Source: Basidiobolus meristosporus CBS 931.73
Lineage: Eukaryota; Fungi; Basidiobolomycota
Reading direction: 5' to 3'
NCBI GenBank assembly: GCA_002104905.1
Contig: MCFE01000145.1
Span: forward strand, 1 to 64,000
DNA: 64,000 nt
Part shown: positions 1-64,000 of the stretch, in pieces
Layout: each line of letters starts with the position of its first letter
Position numbering within the stretch: the first letter of the stretch is position 1
Notes under the pieces: model-generated
Told to the model about the DNA's origin: nothing
The model's input: only the letters and a program-made list of their open reading frames with translations
Databases searched by the model: none
Made by a program: the position numbers and the translations under genes

Positions 1-619
1 GCCATTACCAATATAGGACTGTTCATTATGTGTAACTTGAGCTATAATCAATTGCATGGAGCACTAGACCAGATCTATGTTAATATATGCACCATTATCC
101 AAAATAAAATATACATGTAGCAGCATCAGTACTTTGCTGTGTGGGTACAATAGCTTTCTGTTCAAAGGAGCATCCACTATTGACTCTTTGTCATGTAAAT
201 TTTGTACCTAATCTGTATCAGGGTAGTTCAAAGGAGCATATAATAACTTCCAATTATTGTACTTTAAACTATAACTAGAAGGTACCTTTAAGAATCCACT
301 GCTATATACAGACAGGGGGACTCTGGATTGCCAGCAACAAGATGCATAGCTAATAGAACTGAATCAGCTTTATCCAGCTGATACAGTCACTCTAGTTAAA
401 ATTCTCTCTTTGGAAACTCAGTGGTCTACAATCAATGCCTATATTGACTTTCAAGCTTGTGGCATTGCTTACACTATAATAAGACAATATAAGAATTGAG
501 GGCCAATGATACTATGTTAAGCAGCAAAGACATCTGGCTGGCTTATTTAGACACCTATATCAGGCTGTACATTGTGACTTGCAGCTTGAACAGCCTTAAG
601 ACTTGTGTCAAACTTGGGT

Positions 620-870
620 GCAATTCTGTTCTAGTTTCAGCCCAAGCCCAGCATATCTAGTACTCCCAAGAGCACCAAGACTAGCTTGCAGGGTGAACCA
701 ACTCTGTTGCCTTTATAGCCCAACTCAGCTATATACAAGACCAATATTAGACCAGGACCTCTCTGCTAATATTTGTGTCACTCTTGACAATTCTAAGGTT
801 CTGCACTTAGTTGTCACTTGGGTTCAGTTAACTCATTCAGGAGTTTTATTACACTTTACTCTTAGATATA
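620..870 (+). repeat. Repeat fragment homologous to the non-coding 5' region of the Gypsy remnant (42215-42372 joined to 43105-43200)
   Basis: Shared stretches such as ctttatag..caactcagctatatacaagaccaatattagacc and ctgc(a/g)cttagttgtcactt..gttcagttaactca. This copy lacks the MITE present at 42373-43104, so it represents the empty site. Confidence 0.75.
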
Positions 871-1266
871 TCATACCATACAAAAGCCCTTATAACCACA
901 ACTTAGATTTAAGTGGTATAGGCTCACAAAGACATTAATCCCCAACGATGGCACTGCATATCCTTATATCCTGATGCAGCCCACTCAATATGTGCAATAC
1001 TTAATGCCTGTAGCACAGACCCAATGCCTGGCAGATTTCCAGCATAGGGCATACAATACACCCAGTGTGCTGACAATTGCAATTGACATGACTACATAAA
1101 GCAAATCAATAAACCAGAAGTATAAAATGATTGTTAGATTATCCTTACTCATTTGCTAGTTTACTCAAGATGATCAGAACAACTAATGAACATTATCAGA
1201 AGCAAGTGGCAAGAATAGTGCAATAAAGCTACTCATTAGGCATTTATTTGATTGCTTTACTACTAT

Positions 1267-2110
1267 TTACATTGAACTTTGCATCTTGATGTACTTGATT
1301 CCCAGAGTGAACACAAACTCTAATCCAGCACTGCCAGCCACAATGAAAATGATGGTTTGCAAAATGTGATCTGATACTACAAGTTGCTCCTGTGCCAGTA
1401 GGGTATTGATGAAAGTGGAACTGTTGAGAGCCTCCCTGATAGGGATATCAAAGGTCAATTCTGACAATCCTGTGCTCAACTTGCTGTATATTGGGTCAAA
1501 AATGGCAATTCCAAATACTCCACCCATTGAGCAGAAGAAGGTTGCTAGTGCGGTGACTATTCCCATATTTTTGTGAGTGACAGCTGCTTGTCTGGCAAAG
1601 ATCAGTGCTTGAATGCAACGACCAGTTGCAAGATCAGCAAGAAGCCCATTTGCTCACCATGCCCTGTGTTGGCACTCCAGACAGCCAATAACCCAAGCCC
1701 ATGATTGCTGAGCCAACCCAGCACCAAATAACAATCACCCCAGTCTTAGAGATAATCAATCCAGAGATTACACTGGGTAGCATCTCAAGACCTGAACTAG
1801 TAGAAAAGTCCCCACAGACAACCTGAAAGTACATTGCAATGTAGTATACAAGTACAAAGAAAGCCATGCCAAAGAGAAACATGGTGATGAAAGTGAATAG
1901 TGGGAGAACTCTGCTGAGTTGGTAGCAACAGGGTGATAATAAATCCCAAAAGTAACACTGTCCCAAGGAAATTAATTTTCTTGATTTTTTTCTTGAGAGA
2001 GCCCTTTGGTGTAGGAAGACAAAGGAACCAGGAGACAGTGGTCACTGTGAGTACACCAAATGGCAAGTTGACAAAGAAAGACCACTTATGTCAGCAGTTG
2101 TCAAAATGAC
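1267..2110 (-). pseudogene. Decayed MFS multidrug transporter (DHA2/14-TM type), C-terminal portion
   Basis: Frameshifted pieces read FFVNLPFG..LCLPTPKGSLKKKIKKINFLGTVLLLG, FFVLVYYIAMYFQVVCG..STSSGLEMLP and ATFFCSMGGVFGIAIF, typical of fungal DHA2 MFS proteins. Several stops/frameshifts and almost no CpG. Confidence 0.75.
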
Positions 2111-3656
2111 CAAAGTCATACAGCTTTCCTTCCTCTTGCTAGTTTACTCATGAATTTGCTGATATGCAAACATAGAAATAGTGTCCCTTATTGTTGTACA
2201 TAATGTCATTATTTGTAATGAAGAGAAGTATGGGCTGCAGTGATAGAACCATACATATACACAGAGGCTGTCATTCCAGTGCATGCTCTTTATATGCTAC
2301 AGGATTCCTCAATAAAGTCCATAACAGGATGTTAGCCTGCATAATCTAATAAGACACACTTTATGCCCTTGGCTTAACCTTATTAAGTAGTGGCCAATGT
2401 AACTAACCTATTGCTCAATCATTCTTCAGCAAGTACTCTACTACCATAGCAGTGTTTCTAGTCCTTGTCACAAATCAAGTTGCTGTTACTGTCCCAACTG
2501 ACTGTTGTTCTTCATGCTCTTGCAAGTATAGAAGGGTTCATTATTGCAGTTTGCCATGTGTGCAGTATTCAAACAATTGCCACCAAAACATTTCAGCTTG
2601 CCTGTCATTAAGACATCCATTGTTCAATCCCTGTTATTGCACCAGGAATTCAGAACCATGACCAGAAAGCACAATAACCTAAGCATTGCTAATGCCAACA
2701 GCAACAAAGACTTCAGCATCAAGTATCAAACAGTGTCCAGTCTCAAACTGGAGGGTGGGGCCAATGCATTAGAATGTGCCAAGCAAAAGGGAGTGGAACA
2801 CACAGACAATAGTTGTTCATATCCCTACATTGTGAGGCAGCCCATCCAAGATGTAAAGTACACAAACCCAGCAACAAACACACAATGTGTAAAAGAATAA
2901 ATTATCCAGTACACTCATTGTGCTGACAATTGTGCCTATCAGATAAATCAACCAAAATGGACAATCTTGAGTAGGCAAAATAAATAAGCTCTCTTTGCAC
3001 AACTACCCTACTCTCAGAGTCTCATAGACTATCAATCCATAATAGATGCGGTGTACCAGTCCAAAAAGAACTAGTACCTCACCACAACAGACACCAAAGG
3101 ACAGGGACACTGCTCATTTGATTGGTAGCAAGGGTGACATAGTGAATGACAACATTGGTAAGCTGCTTTGAGCGCCATTTTAATGTTTACCTACTTGATG
3201 CATCAGACTGGAAAATATATGTATTAATATTAGGAGGTATATTGCTACAAATGTGGTTTCTATTTGAAGTCAACATATAATTGTGTTATTTGTCAGATGC
3301 AAAACAACCATGGTTCATACAACAGCAATGGCGCAGTTCTTACATAGTTAGTTATTTTGTAGTTAATTTTTTGGTCTGGGGCACTATCTATAATACAATT
3401 ATTTTTGCCTCTCAAGTATTATGCGATTTGGCTACAAAACAAGGGGAAAATATTTTTGAATATTTTCCTATAAAAAGAATTCATGCATAGCTTAGTATTG
3501 TTACAACAGCATTTACATATGCATGGTTTGGGTTGTGCATCACAATTGCCCAGCACTATCCCATTTTAGCAACTTATTCATTGTTGCTTGCAAACTGATT
3601 CACATCATCACAGCCTATCCTAGGCAAAAAGTTGGAATCAATGGTACCATCCATGG

Positions 3657-4727
3657 TGTGATGGTGTATAAGTCCAAGGGAGAGATATGTCCAACACTTC
3701 TCAAGTGTTTTGTGTGTGGGGTGCTCACTGGGTGCAATAACCTCTGGCAAAAGCTTGCTAGGAATACTTAGGTTCTGTCTCTAATCTGATTTGATGGGGA
3801 ATAAAGCCACAAGCTTGTCAAGGGAAAACTATTGACCTACAATCCCCAACTTAGTTGGCATCTAAACAAAAGTATGTGCTGGGTTTAGTGTTCTTTGAGA
3901 TGACAATGTACTAAAGCTTCCAAAGTCAAAACAACTGTAAACTGCACCAGCAGGGACTTGATAAGAATGCAGCTGTGGTCAATAGTTACAAAGACAGAAA
4001 AGTATCTTTGCCTGTACTAGAACAAACTTAGGAAAGAATCAATTATAATAAAAGATACCTACTCTGATTATTCCTCACAAGTAGTGCCTTCAAGGTCAGT
4101 TGGCTATCAGCATTGTTTCCTGGGAGTGTCCTGTGGTCTGAGGTTGGAAGTTCAGGTAGCAGCAGGTAGCAGTGATCACACTAATCAACAAGTTGGTATA
4201 TTGATAAAAGGGATGATGACTTATTGTTACGGGATTGCCTCCCTTATATACTTTTCTCACAGGCTAAGTGATTACTAATCATGGTGCTCCAGAAGGTTCC
4301 AGAGAACAATAGAAATCTTAAGGGCATCAGAATGAGCTAAGAGTATTTTAAGCAGGTGCCAGAAGGTTCTAAGAGGCACAGCACATCCAACCAATCAGGA
4401 TTCAGTATTACAAAACCTGTGTAACATAGGATACCATATATGGTATGAAAATGGTAGGGATAGTGACACAGGTTGATCATGTGTCATGGGTACTGGCGCA
4501 GGTACTTGCCTAATGCAGAAGCACTTACAGCTAGTAATCTTTACATAAAGTGAGGGATAATTTATGCAATAAGGTAAGCAGGTGTGATAGTCAACCAGCT
4601 TATGGGATAGTACTGGTCAGGTAAGACAAATGGGATAAAACTAAAATAAATGTAGTAGAGAAATAGAAAAGTAGAAAATATGGGAATGAGCACATCTGTC
4701 AGTGGGTGTTACTATGACCCCACTACA
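3657..4727 (-). mobile_element. Solo LTR (about 1.07 kb), older copy of the family at 58912 and 60396, reverse orientation
   Basis: Ends TGTGATGG...CCACTACA. Reverse complement aligns with the 58912/60396 copies. Flanks ATGG and ACAG fit an ACGG target duplication after CpG decay. Confidence 0.85.
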
Positions 4728-4839
4728 ACAGGCTCTTCTTACTCAACCTTTTTAAATCTGTTCATCATTTGGGTTTCTATGTTTGATTAATAATCTGTCC
4801 TGGTTTGTGGCAGATGGGCTTACTAAGTATAATGATGTG

Positions 4840-5770
4840 TTATGCTAGCAACCCTGGTTGCACCCATTGCTTTAAAAAACCCATTTCAGTTAATGCATGC
4901 AGTGCTAGTGGAAACCTAGCATAATCAATTCAAACACATCAGACTTATCTGTGTGGATCAACTTGACTTGTCTTCCTATCTCCCCACACATCTGCTGCAT
5001 AGGAAACTCCTCAAAGGTGAAGCAAGGCCAAATATTCTCAGCACACTAAGCAAGACAGAGTAGAGAATGGATACAGTGGCTGCAGAAAGCTACATGTTCA
5101 GCACTATGTCTGTAGAAAAGCTGCTCAAATCCTGTCACAAACTCCTTGCACAACAGCTGCAGATGCTTCAAGTTGGATTGGTAATCTGCTTTGGGATGAA
5201 TAATCATTCAATGCCTATATTTGACTCCCAACACTTCCAATGTAAGCTTGGTAGAAATGGCTTCAGAAGGCCATTTGAATAAATACGCATCTAGTTCATA
5301 CATTCTTTGCACTTAGTTATTTATTAAGTAATGTTGCATATGCATGTGAATATTGATTGGAGCCTGTGAGAAGTACTTTGGCTAGCAGATACTCAGTAAT
5401 ATCTTGCCAATTCTTTCATATTTTCTTTGGTATCTTCAAGGGCTCATTTAGCTTGCAATACCTCCTGTACAACTTAGTCATCAGTATCAGGATATTGCTA
5501 AAAAGCAAATGCTTTGCTCTCAGTGGAAAGCTTTTACCTGTGAATGAACAGTGGCATAAAGCCATAGGGTTCCTGCCAAAGTCATGGAAACAAAGTGTTA
5601 CAGCAGAAATACTTATGAAGTGGTGGATTTCAATGGAGTTACTTGTTGATTGTGGGGTTAGGCTTAATGTTAGTGTAGGGTATAGGGACTTGTAGTGGTC
5701 AATATAACTGGCAATTGAGGTACAACTGAAGTTTCATTGGAAATAAATCAATTCAAATGCACAAAAAGTA
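4840..5770 (-). mobile_element. CACTA/EnSpm (CMC) transposon fragment with a large internal deletion
   Basis: About 4900-5535 is the reverse complement of about 57440-58100 (transposase). About 5535-5770 is the reverse complement of about 54050-54320. The junction removes about 3 kb. Ends approximate. Confidence 0.8.
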
Positions 5771-5837
5771 AAAGAAATGGTTGAGTCAGGTAGTCAATCA
5801 ATGCACACATATGTAGTAGGTGATAGAGTGTCTGGGA

Positions 5838-6246
5838 TCAGAGAGTGAGAAAATTGGCAGAGAACCAATCAAAGCCACTTTGGTAATGTTGTGATGAGTG
5901 TCCATCCAGACATATACACATGGCCACTATCATTGCTATGTCAACACCTAGTGTAATAGTAACATAGTAGTCTTGCTTCTCAAGGAACAAATTTCTCATG
6001 GTAGCTATTGGATCATGAATCTTTGCAATTGGAATTGCCTCTGTCGATTGATCAACTGGATAAATGACAGTTTTCCTTGCAAGCCAATCTATCAGCGATA
6101 TCAAAATCATTCCCTGACCACGAGAGGAACCTCTCGGACAAGTGCAAGTTCACTTCGTATGGCAGGCAGAAGCGTTCCTCAGTTGCAAGGATAGGCGGAT
6201 TCCGGGCAACCAAGGTAATAGAGGCGTCTGGGTTTCGTATTCCCAT
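5838..6246 (-). pseudogene. LURP-one-related (LOR/Tubby C-terminal-like) gene with internal deletion and frameshift
   Basis: N-terminal frame NLHLSERFLSWSGNDFDIAD joins out of frame near 6090 to DWLARKTVIY..IAKI..LFLEKQDYYVTITLGVDIAMIVAMCICLD. These are the two ends of a LOR-family protein; the middle is missing. Confidence 0.65.
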
Positions 6247-7036
6247 GAAGGTTCAATCAGCACTTTCTTTCTCACTTATACAATTCTTCGAACAGGCGTC
6301 GCTTACAAGTAAGTACAGAGCAGATGGCCAATTTACGCAAATTGGGCTCAGCGTTGTACATATAGTAGCCCCATTAACCTCGGTTAAAAGTGATTGCAAC
6401 ACACAACATCTTTACTGTATCTAGATCATCATAGATATATATATGTACGAGTAATGTCACATTTTTTATCGAAAGAGTAACCATATTTCATCCCCATACA
6501 AAGCAGCATGCTAATTAACGAACCTGGTAGAACAACTGCTTGAACGGGAAGTTAGGAATATGTCACACAATTCGCTTCTATCACAAGTCTGATTTCAAGC
6601 AATCCTAAGGCTGGCTAAACCTGGTAGCTAGTTGGTACCGATGAGGCGGCACATTGAGCTCTCTGCCCACCCATGTATGCCGAATGGCCACAAACTCAAT
6701 AACATGTCGTTCCAGTGGTGTACACCTATAGAATTCCGCGACATGTGAGCGCGAGCCATAGTGCAACAGGTGTCCCAGCCTTTCAGATGCATTTAGATGG
6801 CCTTGGGTGGCCGAACCAACAGGTATGGTTTCGGCTGTAGTTTGGAAATCGTCTGAACAGATGAATTTATTACGATTCTGCCGCCCTATAGAATAAATAC
6901 TTGGAGCGGTGGCACTCACCCGCCTCACCCTTCTCCTCGAGCCTCCACCCGAGCAGCATCGATGGATCAAAGATATCGCAATTGCCATCTAGCTAGTAGC
7001 AAATGCTGGTATGTAAACTCTAGAGCATACTTCGGG

Positions 7037-8689
7037 TTAATCTAAAGACTCGTAGTGGTTTCTAGCGGCAATCTCATCTATGGAGCGGCCCTTTGTTTCC
7101 GGAACGCTTAGGTAAATGAAGATAAGCGCCACCCCGTTAGTCACTGCGAATATGATAAATGCCTTTGCCCCAAGAGAAGTGATCAGTGTTGGAAATATAA
7201 AAACCACCAAAGAATAACACCTAACAAGCCAAAGAGGATTAGAACGCGCATCCGAGGATGTAGCCAACGCTTACTTACGCCCAATTTGTAGCAGTGGCAA
7301 TGGAAACAACTACGCCGGTGGCCCATGTGGGAACCAATTCGGCAATAATCATGAAAGGAATGGTGGCTGACCCGATGCTGAAGCTAGATGTATACAGAAA
7401 CACTAGGCTCCCGTTAGTACCTCCCACATCGATACACATTAGTAAACAACTCACCAGATAGTGTGTTCAAAGTCACTAGGTTTAGGATGTCGCCCATGAC
7501 GAGCAATAGGCACGATAGGAACATCCCGCCTGTGCTTATGAGAAGCAAAGGACGCCGTCCGCTTCTATCGATTAGCATGGAGGAGCATAGATTAAGCAAC
7601 ACGTTAAGCGCGGCAATACAAATAGTCATGTAAGGGGCAAGCTGCGGTCCAATGGTTCGGTGGAACATCGACGTTGAATACAGCGTAACCCCATTGACAC
7701 CAGATAGCTGCTGAGAGACATGAAGCCCAATACCAACAAAGAGCATTCTACGTACATAACCATCCGCCATGATCCCCCTCATGCGATCGCGAAGAGATCG
7801 TTCCTTCGACCCATTCAAGGAATTATCCAAGCTTCCACCAGATACCATATCGTGAAACTCATGCTCAATGTTGCATCCCTTGCGTAGCTTTTGTAAGGAT
7901 TTCTTGGCTTCATCGATTTTCATGTTGGACAGAAGGTATCTAGGTGTTTCGGGGCAAAATGCAAGAAGAACCACCTGGAGTGCGGCGAACAGAATAGTTA
8001 GCCCAAAAAGAACTCTCCACAAAGGAACTGTAGCGAGCCAAAGGCCGGTTATCTGTGAGAACAGGATTCCAAAGGCAATAGAAACTTGAAGTAGAGTCCC
8101 CATAGCCCCTCGATACCGAATTGTCGAACTTTCAGCGATGTAAATTGGCGCTACAACAGTAGACGTACCACTGCCAAGACCGATGAGGAAGCGGCCAACA
8201 GCGAACATGCTAGTATTCATTGAAAGCGCTATTAGCAGTCCTCCCAGAACAAAATTAACGTTGTTTAACAAAAGAGTCTTTTTTCTACCAAGCTGGTCAG
8301 CTATCGGGCCGGCAGCTAAACCCCCTAGCAAACCTCCTACCTGCATAATGGCCACGTTGAAACCCCTAGGCTCACGTTAGAGGATAGTTTTAACTTGAAG
8401 CAGCAACGCTGACATACCACAATAAGTCACCCATTGGCAAGCAACCCGGAAGAAGGCCTGTTGTATCGTCTTGCTGGCAGCCTCTAATGACCTTCTCTGA
8501 GATGTTGGGGGAGCCAGTATTCCAACCCTTGTTAAATGAAGCCAGAGTGGCCACCAAAACTGACACAAATATCACAAGGGTCAATCCTTTTTCTCTAGAA
8601 TCGGTCGCTCGCTCTATTGAGCGGGACAGTTTTGGGCTAAGCATTCGGACTTCAGATACCGGTTCACTCTCAGCTACACCGGAGGACAT
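7037..8689 (-). CDS. MFS sugar porter (GLUT/hexose transporter family), 4 exons
   Basis: GWNTG motif, ADQLGRK, GRFLIGLG, PIYIAE, PETPRYL, QQLSGVNGV, IDRSGRRPLLL, VPETKGRS. Canonical introns, for example 8417-8366 (GTATGT...CCTAG) restoring DLLWGFNVAIMQ. Confidence 0.95.
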
Positions 8690-8838
8690 TGCAGGGCTTA
8701 GCAGTGAAAAGTATTACGGATAAAGAGTGTTTATTATGGGGCTACTTTACAAGTCCATTACACCACTTTAATAGTCTAAGCACTGGTGTACTTGATCAGC
8801 GAGGTAAATAATATTATCTCCGTTCACATCTCATCATT

Positions 8839-9805
8839 TTAGTGGGATCTTGTAGAACCATTTGTCATATGCGATCCCAATTGGACGATTCCCTCATGCA
8901 ATACCAAAGCATGGAGTAGTCGAATGAACATCGACAGAGCACGTTTAGACGTGGATGGGCATTGGATAGATAAAAACACGACTCCCCTAGCCAGTACAGG
9001 TGTATGGAGTGGCATTCTCTGCACCGATATAGGCACATTCCCTACCCACATGAAAGAACTGCATAGATCCCGGTAATTTCGAATGAGCTAAATCCGAGTT
9101 TCGATGAGAAATGGCGTTTATTGGTAGGAGGAAGGTCAGGATGATTCTAGAAACCCTGACACCGCAGCTATTCCACATCAAGTCAGATCATAACAAGTGC
9201 AACCCCGTTGCTAAATGTACTCTGTGGATGAATATGGCTACAAGTCGAGATATAAAGCGATGTTTCAGATGCAAGTTCTATACACAGTTATAAGGTGGAG
9301 AAACACCGTCTATGAAACCATATAACCATAAGTTCAAAGGAACAAACAATATTGTTTTGTACTCAATACGTGCTTAAATTCATGCCTGCTCTTGACCGCC
9401 GAAAGCAACGAGAATAACCTGTCAGCTGTTGCCACACGGTTGAAGTGTGAATTCGGCAGTAATTCATAAGTTAAAGAGCTCCAGAAGATAGGTGATAGGA
9501 GTTCCCTTCCTCGAAGGCTTTATCTCATAGTGCTCAGAATCCAGTTCGAGTACCTCATAACGCGGAAAGGAGTAATACTCTGATTGAGGGCATTTCTCTC
9601 CAACTTGCCTCGACTCTTTGCAGGTGCCGCCGTATACCATACGCTTTAGTGAGCTGGACAGCGTCTCCAAATGCGTGCTGTTGAGTGTAGCGTGGGCAAG
9701 GGCAACACTTATACCCTCGCGTTCTGGAGAAGGATTTGTTGGAACCCAGGCTTCAACCTGGTTAATAGAGGTTTTGTGCAAGCTCACTTGTTTACAACTA
9801 GGCAT
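8839..9805 (-). CDS. Possible uncharacterised multi-exon gene (weak methyltransferase-like segment)
   Basis: Open frame at 9464-9805, plus a spliceable GTAGGA...GCTAG intron near 9.0 kb giving FEITGIYAVLSCGGVVFLSIQCP. No diagnostic motif; the gene model is not resolved. Confidence 0.2.
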
Positions 9806-12079
9806 GTTTTCCGCGGGAATTCAGTTCGGTGTTATAGGCAGGACGAAGTAAGCGAAGTCTAAGGGGAGCTTAGATGATGTAAAACGGGAACTAGAAAGCC
9901 ATAAATTGAACCACAGGTGGGATTTTCCACCGGTCAACCCCGGGCTTTTAAACGTTTATGATGCAAGTATCCGCTCCAAACCATCTTTCATCCAGCAACA
10001 AATAATCGCCCATGATTGGACAGGACACTCAGCGACATGATGTTTCAGTAGTAGCTGAGTATTCGACTAAACAAATCCTGACTAGCCAGTAGCTCGAGAG
10101 CTCAATCAAGTTCGAAGTAAAAATAATTGTGCGTATGTGAAGAATTACACAGTAGATCAGGAGCGCGTTTGGCAAATCGGAAACGACCAGAGTGGGGACC
10201 CAGCCGAATCTCTTACCTAATGCAGAATAGCTGAAGTAGCGAATCCATTTATAGTGTTCCCCAGCACAATACGAGATATGCTTAAGGCTCGAATGAAGCT
10301 TAATGCTTGCAATAACTTCACCTCGATCACTCTAAACGGAAGGTGAGGATTCATGTGCGGCAGACGCGCGTATCCAATCAATACTTCGGATGCTGATGAC
10401 TAAAACAACAGTCAAATTCATTTACGAAATACACTCCATCGAAGGATATGGAAAATCCTGACCACTGTTAGACAGCTATGGCCTGATTTGGAAAGATATA
10501 GACATTCGCTTATCCACTTCTGAACTTTGCCACCATACAGGAACTAGCGCGGAAGTGCTGAATTTCTATATCGCAGCCAGTACGTCTGGGTACCCCGAGA
10601 GTCGGCCGAGAAAGGCCACTGATGTGAATTGGGGCACCTGAGGCACCAGGAGGGGGGCTGCCTGCCTACTCCGGCATTAAGCAGCAATCTTAGAGGAGCG
10701 TGTAGTGCAAACACTGTTAACTACACCCCCCTGCGATCGGTCATTTAGCTCAACCTAAACATGCACATAATTAGACAGGATGACAAAAATAGCCCTGCAG
10801 ACTCCATGGTCAGGTTGATTAGCAAAACGCTCGATTTGCCTCAGTAAACAGCAGCGATATCACGCCATAGGCGTAATCCCATTTACCAGACTTAGGATCT
10901 GACAACTGTTTAACTGATGATCGCTGAGTATCTCTAGATCTTGAGATCATGTCATCTGACTGAGGCGTGAAACAAGTGGTACAATGCGTAGGCTGAAAAC
11001 AAATCTAGAAATACAACCCACCAGCAGACACATATATATCGGCGACCACTGGGGTTTGTATTGGGATCAAGATATATGGTCCCATCGAATAAGAACATTC
11101 CAGAGGTATGACCATTCCAAATACATCTCTGGAGAGGGTGTTTCATCGATATTGCTCTACGAGTGGCTCTAGCCCGAAAACACTGTATATGTATCTATGT
11201 GTAGTAATCAGCCCCCTATGTCCCCTGCATGTTCTCTGACCCACCCAGATTGATTTTCGTGTGGGATCACGCCCAGGATCACTCGATACCAACGATTTTT
11301 TCAGTTCTTTCCCAAAGGTGAGGGGCTATGATCCAACACTATCACCAAGGACTTCCGTCACTCCAGAAGGCCGCCTATCAATTGGCCTTGCTTGACCATC
11401 AGATCGATTCGATCCACAGCTAGCAAGCGTTATCATTCCATCTATCCTTTTTGTTTGCTGCAAGAATAGAAAGCGTGGCCAGCGTCGGATATTTTGGTTA
11501 AATGTAAATCAACCCCCATCAGCAACAATGGAATTCCTTATCAAGGTCTTCATTGCGCTTCGGCGATTCCTCCTGATAGCGTGACAGGTCAATATCTACA
11601 AATTCATCACCAAGCAATCAGCCCCACATGACTGAGTGTCGCTTTATATCCAGCCCTCGCTATATCTAACCATTGCGCAATAAGCATGCGAATCTCGAAG
11701 GAATTCCAAATTACCAGGCTGTCCCTGCGCTTTCAACATGCGATAAATAACTCGTTTAATAGACGAGATGCAAATATTAATGGAAATAAGCAGCAAAATG
11801 AATTAGACCCTGACGAAATAGGTCAAAAGCCACGAAGCGTAGAATTGAAAATATGTGCAAAAAGAAGGGAGGACAGTGTAACGAAAAGGGGATCCTGGAA
11901 CACACAGCGGTATCCTGGACAACAGGGATCAAAACTATATACCTAGAAGAGTCGAAGCATTTGAGTGGATATATACTGCAGTAATACATGGAACAGAAAA
12001 GCCGATTCGGAGCGGCAATCCCTAGAGGAACTCAGCGTTCGAGAACTTGCGGAATTCAACCTGGAGAATGTGATGTCAT

Positions 12080-12631
12080 TTAGCATTGAACAGCTTGCTG
12101 TTGGGACATTGGGACAATCAGCTCGTCGAAGTTCTCCATTTGTACGACTTTATCATCCACCAACTTCTCTTCATTTGATGAGCTGATGGATAGGGAGCTG
12201 GTGGATTTCCAGTCGGTTTCGTCGTCATGCAAAGGAAATGATACATATTCCGATAGCCGGCTAGGCAGGTTCTGAGATTGGGAGCGTCCAAACCGTGCAA
12301 GGGTTAGCTGACTATCGGAGCCGAAGTACTTCTGTAAAATATCAATGGAGCTCATCCTTCGAAGACTGGACTTTCGTTCACTTTCTGTAGAAGATCCGGC
12401 TGATGCATACTTACTTAACAAGTCGATGCTCTTATATTTGCGCAAACGTGGCTTTGATGTCGCGGCCAAAGAGGAGGATCCCGAATTAATAGTTACAGTC
12501 TCGTTACAAACGACTTGGCTCACTTCGGAGACAATACTACCTTCTCCATTCAGGAACCAACCTCCATTGCTTTTATTAACTGAGCATCTTGCTCGCGATT
12601 CCAGCGGCTTTGAGGGTCTACTTGATAACAT
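12080..12631 (-). CDS. Ser/Arg-rich hypothetical protein
   Basis: Long open frame (12080-12961) with likely ATG at 12631. Internally duplicated motif RKYKSIDLLSKY / RRMSSIDILQKY supports coding status. The 3' end may be spliced. Confidence 0.5.
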   Translation of the reverse strand: MLSSRPSKPLESRARCSVNKSNGGWFLNGEGSIVSEVSQVVCNETVTINSGSSSLAATSKPRLRKYKSIDLLSKYASAGSSTESERKSSLRRMSSIDILQKYFGSDSQLTLARFGRSQSQNLPSRLSEYVSFPLHDDETDWKSTSSLSISSSNEEKLVDDKVVQMENFDELIVPMSQQQAVQC

Positions 12632-14835
12632 GGGACGAAAGAATCTAGGTGGGAGAGGGTGAGTGAGAGAAAGTGAGAAATAGCAGGGGGAGTACGGGCG
12701 CGAATATAGGGCAATAGCTGAACTATCGGTTTGGAGGACCGCTGGTGTAAATGAGAAGATAGTGGAATCCCTAGGAGAGAGCGGATGAATTGACAATGAT
12801 GTTGAAATCCGACTTAAGAATCGAGGACATTCGGAATTTATACCGATTGCATGCGTGCGCATGGAGAGTGAAATTTCGGAAATTTTGAAGATCACATTGG
12901 ATTGATTGACATCATATAGTCGCCTCAAACACCCTACAATATCTTCTGCTAATCGCTGCAATTCTTTAAATTACTTTGCCAAATTGATACATTCAGCGCG
13001 GCCTGTTGCCATGGACATTGGTAAATTATGCTCACCAACCCGCCATGCATCATTTGATTAAGCCGGGATGTGCCATTGGACGAAAGCAAGGAATATTTTG
13101 GATCTGGGGCTGAGTTTCAGTAGAAGGGACCACGTTTATCGCGATAGAGACATCTTGCTGTTCTTGAGCTGTAATGCCACCAAAATGATCGAAAACTAAT
13201 GAAGTACCAGGGTGATTGGTGCCATGGTCATAGCCATTTAAGTAAACCGCTCTACGAAATGGCCACCAACTCCGATATATCATGACGATGGCCATCCGAA
13301 GAAGGAATGCCAATGTTGTACCAGAAATGATAACTTGGGGTGGTGGTGAAGTCACCAGCGAGGTGCACCGTGAAACATTGAGGAAATGAAGTCGACAAAC
13401 ACACCTCTTGAGCAATACTGAGGTATGTAGCAGCCAATTAGTTTCCGCAGTCCTGGTGAATATTATGAATATATTAAATGCTTCCTCATGCTGGGCAAAA
13501 GATGATCAATTCATTCACGGTTGCATATTCCTTCGGCGCTTGTAAAACCTTGAGTAACCCACAAGACTTCATGGATCTATCAGACAATTAGCTGTGTTCA
13601 GTGAAGAATGATGCTTGCCAGCAGCTAGCCATTGGTAAGATATAAGCTGTTTGGTACAACAATAAGGACGATTCTGGCTACTCTTAAATTTCATTGCAGA
13701 CCGGAAGAGTTTGAGGATGACGCGATGGTGTAACGACCAGGGAAGCTCATCATTAGTAATTGGTGTGCACTCCATCAAACCAACGACCAGCACGATATAA
13801 GCCACTACGGCAAGAGTGGTTGAAATGCATGTGGCCGATCCGAACTGCTCTATTTCGACCGGCGAATGCCGACTTGATTGGACCATGTGTTCGACTACCA
13901 GGACCGGTTTAGAATAGGACGAATCCAATTCGATTCCTAGCTATGTGTAGAAATGGATATTGGGGTTAAGGTCCATGCCACCAGAGCTAAACGCTAATTG
14001 CTTATTTAGTCAGGAAGCAAGCACATCGCCAGATGCTACTGGCTGAGCAATGCTGGTAAATATAGCTGTCGAAACTCTTAAATACTGGCCATTCAACGAG
14101 TGCAGCGGAGGGCTGGTGGAATTCTCAGGAAGAGAGGTTCTGGAGCTGGAAATGATTGGTTGGTGCGCGAGGCCGCCAAGCCATGGGCGCTTCCAAAAAA
14201 GCCAATTTCAACGTGAATATTTTCAAGCATAATCTAACTTTGTGGGTAGGCATGTGTGCTGGATATGGTGCGAAGGTTACCGGCTGCGGCCCATCCTTTT
14301 GTGATTTACACATCTTCTTTGGCAGATTCGGTTGACTTATAGGAACCACTGCTCTTTGGATAAGTGATTTATCCTCTTCGATGCGGCAATCAACCAAAAT
14401 TAAGTTCCATATTGGACCCGGTGGTAAATGAGTTCCTTTTTTGGCCAGTCTAATGAAACCTCTCAGTCCACCCATTGGAGGCGGCCAAGATCCTAGATAC
14501 CATCCAGGCTGGTTACTAGCCTAAGAGGGCGCCCAACGAGAATTCCCCTCCCGAATGAGGGTATATGATCATTCCCGTACTTCTCCATTACATTAACGGC
14601 GCTTTTTGGGGTTACCACTATTTATTGTGTGTGACAGAGACCGTCGAGGGAATGAAAACATTCACCTTTGTGAGCGGGCCTTTTTAAATAGCTGAATGCG
14701 CTGCCGACCCTCGGCTTTTTCTTTGCCTTGATCTCCCACTCTTTAATTAGATCTCCCCAGTTAGCACATCTTGTAAGTGACTTGATTCTCATCTCCCCCA
14801 TTGTTCTCTGTTCTTCACAAGATTATTTCTAAGCA

Positions 14836-15680
14836 ATGAGCAGGACTCATCAACTGTGCATCTTCGTGCTTGTACTTTTGTTAAGTTGTAGTTTAGCGTT
14901 GAATGTCTCTCGAAGAGAGTTTGGTGAAAGTCCACAATTGTTGGCTGCTGAGGTGCCTGCCGACACTGGCTCAGGCGCTGTCGTTCAGCCGTCGGATCCA
15001 GTTGTTCGTCCTTCGGATCCGACCTCTGCTGGCCCTCAACCAACCTCAAACACTCCAACCCCTGAGCCACCTGTAACCTCCCAGCAGCCCGAGACCCCAA
15101 AGCCAACCGAGACCCCCAAGCCTACACCTAACCCCACTCCCACTCCCAACCCTCCCGTCACCACACCTAAACCCACCTCCAATGATCCAGAGCCTTCTGT
15201 CAAGCCCACCACCCCCAACCCACCCAACACTCCTACTACCTCTCCGTCTACAACCAAGCCAACAGTAAGCTATAGGACCTCGACATATCTGGTGACCGTA
15301 ACCAGCAATGGATCGACAAGTGTGATCACCTCGCCCACTGTAATACCAGAAACCCCAGGGCCATCCGATGCTGCCAACGAGAGCAAGGGTAGCCAAGGGA
15401 GCTCCAAAACCGTCATGACAGTTGGGATCGTTGTGGGCTGTGTTGTGGTTATCTCTGCGGTTGGAATCTGGGTCTTCCGCAAATGGAAGCTGAAGGTAAA
15501 TCCCGGCTGATGCATGTTTTGCTGGCTAGTTGTTAATCTGTTTTTCTTCACGGTTAGCCTAGTAGAAACTTCAAGGATAAGATCAACAGTGACACCGACA
15601 ACTTCTTCTCCCCGCCTTCTTACACTAGTTCCGTGAACCGGGATAGGGATGCGGTGTTCCTGCGGGAGCTGAACGAGTAG
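14836..15680 (+). CDS. Type I membrane protein with Pro/Thr-rich mucin-like ectodomain (Mid2/Wsc-like sensor architecture), 2 exons, 260 aa
   Basis: Signal peptide, PT/PK/PE repeats, TM helix VGIVVGCVVVISAVGIWVF then RKWKLK. Intron 15496-15557 (GTAAAT...GTTAG) continues PSRNFKDKI...FLRELNE* in frame. Confidence 0.9.
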
Positions 15681-16247
15681 CATGAATAGCATAGGGGCTC
15701 CTTCGTCCCCATTCAACCTTCCCCCAATTTGCTTGGCTCCTGTGCCCGAAGCATCAATACCCTCCGTTTGAATGTACCAAATCTCCTCTAGTTCCTTCCA
15801 ATTTTGAAATATTCGCAGATGTAGGCTAAAGAATTTTGACTTCTTTCCCCCATAATCGGCCACCCCTTCCTTCCGGGTGGCTTCAATGACAATTCAGTTC
15901 TTTAACACCTGGACTCCCTTTCTGTTAACACTCCCCCCCTCAAGGCCCTAGTTTTGGTCGCTGAGCATTCTCCCATTTCATTAGAAGTATTTCAGTAGTA
16001 CCAGTTCAACCAAGTAAAATCTAATCTTCCCTCTGAACGCGTGAGTGGTACAAGGTGGAGGACTCAAGGCAAGGTCCCATGGGACGCGGCATGCGCCGGA
16101 TCGTGCTTGTCAGGTTTTTCTCAGTATTTATTCCGTATAAATCAAGTTCAAGCAGATGAAAACTGGCTCAAAATATTGCCCAAAAAGTCCACTAATCCGA
16201 ACTGTCCAAAATGCCCCTCATCTTCAGTTTGCCCGGAGACGATCCGT

Positions 16248-19069
16248 TCACTGCTCACATGCTTTGGACCACTGGAGCGAGGCGGTCTCGGTCTTCCCAC
16301 TGACACTGTACCAATCGTGTATCCTTCCATCGATGAGATCAAAAAGCGAGTTCATCTCCCTTTTCCAGCAATATTTCCCTTGGGTGATCCTCATGGTCTG
16401 TTCGATGGTTTCAGTCAAGTCACGGAATTTGGCGAAGTTCACCAGCTCACCTGACCGCTGGGGCTCATTCGCAGGGGGACCGTGGATATGGATGAACGTG
16501 GAGGGACCGTCAAGAAGAAAGGTGATGTCCTTGAGCAGCAATGCTGGGGTGTAGCTCTGTTAGAATACGTAGTGAAAAGGCTGGTCGTGATGATGCTTAC
16601 GTAGGAATGGTGTACCAGGGGAGTTGGCCTCGTGAAGCGCCGTTCGGTAGTATTTCATATTTCCGGATACATCCAGCAGTCTCTCCAAGGAGCGAAACGT
16701 GTTTCTCTCATTGCTCGACAACATCTGGGTCAGCGATATGTTAGCCGCGCTAAAAGGTCAGGAGTGGAGGCATGCAATTCCGGGAAATACCTTCCAGCTG
16801 CGTTTCAGCGATTGTACCGGATTGGATAGCAGGCCGCTGGTGATCATCATGGCAGTGTGGAAGCTATTCATTTCTCTACAGTGCTGCAAAAGGCAACTGG
16901 TGAATCCATCGGTTCGGGCCAATGGCTTGGGGTTTACGTACTTTCGCGATGTTGATGAATTGGCGGATCAACAGGTATCTCTTGTTCAGGTCGAGTATTG
17001 TGCAGAGCTCGCAGGCTACCCAATTTCGTATCTGCGTCGATGTCGGGTGAGTTCCAAAATAGCAATCTCGTGTGGCTCTGTAGGCTTACCATGTTCGACC
17101 TTTCTACCAGCATCTGAACCATGTTGAGATCGTCTGGTTTGGTCTGAAACACGAGGAACTGGTAAATCGTCAGCTCCTTGAAAAGTTCAAGATCTTTGAA
17201 GCACAGGATGCGGGCTATTATCTCGTAATTCATGTCAAGCAGGATAGAGTGGTAGGAGAATGGGTAGGGTGCCGGTGTCCTGGGTGTTCGTTGCAACGAC
17301 CCAAGCATGAAAGATATAATGGTTCGTGGTAGGTAGGGACATCCATCTGTGTCAGCATGGCTTCTTTCCAACAGATACTGACCAATGGGTAATTTCTGCG
17401 ACTCGCGTCTGGCAGAATGCCGAAAGGCCTATTCGCAATTCATGGTTAAGATGCAGCGCACTTGGATGTCAGTCGCCTTCATTACCTTGGCCATCCTCTC
17501 TGACCAGATTCGTTTGATGATCGCCTGATGTGGTATCCTCATCTGATGCAGAAAGTCCGAAAACACCTCATATATCTGTGTATCCCGATGGAAATCCTGA
17601 TAGCGGAGGTTTAGCCACTGGGTGAGAATGATGGTGATTCTGGCGAGAGGCCATTAGTGATGTACAAATGATGGGCCAGCTGCGGACGTACCTTTCCATC
17701 TTCATCTCGCTGCTCTTTCTTCTCTTCATATGAGGGGCCTTCCGTAGCGCTGCTAGGTATGTAGAATGCGGTCAAGGAAGCAACAAGATTGATGGATATC
17801 CTGACAGATATCGTGATAGAAAAGTAGGATATTTTTTGAACAAATAGTGCAATAGCGAATGCGAGCTCATGAATAGATGATGGCAGTGTAGGAAGCACTT
17901 GATGAAGTCCTCCTCTAGACAAAGTGATTAGGAGACCGTATTGGTGATCGCTCAAGGCTAGTCCGTACCTTGCTTGTTTCTCGAGCAGAGCTGCTGTAGT
18001 AATCGTGGCACTGTGCCGGCAATCACCTGGTATCTGTTGAAGCCAAGTTTAGAGCACCGGAAGGCAATGAAATGAAGGGGATTGGCCTACCTGTGATCCT
18101 TCAGTTGCAACACTAGCACAGTCTTGTGTTCTTTGGTTATATGCATCACTTCTAAGATCAACCATCTGATTAATAGCTGGCTGGTGGATTGAGTCTTGGA
18201 TGATGAGATCAAGGATGAGGTGCCTTGTGACCAGAATGCATGAGCAGCTCAATGAGCGGCTCTGTATTTACCTGTTGCATGGGGGTGGCATACGAAGGCT
18301 TGTAGATTCTCGACAAAGGCCTTTATCTGCGGTCCAAAGGGCAAATACCTCTCCAGGAGAGTACATCTCTCTATCAGCCATGGCTACCTCGTCTCATTAA
18401 TCACTCTGTTTGGGATGAAAGCAGCAGTCCTGGTGACTTACCCAGCCATTTCGGCAATAGAGCTGAAGCGATTTGGGCAGAGGCCAGGTGCCGGCGTGCG
18501 GGGAGCCGAGGAATGGTGTGCTATAGTCGAGTCGGGATTGAAGCCTGCCATAGGCTTGTATCAGTATCGTGCCAATCCATCCTACCGAGGGAATGATTAG
18601 TGCGGTGACGAGCGTGACACAGCTGTGGAAGATGCGTGGTATTGCTAGTGAAAGCCAGTTTGATGGACATTCTGGATCGGTCCTGTTGCCATCCATTGGC
18701 TGTTGTTGGATGGCTTTTGTACAATCCTTAATAAGCCCTAAGCCGTAGTCCAATTGCCATAGCAGCTCCAGAGAGATCTGAGACAGCCTCAGCATGAACG
18801 TGGTGGACTCCATCTAACAATGATCAGTGAGAGTCACGGTCTGAAGTATCTGGAATAGCCGGATTTACCTCTTCGTTGAGATTGTCACACAACTCCTCAA
18901 GGGTGGCTTTCACCTTGAACTCCAAGTCAATCTCCCCTTCTTGAAGACACAAGTCGTCATGTGAAGTCCACGGGGAGTCTTGAAAATCCTCCAGTTCCTT
19001 TTTGTGCGCCGCTGGCGAATAGCGATCAAGCAACTCTCCTCTACTGCGCAAGTGCTCCAACCTACTCAT
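16248..19069 (-). CDS. Ras guanine-nucleotide exchange factor (REM + CDC25/RasGEF domains), multi-exon
   Basis: REM-like EDFIKCFLHCHHLFMSSHSLLHYLFKKY. CDC25 motifs LLDMNYEIIARILCFKDLELF, NWVACELCTILDLNKRYLLIRQFINIAKHCREMNSFHTAMMITSGL, LLDVSGNMKYYR and LLKDITFLLDG..LVNFAKFR, joined by GT-AG introns. Exact 5' and 3' ends uncertain. Confidence 0.9.
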
Positions 19070-22000
19070 GAAAAAGCTGTCCGATGGAGCGCTCCTGAGG
19101 TAACCCTTTGTCCCTATTCCACGATAATCAAAACGAACCGCTCGTTGCTAAAGGATGTCGAGAGTAGAGCTAGCTGGCCGAGGAAAAGGAGAGCAAGGCG
19201 TGAAGATTCTCGTACAAGTCGGGGCGGTGGGGAGAATTGGGAAGTTTTTAAGTTTACCAAGCGCCGAGGGAGTGAATGTTTAGCTGTGGTGCACCGTCAG
19301 GTGTGTGCCCACTTGGAGCCGGTTTAGGGGCCATTTAAGAAATGTTTCCTTATTGACCTCTGATTTGGCTTAAAATGGGAATCGATGGGTGTTATTAAGT
19401 ACATCAATCAATTGTCAAGTAAACAAAGCTCTGAATGCCCACACTATGGATGTCCGGCTAAGTGAGATGTTTTGGTTTTGGATCTCGAGCACTGATGGAA
19501 GAGTCCCGCCAGTCTTTAAGGTGAGGAAAACCCAATTTTCAACCCAGCAAATAGAAGTAAGCAATGCACATGCACCCTCCAAATGGTCAAAGCTTTAATC
19601 TAACCTTTAGCTGACCAGGGGGCTATAGGCTACTTATACACCCGCAGTAAATCAACTCCGCCCTGGGAACTTTCAAGGTCCAGGTGATTCCATGGTCGAT
19701 GCCATCACACCGACAGATACATATGCACACCATCGATTGTCACATGAAAGGAACACACCTCTGTCCGTTTGAAACGTAGTCTATTTACAGACGCCAACTC
19801 AAGTCATGATGAGTTGACAGAGGGTTGCCATCACCTGAATCACTACCAACAAGACAGGAACACATGCTTTCGGAGTCCTGTGTGGTTATAATATAATTCG
19901 GTGCCTCTCATTCTGTGGATTCCAAACTCTACGTGTTTCAGCCCTCCCTTTCCCTTGCAGGCTCTGTGCCGAGTATTGGTGCGACCAGATAATCCCACTG
20001 GAGGCATACCGTGTTTCTAAATCACTTCCTGGCTTTGGGGCTATTTCAAGATGAGGCAATATATGATGCATGAGCTTTTCACGCGAATAGCTAAGCCACC
20101 TCGCTCCCAACCAACCGGCGCATCCGACAGAGGATGGACCGATTATGAGACAATGTTGATTTAGATGTGGCATCTACAAAACACCAATGAGATTCCGAAA
20201 TGTATGGGCCATCAGTATAGTTTAAAGGCTGTAAATCGATAATCTCTGGTGGGGCTGTTTAAAACCTTCATGGATAGGTCTTTTCCACCGTCCATTCGAT
20301 GGCTATCTAAACACCAGGTCCTGATGTAGTTGTCTCGAAATCGTTTCAAGTCGCAATTCAGCGGAAGCACTCCGTGGGTCTTAAACAAATTGGGTTCATC
20401 ACCTTGCCTGGCATCAGCCCAACTTCTTCATTAGTAGTAGTCTCATCGATCCACTCGCCTGTTTACTTCATGCTGAGACAGTCCGCCAAATACCCAGACT
20501 GCCCCACAAGAGCTTGTGGCAGTGTGTAGACAACAGAGAATATGGGCCAGCCTGCATGGCCTCAGTGCCGATCAGTGTGTTCTGGTGACTACGCGGACCG
20601 TGGACTCTATACTCATTTTAACACATCGGCCGTATCAGCTACATCCGGCGTGAACGCAGATACTGTCTACTCATACAACCATCGCTTTTGATACAGTGTT
20701 TACCCTTGTGCATGTGTGCCAGTCAGAAGCCACACTTCAATGGCAACTTGTGAGGTTGAGGAAAAGTAGATCGAACAAACGACCTCATTAAGCAAGGACC
20801 CTCACCAGAACTGATTGAGCTCCATTGTTCCATCTGTAATCACCCCCAGTCAAGCGATTCACCATAGCTCCGCTTTCATGTCACGCTAATCCAATTCTGA
20901 CGCAACAGTGGGATTCCCGGCCAGCTTCTGATTGGCTGCTGTATATATTGGTGCCAATAAATTCCGATCTGGCAATCGTGATCCTCGTCAACTTTCATTC
21001 AGTGGTCATACATCAACTTTTGGGTGCTCAGAGTCAGGGATACTTGATCCACAGTACCAACTGTATCTGAGATACTGGGTGCCGTATTGAGACGTAATTG
21101 ACCATAAGTGATGGTTCACGAACAATGATGCTTATCGTGCGGTATGACTCCATAATCATTAGCCCTCCGCCAGAGAAGGTTAGATTGCCAAAGAATTCTC
21201 GGTTCCGCCTTGATCGCTCCGAACCGAGGTCGCTGCTACGTTTACCGTCCCGCAGTCCCGTACCTGTCGCCAAACATGTGTACGGTGGCGAGCTCAATTT
21301 CTGCCAGCAATGGTGGATTAATGCTGCCGGCTTACGTAATAGTGGTGAATGGTTGATATGAGGCACTTGTATTTTGGAAGCACCAACGCGAGCTTCAGAA
21401 ATTCTCCACACCAATGAAGTCAACCCAACCAGGGCTCTTGTTTCAAGGTGCAGCTCTCCGGTGACGTCTGTAATGATGACATGCCCTACTCCCATTTCCT
21501 ATCTGGAATGGGAGACTGATGGCCGTTCAAGACAAGCTGAGATACAAACGGATATTTCAGCGCCGTTGATTGGACAGCGTGCCGAGGATAATCATGCTTC
21601 ACCAATCCGTAACGGATGGCTATTCATGGACGAGGTAAAATAAACCGCACCAATTTGGTTCCAAAAGATAGAAACCTGATCTAGAGGGAAGCTTGGCTGA
21701 TTCATTCCATGCAGGATGACGGCCTATTGCTGAACAGAGGTCGCGATCATGGATATTCAGAAACCATGCTATTCTTATGGCGGTCGGCAGCCTGGTCGAG
21801 CCTCCGATTGTTTCGAGAGGATGGGTTGCGCTTATCCTCGCCTAGACTGAGTCAAGAAAATACGGCATTTCGTTGGTGAATCCAGCGGACATTCGGCTCA
21901 CGCAACTGCGACTTTCACGACAACCAATTGATCCTTTGGTTTCATAGGGTGCATTAATATCTTCAATGCACTGAAAAGCTGTACGCGGCGGGACAAGCCG

Positions 22001-22251
22001 GACTCGCCACAGGCTGATCCTTTCATGCATGTTAGGCATTGGTATTTCCCTGGGAGCTGCGATTTGGAATCAATCCAAGAAACCATATGAAACCAGGCCC
22101 TCAAAATCCGTGTTTATTCAAGAGAAACCCCAATAGACAAACATTGACTTAGCCCTTCGATAGGCGACATGGTTGCGCATATATAAGCCCAAGTAGGCCG
22201 TGTCCATCGACGCTTACCCATTTCCCTCTCTCTCCACGTTGAACATCGGGT

Positions 22252-22653
22252 ATGAACTGTATATGTTTCCAGAGATCCATTCCCGGGGGAAGTGACTATT
22301 CATGGGTGCCTCGTTTTAAAAAATCAAAGCAGTGCAAAGACATCAGCAACGCCACAGCACACGGAACCATGAACACCCACAAACTGAAATCATTCATCGT
22401 AACATTAAAGAACCTTTCCAGCCCAGCTCGTTGTTGCACCAGCCCCCCACGGATTCCCGAAAATCGGCCCAATTCCACTGAGTACATATCCCTGTCCAAC
22501 TACCAGATACCCGAGATGGACTTTGAGAAGTCCCACCGTGCAGCTAGCATCTCCCAGAGCCGTGGGATCTTCGATTTCCTGTTTAATACCACCGAAGACT
22601 TCATCCAGATGGAGAACTACGACGAACTGATATGCCTAGGGTCAACATGCTGA
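22252..22653 (+). CDS. Small hypothetical protein (133 aa)
   Basis: ATG-initiated ORF about 70 bp downstream of a TATATAA box in a pyrimidine-rich leader. No recognised domain. Confidence 0.4.
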   Translation: MNCICFQRSIPGGSDYSWVPRFKKSKQCKDISNATAHGTMNTHKLKSFIVTLKNLSSPARCCTSPPRIPENRPNSTEYISLSNYQIPEMDFEKSHRAASISQSRGIFDFLFNTTEDFIQMENYDELICLGSTC

Positions 22654-23769
22654 TGGTCCCACTCTTTCGCATATCAACTCTCATGAGCTTGATTGATCCG
22701 GCTCTCCTCCCAGTAGATCCTCGTTTGTCAGCACCGCCAGCATGATATACGACACAAAGTATCTCCTCACTCCGTTTCACCATAGGTCACCTTCCCCATC
22801 CCCTGCCCAGTCTCAGGAGCAGCCAGTTTTTCATTAGCGAGTTTACCATATTCCCATGTCTCCCCCTCACGTCAAGCATCCATCGACTCCCAACCATTGT
22901 AAACCAACTCCGCCATATCATTAATCACCACCGATTTTCCTCATTCTAATAGCACCCAGTTGATTCGCCTCGATATCCAGCCGACTTCATGTATTTAATT
23001 AGCCAGTTCCGAAATGTCCATGTACATATATGTCGAGAGGGAAAGGTTTTCACGAAGATCATATGAAAAATAAATCGGATCCATCCGACCCTTTCATGCT
23101 TAACCTACAGACCCCTCGCGTGTGGAATAGTCGATTGGCCGACTGCATCTCACTCATGTACGACTGTATACACGCTCAGCGCATGTTCATAGTGAGTACA
23201 CCAGCGATCTTCCTGCCCTTACCACTCGAGTCAACTCGGTGCAATCACCGATCCCGGACGCAATGTTGCCTTTCCAGTCAATAGACAGTCGTGACATGTT
23301 CAACAGATGACTCTGGCGTATACTTCAGATTGCAACTTTGAGGTGGAATAGTTCTACCTGCATCAATTGCGATAATCCATCAGGATAACTGTAGTTAGAA
23401 ACCGATATATACATACATATGGATGGATTGTCGGGGTGTCTGGAAGTTCTTGTCCACTCCGTTGTACTCAATTGGCCGTGCTGCTTGGCTAGGGGTGATT
23501 TCCAATAGCTAGTAGCAGTATCTATCCTTCTGATACCGGATTTGCAAGGTGGAAATCCTACCCATCGAAGATCATGATTTATCGAGGCCCGGCATCTGCA
23601 CATCCAAATTTCCATGGAAATTGATGTTGCATTTAGGATATTGCTTATGAGGCTGGACCTAATCAACGTAGATCACGATCTGGGCGTCCCAAATCTGAAA
23701 GTGCTTAAATCAACAAATGAACTCACGATAGTGACATTTACTTTGGCAAAGCCAAGACTCCTAGTCAAC

Positions 23770-25378
23770 ATGTCCCAAGAAAAACCTAGAACTATACTGT
23801 GTATTGGTTAGCAGATATCCTCCCTACTTTTCTTCCTTACTAGAGACACTGATCATAGGTGGGATGAACCCCCATATTCGCTAGGCCCGAATCCCGCTTT
23901 TCAATCCACGCTTTATTTTGAGCAATTCCAAGTAGGCCAGGTCAATCGAGCCCGTAACAAGACTACTTCCATCGGTGGTAAAGGTAATTTGGTTGTGGGC
24001 GACTTGTTCCACAGAATGGTACTGAATGCGGTTTCGGTTTTCCAGGACAGAACTTTGTTTTGGCTACAGAGCAGTATGGCTTTCAAGATAAGGTAATCAA
24101 GGCTAGGGAAGGTGATTTGTGTAGAAGGCTAATATTTTGAGAGCAGGTCACCTTACTTCAAATTTTGGGCGGAGGCACTGGACAGGCTCTAGAAACGTCT
24201 TTGAGAGAGCGCGGATTCCACTTAGTCAACGGTAAGCTTTGCTCAGTGCCTGTTTGTTTATAGGAATTCGCTACTCACCGGAAGGTCCCTCTCGACGCAG
24301 TATACACCAAAAATCCCACTCGCAGCTGCACCACCGTTTTGGACGATCTGAGCGGTGAGATGACAGAGTTGATTGTAGGTTGGCCTCCTCATTCGTACCA
24401 ATTGATGGGGAGTAACTTGATTTCTCTTGTAGGAGCCATCAGAAAAGCTGAGTGAGGACGAGGTGTTGCAATTTGAGGAAGTTGGTAAGAGCCTACTGAG
24501 AAACGGCTCCGACGATTTGTTGGGCATTGCGTTATGTGGTAAATACAAGAGCTCTCAACTATCATATGGACCTGCCCTAGATCATTAACTGCTCTTGTTG
24601 ACCGCAGGGACCTTTCCATCCGGGGTTACGGGTGAAACATTTGCTAATATATTGACTACGAAGCCCAACGAGTCTGTATTTCTTTTGGACGCGTACAAGG
24701 ACGTGGCCAAAATCCTGGAAACCGGCAAAGTCAACGTGATGAAGATCAACCGAGAGGAGCTGAACAACATAGTTGGTGGTGCTCATGATTCGAGGTCGGT
24801 TGGATTCTGCCAGGTTGTATTGCACTCATATGATATCACGTCCGACTGACATTCGGAAATCAACTCCAAAGTGCCGCATCCGACGACATTCCATCCCTAG
24901 CACGTAGATTCTTTGCCATGTATCAGGTGGACTACTTGGCAATCACGAATGGGCCAGAGAGGTAAGTTGGACCAAGGGACCCCATGTTCGATCAATCTGT
25001 TGAGTATTCGCCTTGCAGGGCCTATCTGTTTCCAAACAGCGATTCGGAGTATTACGCGTTCGAGATTCCGAAGCTTACCAGCGTTCTGGGCAACGATTCC
25101 ACCAAGCCATTGCGCATCAACCCCCTTGGGGCCGGTGATACGTGCAGTGCGGTTTTCTTATGCGAGTACACTAAAACCAAGGTAGCGCCTGATTGATACG
25201 CCGTTGTAGAGTATAGCTGACACGAGCATTTTCCTAACAGGATGCCGCTGTTTCTTTGAAGCATGGTTTGGCTGCTGCTTCGGCATCTTGTCTCGTGTTG
25301 CATCAAACCGCCCAATTTGACATGGAGGTCAAGAGGACAATATACCAGGCCATCAAGATGGAAAAATCAAGTTATTAA
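23770..25378 (+). CDS. PfkB/ribokinase-family sugar kinase resembling 1-phosphofructokinase/tagatose-6-phosphate kinase (FruK/LacC), multi-exon
   Basis: Spliced model reads ILCIGPNPAFQSTLYFEQFQVGQVNRA..SIGGKGQNF, TRSCTTVLD..GEMTELI, FLLDAY..MKINREEL, INPLGAGDTCSAVF (PfkB signature) and GLAAASASC. Introns are canonical. Confidence 0.9.
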
Positions 25379-25548
25379 TTGAAGGGCCATCGTGGTGTAA
25401 TGGTCACAGGGGGGATTTTTATTGGTCATAGATGGATAAATGCATAGATTGTAATGACTCAAGGAGCATTAGGTAGTTGAAGAATGGGGTTGACCCACGA
25501 AGCTTGTCCAGTCTGGGAAGTCGGCTCAACATACGATGAATACCGCTT

Positions 25549-26010
25549 TCAATAAAATTTTGCGACAATTCCCAAGCCACTTAAAGTCAGTAACACACTT
25601 GGTAACAAGGGGTTGCCGGCGCTCGGAGCAACTGGGGTGGGGGTTACGGTGGGTGAGACTTGTGATCGGACGGATGATGCAACACTCAGGATATCAGAGG
25701 TAGCTCTAGATACACCAGAGCTGACGACCGACCCTACTGAAGATACCCCTTGCTCAACCTTCGAGGCAACCTTTGTCGCCTCTGAGCCAATGGCCGATGT
25801 AACAGAGGCTCCGATGCTGGCCCCGTCAGCGGTGCCTGTAGCTATGACCGAGCCCACTGCACCAGCTACAGAGTTCCAGGCAGCACCAGCGTCAGAAGGG
25901 ATCTGTTGAGCTACTGAGCGGATGGCAGAGCCAACATCTTGTGCAGAAGCGTACCCATCGAGAGTCATCAAGCCGAGGAAGAAGAGGGTGAATTGACCAG
26001 CAAACTTCAT
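25549..26010 (-). CDS. Ser/Ala/Val-rich secreted, probably GPI-anchored, cell-surface protein (153 aa)
   Basis: ATG at 26010, signal peptide MKFAGQFTLFFLGLMTLDGYASA, low-complexity body, C-terminal SAG followed by a hydrophobic tail. Confidence 0.85.
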   Translation of the reverse strand: MKFAGQFTLFFLGLMTLDGYASAQDVGSAIRSVAQQIPSDAGAAWNSVAGAVGSVIATGTADGASIGASVTSAIGSEATKVASKVEQGVSSVGSVVSSGVSRATSDILSVASSVRSQVSPTVTPTPVAPSAGNPLLPSVLLTLSGLGIVAKFY

Positions 26011-27451
26011 AGTGGAGCAGACTAAATATGGAAGATAAGGCTGAAGGCTAGAAAAGGCGAAAGTAGTTAGTTGGATGCTGATGGACATGATGGTTCCTGT
26101 ATATATATTCCCCAGGAGGGATTTATTGACAGACGACTGAATCCAGCTGAACAATTACGATTCTTGTTTCTGCCGAACAATCATGTGTACCCCCTGAGTT
26201 TGATGACTTCAAATTGTTACACACACGATCAGCATGTCCCACCGGGGATTGTGATACGTATATGGGTCGTGGGTTGCGGGCTATATGCGGTCTCTCACAA
26301 TCCATAAAACCAATCCAACTGATCACTGGCACTCCATTGTAGATGCTGAATTGTCAAGGCAGGATGAACCGGTAGCATTGCAAGATATGGACCCGGGTCT
26401 ATTCTATAGGTGGGGTGCTCAGACCCTCGATGAACGCAAGCCCAGCGCAGCATCCAGTCCCATCGTTTCGGGAATCCTTACTTCATTCTTTCTCGACGCT
26501 TCTTTGATTGGCGTGGCTTGGACATCCTGTTGAAACCTATTTGAGCGGATATTTTTGGCAGCATGCCGGCCATTGCTGACGATTTGCAGGCTCACGATCA
26601 CGAATAGTGTTGGGCCATTGCATCTGAATCCTGGATTCACTGCGGTAATCCGGCTGTTTAGTATTCGCAGATAGTAGATGTCGACCAGTAATCCGGGAGC
26701 TGAGGGATCTGGACAAGCAATGATTATCAAGGAGTGGGCGCTCCCTATTCGACGATACAAGCATTGTGGGGGATTCCGAGAGGCAGCGCAGCTACTGATA
26801 TCTTGACTAGACGACAGTGAGAATCCGCACGCGTAGCAGGAGGCTCTTGGGAGCAAGAGCAATTGTCCCGCCATAGGGAGCTAGTTGGCATTGTGTAGTT
26901 GTATGCCTCCCATCGAAAAGCCCATGCAGACGATCGTCTTTTGAAGCGAAACATCGCCGAGGTGTTGGTCTGGCGACACACAATGACAAATCCGCGTTTC
27001 GCAGTTCGCTCGATTCGCAGTCATCCACTGTGTGAGCTGGTTTCCTTGTTGGTGCCTTCATTTTCAACGAAACCGGAACCATTGCCAAGGAGGTTCACTC
27101 AAAAAACTGCACCCCTTGTTACGCCTCTAAACGGTGCTGACCCAACACCTGGGCTCTCCTTCTAGTCAGGCCTCGATATGTCGAGCCTGGGTTTCGCTTT
27201 CGAATTCTCGTAAACAACCAAGTGTAAAGCTTTATTAAATCAAAATTTTATGCGATGAAAGACTGCTTTATATCCCAACTAGCTGAGGATAGATTCGGGT
27301 TCAAACAGAATTTCAGTGGCTTCGACAAGCGCGATCCGTTGCGTTGCGCGTCCGGGACGCGGGAGACTCAGGTGGGTGGAATCCATGTCTGATCAAAGGA
27401 GTATAGCTATCTAAAGGATGTTGGGCGTTCCACAATTTACATCTCCCTCTT

Positions 27452-27880
27452 TCACGCCCGGAAAAGATACACCAAGCATCCCACTACCATCTGGATATAT
27501 GGCTGCGGGCCTAGTGGTATCCCAGAGCTTGAGCGAACAGCCGCAGTTTGAGTGGACCAAACATTGGTACGAGTTCCAGAAGGAGTTGTCACAGGTGTAG
27601 TCCAAACTAAAGAGAAGGTCGAGCCAGAGTGACTGACCGTTGGTGCAGGCCTAGTGCTGTGCGGAGCAAGGGTAGGGTTTGAGGCACCGGTGGGAGCAAT
27701 GGCTTTGGAGGTTTGCTCAGCACTGGGGCTGTTGACTAGTGGGGGATTGGGCGTAGGGGCTACATTGGAGCTCTCGTCCATGAAAGTTCCTTCTTCTGGC
27801 AAGTCTGCCTCCATATCCTGAGCATTAGTGAATGTAACCAAGGTGATTGAGAGGAAGGCTATTATAATTGATGTTCTCAT
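27452..27880 (-). CDS. Ser/Thr/Pro-rich secreted, probably GPI-anchored, protein (142 aa)
   Basis: Signal peptide MRTSIIIAFLSITLVTFTNA, S/T/P-rich stalk, SSSG followed by a hydrophobic C-terminus. Confidence 0.85.
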   Translation of the reverse strand: MRTSIIIAFLSITLVTFTNAQDMEADLPEEGTFMDESSNVAPTPNPPLVNSPSAEQTSKAIAPTGASNPTLAPHSTRPAPTVSHSGSTFSLVWTTPVTTPSGTRTNVWSTQTAAVRSSSGIPLGPQPYIQMVVGCLVYLFRA

Positions 27881-28885
27881 CGCCAAGCGTATTCAATATG
27901 ATGCCAGCCCAACGGAGAGGCCGGCTACTTATATAGCCACCCGGGGCAATTTTGTTTGTGTAGATGCGTACTCTGTCACTCCGAGCTCCAGCATTGATTG
28001 TTGTGGAGCTCATGACGGATCTTACCGATAGGAGCATGAGATTGGGGAATGTACCATTTGGTCGACCAGCATAGGCTCTCAATGAACCCAGCACATATCC
28101 CCCTCATTCTCAGTCAGAGTCCACGATGTCCACAATCGAGGTAATGGCTAAAGATGCACGAGAGCGTGATGCAGATGGGATGCTCTTTCTCTTGATCAAC
28201 AGCCTATCGGAAGCTCTCTGACTATCATGAATCCAATGCAAACTTCCGAATGTTGATCATGTTCAATAGCCATGATGCTCGCTAAATAATGGTTGCATGC
28301 TCGGACCTCTGTGAGTGTTTTCATCCCACACCAAATCATATGAAATTCAGCAGCCGATCGACTTATTGCGTCAAGTCTTGATCACCTCCGGGTAGGGATG
28401 CAGGACTTTTGCCGCTTCGTGGGGCTGAATGAGTGAGGCTTGACGTGAACTATGTGGGTTAAGCGAACAGTAATCTAGTGAAGCAACCATCCCAACCTCT
28501 GCCTGTCAGGGACGCAGCCATCCGGTGCGATATGAGTACCCATGCTCAGGCAATAGCCTGGCGAACGCTCGGCAGTTGGTAACATCAGCTATACGCCAGG
28601 AGAATTCGTGAGGCACTCTTTATCTATCCGAAGTGCTGCCTGGCCGCGACCCGAGTCTTTCATGTTTCTTTCTGAAGCATGCTCACGCACTTCTGCAATT
28701 TGATACGAGAACGATGGAACACGAAATCCAAGACCAAGATGGGATGTATATTTGATGAATAAGATGTTTACATTGAAGTGATGAACCCTGAAACGTGAGC
28801 TCGATTCAAGAGCACACCGATCATACATAGATAATGAATGTTGAATAACTCGTAAATGTCAAGTCCCAACGGATGGTGTGGGGAT

Positions 28886-29573
28886 TTAGCTGGTGCTTGT
28901 GGTCTCCTTGGCCCTCCATTGATCTACATCGAATTCTGGGAAGAATATCTCGATCTCGCGCTTGGCGGTTTCGTCCGAGTCTGAGGTAAAGGTCGACTTG
29001 GTGAGTCAACACTGCCATGGTAGGAAAGCCTAAATTGAATTACCTGAGCCGTGAAAAGAGTTACGTGTGTCGGTCAATCCGTAGATGGAGCGTAAAGTGT
29101 CGGGTGCATTGATTGCCGCCCTTAGAATTCCAAGGAAACTCGTTAGGACCGGGACCAACGCTGAATGCGGAGGACAGGCTCACGATAACTTACCTGACTG
29201 GGTGAGTGGGTCCGATCAGGCCACGCCAGTCCTTGATAGCGTTGTCTTTACTAAGGATGAGTGCTTGAAAAGGGCCACTGAATGCCACAGTTGGACCAGC
29301 CTGGTTAGTCCAGGGAAATAAAATATGCACCTCTGGAACCTACCTGGTCATGTATCCGACCAATCTTTCAAAGAAGAATTTCCCCTTATGCTCGCCGTAG
29401 AATTTCTCCGCCTCGGCTTTGGTCCATACCAGATCTCTGCTCTCCACCACTTCGAACTTCGCCTCCTGGATCCGTTTATGGATCTGACTTACGGCAAGTG
29501 GGTTGGCGCACAAGTCCGGCTTCAGCAAGCCTAGGGTGAGCTGACGACACAGGGGAAGAGTAGGTTTGAACAT
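28886..29573 (-). CDS. NME6: Nucleoside diphosphate kinase, group II / NME6-like, 4 exons
   Basis: LTLGLLKPD, AEKFYGEHKGKFFFERLVGYMT, WRGLIGPTHP, PDTLRSIYGLTDTRNSFHGSDS (catalytic His) and AKREIEIFFPEF after splicing. Confidence 0.9.
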
Positions 29574-29868
29574 CGAAACGAGCCAAGAGAATGCGCCCTA
29601 GCCGGATCAAGTGGATCTTTTAAGAAGCGGATCAATTGTGGAGAAATTTCGGTTGTGAAGTAATCCAGCACCGATCAGAAAAATTTTGACTTCGATTTTA
29701 TTTAGGGATTCGAGGCGGTTTGTTACCAAGGTGTACAGGACAGCGATATCTTACAAGATTAAACAGATTCTGTGTCATACGAAACTAGGCTATTTCGCAT
29801 GGCATGGGAGAAAGAGATGTACACCCAGTGGCCGAGCACCGCTTGCTTTGTGCTGGCGCTATTTAGAT

Positions 29869-31153
29869 CTAGTGTATGCTCGACATACCAATCCCACGAT
29901 ACGTGGCCAACAGAATTCCGACCACGCATGTGATGTGCAAAAATGGCAGCGGGATCAACGTGTCTAGCAAACTGAGGCTGTCCAGCCTGTCCTCTAAACC
30001 ATAAATTATGGCCGATCGAGCAATGGAGAACGTAAGTGGACTGAACATTGGATGATCCCTCTCAACATTTGCTATGCCGGATAGAACAAAGGGAACGCTC
30101 CCCAGGGTTACGAGCCATGCGCTTGCTGGATGCCAAATTCTGTGATCGGTTATCAGACTGGACCAATCTGGAACCGTTAGTACGAACGAGGGATATGGTT
30201 CCCAAGAGCGCAAGGGAGCCCTATCTGCCCTAGACTATTCATTCTATTAGCGTGTGACGGCGGTATATTGAGAATCATTCTAACTGGACGTATACTCACT
30301 TGCAGGAATGAGTAAGCAATCACCATGAATTCTACAGTTAGTAGAAACAATAGGACGCGCCATACTAGAGCATTCTAGGTGGGATCAGAAGTCAGTTTTG
30401 GAAGACGAAGATCCCAAGGCATCTTACACCATTACCGTATATGAGCCGCTCCGTGATTTTTCGACAATCGGGATCTTCTTTTGGGTCGTAGGAACTTTGC
30501 AGGTAGGCCTTTCGAAAGGAGACCGTTGGCCCGGAGAAGAAGAGGAATGCTCATATTTCAAAGCTCCCTTGACTTTCTCTGGCTCCGGGGTATCGTCGTA
30601 GGGCTCCCGTTTCATGGGTATTTGCTCTTCGACTCGTACCTCAGCCTCTTCCTTTTCAGAAGACTCCTGTTGACGCCCCCGAGAAGAGAGTATAGGGGTA
30701 AGAGCCTCGCTCTCTCTAAAAAACAAAGTAGATCAGCAATTTCGCCGGCGTTTTTGGCAGGGTAGTTTTCGCTTACCCTCCCTGCAACTGGGTAGTTCTG
30801 GTGCTGGTTGGGCTGGAGGACCTGGCGTTTCTCTTTCGCGGGGTTGAACCAAGTGAGGCATTCAGTAAAGAGAGGATGTGGGGGTCGTTGCGGATATCGT
30901 TGTCATTCAGATACGCTCTGAGAAGGAAACGTGTTAGCGGGATATGACGCTCTGTTTTCACGAAGGAGACCACTGACTTTATTCTCGCTTCTAGATCGGG
31001 ACGTAGACCCTCGGTCGACAAGCCGAGTGCTTGAGCAATCTCTAAATAAACCCCGAATGTAAACATGGGCACGAAACTGGGATGAGAGCACGCCGCCTGC
31101 ATACCTACTAGCTCGAACTTTCTGAAACGGAGAAGGCTTGGGAGTGGTGCCAT
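29869..31153 (-). CDS. GTT3-family-like integral membrane protein with an N-terminal SAP/HeH-like helical domain, multi-exon
   Basis: N-terminus RFRKFEL..IAQALGLSTEGLRPDLEARIK, low-complexity middle, TM segments and C-terminal PDWSSLI..WHPASAWLVTLGSVPFVLSGIAN..SPLTFSIAR. The family match is from memory of fungal GTT3-like proteins. Confidence 0.7.
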
Positions 31154-31507
31154 CGTGATGTAATCGACCAGCAGAGTAGAGAGGGTAGTGTCGTGAAAGC
31201 ACGGTAACTTGTTCCACTCACACACATATCAACAAATAAAAATCAATGTTTGTTGCTTATTATTTTGGAAATGCCAATAGTAAATACGGATATATGGAGA
31301 CTACGATCCATGGGGTCTTTGATTTAGGCCACCTGCCATTACCTCTCTGGCCTGAACGGTTCCTTGAGATCAACGGCTCAACAGGAAACCCGTTGTCCCA
31401 CTCCGCACTACAAAGGATATATCGGCACCTCACTGTAGCCTGCATCACTCAGTGGCTAGTAAAAGAAATTTATTGGTTGGTTTAAATATAAAACTCAAGT
31501 GCCAAAT

Positions 31508-31539
31508 GGGAGCGGGGAGGGGGAGGGAGAGGGAGAGGG
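31508..31539 (+). repeat. Polypurine G-run tract (potential G-quadruplex)
   Basis: gggagcggggagggggagggagagggagaggg: six runs of three or more G, between the SHO1 stop and the next gene's start. Confidence 0.6.
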
Positions 31540-31617
31540 TTAGATATTCTACGTAACTTGATAAACATTTACTGAGGGAATGCTGAATGGTTATACTTCA
31601 ACATGTAGAGCTGAAAG

Positions 31618-32500
31618 TTATATGATCCGGAAGAAGTTACTGGGAACGATCCCAACTGAACCGTCCGATTTTTTGGCCTGCCACCACTTGCCCTTGGTGT
31701 CGGCCACATCGACAACCTCGTCTTTCAAGAACGATATTTCATTGGGGTCGTCAGCACTTGCCTCGTACCCATAAAGCGCCTGAGCTCTATATGGGTAGTT
31801 ATTATCAGAGGGTGCACTGGCAGGCTTAGGCGTGGTTGTCGCGGCAACAGGAGGAACGATAGGCGCCACGGCTGGGGTGGAGGGGTTTCTCGCTTGGACC
31901 ATGGGCTGGCGATGGGTGGTTACTTCGTGGCCAACCACATGCGTAGAGTCGAGGTCGTCGTCTCTTCCCAGCAAAAACAGCCACGGAGCCAAGCCAACCG
32001 CGGTAATGAGAGATCCGCACCCCAAACCGATAATCGAGCGGGTCTTCGCATAGATGGTGTCGTCGATCTGGAAAATCAACAGCCCCACCACGGCGGCGGT
32101 AAACGTCAGCAGCTAGAACGGACAATTGCATGAGTATTTGGCTCGGCAGCATAGGCTGGTTGGGGGTACTTTACCGGAAACCGATAGTGCCAAACGGTTT
32201 TTGTGAAAAGGGCGGCCAGTGCCATGAGCAACAGAACCAGGGTGAATACCACCACCCACCACGTGAATCCAGAAGAACCAAGGACGATGGTGCAAACAAA
32301 CGAGATGATCCAACCACCCTACACAAAGTCCATTACCTACATGTTCCAAGGGAGTCTTTGGTGTAAGTACTTACCGTGGCCAGCGCCAATCCACCGAGGT
32401 AGAGTGGGCTTTTGTGTAACGATAGATCTGGCTCTGTCAGGTGGTCATGCCTGATGGTTTGGGGGTCGCGGTGGCGCTCGACAGGATCGCTGGTGTTCAT
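31618..32500 (-). CDS. SHO1: Sho1 osmosensor: four TM helices plus C-terminal SH3, 3 exons
   Basis: GWIISFVC, FTWWVVV, WHYRFPLLTF, IDDTIY, PWLFLLG. SH3 domain YPYRAQALYGYEASADDPNEISFLKDEVVDVADTKGKWWQAKKSDGSVGIVPSNF. Two canonical introns. Confidence 0.95.
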
Positions 32501-33943
32501 GATTGCCAATAACTTGGGGGCGTCGAGGTAGAATCGAGTGGATGAGAATTAAATTAGGGTGTAGGTATAACTTTAACGGGAAGTCGGTTGAGGGGAAGTG
32601 CCAAGCAAGCCTGGCTTTATAACCACGCTGGAGCTTGAATTAATCTATTTTTCCCGAGGATGATTCGACCAAGACGTGAGCAATCATACTTCTACCTAGG
32701 AGTCAGCATAAATCTCAGCATTTCCCAATCTCAGTCATGGCTGAGTTGGGATTCACGCACCCGGAATTGTATCCTGGGATTCCCGATTTGATCTGCTGAT
32801 CAGGTCAGAAGGCTGCTCTGGGATGGTGGATGGATCGCGCATTACAGGGCAGACCCACTCGGTTCCAAGGAAATGACGTTGGTGCTGATTGTACGCACCA
32901 AGCAGCCCTTCCGCTATTAATATGAATCTTACATCTTCCATGGAAGTGATGTCATCCACCTTTCGACTATCCGATGACGAGTCTGCTTTCCATGACAGAC
33001 ATGGACGGCCCTTGGAAAGGCAAAGGCTGACCCGAGGATGAGCTGGGTGATGATGCTCGGTGAATTACAACATGCATAGAGCAACACCGCGACTCAACAG
33101 TCTCGTGCCGTCACCAAGGGCGAAGCTGGCCACGGGTCGAGCAGGGAGATCGGCTTGGCACCCGGTGGAACAGCCATACCATCCCTTCACGACGGGATCA
33201 TGCTGGAAGATCCGGTGGAAGATACCATTCAGATGCATACCGTCCGTGCCTTCCAAGCTACGATGAGCACTGCGCCCTTGAGCACCGAAGGGCTGTTCCT
33301 GGCCTTTGCATGATCGACTGGATGCAGTCTCATCAAGTGCGTGACCTGGATTCCCATGAATTGGCATTCGAAGGGCGAAGGAAGAAATTTACCGACCCAG
33401 ACTGTATGATTTGTTGGATGATCCGTTCGTGTGATTGGCAAGCACGGTGAAACCGAGCCCTAATCCATATCCAGAGCTCCACAACATCGATTGCCCAAGG
33501 CCAATATTCAACAGGAAGGAGCACTTTGCGGAACTGGAACATCCATTGCTCATCTTTCCTCCGCTCCATTTCCCCCTCGGATCACATGATCCCAGGGCCA
33601 TTACAATCTGGTATTGGATGCATCACCGCCGCTGATTCCTCGACACCCGAGTTGGGATTCCATTCGCTCTGGGATGCGGATTCCGGAGAGCTGGGACCCG
33701 ATTATTAGGTGGATAGGCATGCAGGTATGAAAAAGGCGCACCAGTTCTCTACCAAATGCTGACCTCCAGCAGGCCTGGGAAGTGGGACGAAGCGATGGGG
33801 GGGGGAACAGCAGACTTTATTAAATTTTCCATTGGGGAAGGACACGTGGGGCTAGTTGGACCATCGAGCGGCTGCTAGCCTCCAGGGTGGTAGGCGAAGG
33901 CCGCTTACGAAAAGTGGGCCGCTGCCCGAGAGCACGCGGTGTC

Positions 33944-34658
<715 letters not shown>

Positions 34659-35639
34659 GACTGGCGCGAGGGATGTAGGGATGTAGGTTGTACGGGGGAA
34701 GCAATGAAGGTTCCGCTGGATGGCGCCAGCAGTATTTCTACCCTGTCCGCAATTTTTTCTTCCCATCGTTGATAATCGTGGTGCATCTAGTGACCACTCC
34801 AGGAAAGCAGTCCCTTCCCAATAGCCCATCCTTTGGTGAACACAGCTTCTCTCCAAACCCATGGTCTTTGCCGCAATCGGTTTCGGCCCCATCGACAGTA
34901 TATGGTAGGTAGCATCTGGATCATCTCCCGCACGCGGTGCCCTGGACATGCCTGATTCGAAGTCCATATCAATTGGTAGCCTAATCCAGCCTGATTTGTA
35001 ATTGCCCGTGGATTTGGCGTTGGCTAGATGGAGATGATTTGGAATGGGTTCTAAATTGTACTAACGTCCAGTTCGCTAGAAGTAGTGATCGTTGCGGGTG
35101 GGGATGGATGACCGATGGGCCTCTCTCCACTACCATCTACCGATCTCCCCCGTCCACCAAGTCAATCGACTAGCTGAAATGTGGGAGGGCAACTAGGATG
35201 GCGAGTTTACTTTGGAGACCGGGCAAAATGGTTCCTACATGTTTGGTACACGGCCACCAAGACTTTTGCAATGCGGGAATTCTGAGGAGACAGAGTTCCG
35301 CTTGGATTCTTACTTCCCCAAGGAACATTGTCGTTTCTTAGCACACCTAGTGAGGGATAGGTCGGAGTTCCCAGAAACAACCAATGACCGGACTTCAAGA
35401 GCCTTGGGAGAGCCCACCCCAGCCTATAGAACTACCACGGAAATGCATGGTTAGGAAAATCGTGTTCTCCCTGAAGACAATGGCATGCTTTGCCCATAAC
35501 TGCTTGGCATCAAATCGTGCAAAAGTACTTTGGTTCCTGAATGGTGGCAAGGAGACCATATGGAGTTATTCTATGCCGGTCCCCTCCCAGATTTCCGTTG
35601 AACCGATCGCATGTTGCACTCCAATATATTGCTCATCCA

Positions 35640-36260
35640 TCAGTTGTGCCCTACTAGATTAGTAAGCAACGATTTGTATCCCGGCATCTTCCACCAATGG
35701 TACTCACCCAACTATGGCTGCCAATGATGGGTTATTGCACACTGCCACCATACTAACTTCCCATATGATATTGATTCTTTTCTACCTCCCCTTGAACCAT
35801 TTGTATGCTGCACTGTAAAATAATCCCTCTTTTTTTTTATCTTACCCACATTACCACAGGTACGCCACACAAAGTCTGAATAAAAACACTACTGCATCCT
35901 GCCTGATCCCAATGTACACACACTGGCAGCAATCAACACTTATCTATTACCCTCACAAAAAAAGTCAAATAAAGGCTGGCAGAATACTATCATAATATCA
36001 GCGGAATTCCAAGCTTCTCAAAACTGTCAACTCTCAATATCTTTTCCAGTAGGGGACCAGACCATCCAGCATTCACACCAAATTTGGCAATCAGCTGCCT
36101 ACTACTTCCATCAAAAATTGGTACCTTGACCCAGAGGTTTTTTGGAGTGGCACTTGCAAAGCTTCCATACACCTTGTATTGCTGGTGGCATATATATTTT
36201 GCCAACATTTGCGCAGTAACTATTGTTTCTAGAGTTTTTGGAGCCACCAGAAGTGTCTAG
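35640..36260 (-). mobile_element. CACTA transposase C-terminal fragment (diverged subfamily)
   Basis: Reverse complement aligns with about 58430-58760 (YICHQQYKVYGSFASAT vs CICYQQYKVYGNFASIT). Confidence 0.65.
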
Positions 36261-36399
36261 AGCAGGTAGACTATATGGGTTGGAACTAATGATTTATTGA
36301 GTGTATTAGTGGTATTTATGCCTTAACAAGGTCTTGACAAGTCAAGTGCCTCAACTATGCTTAGGAAGGTCTTAAGTGTTGTAAGGGTCTTGGAGATAT

Positions 36400-37220
36400 T
36401 GGAAGTGATTGGGAGAACAAGTAGATTATGTGGTTCTTACTTAGTATTCTATTGAAGGTAAAAGTAGTATTTATACTTTTACATGATCTTGGCATAGCAA
36501 ATATGTACAATAGGCTTAGGAAGGTCCCAGGAACATGTGTGCAGAGCTTGGGGCTTTTGGACAACCTATCATATTTTCATGTTCTGAGTACCTGATATGT
36601 TGGTAAGAAGATTAAATCCCTACAAGGCAATCTGGTTAGTGTTCTCTAAGACTTGTAGGTAATGATCTCAGTGACTAAGTTAGGTGAATATTTAGGTGAA
36701 ATTACAAATTTTGACAACATTCAGTACATGTAGGTCAAGTCTGGGTTCTTTAAACAACTTTGATATCTTTATATTCCAGGTAACAGATGCTGTTGTGTCA
36801 TCTTTTGCCTATGAAAAGTAATTGGGCCCTGAAGGTGGATCCAATGCAGGTCAACCATCAAGATTGTGAAAAATGGCCATCATAATGCTGGAAGCTTGGA
36901 ATTGCTGTAAGAATTGGTGATTCCACCTAAATATACACCTAACTTGGCCACTTAGATCTTTACCTACAAATCTTAGAGAATACTGACCAAATTCCTTGTT
37001 GGGATTTACCTGGAACATTTACTAAAACATCAAGTACCCCAAACATGAAAATTGGAAAAGTTGTCCAAACAGCTCCAAACCTTGCACACATGGTCTTGGG
37101 ATCTTTCTAAGCATGTTGTACATGTTTGTTGCACCAAGATCATGTTAAAGTATATTTACTTGATGTATGAGTGTAAACCAACATTTCTAGGAGACCTCAT
37201 ACAAGTAAAGCTTACAAACA
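36400..37220. repeat. Diverged inverted duplication (arms about 36400-36725 and 36900-37220) of an unidentified decayed coding sequence
   Basis: The reverse complement of the left arm matches the right arm at about 70-75% by eye, for example cacctaaatat(t/a)cacctaactt and ccaagatcatgt(a/t)aaagtata. Confidence 0.7.
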
Positions 37221-37849
37221 CCTTGGAGGAAGAGCTCAGTCAACTAGGTAGATACCAACATCTGGACAAAGATATCAAGATAAACATGCCAAAATGTTCA
37301 AAAGTGCAGAGAAGATGAAGTAGAGACTTGGTAAGACCTTTTCACAAGCAGCATTGACAGTTGGAACCTTGTATTACTGTAAAGCAACACTTTAAAGAGG
37401 TCTGCACATCAATGGATAGGACCATCTAAAATCATCTAAGAGTGTACATTTGTTACCTACAAACCAGTGGACAAATAAGGAAATATTCAAGAAGATTAAG
37501 CTCATAGAGACAGACTCAAGCCTGCAAGACATACTGATCATACTGAGCCATCAAGACACTGGTATCATAAGTAATAGATTCAGGTGAGCCATATCATCTG
37601 TAGCCAGGGAAAAGGCAAGGACCAGCAAGTGGAATGTTTTAGTTATATCATTTTTAGTCAAATCAATTATTAGTTGTGCATAGCCAATGAGTAATTTCAA
37701 TTTTTCCTATTGAATCAGTAGTATTAGACAGCAGATGAATCAGTAGATGTTTATCAGACAGATATAAATAAATTATGTAGGATCTAATTGGATATGATAG
37801 CACAATCAAATGAGTAACCAGCCACAGCCTACATGAGGAAGTACTATTA

Positions 37850-40800
37850 CCCAATGAAAATTATTGTAATGATCCCATCAAAAGACCATCACAGATTCTG
37901 AGTCCTGTAACTAAGAGGTATTGATTCTATCAAGACACCATGCAAAGACTGTCAAAAAATAATTGCACCCCAAATATCATAAAAAACTTAGTCAAAGTTT
38001 TTCTTCACAACAATGCAAAAGTGGCTTTTGATTGGTTCTCTGCCAATTTTCTCACCTTCTGATCCCAGACACTCTATCACCTGCCAGATTTGTGTGCATT
38101 GATTGGCTATTGCCTCTTTTCACACTCCCTACTACCTGACTCAACCATTTCTCTTACTTTTCATGCATACAAATTGATGTATTTCTGTTGTAATCTCAAT
38201 TGTACCTCAATTGCCAGTTGTATTGACCTAGACAAGTCCCTATACCCTAAACTTACATTGAGCCCAACCCCACAGTCAACAAGTAACTCTATTGAAATCC
38301 ACCACTCAATGAGTATTTCTGCTGTAACACTCTGTTTCCACAATGTGGGCAGGAACCCTATGGCTTTAAGCCATTGTTCATTCACTGGTTCCCATACATC
38401 ATGGTCTTCAGCCAGCACTGCAAGGTCTAGCTCCTCATCTACCAGTCTTTGCAATAATTCCTTACAATATTCAAGTGCATTTTCTTGAGCACTGCTCTTA
38501 AAGAAGCAATGCAACCTCTTGGTGTGCCTATCAATGTTCCAAAATTCCTCCAATGGCATTGTGATAACCTTTTGAGTTCTTGACATTGCTACTTTGTCTG
38601 TCAGTGGGATCTCCACTCTGTCAATAGTAGAGGATGTGGAGGCTGAGGTAGACAAATTGCCTTTCTCTGCAAACTCATATACCTCACTGGAGTGTAGCTC
38701 AACTAGCTGTGCTTCCAAATCTTGTGAAAGCAGCTGTTTTCTTGTTGGTAATTCTTCTTGGCTATAATGGGATTTCATCTGTTCTGGGCTTATAGCATTA
38801 ACTGGCAAGAACTGCAGCTTTTTTCTCACACTTCCCTGTCTCAGGCTTGGGTAGACTTTTCCCCCTTTACCTTTTACTTTGTCACTGCTGGGTCTTTCAC
38901 TGCTAATCTGTTTGAGTGCTTCTTGTATTGAACCATGTTTTCTCCTTGATAAATACTGCTCTGATGCATCTGGTTTGGCCTGCTTGTCCCTTGCTGGCAT
39001 GCTGCAGGCAGCCTGACACTTCTTTCTCACTTGTTTCAAGCCCTCAGCTCATGCTGTGATGGACTCCTAAGGTAACCTCTTATTTTTAGCACTAGCAGGT
39101 CCTTCACTGCTACTTTAACTGAGTGTTTCTTGATTAGAACTACACTTTTTCGTTAGTAAATGTTGAGCCGGTTCATCTGTGTCTGCCTGCTTTTCCCTTA
39201 TTGGCACTCTTCCAGCTACCTGATGCCTCTTTGATGCTTGTTTTGAACTTTTGGCCCTGCTGGTAATGGGCTCTTGAGGAAGCCGCTGGTTTTTAGCCAT
39301 TACACCCTTATTCTTCTGCCTTTGATAGTTTCTGCAATTCTTGAGATGCTTTCTTAGCATACCATCCTGGCCCAAAATCTGTTTGCTTGTTTGAATCCAG
39401 GATAATGCTCATAAAGAAGTCAAACACATTCTGCTTGGCTGTGAGCTCCTGATAGTCCCATAGTGTGCCAGCCTTAAGGTGTTGGCATGCTAGACTTCTA
39501 ACAGCCTCTTGAATATTAGCTCACTTTTCATTATTGCACTCAACAGCTTCACAGATCTTCAAAGTCTTTTACTTTTTAGGCTTTGGTACAAACACTACAT
39601 TTTCTCCCTCCCATGCTGAGATAGGTTTTTCTCTGGGCTTTATCTGTGGGCACTGATGTTATGCTTCAAAGACTGTATGGTGTTCCTGTGCTGTTACATT
39701 GGGGAATGGCTCAATTCTTGGCTGTGACATTGAGCTACTTGAGTTCCTTCTTTGCAGCAAAGATACTGCTTTCTCTACCTGGGATATTGAATGCTGTACA
39801 CCTTTTATCCACTCATCCTGTTTCTGGACTATTTCCAAATTTCTCTGGGTCATTGAATCTATCCAATTAGCCACTGCACCTAATTGCCTCATTAATGCTT
39901 TGGTATGAGCTGACAACATACTTGCTAATACAGGTGGTGGTTATGTTATGATGGTCACTTGCTGGTCTTCCACTGAAGGTACTGCTTTTCCTACATTCTC
40001 ATCTGCCTCAGCAATATAATTAGCTAGTGGCTCTGCAAAGATTCCCAATTGCCTACATGACTAAGAGCCTGAGGAGTCCACATCATTCCCTTCAGTGGGC
40101 ATACTGTCCACAGGGTCTTTTTTGGTTGTAGCCCTGCTTGTTGCACTGAATGTCAAAGCAAGCTGTTGTCCAACTGTTTTTATGCTGCTGTCAGTTGTGG
40201 GGTTTGGTTGGGAACCAGACAACTTTACTTTATTTTTGGCAGCATATATATGGAGGTGAGTCAAACCAAAGGGGAAATGGTGTTATATATATGATTGTAT
40301 GTGGTGCCATAACTTTATTTAAAATACTTACTACAGCAGGTCATCATTGAATCTTTCATTCATTTAGGTGCAATGTCTCAAATACAAGACTGTCTTAAAC
40401 TCACATAAGTAATGACAAAAAAGTGATATAATAGCATTATGTTGCTGAGTGTCAAACTGTTTGCCCTGTGGGCAAGGCTACTTTGATTCAACATTGTAAG
40501 AGAAAAGTAAAAGAGTATGTGGCTATTGTAGCAAGCTTCTCTGCCATGGAGCACACAGACAGCATAGGAAGTATTACAAGGATCACAGCCAGTATTTTGC
40601 CACACAAGTCATATTTGGCCATTCATCAGTCACTACTGTACCAACAGTATCTTGCCAGCCACTTTGTACTTCTATAATGGCATCTGACCATACTTGCCAC
40701 CTTGTGCAAACTGAGTCAGGAGAGTTTATGAGACTTTAAGGCTCACCTCAGCCTTCTGAATATGGCATGCAGAGTGATAGCTTTGAAGAAGCAGGCTCAC

Positions 40801-41550
40801 TGATGGATTGTCAGCCTATCCTCCCCAACATCAGTACCCTGCATGAGCCTGGCAAATCCCATTATGTAGTGAGACAACACCTGTGGAAAAAAATGCAAAG
40901 GATACTTTATGGAGTCAAGTGAGCCCAGTAAACCATCCACCGGTGAATGATGTGCTCATGTGGCTAGAGAAGTGGAATGTTTTCACTAATATCAGTAATA
41001 GGGGCTTTGAGGATTTACTACTACTTCTTGCTAAAATCATCCTGGGATGCAACTTACCATGTACATGGTATAAATAGAAAACCATACTGCAGCTGGCAAT
41101 ATATGACCCAGAGACTGTCATTATACTAACATGTATTAACAGTTGTATGGCATTCACATCAGAAAATGCCACCATTGCAAGGTGTCCAACATGTCAGGAA
41201 TCCACCACCATTGGGGGAAAACATTGTTCACACTCCAGACATATTCTGGTAATACCCCATATAAAGAAACTCATATGGTCCAACATATATTGTGGAGCTA
41301 TAAAGTAATGTACTCAGTATCAATCATGCACAAACATATCAGATATATATGATAGCACACTTTACATACAGCTAAGAAGCAAGGGCTACTTTGAAGGTAT
41401 TTATGACCATGCCTTTGACTTGGCACATGATGGATTCTCATTAAACATGTACTCAACCAGCTGATCCTGCTGGCCACTGATTCTCATCAACCTGAATCTG
41501 CTGCCCATCTTATGATATCAGAGTAGAAATCTGAGCGTAGTCACACTGCT
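37850..41550 (+). mobile_element. CACTA/EnSpm element copy A (truncated): divergent accessory ORF plus 5' half of the transposase
   Basis: Collinear with 53775-57060. Transposase motifs TCINSCMAFT..ARCPTCQE and the DGFS..WPL..NL region. Many stops. Confidence 0.85.
38161..39039 (-). pseudogene. C-terminal 292-codon open segment of the CACTA accessory ORF
   Basis: Homologous to 54353-54925/54219-54440 and 5535-5695. Upstream parts at 39115-40264 are frameshifted. No recognised domain. Confidence 0.6.
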
Positions 41551-41904
41551 ATCTGGGCCTTGTTGTGCATTAATATTTAAAACTTAGCCTATTTTACTAC
41601 ATTAGAAAATCTAGTACCATAACTGATGTTCCCTGACCCAAACATTACTAAACCCAGTTATAATTTATTATATCACTTCTCAGAATCTATTTTTAGCTGT
41701 CACACCTGATCAATCTTCATGTAGTCATTACATCTTCAACTTATCTGCTAAGCCTTCCAAGTGATTAGTCATCTGAGATCTATCCAACCACTTAGCAGTG
41801 GTCAAGACATCATATGATCAACAATGCAATTTCTCAATTATCTTTTGCACCTCTGAACACCCCAACAGTTTGCAATTAGTGCAGTCTCTTGGCGCTTACT
41901 AATT

Positions 41905-42115
41905 AGACTTGTTCCATTGTGCCATTGATCATAGTGCCAGAAAGTGCTGTATATTTTGTTATTAATTTGATATTTTAGGGTCATATGCATGTCAATTTTG
42001 ATCCCAAATTGGCACTGTATGGCACTGTTGGGCACTCTGTGGCATGATCAGGCACCATCTGGCATGCTATGGCACTATTGGGCACTATGATCAGCTGGAA
42101 TGATGGAACAAGTCT
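41905..42115. mobile_element. 211-bp PHIS-family MITE (short type)
   Basis: TIRs AGACTTGTTCCAT...ATGGAACAAGTCT with ATT/ATT target duplication. Inverted copy at 52521-52731. Confidence 0.9.
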
Positions 42116-42372
42116 ATTCAACTTGATCAGAAAGATGTAAATAAAGTTTACTAAACCGTTTGGTTCAGTGTGTATCCCAATAAAATTAAGATTGTGCCTC
42201 AGCAAAATTAAGAATTCAACAATTCTGTTCTAGTTTCTACCAAAGCCTAGCATAACTAACACTCCTATGAACATCAAGCCTAGATTGCATAGCAAACCAC
42301 TCTGGTGCCTTTATAGTCAAACTCAGCTATATACAAGACCAATATTAGACCAGATGTTCTCTGCTAATATTC

Positions 42373-43104
42373 AGACTTGTTCCGTTGGATAGTGCCACAT
42401 TGAGCCATGAGTGCCAAATGATACCATAGTGTGCCAGGGAGGCCAAGTGAGCCTCCACTTGGCCACAGAGTGAGCAGCACAGCTCTGCATCTTCATGAAA
42501 GCAGCCCCTGTGTTTCACTCACTGTGATGGAGAAAATCCATTTTTCGACCTTTTTTTTTAGGTCAATGTTGTAAAGGATGTGTAAGTGAACAAAAGGATT
42601 AAAGATATGCATCTGGTACTCAATACCCATGGCACTCTGAATCTAGCTCCTGTGGCTTGGAATATGTCACAAAAATGCATGGCACTATCTTGGTCCACTG
42701 GTATTATCTGGCACTATAAGTGCTTTGTATTGATCTTACTTTAGGGCTAATATTTAAATATAGTGCCAAATAGTACCAGTGGACCAAGAGAGTGCTATGC
42801 ATTTTTGTGACATGTTACAAGCCACAGGAGCTAGATTCCAAGTGCCATGGGTATTGAGTAACAGATGTTTATCTTCAATCCTTTAGTGCTCTTACACATT
42901 CTGCACAATGTTGATCCACAAAAAAGCATCAAAAACTGGATTTTCTCCTGCATCATAGGTGAAACACAGGGGCCAATTTGCATGAAGATGCAGATCTATG
43001 TTTCATACTCTGTGGCCAAGTATAGGCTCACTTGGCCTCTCTGGCACACTATGGCATCATTTGGCACTCATGGCTTAATGTGGCACTATTCAATAGAACA
43101 AGTC
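42373..43104. mobile_element. 732-bp foldback MITE (long type) inserted in the Gypsy 5' region
   Basis: AGACTTGTTCC terminus, long inverted arms, central 42-bp loop. ATT is duplicated, slightly irregularly, relative to the empty site at about 770. Confidence 0.9.
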
Positions 43105-43249
43105 ATTTATGTAGCCCTTGAAAATTCCAAGATTCTGCGCTTAGTTGTCACTTATGTTCAGTTAACTCAATCAAGAGCTCATTACACTTTTCTCTTGAAT
43201 ACAACATTTTTTTGTTGAATTCCATTACATTCACCACTTCTTACAATGT

Positions 43250-45790
43250 CCTCAGCAGCAAGCAATCTAAATATTTACATGCCGCAACAGCCAGAAAAGA
43301 GAGCAGTCATGTGACCAAGAAGCAGCCACCCACTACAAAGCATTGTGAACTTCAGGGAAGATGTTATCATTCTACTAGTGAATGCAAAGGCCTGACTAAG
43401 CAGTTAAACAAGTCAGGAAACATGTCAGGGAAGCAGCAAAACACCAAAACTGATAATCTATATGCCAATGACAAATGCTTTAAATGTGGAAAGATGGGAC
43501 ATGGATCACCAGCATGTCCTGAGAAGTACTCCACACCATTGGCAAAAATTACTCAGATTCTAGATGATTGTTCAACCAATGAAATGACAGGGTATCAGAA
43601 GGCATATGAACAACTGCCAGTTCATGACTATCATAACCTCTCTGAATTTGTGGCTAAAATTGCAACTGTTCAAGATAAGAGGCAACCACTTGCGCAGCTA
43701 AAAGCTATAGAGGTGCCACTCAAACTCAACAGCCAATCATATGTAACACTACTGGATACTGGATCATCAAACTCTATTGTATCACCTAATGTAGTCACAG
43801 AAGTCAAATTGGAAATAGAGAAGCAACCAGGAGATATCATACTTGCAGCTAAAGACCTCTCAGCCCCAAGAATTGGTATCACCAACCCAATCAGCATGCA
43901 TTGTGGCTCAATGACTAAAATCCATTGAATGGAAGTTATTAACATTGCAGATGGACCTCAAGTAGTCATTGGTCTAGACACCTTCACCAAACTTGGCTTT
44001 CACATTGGCAGACTACCAGTTTCATATCCTGGAGTCACTATATCTCAGCCACCCATTATGGATCAGATTCTAGAGATCATCTTGCCCCATCTGGAAGCAG
44101 AGGAGTCAACCCCAGTTTTTTAAGTGTATTCTTAATCAGTCATATTGAATATTCAGCCAGCCATAGAAAGAAACCAAGCCATTCCTAGGAACAGTTTTTG
44201 CACCATTCCAGAACCCATTGTTATGCTAGAAACCCCACCTGGTGAGTTAACATGGAGGAGGCAATACCCAGTTCCATATTCTTGTCAATGCTTGGTTCAT
44301 GAAATAGTCCAAAAGTGTGCTGACAATGGAACTATCACTCAAACCCCTGTCAACACAACAGTTAGCAGCCCTCTGATGCCTGCATCCAAGAAGGATGCAA
44401 ATGGAAACCTAACTCTGAAGAGATCCTGTTAGGACCCTAGACCTCTGAATCAACTTCTCCAAGATGATAAATTTCCAGTTCCAAGAGTCCAGGATATCTT
44501 TTCCTCACCATCAGGAGCAAAACTATTCTCCAAGTTGGACTTGAAGGATGCACATCATCAATTCCAGATCCATCCAGAGCATCAGCATAAGACTGCCTTT
44601 ACTTGAAATAATATGCAATGGATGTTTCAGAGTGCTCCCTTTGGCCTAAAGACACTTGCCAGTAAGTTCCAGACAGTGATGACCATAATCCTCAAGAATG
44701 CACCATATGCCTTGGTATTTGTTGATGATGTCATCATATTTTCCACAAACCAAGCTGAGCATGCAACTCATGTCATTTATGTAAGCAATAGACTGACAAC
44801 TGCTAGACTAATTCTCCATGCGGAAAAGTGCAGTTTTGCTTGCCTCAAAATCTATCTAAATGAATATGTAGTCACACTGGATGGCTACCAACTCAACCCT
44901 TTCAGACTGGTCAGTATTCCTGAGTGGCCAAAACCCACTAGTGCTAAGCAACTCCAAAATTATCTTAGACTATCTGACTATTTCAAGGAGCACATGCCTT
45001 GCATGTCTTCATTGAGTGCCCCTTTGAATGCATTACACCATAGTCCTGATCTTCCCCCAGCCTGAAACAAGGCTTATGACCAAGTATCTGAGTCACTCTG
45101 TCAATAGCCCCCACAAGCACCCACCCTATCCTACCCACACTTTGCTAGGACCTTTGTTGTAACTACAATGTATCTAATGTTTGGTTAGGGGCTGTCTTAT
45201 ACCAGGATGAAGACCAAAGTCCACCTGACTGGATCTCCTTACAAGCCAGATCCCTACAACCTGCTGAGAGAAACTACTCTGCAACTAAGAAGAAGCTACT
45301 TGCCATAGTCTTTGCCTTAAAGAAGTCTCATCAGTACTTATGGGATAACCTTTTTACCTTGTACACTAAACACCAAGCCCTTGCTTATATCCAGACTCAA
45401 AAGACTCTGACTCCAATGTCTGCCAACTGGCTTGATACTCTACTTGATTGTGAATAGAAAATTATTCATCACCCAGGAATCCTCAACATCCTGCCTGACC
45501 GCCTTTCAGCTCTTTTCCCAACTTCACCTTGGGAGGGACATGTGATTACTGACATAATCAGTGTGTTCACTACAACTTCCAAAATAATTCCTCAACTGGA
45601 TTCAGCAACATGGAAAATCCCACATGCCAATGAAAGGAAAACATTGGTACTGAGGAGTCATGTACTTGGCCACTTTAGAGCTGACACACTTATGAAGAAG
45701 CTACACTCCAATGGATATCACTGGCCAAATATCAAAGCTGACTGCCTAGAACTTGTCAAGCCTTGCAGAGAATGTCAGCTTTACTGGTAA
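43250..45790 (+). mobile_element. Degenerate Ty3/Gypsy retrotransposon gag-pol (integrase truncated)
   Basis: Zinc knuckle CFKCGKMGHGSPAC, protease LLDTGSS, RT motifs DKFPVP, FSKLDLKDAHHQF, APFGL and FVDDVIIFS, RNase H NYSAT..LLAIVFAL, integrase HVLGHF..CRECQ. PR-RT-RH-IN order; many stops/frameshifts. Confidence 0.92.
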
Positions 45791-45812
45791 GTTAAGAGCT
45801 GCCTGATAAAAT

Positions 45813-46323
45813 TGTTATGAATAGACACAAGGCAGGAGAGTAGGGCTAGGAAAGGCAGGACCAGGAAAGGACTTAGGTGTGGATCAACAAGGCAAGGCTG
45901 TTTATTTAAGTCCTGAGTTTATCAGACTGAGGAATACAAAAGGGGAGATAGAACTATATATACTTTTTGGCAATATAGATGGCAAGAGATATTGACTAAT
46001 ACTAATGGGGTTCTGGGATGAGGCACAGTAGATGTGCCAAGAGAGAAATACACTAAAGAACAGACTAGACCAACACATGGGGATATGTCATGAGTTGGCT
46101 GATCAGGTGACTAGGTCATGTGACACGTAACTATTGTATATGGCACTGAGCCACATAAATACTAAAGGGAAGCTTCCATAAAATGATCCATTGTGAAATG
46201 TTTACTTGGAGCTTTCCAGAAGCTGCTAGAATGTAGTAGAACTTTCTAGAAGGAACCAGGATTTCTTCACCAACTTGATTTGGTCAAATCATGAAAGGTC
46301 AAGGATATCATGCAATCATGACA
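45813..46323 (-). mobile_element. Probable solo LTR of another family at the Gypsy/Copia junction
   Basis: TGTTATGA...TCATGACA ends, with TATA-like and AATAAA-like signals on the minus strand. Flanks AAAT/AGAT are only an imperfect duplication. Confidence 0.4.
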
Positions 46324-46399
46324 AGATCAGAACTGATTGCTCCAGTTAGGAGATCTACTGGAGTAATAAATGGCCTTGGATCTTGGTGGCAGACACTCA

Positions 46400-47997
46400 A
46401 TAAATGTGATGAAGCATATCTTGCCTTATGTGCCCAACCTTAAAATCTGGAACAGCCAATACAAAGTCCAGATACTACTATATGCCAACAAGCCATGTAG
46501 GAGGAGTTCCAGTCACTAATAATGGCAAAAATGGTGCACCTGGTATATATACCAAATGGGACAAAGCCAATAGAATACAGATAGGTCTACAAGATCAAGC
46601 CAACCTCAATTGGTTCTGTTGATAAGTACAAGGCTATATAGATGGCCAAAGGCCATTCATAGCTCCAGGGGCTAGAGCATAAGGTAACAATTACTCTGAT
46701 TGCCAGATTGAGCCCCATTAGGACTGCTCTAGGCCTGGCAGATGCACACAGTCTAGATCTACACCAAATGGATGTCAAAGCAGCCTTTTTATAGGGGATC
46801 TGCAGGGAATTATACATACAGAACAACCAGAAGGTTTTACAGCCCAAAAGACCCTTATAAGGTGTGCAGACATAGAAAATTGCTGAATGGGTCTATGCAG
46901 GCACCTATAGAGTGGTAACACACAGTTGACATATATCTAGAGGTATTTGTTCCTTTATAGCACCACAGATACTGCATATATATTGAGCAGCTTATAGCAG
47001 AATGATTATCCTAGTACTTTATGGGGACAACCTATTCATAGGTACAAGTGACCAAGAAGCACTTAGACAGACAGAATCAGACCAATACAGCAAATATGAG
47101 ATATAAGATATTTGAGAGTAGAGTTATTTTCTTGGAAATGAAGTCAACTTGTCATACCTACATAGAAAATTGTGCTGAATCAGTCTGAGTAAATCAGGGA
47201 TATTCCCAGAGGCTTCAAGATGGAAAATTACAAGCCTGCAGAGATCCTTGTGAATAATAACCTGAAACTGAGCAAATCTCAGCCAGTTTTGAGTGAATCA
47301 GCTCAAACTTGGAGCAAACCTTTTGCTATCAGTCAATGGCTGGTAGCTGATGTACCTAATAGTGTCCACACATCCAGCTATTTAGTGGCAGATTGAATAG
47401 TCAGTCATTGAAGCATAAAAATGGATCTGATTAAATTGCTATAGTTAAGCAAATCTTCAAATATCTGCATGATACCATTAATATGGATCTGAAATACTCT
47501 ACAGCAGGTAATAAGCAACAGATAATGGCTATACAGATTCAGATTAGGGTAGGGATCTGATTGATTGATGCTCTACCACTGAATATTAATTCTATCAGCT
47601 GGTGCAGCTACTACTTGGATTTGCAAGAAACAACCAACTGTGGCCCTCTTGACAACTGAGGCAGAATACAAGGCTTCTTGTCAAGGAGTTAAGGAGGCTG
47701 TATGGTGACAAATGATGCTGAGAGACCTAGGTATTGGCCCAGAGGAGCAAATATGTATTTACAAGGATAATCAAGGCTGTATTTGTTGGCTAGAAACCTT
47801 ACTATTCATGCCAGAACTCAACACAATGATATACAACACCTTTTTGTGAGGGAAGCTATAGAAAATAACTTAGTAGAGTTGGTTTACTGCCCAGCAGACA
47901 AAATGGTGGTAGATATACTGAGATAGTCACAAGCTTGGCCACAATTGGATAATCTCACAGCAAAATTGGGATTAAACATTATTTAAATCAGGAGAAG
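46400..47997 (+). mobile_element. Degenerate Ty1/Copia RT-RNase H region ending in a polypurine tract
   Basis: GSVDKYKA..AKGHS, LDLHQMDVKAAFL, YTDSD, CKKQPTVALLTTEAEY and DNQGCI motifs. Purine tract AGGAGAAG followed by TG at about 47998. Confidence 0.9.
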
Positions 47998-48921
47998 TGA
48001 TGCAAAATTGGACTCTTTAGTAACTTTTGGCAGCTAAAATTCTACTGGACAACTTGGGACTAGTGAATGTCACTGTAGGACAAATTTACCGCCCAAATCT
48101 TGCCCATTTTCTTCAGATTTATCATCTCATCATTATTCCCCTACAATCAAGATCAAGTTAGCACTTTTACCAAAAATTAGACTTGTTCCATCGTACCATG
48201 CCAGGGCACGTGGCGCAATCCGCGGTCGCAAAGAACAATCGGGCGCAATATTATAGCTACCAGAAGGCAGGATTGTTCTTGGACAATTTTGCACTATGCG
48301 GGACGATCTTGCACACTATGGCACAATCTGACACGATGAGGTTGGCGCAGATGATTGCGCCAACTTGTAATGTTTGCATCACGTGCGCAATCAGATACCG
48401 CTATAATGGCAGGTAAAATCCGGTATAATGATATGTTTCTATAATGTAAGTGGAAATAAATGTGTATCACACTATAAACTATACTGATACTTACCATTTT
48501 GGTTACCCTCACTCCAATTGGACGGTATCTCAGTGGTTAATTGGTCCAAAAGTATCCTGAAGCTGGCAGCCCCCAATTGGCTCATTGACTACTGAGAAAG
48601 CTACCTGATTTGCCATTAAATATCCCATTTTGCCCATTGAGCAAGTAAATCCCTGATCCTAGTGATTGGACAAGGTGTCATAGCTAGCACGCAAGCGATT
48701 GTGTAGGTGCAAAACAGATCCAATAGCTGCACTGGTAGTACAGATGACGTATATATATGCAGGGTGTTTATTTATAGGGGTTCTGTCTCAAATGTGAGAC
48801 AACCTTGATATTACGTATATCAAAAATTTGATGATCACTGATTTGCAATGGCTCAATTTGGATCGCAAAAAAAAAGGGTTGTCGGGATCATTACAAATGT
48901 GAGCAATTCAAAGCAATCGCA

Positions 48922-49935
48922 TCATCTTCTCCTGGGTTTTTTTCTCACAGGGATTACTACTGAAGCATTTGGTAGTGACTCACTTTGCACACCTATACTA
49001 CTTCCTGGCTGACTATCATCTTGGCTACTTGTGTATTTGTAGTCAGTATTTTGCCTCCTAGTTGATGAGTGCGATGCTGCAGCTTGGCCGTGCTGAATTG
49101 CTCCGACTGAACCAACTGAACCGGCCTGTAGTCCCACGCGCTGACGCATTCTTTTACTTGCCAAGGGCTCCGGTGGTTGAGGCACTTCATGTTGGTCATC
49201 ATCAGTCAGTTCACCAGAAGTAACTCGCTGATGGTCAGGCAAGACGGCACGCACAGGCGCGCCTTGACACGTTGAGATGGCCCTTGGCTGAGTTTGATGT
49301 GATGCCGCATGTTGACGCAACTCGGTCCGCTCCAATGGACTCGTGTCTAAATGAGCAGTTTGGCAAGTTCTTGTAGTTTTGCTCTGAAGCACGCGCTTTG
49401 ACCCGACGCGCGTTGACTCAACGCGGGGCGTTCTGGTAAAGGGTGTTGGCGTACTCTGGACTGACATGTGCCGGCGCGCTGTGGTTGCAAGAGATGGTAG
49501 GGAATCCAGCGAGGCGTGCTGGCGCAATCTGGACAATGTTGCTCGCGGTCTGTATTCTTCCTCCTGAAGCTCACCATCTGATTCCTCAAGGTATTCACTT
49601 ACCCTCTGTCTGATACTTTGGAGCTGTTGCCTGGATGAGTCCTGTGTATATTGCTCTTGGAAGCCACTTAGCTCTACTAATATATCACGTAGTACATTAG
49701 TCATTTGAGGCAAAAACTCATTCAAAATCTCTTTGGTTCCCAAAGTTGAGGCACAAACGGACGCGTCTGGCCCGTACTGTGCAAATTGCGCGCAAAATTG
49801 TTCCCGCGTGGCTTCTTTGTCAAATTCCCTCACTCTCAGCTCATTCTTGATTTCAATACTTGTCTTGTTATATATCTTTTTACATACATCGGCTGGCATC
49901 TTGATGTAGAACTCATGCCACAGCTTTCTACTCAA
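48922..49935 (-). CDS. PHIS accessory ORF2 (N-terminal SAP/HeH-like helix pair, long disordered tail)
   Basis: 337-codon open frame (first ATG at 49899). KTSIEIKNELRVR(E/G)FDKEATREQF resembles a SAP motif (inference). An in-frame upstream extension (49951-50169) is cut by one TGA that is also present in the second copy. Confidence 0.7.
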   Translation of the reverse strand: MSRKLWHEFYIKMPADVCKKIYNKTSIEIKNELRVREFDKEATREQFCAQFAQYGPDASVCASTLGTKEILNEFLPQMTNVLRDILVELSGFQEQYTQDSSRQQLQSIRQRVSEYLEESDGELQEEEYRPRATLSRLRQHASLDSLPSLATTARRHMSVQSTPTPFTRTPRVESTRVGSKRVLQSKTTRTCQTAHLDTSPLERTELRQHAASHQTQPRAISTCQGAPVRAVLPDHQRVTSGELTDDDQHEVPQPPEPLASKRMRQRVGLQAGSVGSVGAIQHGQAAASHSSTRRQNTDYKYTSSQDDSQPGSSIGVQSESLPNASVVIPVRKKPRRR

Positions 49936-50528
49936 ATTCTTCCATCTTTGTCAACTCTCTGAGGTATCTAGTTCTGCTAGATTAATCAGTAGTGCCCAAA
50001 TATCTGTATGAAGGCTCATCATAGACACTTGGGCCATACTAAAATCATTTGGCAAGAACTCAAACAGATCTGACATCAACTTTTCCGGTCCGGACCGCGC
50101 TTGTGAGCTGGGGGATGGGTTTTGTCTGGGTTGTACTAAAGATGAGTTGAGGCTTGGTATGGGGACCATAGCAACGGATTTGGATACTTATACAGCAGTA
50201 TATTGGCATCAACCTGGTCTTATATGAAATATATATGAAAACTAAAGTGATTGTTGAATTTTCCATATATTATGCATGATGCATCTTGGATCGCATTGAT
50301 ACGGATCAGGTCACATCAATCGCAGATTTCCTATTTGATTATAGACCTATGATTAAAGCATCAATAAAAGTACCAAGGCATTGTTTGCGGATGATTTTTG
50401 CAACATAATGATGGGATACATGGCAATTGATTGAGATTTAACCAAAATGTGTTAAAAATCAGATAAATAACTCAGATCACGCCAAATCAATTCAAACCGC
50501 CTTCATACAATCATCCATCAATCTTAAT

Positions 50529-51413
50529 ATGACTTACTCATCTGAATGGTCTTTTCTCATCAATCCCATCACTACCACTGGATTTCCTTTTGACACACTG
50601 GAGGAGATCTATACCAAGTACTGTGGACCATCAACCCCAATCTACTCAAGGAGATCCCTTGTTAAGCTTCTCTGCTATTACAAGAACTATTGCCCCACAA
50701 GGTTTCATCCCACCATCCATGGCAACAAAAGTCCTAGAAGCTTTCATTCCCAGCTGACAGCAATGGAGAACCACCTTGCAGAGGGTATGAATGACTTAGA
50801 GCAAGCTTGCAATACTAGGTTCAGAAGCTCCAATAGACTTCCATATCCCAGAGTGTTCAGCAACAGGTTCCATATAAGGGGTATTTTGGATACCTTCCCA
50901 GTGAGGATTAACAGACCTTCTAGAGGGCAGTGGCACTTTTATTCTGGCAAGTACAAGGCACACTGTGTGAAGTTTCAAGCACTGTCTGACATTGAGGGTA
51001 ACATCATCTGGTTTAGTGGGCCATTTGCTGGAAGTAGGCATGACAAAGCACTCTGGGTAGAGAATCATCCTGAATTCAGTAGAGGGGAGAAATGTATGGC
51101 AGACTTAGCCTATATAGGAGAGGATTGTCAGAGATTATGATGTATTACAGCTTATAGGAAGCCAAGGAATGGTGTGCTTAGCAGGAAGCAGAAGCTCTAC
51201 AATGAGATTTTTAATCATTTCAGAGTAAGGGTAGAGCACACATTTGGATATCTGAAGAGATTCAGCATATTGGCAGGTAAATACAGAGAAAAGTCATATA
51301 TAGGAGAAAACAGCAGAATAGGTAAAATAGTTAAGATACTTATTAATGCACAGTATGTTCATACAAGAAGACATCCACTAAGAGAAATGTGTCTGGAGCA
51401 TTATGAAGAGTAA
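50529..51413 (+). pseudogene. DDE_Tnp_4/HARBI1-like transposase with a single in-frame TGA (51138-51140)
   Basis: GILDTFPVRINRP, FYSGKYKAHCVKFQ, FSGPFAGSRHD, MADLAYIG and YNEIFNHFRVRVEHTFGYLKRFSIL. The two ORF-track entries are one continuous frame. Confidence 0.9.
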
Positions 51414-51734
51414 ATAAAGCAAGGAAAGCACTATTCTGAGCAACATAAGTAAGATTGAGTAAAATTACCAGTAACTGTATCATACCACTGGCATCATGGT
51501 AGAAATTATAGTGCCAGATGATGCCGTAGTGTGCCAGATTGATCCGGCATTATAAACAGGCTGGCACTATGTGGCACTATCCAACAGAACAAGTCTATTA
51601 TGTACTAACCCTGAATCCATTACACACTGCTGCTGAATGTTGAGAAACTCTCCTTACTTGGTGTTACAGCTGTATTACTTCTACAAAGGTATAAATACTG
51701 AGCCTCTGTATTAATCAATGACAGTTGAGCTATT

Positions 51735-52468
51735 AGACTTGTTCCATTGGATAGTGCCACATTGAGCCATGGGTGCCAAATGATGCCATAGTGCGCCAGA
51801 GAGGCCAAGTGAGCCACTACCTGGCCACAGAGTGTGAAACATAGCTCTGCATCTTCATGTAAAGCAGCCCCTGTGTTTCACCCATTGTGTTGGAGAAAAT
51901 CCATTTTTTGACCTTTTTTTTTGGATCAATGTTGTGCAGGATGTGTTAGAGCACAAGCAGATTGAAGATATGCATCTGGTACTCAATACCCATGGCACTC
52001 TGAATATAGCTCCTGTAGCTTGTATCATGTCACAAAAAGGAATGGCACTATCTTGGTCCACTGGTACTATCTGGCACTATAAGTGCTTTGTATAGATGTT
52101 ATGTTAGGGCTAATATTTAAATATAGTGCCAGATAGTACCAGTGGACCAAGATAGTGCCATTCATTTTTGTGACATGATAGAAGCTACAGGAGCTAAATT
52201 CAGAGTGCCATGGGTATTGAGTACCAGATGCATATCTTCAGTTCTCCTGTGCTCTTACACATCCTGAGCTACATTGATCCACAAAAAAAGGTCAAAAAAT
52301 GGATTTTCTCTTGCGCAATGGGTGAAACACAGGGGCTGCTTTGCATGAAGATGCAGAGCTATGTTTCACACTCTGTGGCCAAGTATGGGCTCACTTGGCC
52401 TCTCTGGCACACTATGGCATCATTTGGCACTCATGGCTCAATGTGACACTATCCAATGGAACAAGTCT
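51735..52468. mobile_element. 734-bp foldback MITE (long type)
   Basis: Arms 51735-52080 and 52123-52468 (346 bp each) around a 42-bp loop. Flanks ATT/GTT. Confidence 0.9.
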
Positions 52469-52520
52469 GTTATCATTTATCAACACTTCTTGAATTTCTA
52501 CAGTTTTAAGATAAGGAAGT

Positions 52521-52731
52521 AGACTTGTTCCATCATTCCGGCTGATCATAGTGCCAAATAGTGCCTTAGCATGCAAGATGGTGCCTGATCATGCCACAGA
52601 GTGCCAGATGGTGCCATACAGTGCCAATTTGGGATCAAAATTGACATGCATATGACCCTAAAATTTCAAATTAACAATAAAATATACAGCACTCTCTGGC
52701 ACTATGATCAATGGTACAATGGAACAAGTCT
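52521..52731. mobile_element. 211-bp PHIS-family MITE (short type)
   Basis: Inverted copy of 41905-42115, with AGT/AGT target duplication. Confidence 0.9.
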
Positions 52732-52952
52732 AGTGAGGAGTCTCACAAAGAACCAATTAAAAGCCTCTTATGTACCTTCTTGAAAAGTGACTCAAACCAG
52801 ATTTATTATGTGATCTAAGGTTATGGTCAGGCAAAATGTCCTTACAGCATCAATATCTCTTGATCATTAAATTTGAATCTTGTAAGGGACATTTGACAGG
52901 AACAGCCCAATTAGCTTATATAGGGGTAATTAGATGCATACTCTAGGATATT

Positions 52953-53685
52953 AGACTTGTTCAGTTGGATAGTGCCACATTGAGCCATGAGTGCCAAACA
53001 ATGCCATAGTGTGCCAGAGAGGCCAAGTGAACCTATACTTGGCCACAGAGTGTGAAACATAGATCTGCATCTTCATGCAAAGCAGCCCCTGTGTTTCACC
53101 TATGATGCAGGGGAAAATCTATTTTTGACGTTTTTTTGTGGATCAATGTTATGCAGGATGTGTAAGAGAACAGAAGAACTGAAGACATGCATCAGGTACC
53201 CAATACCCATGGCACTCTGAATCTAGCTCCTGTGGCTTTTAACATGTCACAACAATGCATGGCACTATCTTGGTCCACTGGTACTATCTGGCACTATATT
53301 TAAATATTAGCCCTAAAGTAAGATCTATACAAAGCACTTATAGTGCCAGATAGTACCAGTGGACCAAGATAGTGCCATGCATAGTTGTGACATGTTAAAA
53401 GCCACAGTAGCTAGATTCAGAGTGCCTTGGGTATTGAGTACCAAATGCATATTTTCAATCCTTTTGTGCTCTTACACATCCTGCACAACATTGACCTAAA
53501 AAAAAAGGTCAAAAAATGGATTTTCTCCAACACATTTGGTGAAACACAGGGGCTGCTTTGCATGAAGATGCAGATCTATGTTTCACACTCTGTGGCCAAG
53601 TATAGGCTCACTTAGCCTCCCTGGCACACTATGGCATCATTTGGCACTCATGGCTCAATGTGGCACTATCCAACAGAACAAGTCT
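52953..53685. mobile_element. 733-bp foldback MITE (long type)
   Basis: Same arms; loop in the opposite orientation to the 42373 and 51735 copies. ATT/ATT duplication. Confidence 0.9.
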
Positions 53686-53774
53686 ATTATGTACCTCAAG
53701 ACAATAATGGATTACTGTAGCCCAAAACCTCCCACCTTTTTATTCATACCCATACTGCAAGATCCAGTAACTTT

Positions 53775-56700
53775 CACTATGAGAAATTATTGAGATGATC
53801 CTGTCAAAAGGCCATCACAAAGTTAATGTCCCATGACTGAGAGGTACTGAACTCATCAGGACACTGTCCAGAGATTGTTGAAAAATAATTGCACCCCAGA
53901 TATCACAAAAAACTTTGTCAGAATTTTTGATCATAACAATGTGTAAGCGGCTTTTGATTGGTTCCCTGCCAATTTGCTCACTTTCTGATCCCAGACACTC
54001 TATTGCCTCCTATGTTTGTGTCAAGTGATTGGCTATTGCCTCTTCCTCATACTCCTTACTTCCTGACTCAACCGTTTCTCTTACTTTTCATGCGTACAAA
54101 CTGATTTATTTCCGTTGAAACTTCAGTTGCACCTCAATTGCCAATTGTATTGACCTATACAAGTCTCTATACCATACACTAACATTAAGCCCAGCCCCAC
54201 ACTCAACAAGTAACTCCATTAAAATTCACCACTCAATAAGTATTTCTGCTGTGACACTCTGGTTCCACAACTTTGGTGGGAACCCAATGGCTTTATGCCA
54301 CTTTTCATTACTGGTTCCCACATGTCATGGTCTTCAGCCAGCACTGCAAGGTCTAGCTCCTCATCTGCCAGTCTTTGCAATAAATCCTTGAAATATTCCA
54401 GTGCGTTTTCTTGAGCACTGCTCTTGAAGAAGTGCTGCAACCTCTTGGTGTGCCTATTAATGTTCCAAACTCCACTGAAGGCATTGTGATAGTCTTTTGC
54501 GCTCTTGATGTTGTAGCCTTGTCTGTCAGTGGGATCTCCACTCTGTCAACAATGGAGTCTGTGGAGGCTGTGGTAGACAAATTGCCTTTTTCCGCAAACT
54601 CATCTACATTGCTGGAGTGTAGCTCAACTGGCTGCGCTTCCAACTCATGTGAAAACAGCTGTTTTCTTGTTAGTAATTCTTCTTGGCTATGATGGGATTC
54701 AGTCTGTTCCTGGCTTGCAGCGTTAAGTGGCAAGAACTGCAGTTTTTTTTGCATGCCTCCCTGTCTCAGGCTTGGGTAGACATTTTTCCCTTTGCCTTTT
54801 CCTTTATCAATCCCAGGTCTTTCACTGCTACTTTGACTGGGTGCTTCTTGAATGGCACTACGCTTTTTCCTTGATAAATGTTGTGCTGGTGCATCCATGT
54901 CTGCTGGCTTGTCCTTAATTGACACTCTTTCAGCTGCCTGATGTCTCTTTGACGCTTATCTGGAGCTTTTGGCCCTGCTTGTAACAGGCTTTTGAGGAAG
55001 CTGCCAGTTTTTAGCCATGGCACCCTTGTTCTTCTGCCTTCAATAGTTTCTGCTATTCTTAAGATACTTTCTTAGTATACCAATGCTGGCCCAAAATCTG
55101 TTTGCCCATTTGAATCCAGGATAATGCTCATGGAACAAGTCAAGTGCATTCTGCTTGGCCTTGAGTTCCTGATGGTCCCATGGTATGCCGGCCTCAAAGT
55201 GATGGTGAGCCAGACTTCAGACAGCCTCTTAAATATTACCCCACTCTTCATTATTGCACTCAACAGCTTCACAGATGTTCAATGTCTTTTGATTTTTAGG
55301 CTTGGGTACAAGCACCACATGGTCTCCCTCCCACTCTGTGATAGATATTTCTGTGGGCTTTATCTTTGGGCACTGTTGTTGTGCCTCAAAGACTGTACAG
55401 TGTTCCTCTGCTGTTACATTGGGAAATGGCTCAATCCTTGGATGTTACATTGAGCTACTTGAGTTCCTTCTTTGCATAAAGATACTGCTTTCTCTACCTT
55501 GGATATTGATTGCTCTACACATATTATCTGCTCATCCTGTTTCTGGACTACTTTCTGATTTCTCTGGGCCATTGCATCTATCCTATCAGCTACTGTACCT
55601 ATTTGCTTCATTAATGCTTTAGTATAAGCTGACAATGTACTTGCCAATATGGGTGGTGGTAATGTTGTCATGGCCACTTGCTGATCTTCAACAGAGGGTA
55701 CTGCGTTTGCTACATTCTCATCTGCCTGAACATAATGATCAGCTTGTGGCTCTGCAGAGGTTCTCAGTTGCCTACTTGACTGAGAGCCTGAGGAGTCCGG
55801 ATTATTAACTTCAATGGGCACACTGTCCACAGGGCCTTTTTTGGATGTAGCCCTGCTTGTTACACTGAATGTCAAAGCAAGCTGTGGTCCAACAGTTCTT
55901 CTGTTGCCATCAGCAGTGGGGTTTGGTTGGGAACCAGAAAACTTTGCTTTATTTTTTGGCAGCATATATATGGAAGTGAGTCAAACCAAAGGGGAAGTAG
56001 TGTTACATATACATGTGTATGTGGTGCCACAACTTTATTTATCATGCTTACTATTGCGGGTCATCATTGAATCTTACATTCATGTAGGTGCAATGTCTCA
56101 GATAGAAGACTGTCTTAAGTTCACATGAGTATTGAGCAAAAAGTGATATAATAGCATTACGTTGTTGAAGGTCAAACTGTTTGCCCATCGACAAGACTAC
56201 TTTGACTCAATGCTGTAAGAGAAGAGAAAAAAGACCATGTGGCTATTGTGGCAAGCCTATCAGCCATGAAGCATGCAGACAGCATAGGAAGTATTACAAG
56301 GATCACGGCCAGTGTTTTGCCACACAAGTCATATTTGACCATTCATTGGTCACTACTGTACCAACATTATCTTGCCAGCCAGTTGATACTTCTATATTGG
56401 CACCTGGCCATCTTTGTCACCTTGCATAAACTGAGTCAGGTGAGTTTGTGACGCCTTTAGGCTCACCTCAGCCTTCTGAATATGGCATGCAGAGTGATAG
56501 CTCTGACACAGAAGGTTCACTGATGGATTTTGAGCCTATCTCCCCTAACAACAGTACCATGTATGAGCCTGGTCAAATCCCTTTATGCAATAAGACAACA
56601 CCCGTTGAAACAAATGCCAAGGATACTTTATGGAGCCAAGGGAGTGCAGAAATCCATTGACTGGTGAATGATGTAATGTTTTGGCTAGAGAAGTGGTGTG

Positions 56701-58760
56701 TTTCCACTAATATCAGTAATGGGGGCTTTGAGGATATTACAACTTCTTGCCAATATCATACTGGAATGCAACTTACCGTGTACATGGTACAAGTTGACAA
56801 CCGTCATGTGGCTGCCAACATATGATCCAGTGACTGTCCAATATATTTGACTGCAAACACTAAAAGCAGCTAAGAAGCAAGGGCTACTTTGAAGGTATGT
56901 ATGACCATGCCTTTGCTTTAGCTCTTGATGGATTCTCATTAAACAAGAACTCTACCAGCAAATCCTGATGGCCACTAATTCACATCAATCTGAATCTGCT
57001 GCCCATCTTATGGTATCAGAGCAATAATCTGATAGTAGTCTCACTGGTATCTGGGCCAAAATCACCATCCAACCTGGATAGCTACCTGTATCCATTGCTG
57101 GATAAACTTTGTATGCTTTCCAGCAGGATAACAATAAATGGCCATCATGTAAAAGCACATATTATTATCTGAATTGGAGATACCCCAGGCATCAGCAAGA
57201 TAGCAGGTTTTTCTGGGCACAATGGATGGTATTGCTGTTGAATGTGTGAGATCCAGGGGATCTACTCCATAACTCACACACATTATTATTACCCAAACAC
57301 CAGCACTAACAACATTCTCTTTCCACAGAGAGAACGTACAGAAGTAAGCATGCAAATGCAGCAAAGTTGGCAAGCTATAAGCCATTGGCCAGAATATGGA
57401 ATCAATTGGAAACCGGAGATACTTAAGATAGAGGGTATCTGTTGGAAAAAAAGCTTTTCACTGGGAGCAATGCATTTGATGTTCAACAATATGCCTATAC
57501 TGATGACCAAGTAGTACATGGGGCATTTCAAGCAAAATGAGCCCTTCAAGATACCGGAGAAATTTGAAAAAATTGGCAAGATATTACAGAGTATCTGCTA
57601 CCCTAAGTACTTCTCATGGGCTCCAATTAATATTCATATGCATATGCAACAATACAAATGCAAAGACTGGATGAACTGGATATGTATTTATTCAAGTGGT
57701 GTTGTGAAGCCATTCCTACCAAGAGTATATTGGAAGTATTGGGAGTCATATGTGGACAATATTGGAATATTTATCCAGAAACGGATCACCAATGCCAACT
57801 TAACGCATCTACAGCTGTTATGTGAGTAGCTTGTAACAGGATTGAGTGGCTATACTACAAACATAAAGCTGAACTTGTAGATTTCTGTCGCTACTGTATC
57901 CATTCTCTACTCCATCTTGCATGGTGTGTGGAGAATATTGGGCCTTGCTTCACCTTTTGGGAGTTTCCTATGGAGCAGATGTGTGGGGAGATATGAAGAC
58001 AAGTCAAGTTGCAGGTACTACCATATCCCAATCTCATTAAGAATATTACCTTCAAGTCCGTCATTGATGTGATGAGTTTGCAAATGGAGGACAGCCAGAA
58101 AGAGTTGGAAAATGCTGAGGACAAATGAGCACATGGAGACACCTATGCCTATGGCATTAATAGACTAAGCAGCCCCAATGCGTGGGTAATCAGTTAAGTA
58201 ATGCAAAGTTGGGTTGGGTGCAACAAGCAACTAATTTTTATCAGTAAAACTTCACCAAGATATGCTGGATTTCTCATGGTTACAAGCCAACTTCTACACT
58301 ATTCAATACAGAATTCACACAAACAAAAGCCAGAGCGCACCTAAAAGGGGGACTAGAATCCAGCAGGGAGAAGGAATATATTGGCTAAATACCAAGAAGT
58401 TCTTTGCCAATATTCCGGAGGTATTCATGGCAGAAGTGGCAACAACCAAGCATACGTTTGCAAGATGCATATGCTACCAGCAGTACAAAGTATATGGCAA
58501 CTTTGCAAGTATCACACTAAAAAGCGGCAAAGTTGAGGTGATAGAAGTATGTCAATTGTGGCAGGTGTGCGCATTTGTAGAGGTTAGTAAGCCGGAGGTC
58601 ATAGTTTTTTTTGATTTAAACTATATGTGGAGTACCTAAGGTAGTAGTGGGTAAGCAAATAAAGAAAGATGATTCTTCAGTGGAATATATGAATTGCACA
58701 AGGGGAGGTAGAAAAAGGAAATACCATTTGGTAAATTGGTACAGTAGCATTATACACAAC
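53775..58760 (+). mobile_element. CACTA/EnSpm element copy B: minus-strand accessory ORF (about 55965-54050) and plus-strand Tnp2-type transposase pseudogene (about 56090-58760)
   Basis: CGYCGKPISH zinc finger, ALALDGFSLN..WPLIHINLNLLP..SGPKSPSNLDSYLYPLLD (Transposase_21-like) and EWLYY..CIHSLLHLA..IGPCFTFWEFPMEQMCG..LPYPNL. Internally deleted and decayed; termini not identified. Confidence 0.9.
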
Positions 58761-58911
58761 CAGCTGCAGGCCGTCATACTGCCAAGAAAAAGCCATCAGA
58801 GTCTTGCTGTGAGGCTGTCAAAATACCGTCAAGTTTCTTGCTATATAATGCAATTGGAAGTCCTGTCCAACTGGATCCACTTAAAAGAGTAATAGAGCGC
58901 TGAAAGACCGC

Positions 58912-59991
58912 TGTAGTGGGGTCACAGTGACACCCCCAGGCAGATGTGCTCATTCTCATGCGTTCACTTCCCTAAAAAGGATTACCCCCCCTATATTATT
59001 ATCATCCCAAATTTGCAATATTTCCTATTTTTGTCTATGTGATTATTACTATACAACCTGACAAACTATTTGTCACTATTAACCCATTGCACAAGCTATT
59101 CTTATTCCTTGCCGAGATGCAAAGATAAGATAGTTACCATATAAGGCAAGTACCCCAACAGTGCCCATGTCATGTGACCGTCTTGGTTTCATAACCTTCC
59201 CATCTTACTACCATAAGAGGCAACCACATGACACAGAGGTTTCATATTACCACTACCTGATTGGCTAGGTGCTACTATGTCTCATGGAACAATCCGCCAA
59301 GAATTTGCGCTATTTTTAGTACACAAAGACATGATTGGTTGTCTACCACCTTCTGGAAACTTCTGGAAAGTATTTTCTAGCAAGAATCTGAGCAGCAAAA
59401 AAGTATATAAGGGAGGCTATCCCTTAAAATAAATCATCCCTCTTCCAATATTCAGACTTATTGATTAGTGAGATCACCGCTACCTATTACCACTATTTTC
59501 TGACTCAGACCTGACAATACTCCCAGGAAACCGCGCTGACAGCCAACTGACCTTGGAGGCACTACTTGTGAGGAATACTCAGAGTAGGTATATTTTATTA
59601 TATTTGATTATTTTCCCAAGTTTGTTCTTGTACAGGCAGAGAAACTTTTCAGTCTTTGTAACTATTGGTCAAAGCTGCATTCTTATCAAGTCCCTGTTGG
59701 TGGAGTTTACAGTTGTTTTGACTTTGGAAGCTTTAGTACATTGTCATCTCAAAGGACGTCAAAGCCATTATAAACTTTTGTTAAGACGCCAACTAAGTTG
59801 GGGATTGTAGTTCAATAGTTTTCCCTTGACAAGCTTGAGGCTTTATCCCCCTTCACACTAGATTAGACAAAAGATCCAGTATTCCTAGCAAGCTTTTGCC
59901 AGAGGTTATCCCACCCAGTGAACACCCCACACACATTCACACTTGAGAAGTGTTGGCCGTATTTTGCCCTTTGGACTTATACAACACCACA
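58912..59991 (+). mobile_element. Solo LTR, 1080 bp
   Basis: TGTAGTGG...CACCACA ends with a perfect CCGC/CCGC target duplication. About 95% identical by eye to 60396-61474. Confidence 0.92.
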
Positions 59992-60395
59992 CCGCAACAA
60001 TGCCATGCAAATATTGTCACAGCACCAATCAAAAATTGTCACATTTTATCCCTTGATTTGACTGTAAAATTTGCAAAACACCGTCATGATCTTGCTACAA
60101 GATTGTCAGGAGGGTTGCTGATTCCAAGCTGCTGTTATTATGACAGTCTCTAAATGGGATCTTGACGGATGATCCGGATTGGATCCACCTGCAGGACCAT
60201 ATTATTTTTCATAGGGTTTGGAATCTAGTAAGTTAGAGTCTATTGTGTACCATATTGGGGAAGAACCAAAATATCTCTACATGGTGATGTGAAAAGGTTG
60301 TGAAGCAAACACAACCCCTGGAAGCTATACTTCAACTTTGAAGAAGTTGCCATTCTTAGCTAATAGACTTGTTCCTTCATGCCGTGCCAGGGCAC

Positions 60396-61474
60396 TGTAG
60401 TGGGGTCACAGTGACACCCACAGGCAGATGTGCTCATTCTCATACATTCACTTCCCTAAAAAAGGATTACCCCCCCTATATTAGTATCATCCCAAATTGC
60501 AATATTCTCTATTCTGTCTATGTGATTATTACTATGCAACCTGACAAACTATTTGTCACTATTAACCCATTGCACAAGCTATTCCTATTCCTTGCCAAGA
60601 TGCCAAGATAAGATAGTTACCATATAAGGCAAGTACCCCAACAGTGCCCATGTCATGTGACCGTCTTGGTTTCATAACCCTCCTATCCCACTACCATAAG
60701 AGGCAACCACATGACACAGGGGTTTCATATTGCCACTACCTGATTGGCCAGGTGCTACTATGTCTCATGGAACAATCCGCCAAGAATTTGCGCTATTTTT
60801 AGTACACAATGACATGATTGGCTGTCTACTACCTTCTGGAAACTTCCGGAAAGTATTTTCTAGCAAGAAATTGAGCAGCAAAAAAGTATATAAAGGAGGC
60901 TATCCCTTAAAATAAATCATCCCTCTTCCAATATTCCGACTTATTGATTAGTGAGATCACTGCTACCTATTACCACCATTTTCTGACGCAGACCTGACAA
61001 CACTCCCAGGAAACCGTGCTGACAGCCAACTGACCTTGGAGGCACTACTTGTGAGGAATACTCAGAGTAGGTATATTTTATTATATTTGATTATTTTCCC
61101 AAGTTTGTTCTTGTACAGGCAGAGAAACTTTTCAGTCTTTGTAACTATTGGTCAAAGCTGCATTCTTATCAAGTCCCTGTTGGTGGAGTTTACAGTTGTT
61201 TTGACTTTGGAAGCTTTAGTACATTGTCATCTCAAAGGACGTTGAAGCCATTATAAACTTTTGTTAAGACGCCAACTAAGTTGGGGATTGTAGTTCAATA
61301 GTTTTCCCTTGACAAGCTTGAGGCTTTATCCCCCATCACATTAGATTAGACAAAAGACCCAGTATTCCTAGCAAGCTTTTGCCAGAGGTTATTGCACCCA
61401 GTGAACACCCCACACACATTCACACTTGAGAAGTGTTGGCAGTATTTTGCCCTCTGGACTTATACACCACCACA
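60396..61474 (+). mobile_element. Solo LTR, 1079 bp, inserted 31 bp inside the PHIS left end
   Basis: TGTAGTGG...CCACCACA ends. Flanks GCAC/GCGC fit a GCGC duplication with one CpG->CpA change. Confidence 0.92.
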
Positions 61475-62675
61475 GCGCATGGCGCAATCCGCATTTGTCA
61501 AGAACAATTGGGCGCAATATTCTAGCTACCAGAAGGCAGGATTGTTCTTGGACAATTTTACACTATGCGGGACAATCTTGCACACTATGGCACAATCTGA
61601 CACAATGAGGTTGGCACAGATGATTGCACCCACTTGTAATGTTTGCATCATGTGCGCAATTGGATACCGCTATTATGGCAGGTAAAATCCGGTATTTGGA
61701 TATGTTTCTTTTATGTAAATGGAAATAAATGTGTATCATACCATAAACTACACTGATACTTACCATTTTGGTTACCCTCACATCAATTGGACAGTATCTC
61801 AGTGGCTAATTGGTCCAAAAGTATCCTGAAGCTGGCAGTCCCCAATTGGCTCAATGACTACTAAAAAAGCTACCTGATTTGCCATCAAATATCCCATTTT
61901 GCCCATGGAGCAAGTAAATCCCTGATCCTACTGATTGGACAAGGGGTCATAGCTAGCACGCAAGCGATTGTGTAGGTGCAAAACAGATCCAATAGCTGCA
62001 CTGGTAGTACAGATGACGTATATATATGCAGGGTGTTTATTTATAGGGGTTCTGTCTCAAATGTGGGACAACCTTGATATTACTTATATCAAAAATTTGA
62101 TGATCACTGATTTGCAATGGCTTGATTTGGATTGCAAAAAAATGGGTTGTTAGGATCATTACAAATTTGAGCAACTCAAAGCAATTGCATCATCTTCTCC
62201 TGGGTTTTTTTCTAACAGGGATTACTACTGAAGCATTTGGTAGTGACTCACTTTGCACACCTATACTGCTTCCTGGCTGACTATCATCTTGGCTACTTGT
62301 GTATTTGTAGTCAGTATTTTGCCTCCTAGTTGATGAGTGCGGTGCTGCAGCTTGGCCGCGCTGAATTGCTCCAACTGAACCAACTGAACCAGCCTGTAGT
62401 GCCACACGCTGACGCGTTTTTTTACTTGCCAAGGGCTCCGGTGGTTGAGGCACTTCATGTTGGTCATCATTAGTCAGTTCACCAGAAGTAACTTGCTGAT
62501 GGTCAGGCAAAACGGCATGCGCAGGTGCGCCTTGATGTGTTGAGATGGCCCTTGGCTGAGTTTGATGTGATGCTGCATGTTGACACAACTTGGTCCGCTC
62601 CAATGGACTTGTGTCTAAATGAGCAGTTTGGCGAGTTCTCCTAGTTTTGCTCTGAAGCACATGTATTGACTCAAT

Positions 62676-63409
62676 AGACTTGTTCCGTTGGATAGTGCCA
62701 CATTGAGCCATGAGTGCCAAATGATGCCATAGTGTGCCAGGGAGGCCAAGTGAGCCTACACTTGGCCACAGAGTGTGAAACATAGATCTGCATCTTCATG
62801 CAAAGCAGCCCCTATGTCTCACTCATTGTGATGGAGAAAATCCATTTTTAGACCTTTTTTTTTAGGACAATGTTTTACAGGATGTGCAAGAGCACTAAAG
62901 GTTTGAAGATATGCATCTGGTACTGAATACCCATGGCACTATGAATCTAGCTTGTGTGGCTTGTACCATGTCACAAAAATGCATGGCACCATCTTGGTCC
63001 ACTGGCACTATCTGGCACTATATTTAAATATTAGCCCTAAAGTAAGATCAATACAAAGCACTTATAGTGCCAGATAGTACCAGTGGACCAAGATAGTGCC
63101 ATGCATTTTTGTGACATGTTACAAGCCACAAGAGCAAGATTCAAAGTGCAATGGGTATTGAGTACCAGATGTATATCTTTAATCCTTTAGTGCTCTTGCA
63201 CATCCTGCACAATATTAATCCACAAAAAAACATCAAAAAATGGATTTTCTTCTGCATCATTGGTGAAACACAGGGGATTCTTTGCATGAAAATGCAGATC
63301 TATGTTTCACACTCTGTGGCCAAGTATAGGCTCACTTGGTCACTCTGGCACACTATGGCATCATTTGGCACTCATGGCTCAATGTGGCACTATCCAACGG
63401 AGCAAGTCT
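62676..63409. mobile_element. 734-bp foldback MITE inserted in ORF2 of the second PHIS copy
   Basis: AAT/AAT duplication. The empty site is visible in the first copy at about 49415-49430. Confidence 0.92.
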
Positions 63410-64000
63410 AATGTGGGGCGTTCTGGAAAAGGGTGTTGGTGTGGTCTGGACTGACATGCGCTGGCGCGCTGTGATTGCAAGAGATGGTAGGGAATCCAGC
63501 AAGGCGTGCTGGCGCAATCTGGACAATGTTGCTCATGGTCTGTATCCTTCCTCCTGAAGTTCACCATCTGATTCCTCAAGGTATTCACTTACCCTCTGTC
63601 TGATACTTTGGAGCTGTTGCCTGGATGAATCCTGTGTATATTTCTCTCAGAAGCCACTTAGCTCTACTAATATATCATGTAGTACATTAGTCATTTAAGG
63701 CAAAACTCATTCAAAATTTGCTTGGTTCCCAAAGTTGAGGCACAAACAGACGCATCCAGCCCATACTGTGCAAATTGTGCGTGAAATTGTTCCTGCGTGG
63801 CTTCTTTGTCAAATCCCCTCACTCTCAGCTCATTCTTGATTTCAATACTTGTCTTGTTATATATCTTCTTACATACATTGGCTGGCATCTTGATGTAGAA
63901 CTCATGCCACAGCTTTCTACTCAAATTCTTCCATCTTTGTCAACTCTCTGAGGTATCTAGTTCTGCTAGATTAATCAGTAGTGCCCAAATATCTGTCTGA

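Follow-up and report, generated by a model that had tools for sequence, protein, structure and literature searches.

CpG-directed mutation of repeated DNA is a widespread genome defence, and whether transposons can escape it has so far been mostly a matter of conjecture (e.g. Horns et al. 2017). The transposons of Pucciniomycotina undergo a RIP-like hypermutation at TpCpG (Horns et al. 2012, PMC3318451; 2017, PMC5381629), and the later of these studies suggested that transposon variants that shed their target sites would be favoured. Here, we consider a transposase gene of Basidiobolus meristosporus CBS 931.73 that contains no CpG at all, and ask whether its CpGs were lost by decay after insertion or whether it belongs to a lineage that has been recoded under CpG-directed mutation while its protein was conserved. 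The gene lies in a 64,000-nt stretch of DNA (contig MCFE01000145.1, positions 1 to 64,000 of the forward strand, GenBank assembly GCA_002104905.1), which we refer to as the window. A first-pass annotation of the window, made from the letters alone, had proposed recoding; its claims are taken up below where the evidence bears on them.

Results

The gene is part of a complete Pangu/Harbinger2-type transposon

Pangu elements, for which Repbase uses the name Harbinger2 (PMC12730594), are defined by a 3-bp target-site duplication (TSD), 5'-ANT-3', and by TIRs of 11-40 bp, most of which begin with AG or GG; an autonomous element is ~3.5 kb long and has two ORFs, one for a transposase whose only domain is DDE and one in which no known motif occurs (PMC4482050). 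The transposase gene is carried by an element with the following features, here called copy 1. Copy 2 is a second, partial copy further along the window.

48176-48178, no strand: left target-site duplication ATT, read from the sequence and repeated at 51597-51599
48179-48189, plus strand: left TIR, AGACTTGTTC, with its reverse complement at 51586-51596
48179-51596, plus strand: complete Pangu/Harbinger2-type element of 3,418 bp, delimited by TIR, TSD, contig ends and a homology to copy 2 that begins inside the left end
51586-51596, minus strand: right TIR, the inverse of the left TIR
51597-51599, no strand: right target-site duplication ATT, matching the left ATT
61480-64000, plus strand: copy 2, which repeats the CpG-rich half of the element and is older than copy 1; it is interrupted by a MITE, runs past the end of the window and has 32 CpG versus 70 in copy 1
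62673-63412, no strand: palindromic MITE of the same family inside ORF2 of copy 2, with TSD AAT; copy 1 has the corresponding empty site near 49420

The sequence AGACTTGTTC is perfect at both ends and is followed by an imperfect extension with GTGCCA-type subterminal repeats, and the right end of the element reads ...GAACAAGTCT and then ATT at 51587-51599. Contigs with dozens of different flanks diverge just after 51597 or 51599, which confirms this right end and indicates that the family is very abundant. The same terminus is common to four palindromic MITEs of the window (~745 bp each), with TSDs of ATT (MITE3) and AAT (MITE4, for which copy 1 provides the paralogous empty site), and to contigs of a sister family, which end in the GAACAAGTCT terminus followed by ATT or AAT. 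The AAT target of the MITE in ORF2 of copy 2 had itself been created earlier by a CpG-to-TpG change.

The TSDs found here (ATT, ATT and AAT), the TIR starting with AG, the length of about 3.4 kb and the presence of two ORFs, a DDE-only transposase and a motif-less ORF2, all resemble Pangu as described by Han et al. (2015, PMC4482050). The features of a strict PIF/Harbinger element are absent, as the TSD is ANT and not TWA and ORF2 has no Myb/SANT or MADF match. By TSD, TIR, length and ORF features the element thus appears to fit the Pangu (Harbinger2) group of the PHIS superfamily, a placement made by structural features. Two runs of a single sample yielded some 24,000 contig pieces that align to the element, about a quarter of them at ≥99% identity, about a third at 95-99% and the remainder lower; the family is very abundant and, apparently, recently amplified.

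A CpG-free transposase gene adjoins a CpG-rich half

The element is divided into two parts of very different CpG content.

48179-50498, no strand: CpG-rich half, comprising the left subterminal region, ORF2 and the divergent intergenic region; 83 CpG in ~2.35 kb, GCG-rich and TCG-poor
48922-49935, minus strand: ORF2, the partner gene; 337 codons, 47 CpG, 15 CGN and 18 AGR codons
50499-51524, plus strand: CpG-free zone, which starts 30 nt ahead of the ATG and ends 111 nt past the stop codon
50529-51413, plus strand: DDE transposase gene, a pseudogene in this copy; 294 codons and TAA, Pfam DDE_Tnp_4, 61% identical to the intact 294-aa relative P0001

A direct count of the 885 bp of the transposase gene agrees with the first-pass annotation: there is no CG, and the 27 arginine codons comprise 16 AGA, 11 AGG and no CGN. 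The codon usage adds no information to the dinucleotide count, because a sequence without CG can contain no CGN codon. The CG-free gap that holds the gene extends from 50498 to 51525, or 1,027 bp. An in-frame TGA splits the ORF into two pieces, both of which match Pfam DDE_Tnp_4 and, more weakly, DDE_Tnp_1 (IS4/IS5-type), the latter in agreement with reports that Pangu is close to IS5; an exact look-up of the 203-aa product of the window's gene matched no record. Arginine makes up 9.2% of the protein, the same share as in its relatives.

The same annotation had credited ORF2 with roughly 40-50 CG, and we counted 47, the gene lying on the minus strand. These give an observed/expected ratio (O/E) of 0.77 and are spread evenly across codon positions. 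Their contexts differ from those of host DNA, with TCG at 10% versus 32% and GCG at 46% versus 22%, and a GCGCAAT motif occurs four times at 48213-48391 in the left half. ORF2 returned no Pfam match, no homologue in a word search and no Atlas look-alike.

The window as a whole is sharply bimodal. Regions 1-6000, 36000-48090 and 50499-57000 have a CpG O/E of 0.02-0.08 and a TpG/CpA O/E of 1.4-1.6, and region 6000-35500, which holds host genes including a sugar transporter ORF and an SH3 ORF, has a CpG O/E of ~0.8, with single host ORFs at 0.55-0.96. CGN is used at none of the arginines of the transposase, at 15 of 33 in ORF2 and at 12 of 19 in the host transporter, whose product is 97% identical to a protein of B. 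meristosporus CBS 931.73, the next hits being in B. ranarum. The probability of finding no CpG in 885 bp depends on the background chosen: ~8e-9 for the window-wide rate, ~6e-14 for host genes and ~1e-12 for the left half of the element itself, but ~0.2 for the surrounding transposon DNA (O/E 0.02-0.08). In view of this last value, the absence of CpG stands out only in comparison with host genes and with the remainder of the same young element.

Five CG-free gaps in the window are longer than that of the transposase, and a second ORF without CpG, of 292 codons, is present at 38161-39039 on the minus strand. This equally CpG-free neighbourhood is what would be expected if the gene were an old, dead fragment whose CpGs had been deaminated after insertion like those around it, with nothing recoded. 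Two features of the element itself speak against such plain decay: the left half of the same copy retains 83 CpG, and the coding sequence has none of the TpG excess of its decayed neighbours (O/E of TpG 1.05 and of CpA 1.51, as in its relatives).

Dead copies lose CpG rapidly and with a TCG bias

The second copy reveals how CpGs are lost from this family. Over its aligned portions (61480-62660 and 63415-64000), 36 of 63 CpGs of copy 1 are changed, 35 of them to TG, CA or TA, with the reverse situation at 5 sites, and the non-CpG divergence from copy 1 is only 4.1%. Both the erosion of ORF2 in the second copy and the wider claim that this genome destroys the CpGs of its repeats, as the first-pass annotation had it, are borne out by these losses at so low a background and, for the wider claim, by the CpG depletion of repeats throughout the window. 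Between the two copies, 13 of 16 TCG sites were lost versus 23 of 108 in the other NCG contexts (ACG, CCG and GCG; Fisher p = 5e-6, in the small sample of one pair of copies), so that the excess of C-to-T change at TpCpG which marks the RIP-like process is present in that pair. Depleted DNA retains 8 TCG versus 841 in the host part of the window. CpG loss in dead copies is thus fast and TCG-biased, and it strikes their CpG-rich half.

Neurospora-type RIP, which is directed at CpA, was considered and rejected, TpA being without excess (O/E 0.78 window-wide). An older pair of 3.3-kb repeats (37858-41559 and 53784-57057) is too depleted to inform the test of sequence context. B. meristosporus possesses CDCA7F, and species with CDCA7 almost always have DNMT1 and HELLS (PMC10538959), which provides indirect support for a CpG methylation machinery in this fungus.

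The transposase of the window copy is inactivated by non-CpG changes

The following positions bear on the state of the gene in the window.

50810, plus strand: private change, C here and G in ~99% of family read depth; converts the family's Trp codon to Cys (P0001 has Trp)
50889-50891, plus strand: first catalytic Asp, D121, an invariant column in 21/21 relatives
50931, plus strand: private change in codon W135, T here and A in ~99% of family read depth; converts the family's AGG (Arg) to TGG (Trp) (P0001 has AGG)
51102-51104, plus strand: second catalytic Asp, D192, an invariant column in 21/21 relatives
51138-51140, plus strand: in-frame TGA, codon 204; a Gly column in relatives, with G at 51138 in contigs of a second organism
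51234-51236, plus strand: catalytic Glu, E236, an invariant column in 21/21 relatives

The catalytic motifs had been described as intact apart from one TGA. This holds for the catalytic triad, D121, D192 and E236 all being kept, but not for the protein as a whole, which carries at least two private missense changes, the family's majority state at these sites being read from 40 of ~800 variant rows. Position 50880, among the variant sites listed, also differs from nearly all of the family read depth, and codon 166 encodes Phe where 19 of 21 relatives have His. The suggestion that the lone TGA was formerly a CGA has to be abandoned: the codon-204 column encodes Gly in the alignment (GGT in the sister family and GGC or GGA in several outgroups), and the second organism reads G at 51138. 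With one nonsense and at least two missense changes, the window copy is a dead member of a live-looking family.

Three other readings of these codons do not hold. Removal of the TGA within a 24-nt in-frame GT..AG mini-intron is at odds with a colinear alignment that has Gly at that column, and decoding of TGA as an amino acid is at odds with the same alignment and with termination of the gene in TAA. W135 (TGG) is not the footprint of a CGG-to-TGG transition, the family majority at 50931 being AGG.

That the window copy is broken would suit plain decay. None of the differences described above (the stop codon, the private missense changes, the site at 50880 and the Phe at codon 166) is a CpG change, however, and this is necessarily so because the gene had no CpG to lose; the conserved arginines, considered below, and the DDE triad are all kept.

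The CpG-free state is inherited, derived and under purifying selection

A word search with the 203-aa piece of the window transposase found a single relative, P0001, and an exhaustive representative search with this intact protein found 1,671 relatives. In a tree of such relatives, the window transposase, P0001 and P0151 form a clade with support of 99/99. The window protein and P0001 have 61% amino acid identity, with synonymous differences at saturation (pS 0.78) and a dN of 0.29, and contain, per 885 bp, 0 and 1 CpG respectively, P0151 also containing 0; the sister genes have 25 AGR codons. Seven distant relatives for which DNA was available (38-51% identity) have a CpG O/E of 0.57-1.07 and 3-28 CGN codons; sister-family and outgroup contigs are short, at 0.7-2.4 kb. 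The sister family is CpG-free and all seven distant relatives are CpG-normal; neither of the patterns that the first-pass annotation had named as refuting its reading, AGR-only and CG-free transposases in species without CG methylation or a family consensus with normal CpG and conserved CGN arginines, was therefore found in these comparisons. Judged from this tree and these counts, the CpG-free state is both inherited and derived.

The arginines of the protein have been retained throughout. In an alignment of 21 sequences, arginine occupies six columns in 18/18, 18/18, 17/18, 16/18, 14/18 and 12/18 outgroups, and at every one of them all three clade members have arginine, always encoded by AGR; in the outgroups with DNA, about half of these positions have CGN. 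P0001 and P0151 differ by a dS of 0.14 and a dN of 0.012, or a dN/dS of 0.083. Not one of the 23 synonymous differences between them gave rise to a CpG, an outcome that 18-23% of synonymous single-base paths would have (P 0.002-0.012). The low dN/dS indicates that a CpG-free transposase has been kept under purifying selection, and these comparisons support recoding of the transposase lineage, not simple decay. The central claim of the first-pass annotation, of a lineage recoded under purifying selection, is in agreement with the retention of conserved arginines as AGR, with the sharing of this state by a saturated sister, and with the dN/dS value.

Intact, CpG-free relatives evolving at a dN/dS of 0.08 make it scarcely credible that plain decay accounts for the gene. 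Alternatively, a CpG-poor donor might have supplied the transposase by horizontal transfer, the CpG-free state being simply the codon usage of that donor. The patchy distribution of Pangu (PMC4482050) and the low GC content of the transposase coding sequence (0.42, versus 0.49 in ORF2) would accommodate such an origin. We regard it as highly improbable, because two subfamilies at saturated synonymous divergence are both CpG-free, implying active maintenance, because 7 of 7 sampled outgroups are CpG-normal, and because new synonymous CpGs fail to build up. We are confident of the descriptive core of this account, namely the identity of the element, a CpG-free state that is inherited and derived, recoding with conservation of arginines, and the death of the window copy.

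The CpG boundary is conserved between families

In the window, the last CpG upstream of the transposase gene lies at ATG-31 and the first downstream at stop+112. The sister family has a similar architecture, with upstream CpGs that reach ATG-16 (24 in 667 bp, O/E 0.96), a gene that lacks them altogether and, further on, a CpG that first reappears at stop+105 or +135. The purge thus covers ~110 nt of non-coding 3' sequence, and it therefore concerns the transcription unit and not codons alone. The split between a CpG-rich and a CpG-free part is conserved and appears to be maintained.

Comparisons between sub-lineages indicate where mutations fall. Between the sister sub-lineages L004 and L001, 4 of 6 upstream CpGs are kept at a flank divergence of 13.4%; they are as stable as other sites, so that CpGs on propagating lineages are not hypermutable. 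L005 and L004, which encode an identical protein, differ at 1 of 885 positions of the coding sequence and at 19 of 294 upstream positions, 16 of the latter differences being transitions, and L005 has lost 8 of 12 upstream CpGs. In L005 mutations are seen directly to fall on the CpG-rich part and to spare the transposase, as far as these contigs represent single copies, with the two caveats that the pair was picked by its identical protein and that the contigs may be consensus paths.

The proposal that ORF2 was recently acquired is weakened by the CpG-rich upstream region of the sister family and by contigs of the second organism, which are ~83% identical over ORF2 and the intergenic region and 85-87% identical over the transposase region. 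A related possibility is that the element is a mosaic, in which a transposase module that is old in Basidiobolus was purged long ago and the left half (ORF2, promoter and left end) has been replaced repeatedly and is too young to have decayed. Consistent with replacement, no homologue of ORF2 was detected, and BLASTP finds it dissimilar to the 86-aa ORF that lies upstream in the sister family, despite 61% identity between the two transposases; BLASTP does pair the partner ORFs of two outgroups with each other. We nonetheless consider a mosaic origin improbable: the upstream region of the sister family is likewise CpG-rich, the near-equal identities in the second organism suggest that the two halves have travelled together for a while, and the CpGs of ORF2 are already TCG-poor, pointing to past exposure to hypermutation.

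Discussion

Uniform hypermutation combined with purifying selection predicts that CpGs are lost faster from unconstrained DNA, and a region-specific factor is therefore needed, because in two families the opposite is observed: the left half is CpG-rich and the coding transposase is purged. We favour the explanation that the left half is protected in active copies like a CpG island and the transposase body is methylated. Alternatively, selection may act directly against the CpGs of the transposase unit, the conserved coding sequence may be more exposed to a homology-dependent action, or the left half may undergo modular turnover.

The mechanism that we propose begins with the repeated DNA of this genome, in which CpGs, and TCG sites above all, rapidly undergo C-to-T change. 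In the lineage leading to this family and its sister, this pressure on the transposase transcription unit, exerted while purifying selection acted on the protein, would have removed every CpG. Synonymous CpGs would have been lost by silent routes (NCG to NCA, or NNC|G to NNT|G across codons), and essential arginines would have ended as AGR, which is immune, so that a change from CGR to AGR would lock the site in the manner of a ratchet. The outcome would be a coding sequence without targets, and later copies that are hypermutated would lose their upstream CpGs and leave the transposase sequence untouched. In this account, the hypermutation would result from methylation, a gene free of targets would prolong the supply of transposase, and the left half would keep its CpGs through CpG-island-like protection in propagating copies and decay after silencing. 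The unpurged state of ORF2, although this gene is presumably itself transcribed, argues against the mechanism, as do the CpG richness of the left half in two families and the stability of upstream CpGs between sister sub-lineages, and we judge the chances that it is correct as a whole to be about even.

Direct selection as a counter-defence offers a different explanation, in which CpGs within the transposase unit would attract silencing or hypermutation, the target-free gene would be an adaptation, and propagating copies would retain the CpGs of the left half because they are never hit. Such selection is suggested by the failure of the coding sequence to gain synonymous CpGs even though hypermutation spares the upstream CpGs of propagating lineages, by the conservation of the split across saturated divergence, and by the prediction of Horns et al. 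(2017, PMC5381629) that transposon variants shedding hypermutation targets should be selected. A complete purge is nevertheless hard to envisage when the benefit of each lost CpG would be small and shared in trans with competitors; moreover, the purge runs ~110 nt into the non-coding 3' region, and so beyond robustness of the protein alone, and ORF2 shows no avoidance of CpG. We hold direct selection to be possible, if rather doubtful. A two-compartment design, in which direct selection would have made the unit CpG-free and the CpG-rich half would be actively kept, perhaps to serve as a promoter or binding-site module that responds to methylation, is also only tentatively entertained. If direct selection did act, the CpG-free unit would constitute a heritable counter-defence against the host's CpG/TCG-directed hypermutation of repeats, and the two-compartment design would be an evolved one, stable across subfamilies at saturated synonymous divergence.

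The Pangu/Harbinger2 group and CpG-directed mutation of repeats were already known, and the transposon itself is a new member of that group. The survey of Pangu (PMC4482050) reported no family from Zoopagomycota-type fungi and did not describe a CpG-free transposase or a split CpG architecture. The process in Pucciniomycotina resembles the one described here in its C-to-T change at CpG, its strong preference for a 5' T and its restriction to repeats; it differs in that the present fungus belongs to another phylum, that all NCG contexts are eventually lost here, and that one gene has reached zero targets. As with methyl-CpG deamination and CpG islands in vertebrates (PMC12582260), a depleted body lies beside a promoter-proximal island that is rich in CpG, presumably unmethylated, and subject to decay after silencing, the comparison here being drawn from CpG content. 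Unlike a vertebrate island, the CpG-rich region of this element spans 2.3 kb with a whole second gene, and the depleted unit has exactly zero CpG. An apparent counter to cytosine methylation is also carried by fungal TET/JBP-bearing DNA transposons, which include Harbinger/PHIS elements (Kojima 2025, PMC12730594). Those transposons encode an enzyme that removes 5mC, whereas ORF2 has no such domain by Pfam and the protection seen here appears to be passive.

What appears to be new is a zero-target transposase, probably maintained by selection, beside a target-rich half, an arrangement conserved across subfamilies and in keeping with the prediction of Horns et al. (PMC5381629); we found no published description of such a design in the literature. 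In this abundant family, a zero-target gene under purifying selection is accompanied by a target-rich half that serves as an internal control, and the question of transposon escape becomes testable within one organism. In practical terms, CpG O/E is unfit for dating or classifying transposon genes in genomes of this kind.

CpG depletion and its sequence context

The distribution of CpG across the window (regions 1-6000, 6000-35500, 36000-48090 and 50499-57000) is sharply bimodal, with transposon-rich blocks at an observed/expected ratio of 0.02-0.08, accompanied by TpG/CpA ratios of 1.4-1.6, and a host-gene block at a ratio of ~0.8. Each transition between CpG-poor and CpG-normal DNA occupies ~1 kb or less.

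The context of CpG loss was assessed by comparing positions 48211-50011 of the autonomous Pangu/Harbinger2-type element (copy 1) with the older copy of its CpG-rich half (copy 2, 61480-62660 and 63415-64000). TCG was lost at 13 of 16 sites versus 23 of 108 in the other NCG contexts (p = 5e-6), a TpCpG-type signature that resembles the RIP-like hypermutation of Pucciniomycotina.

A MITE insertion into mutated DNA

Four palindromic MITEs of ~745 bp, each consisting of two arms of ~347 nt and a 40-nt loop, have Pangu termini (AGACTTGTTC) and ANT target-site duplications:

~42373-43114, MITE
51735-52471, MITE
52950-53691, MITE
62673-63412, MITE

Two of the four lie head to tail immediately to the right of the autonomous copy. 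The MITE within ORF2 of copy 2 (insertion locus 62660-63415) occupies an AAT site, and the matching site in copy 1 (near 49420) reads AACGCG. The AAT target was present only because two CpGs had already mutated before insertion; thus, this ANT target was created by hypermutation.

Features of the autonomous element and its sister family

Of the 15 copies of the heptamer GCGCAAT in the window, six lie within the element, four of them in its left subterminal region (48213-48391); the motif is a candidate CpG-containing binding site. Transposase codon 166 (51024-51026) encodes Phe in the window copy and His, within an SGPH motif, in 19 of 21 relatives.

Two contigs of different runs, L004 and L005, encode an identical sister-family transposase, their coding sequences differing at one of 885 positions. 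Upstream of the coding sequence (L004:374-667 versus L005:1-294), 19 of 294 positions differ, and eight of 12 CpGs are gone from one contig.

Other repeats and remnants

Two further repeat pairs are present in the window:

37858-41559 and 53784-57057, 3.3-kb repeat pair, 85% identity, with 5 and 22 CpGs, respectively
59029-59328 and 60512-60811, 300-nt direct repeat, 96% identity, spacing 1,483 nt

The 3.3-kb repeat contains a 292-codon ORF (38161-39039, minus strand) with no CpG and 16 AGR codons, for which Pfam returned no match. The 300-nt direct repeat may be an LTR pair or a tandem duplication. CpG-free DNA at 43212-43928 (plus strand) carries a retroelement gag-protease remnant, its zinc knuckle and aspartyl protease giving weak Pfam matches.
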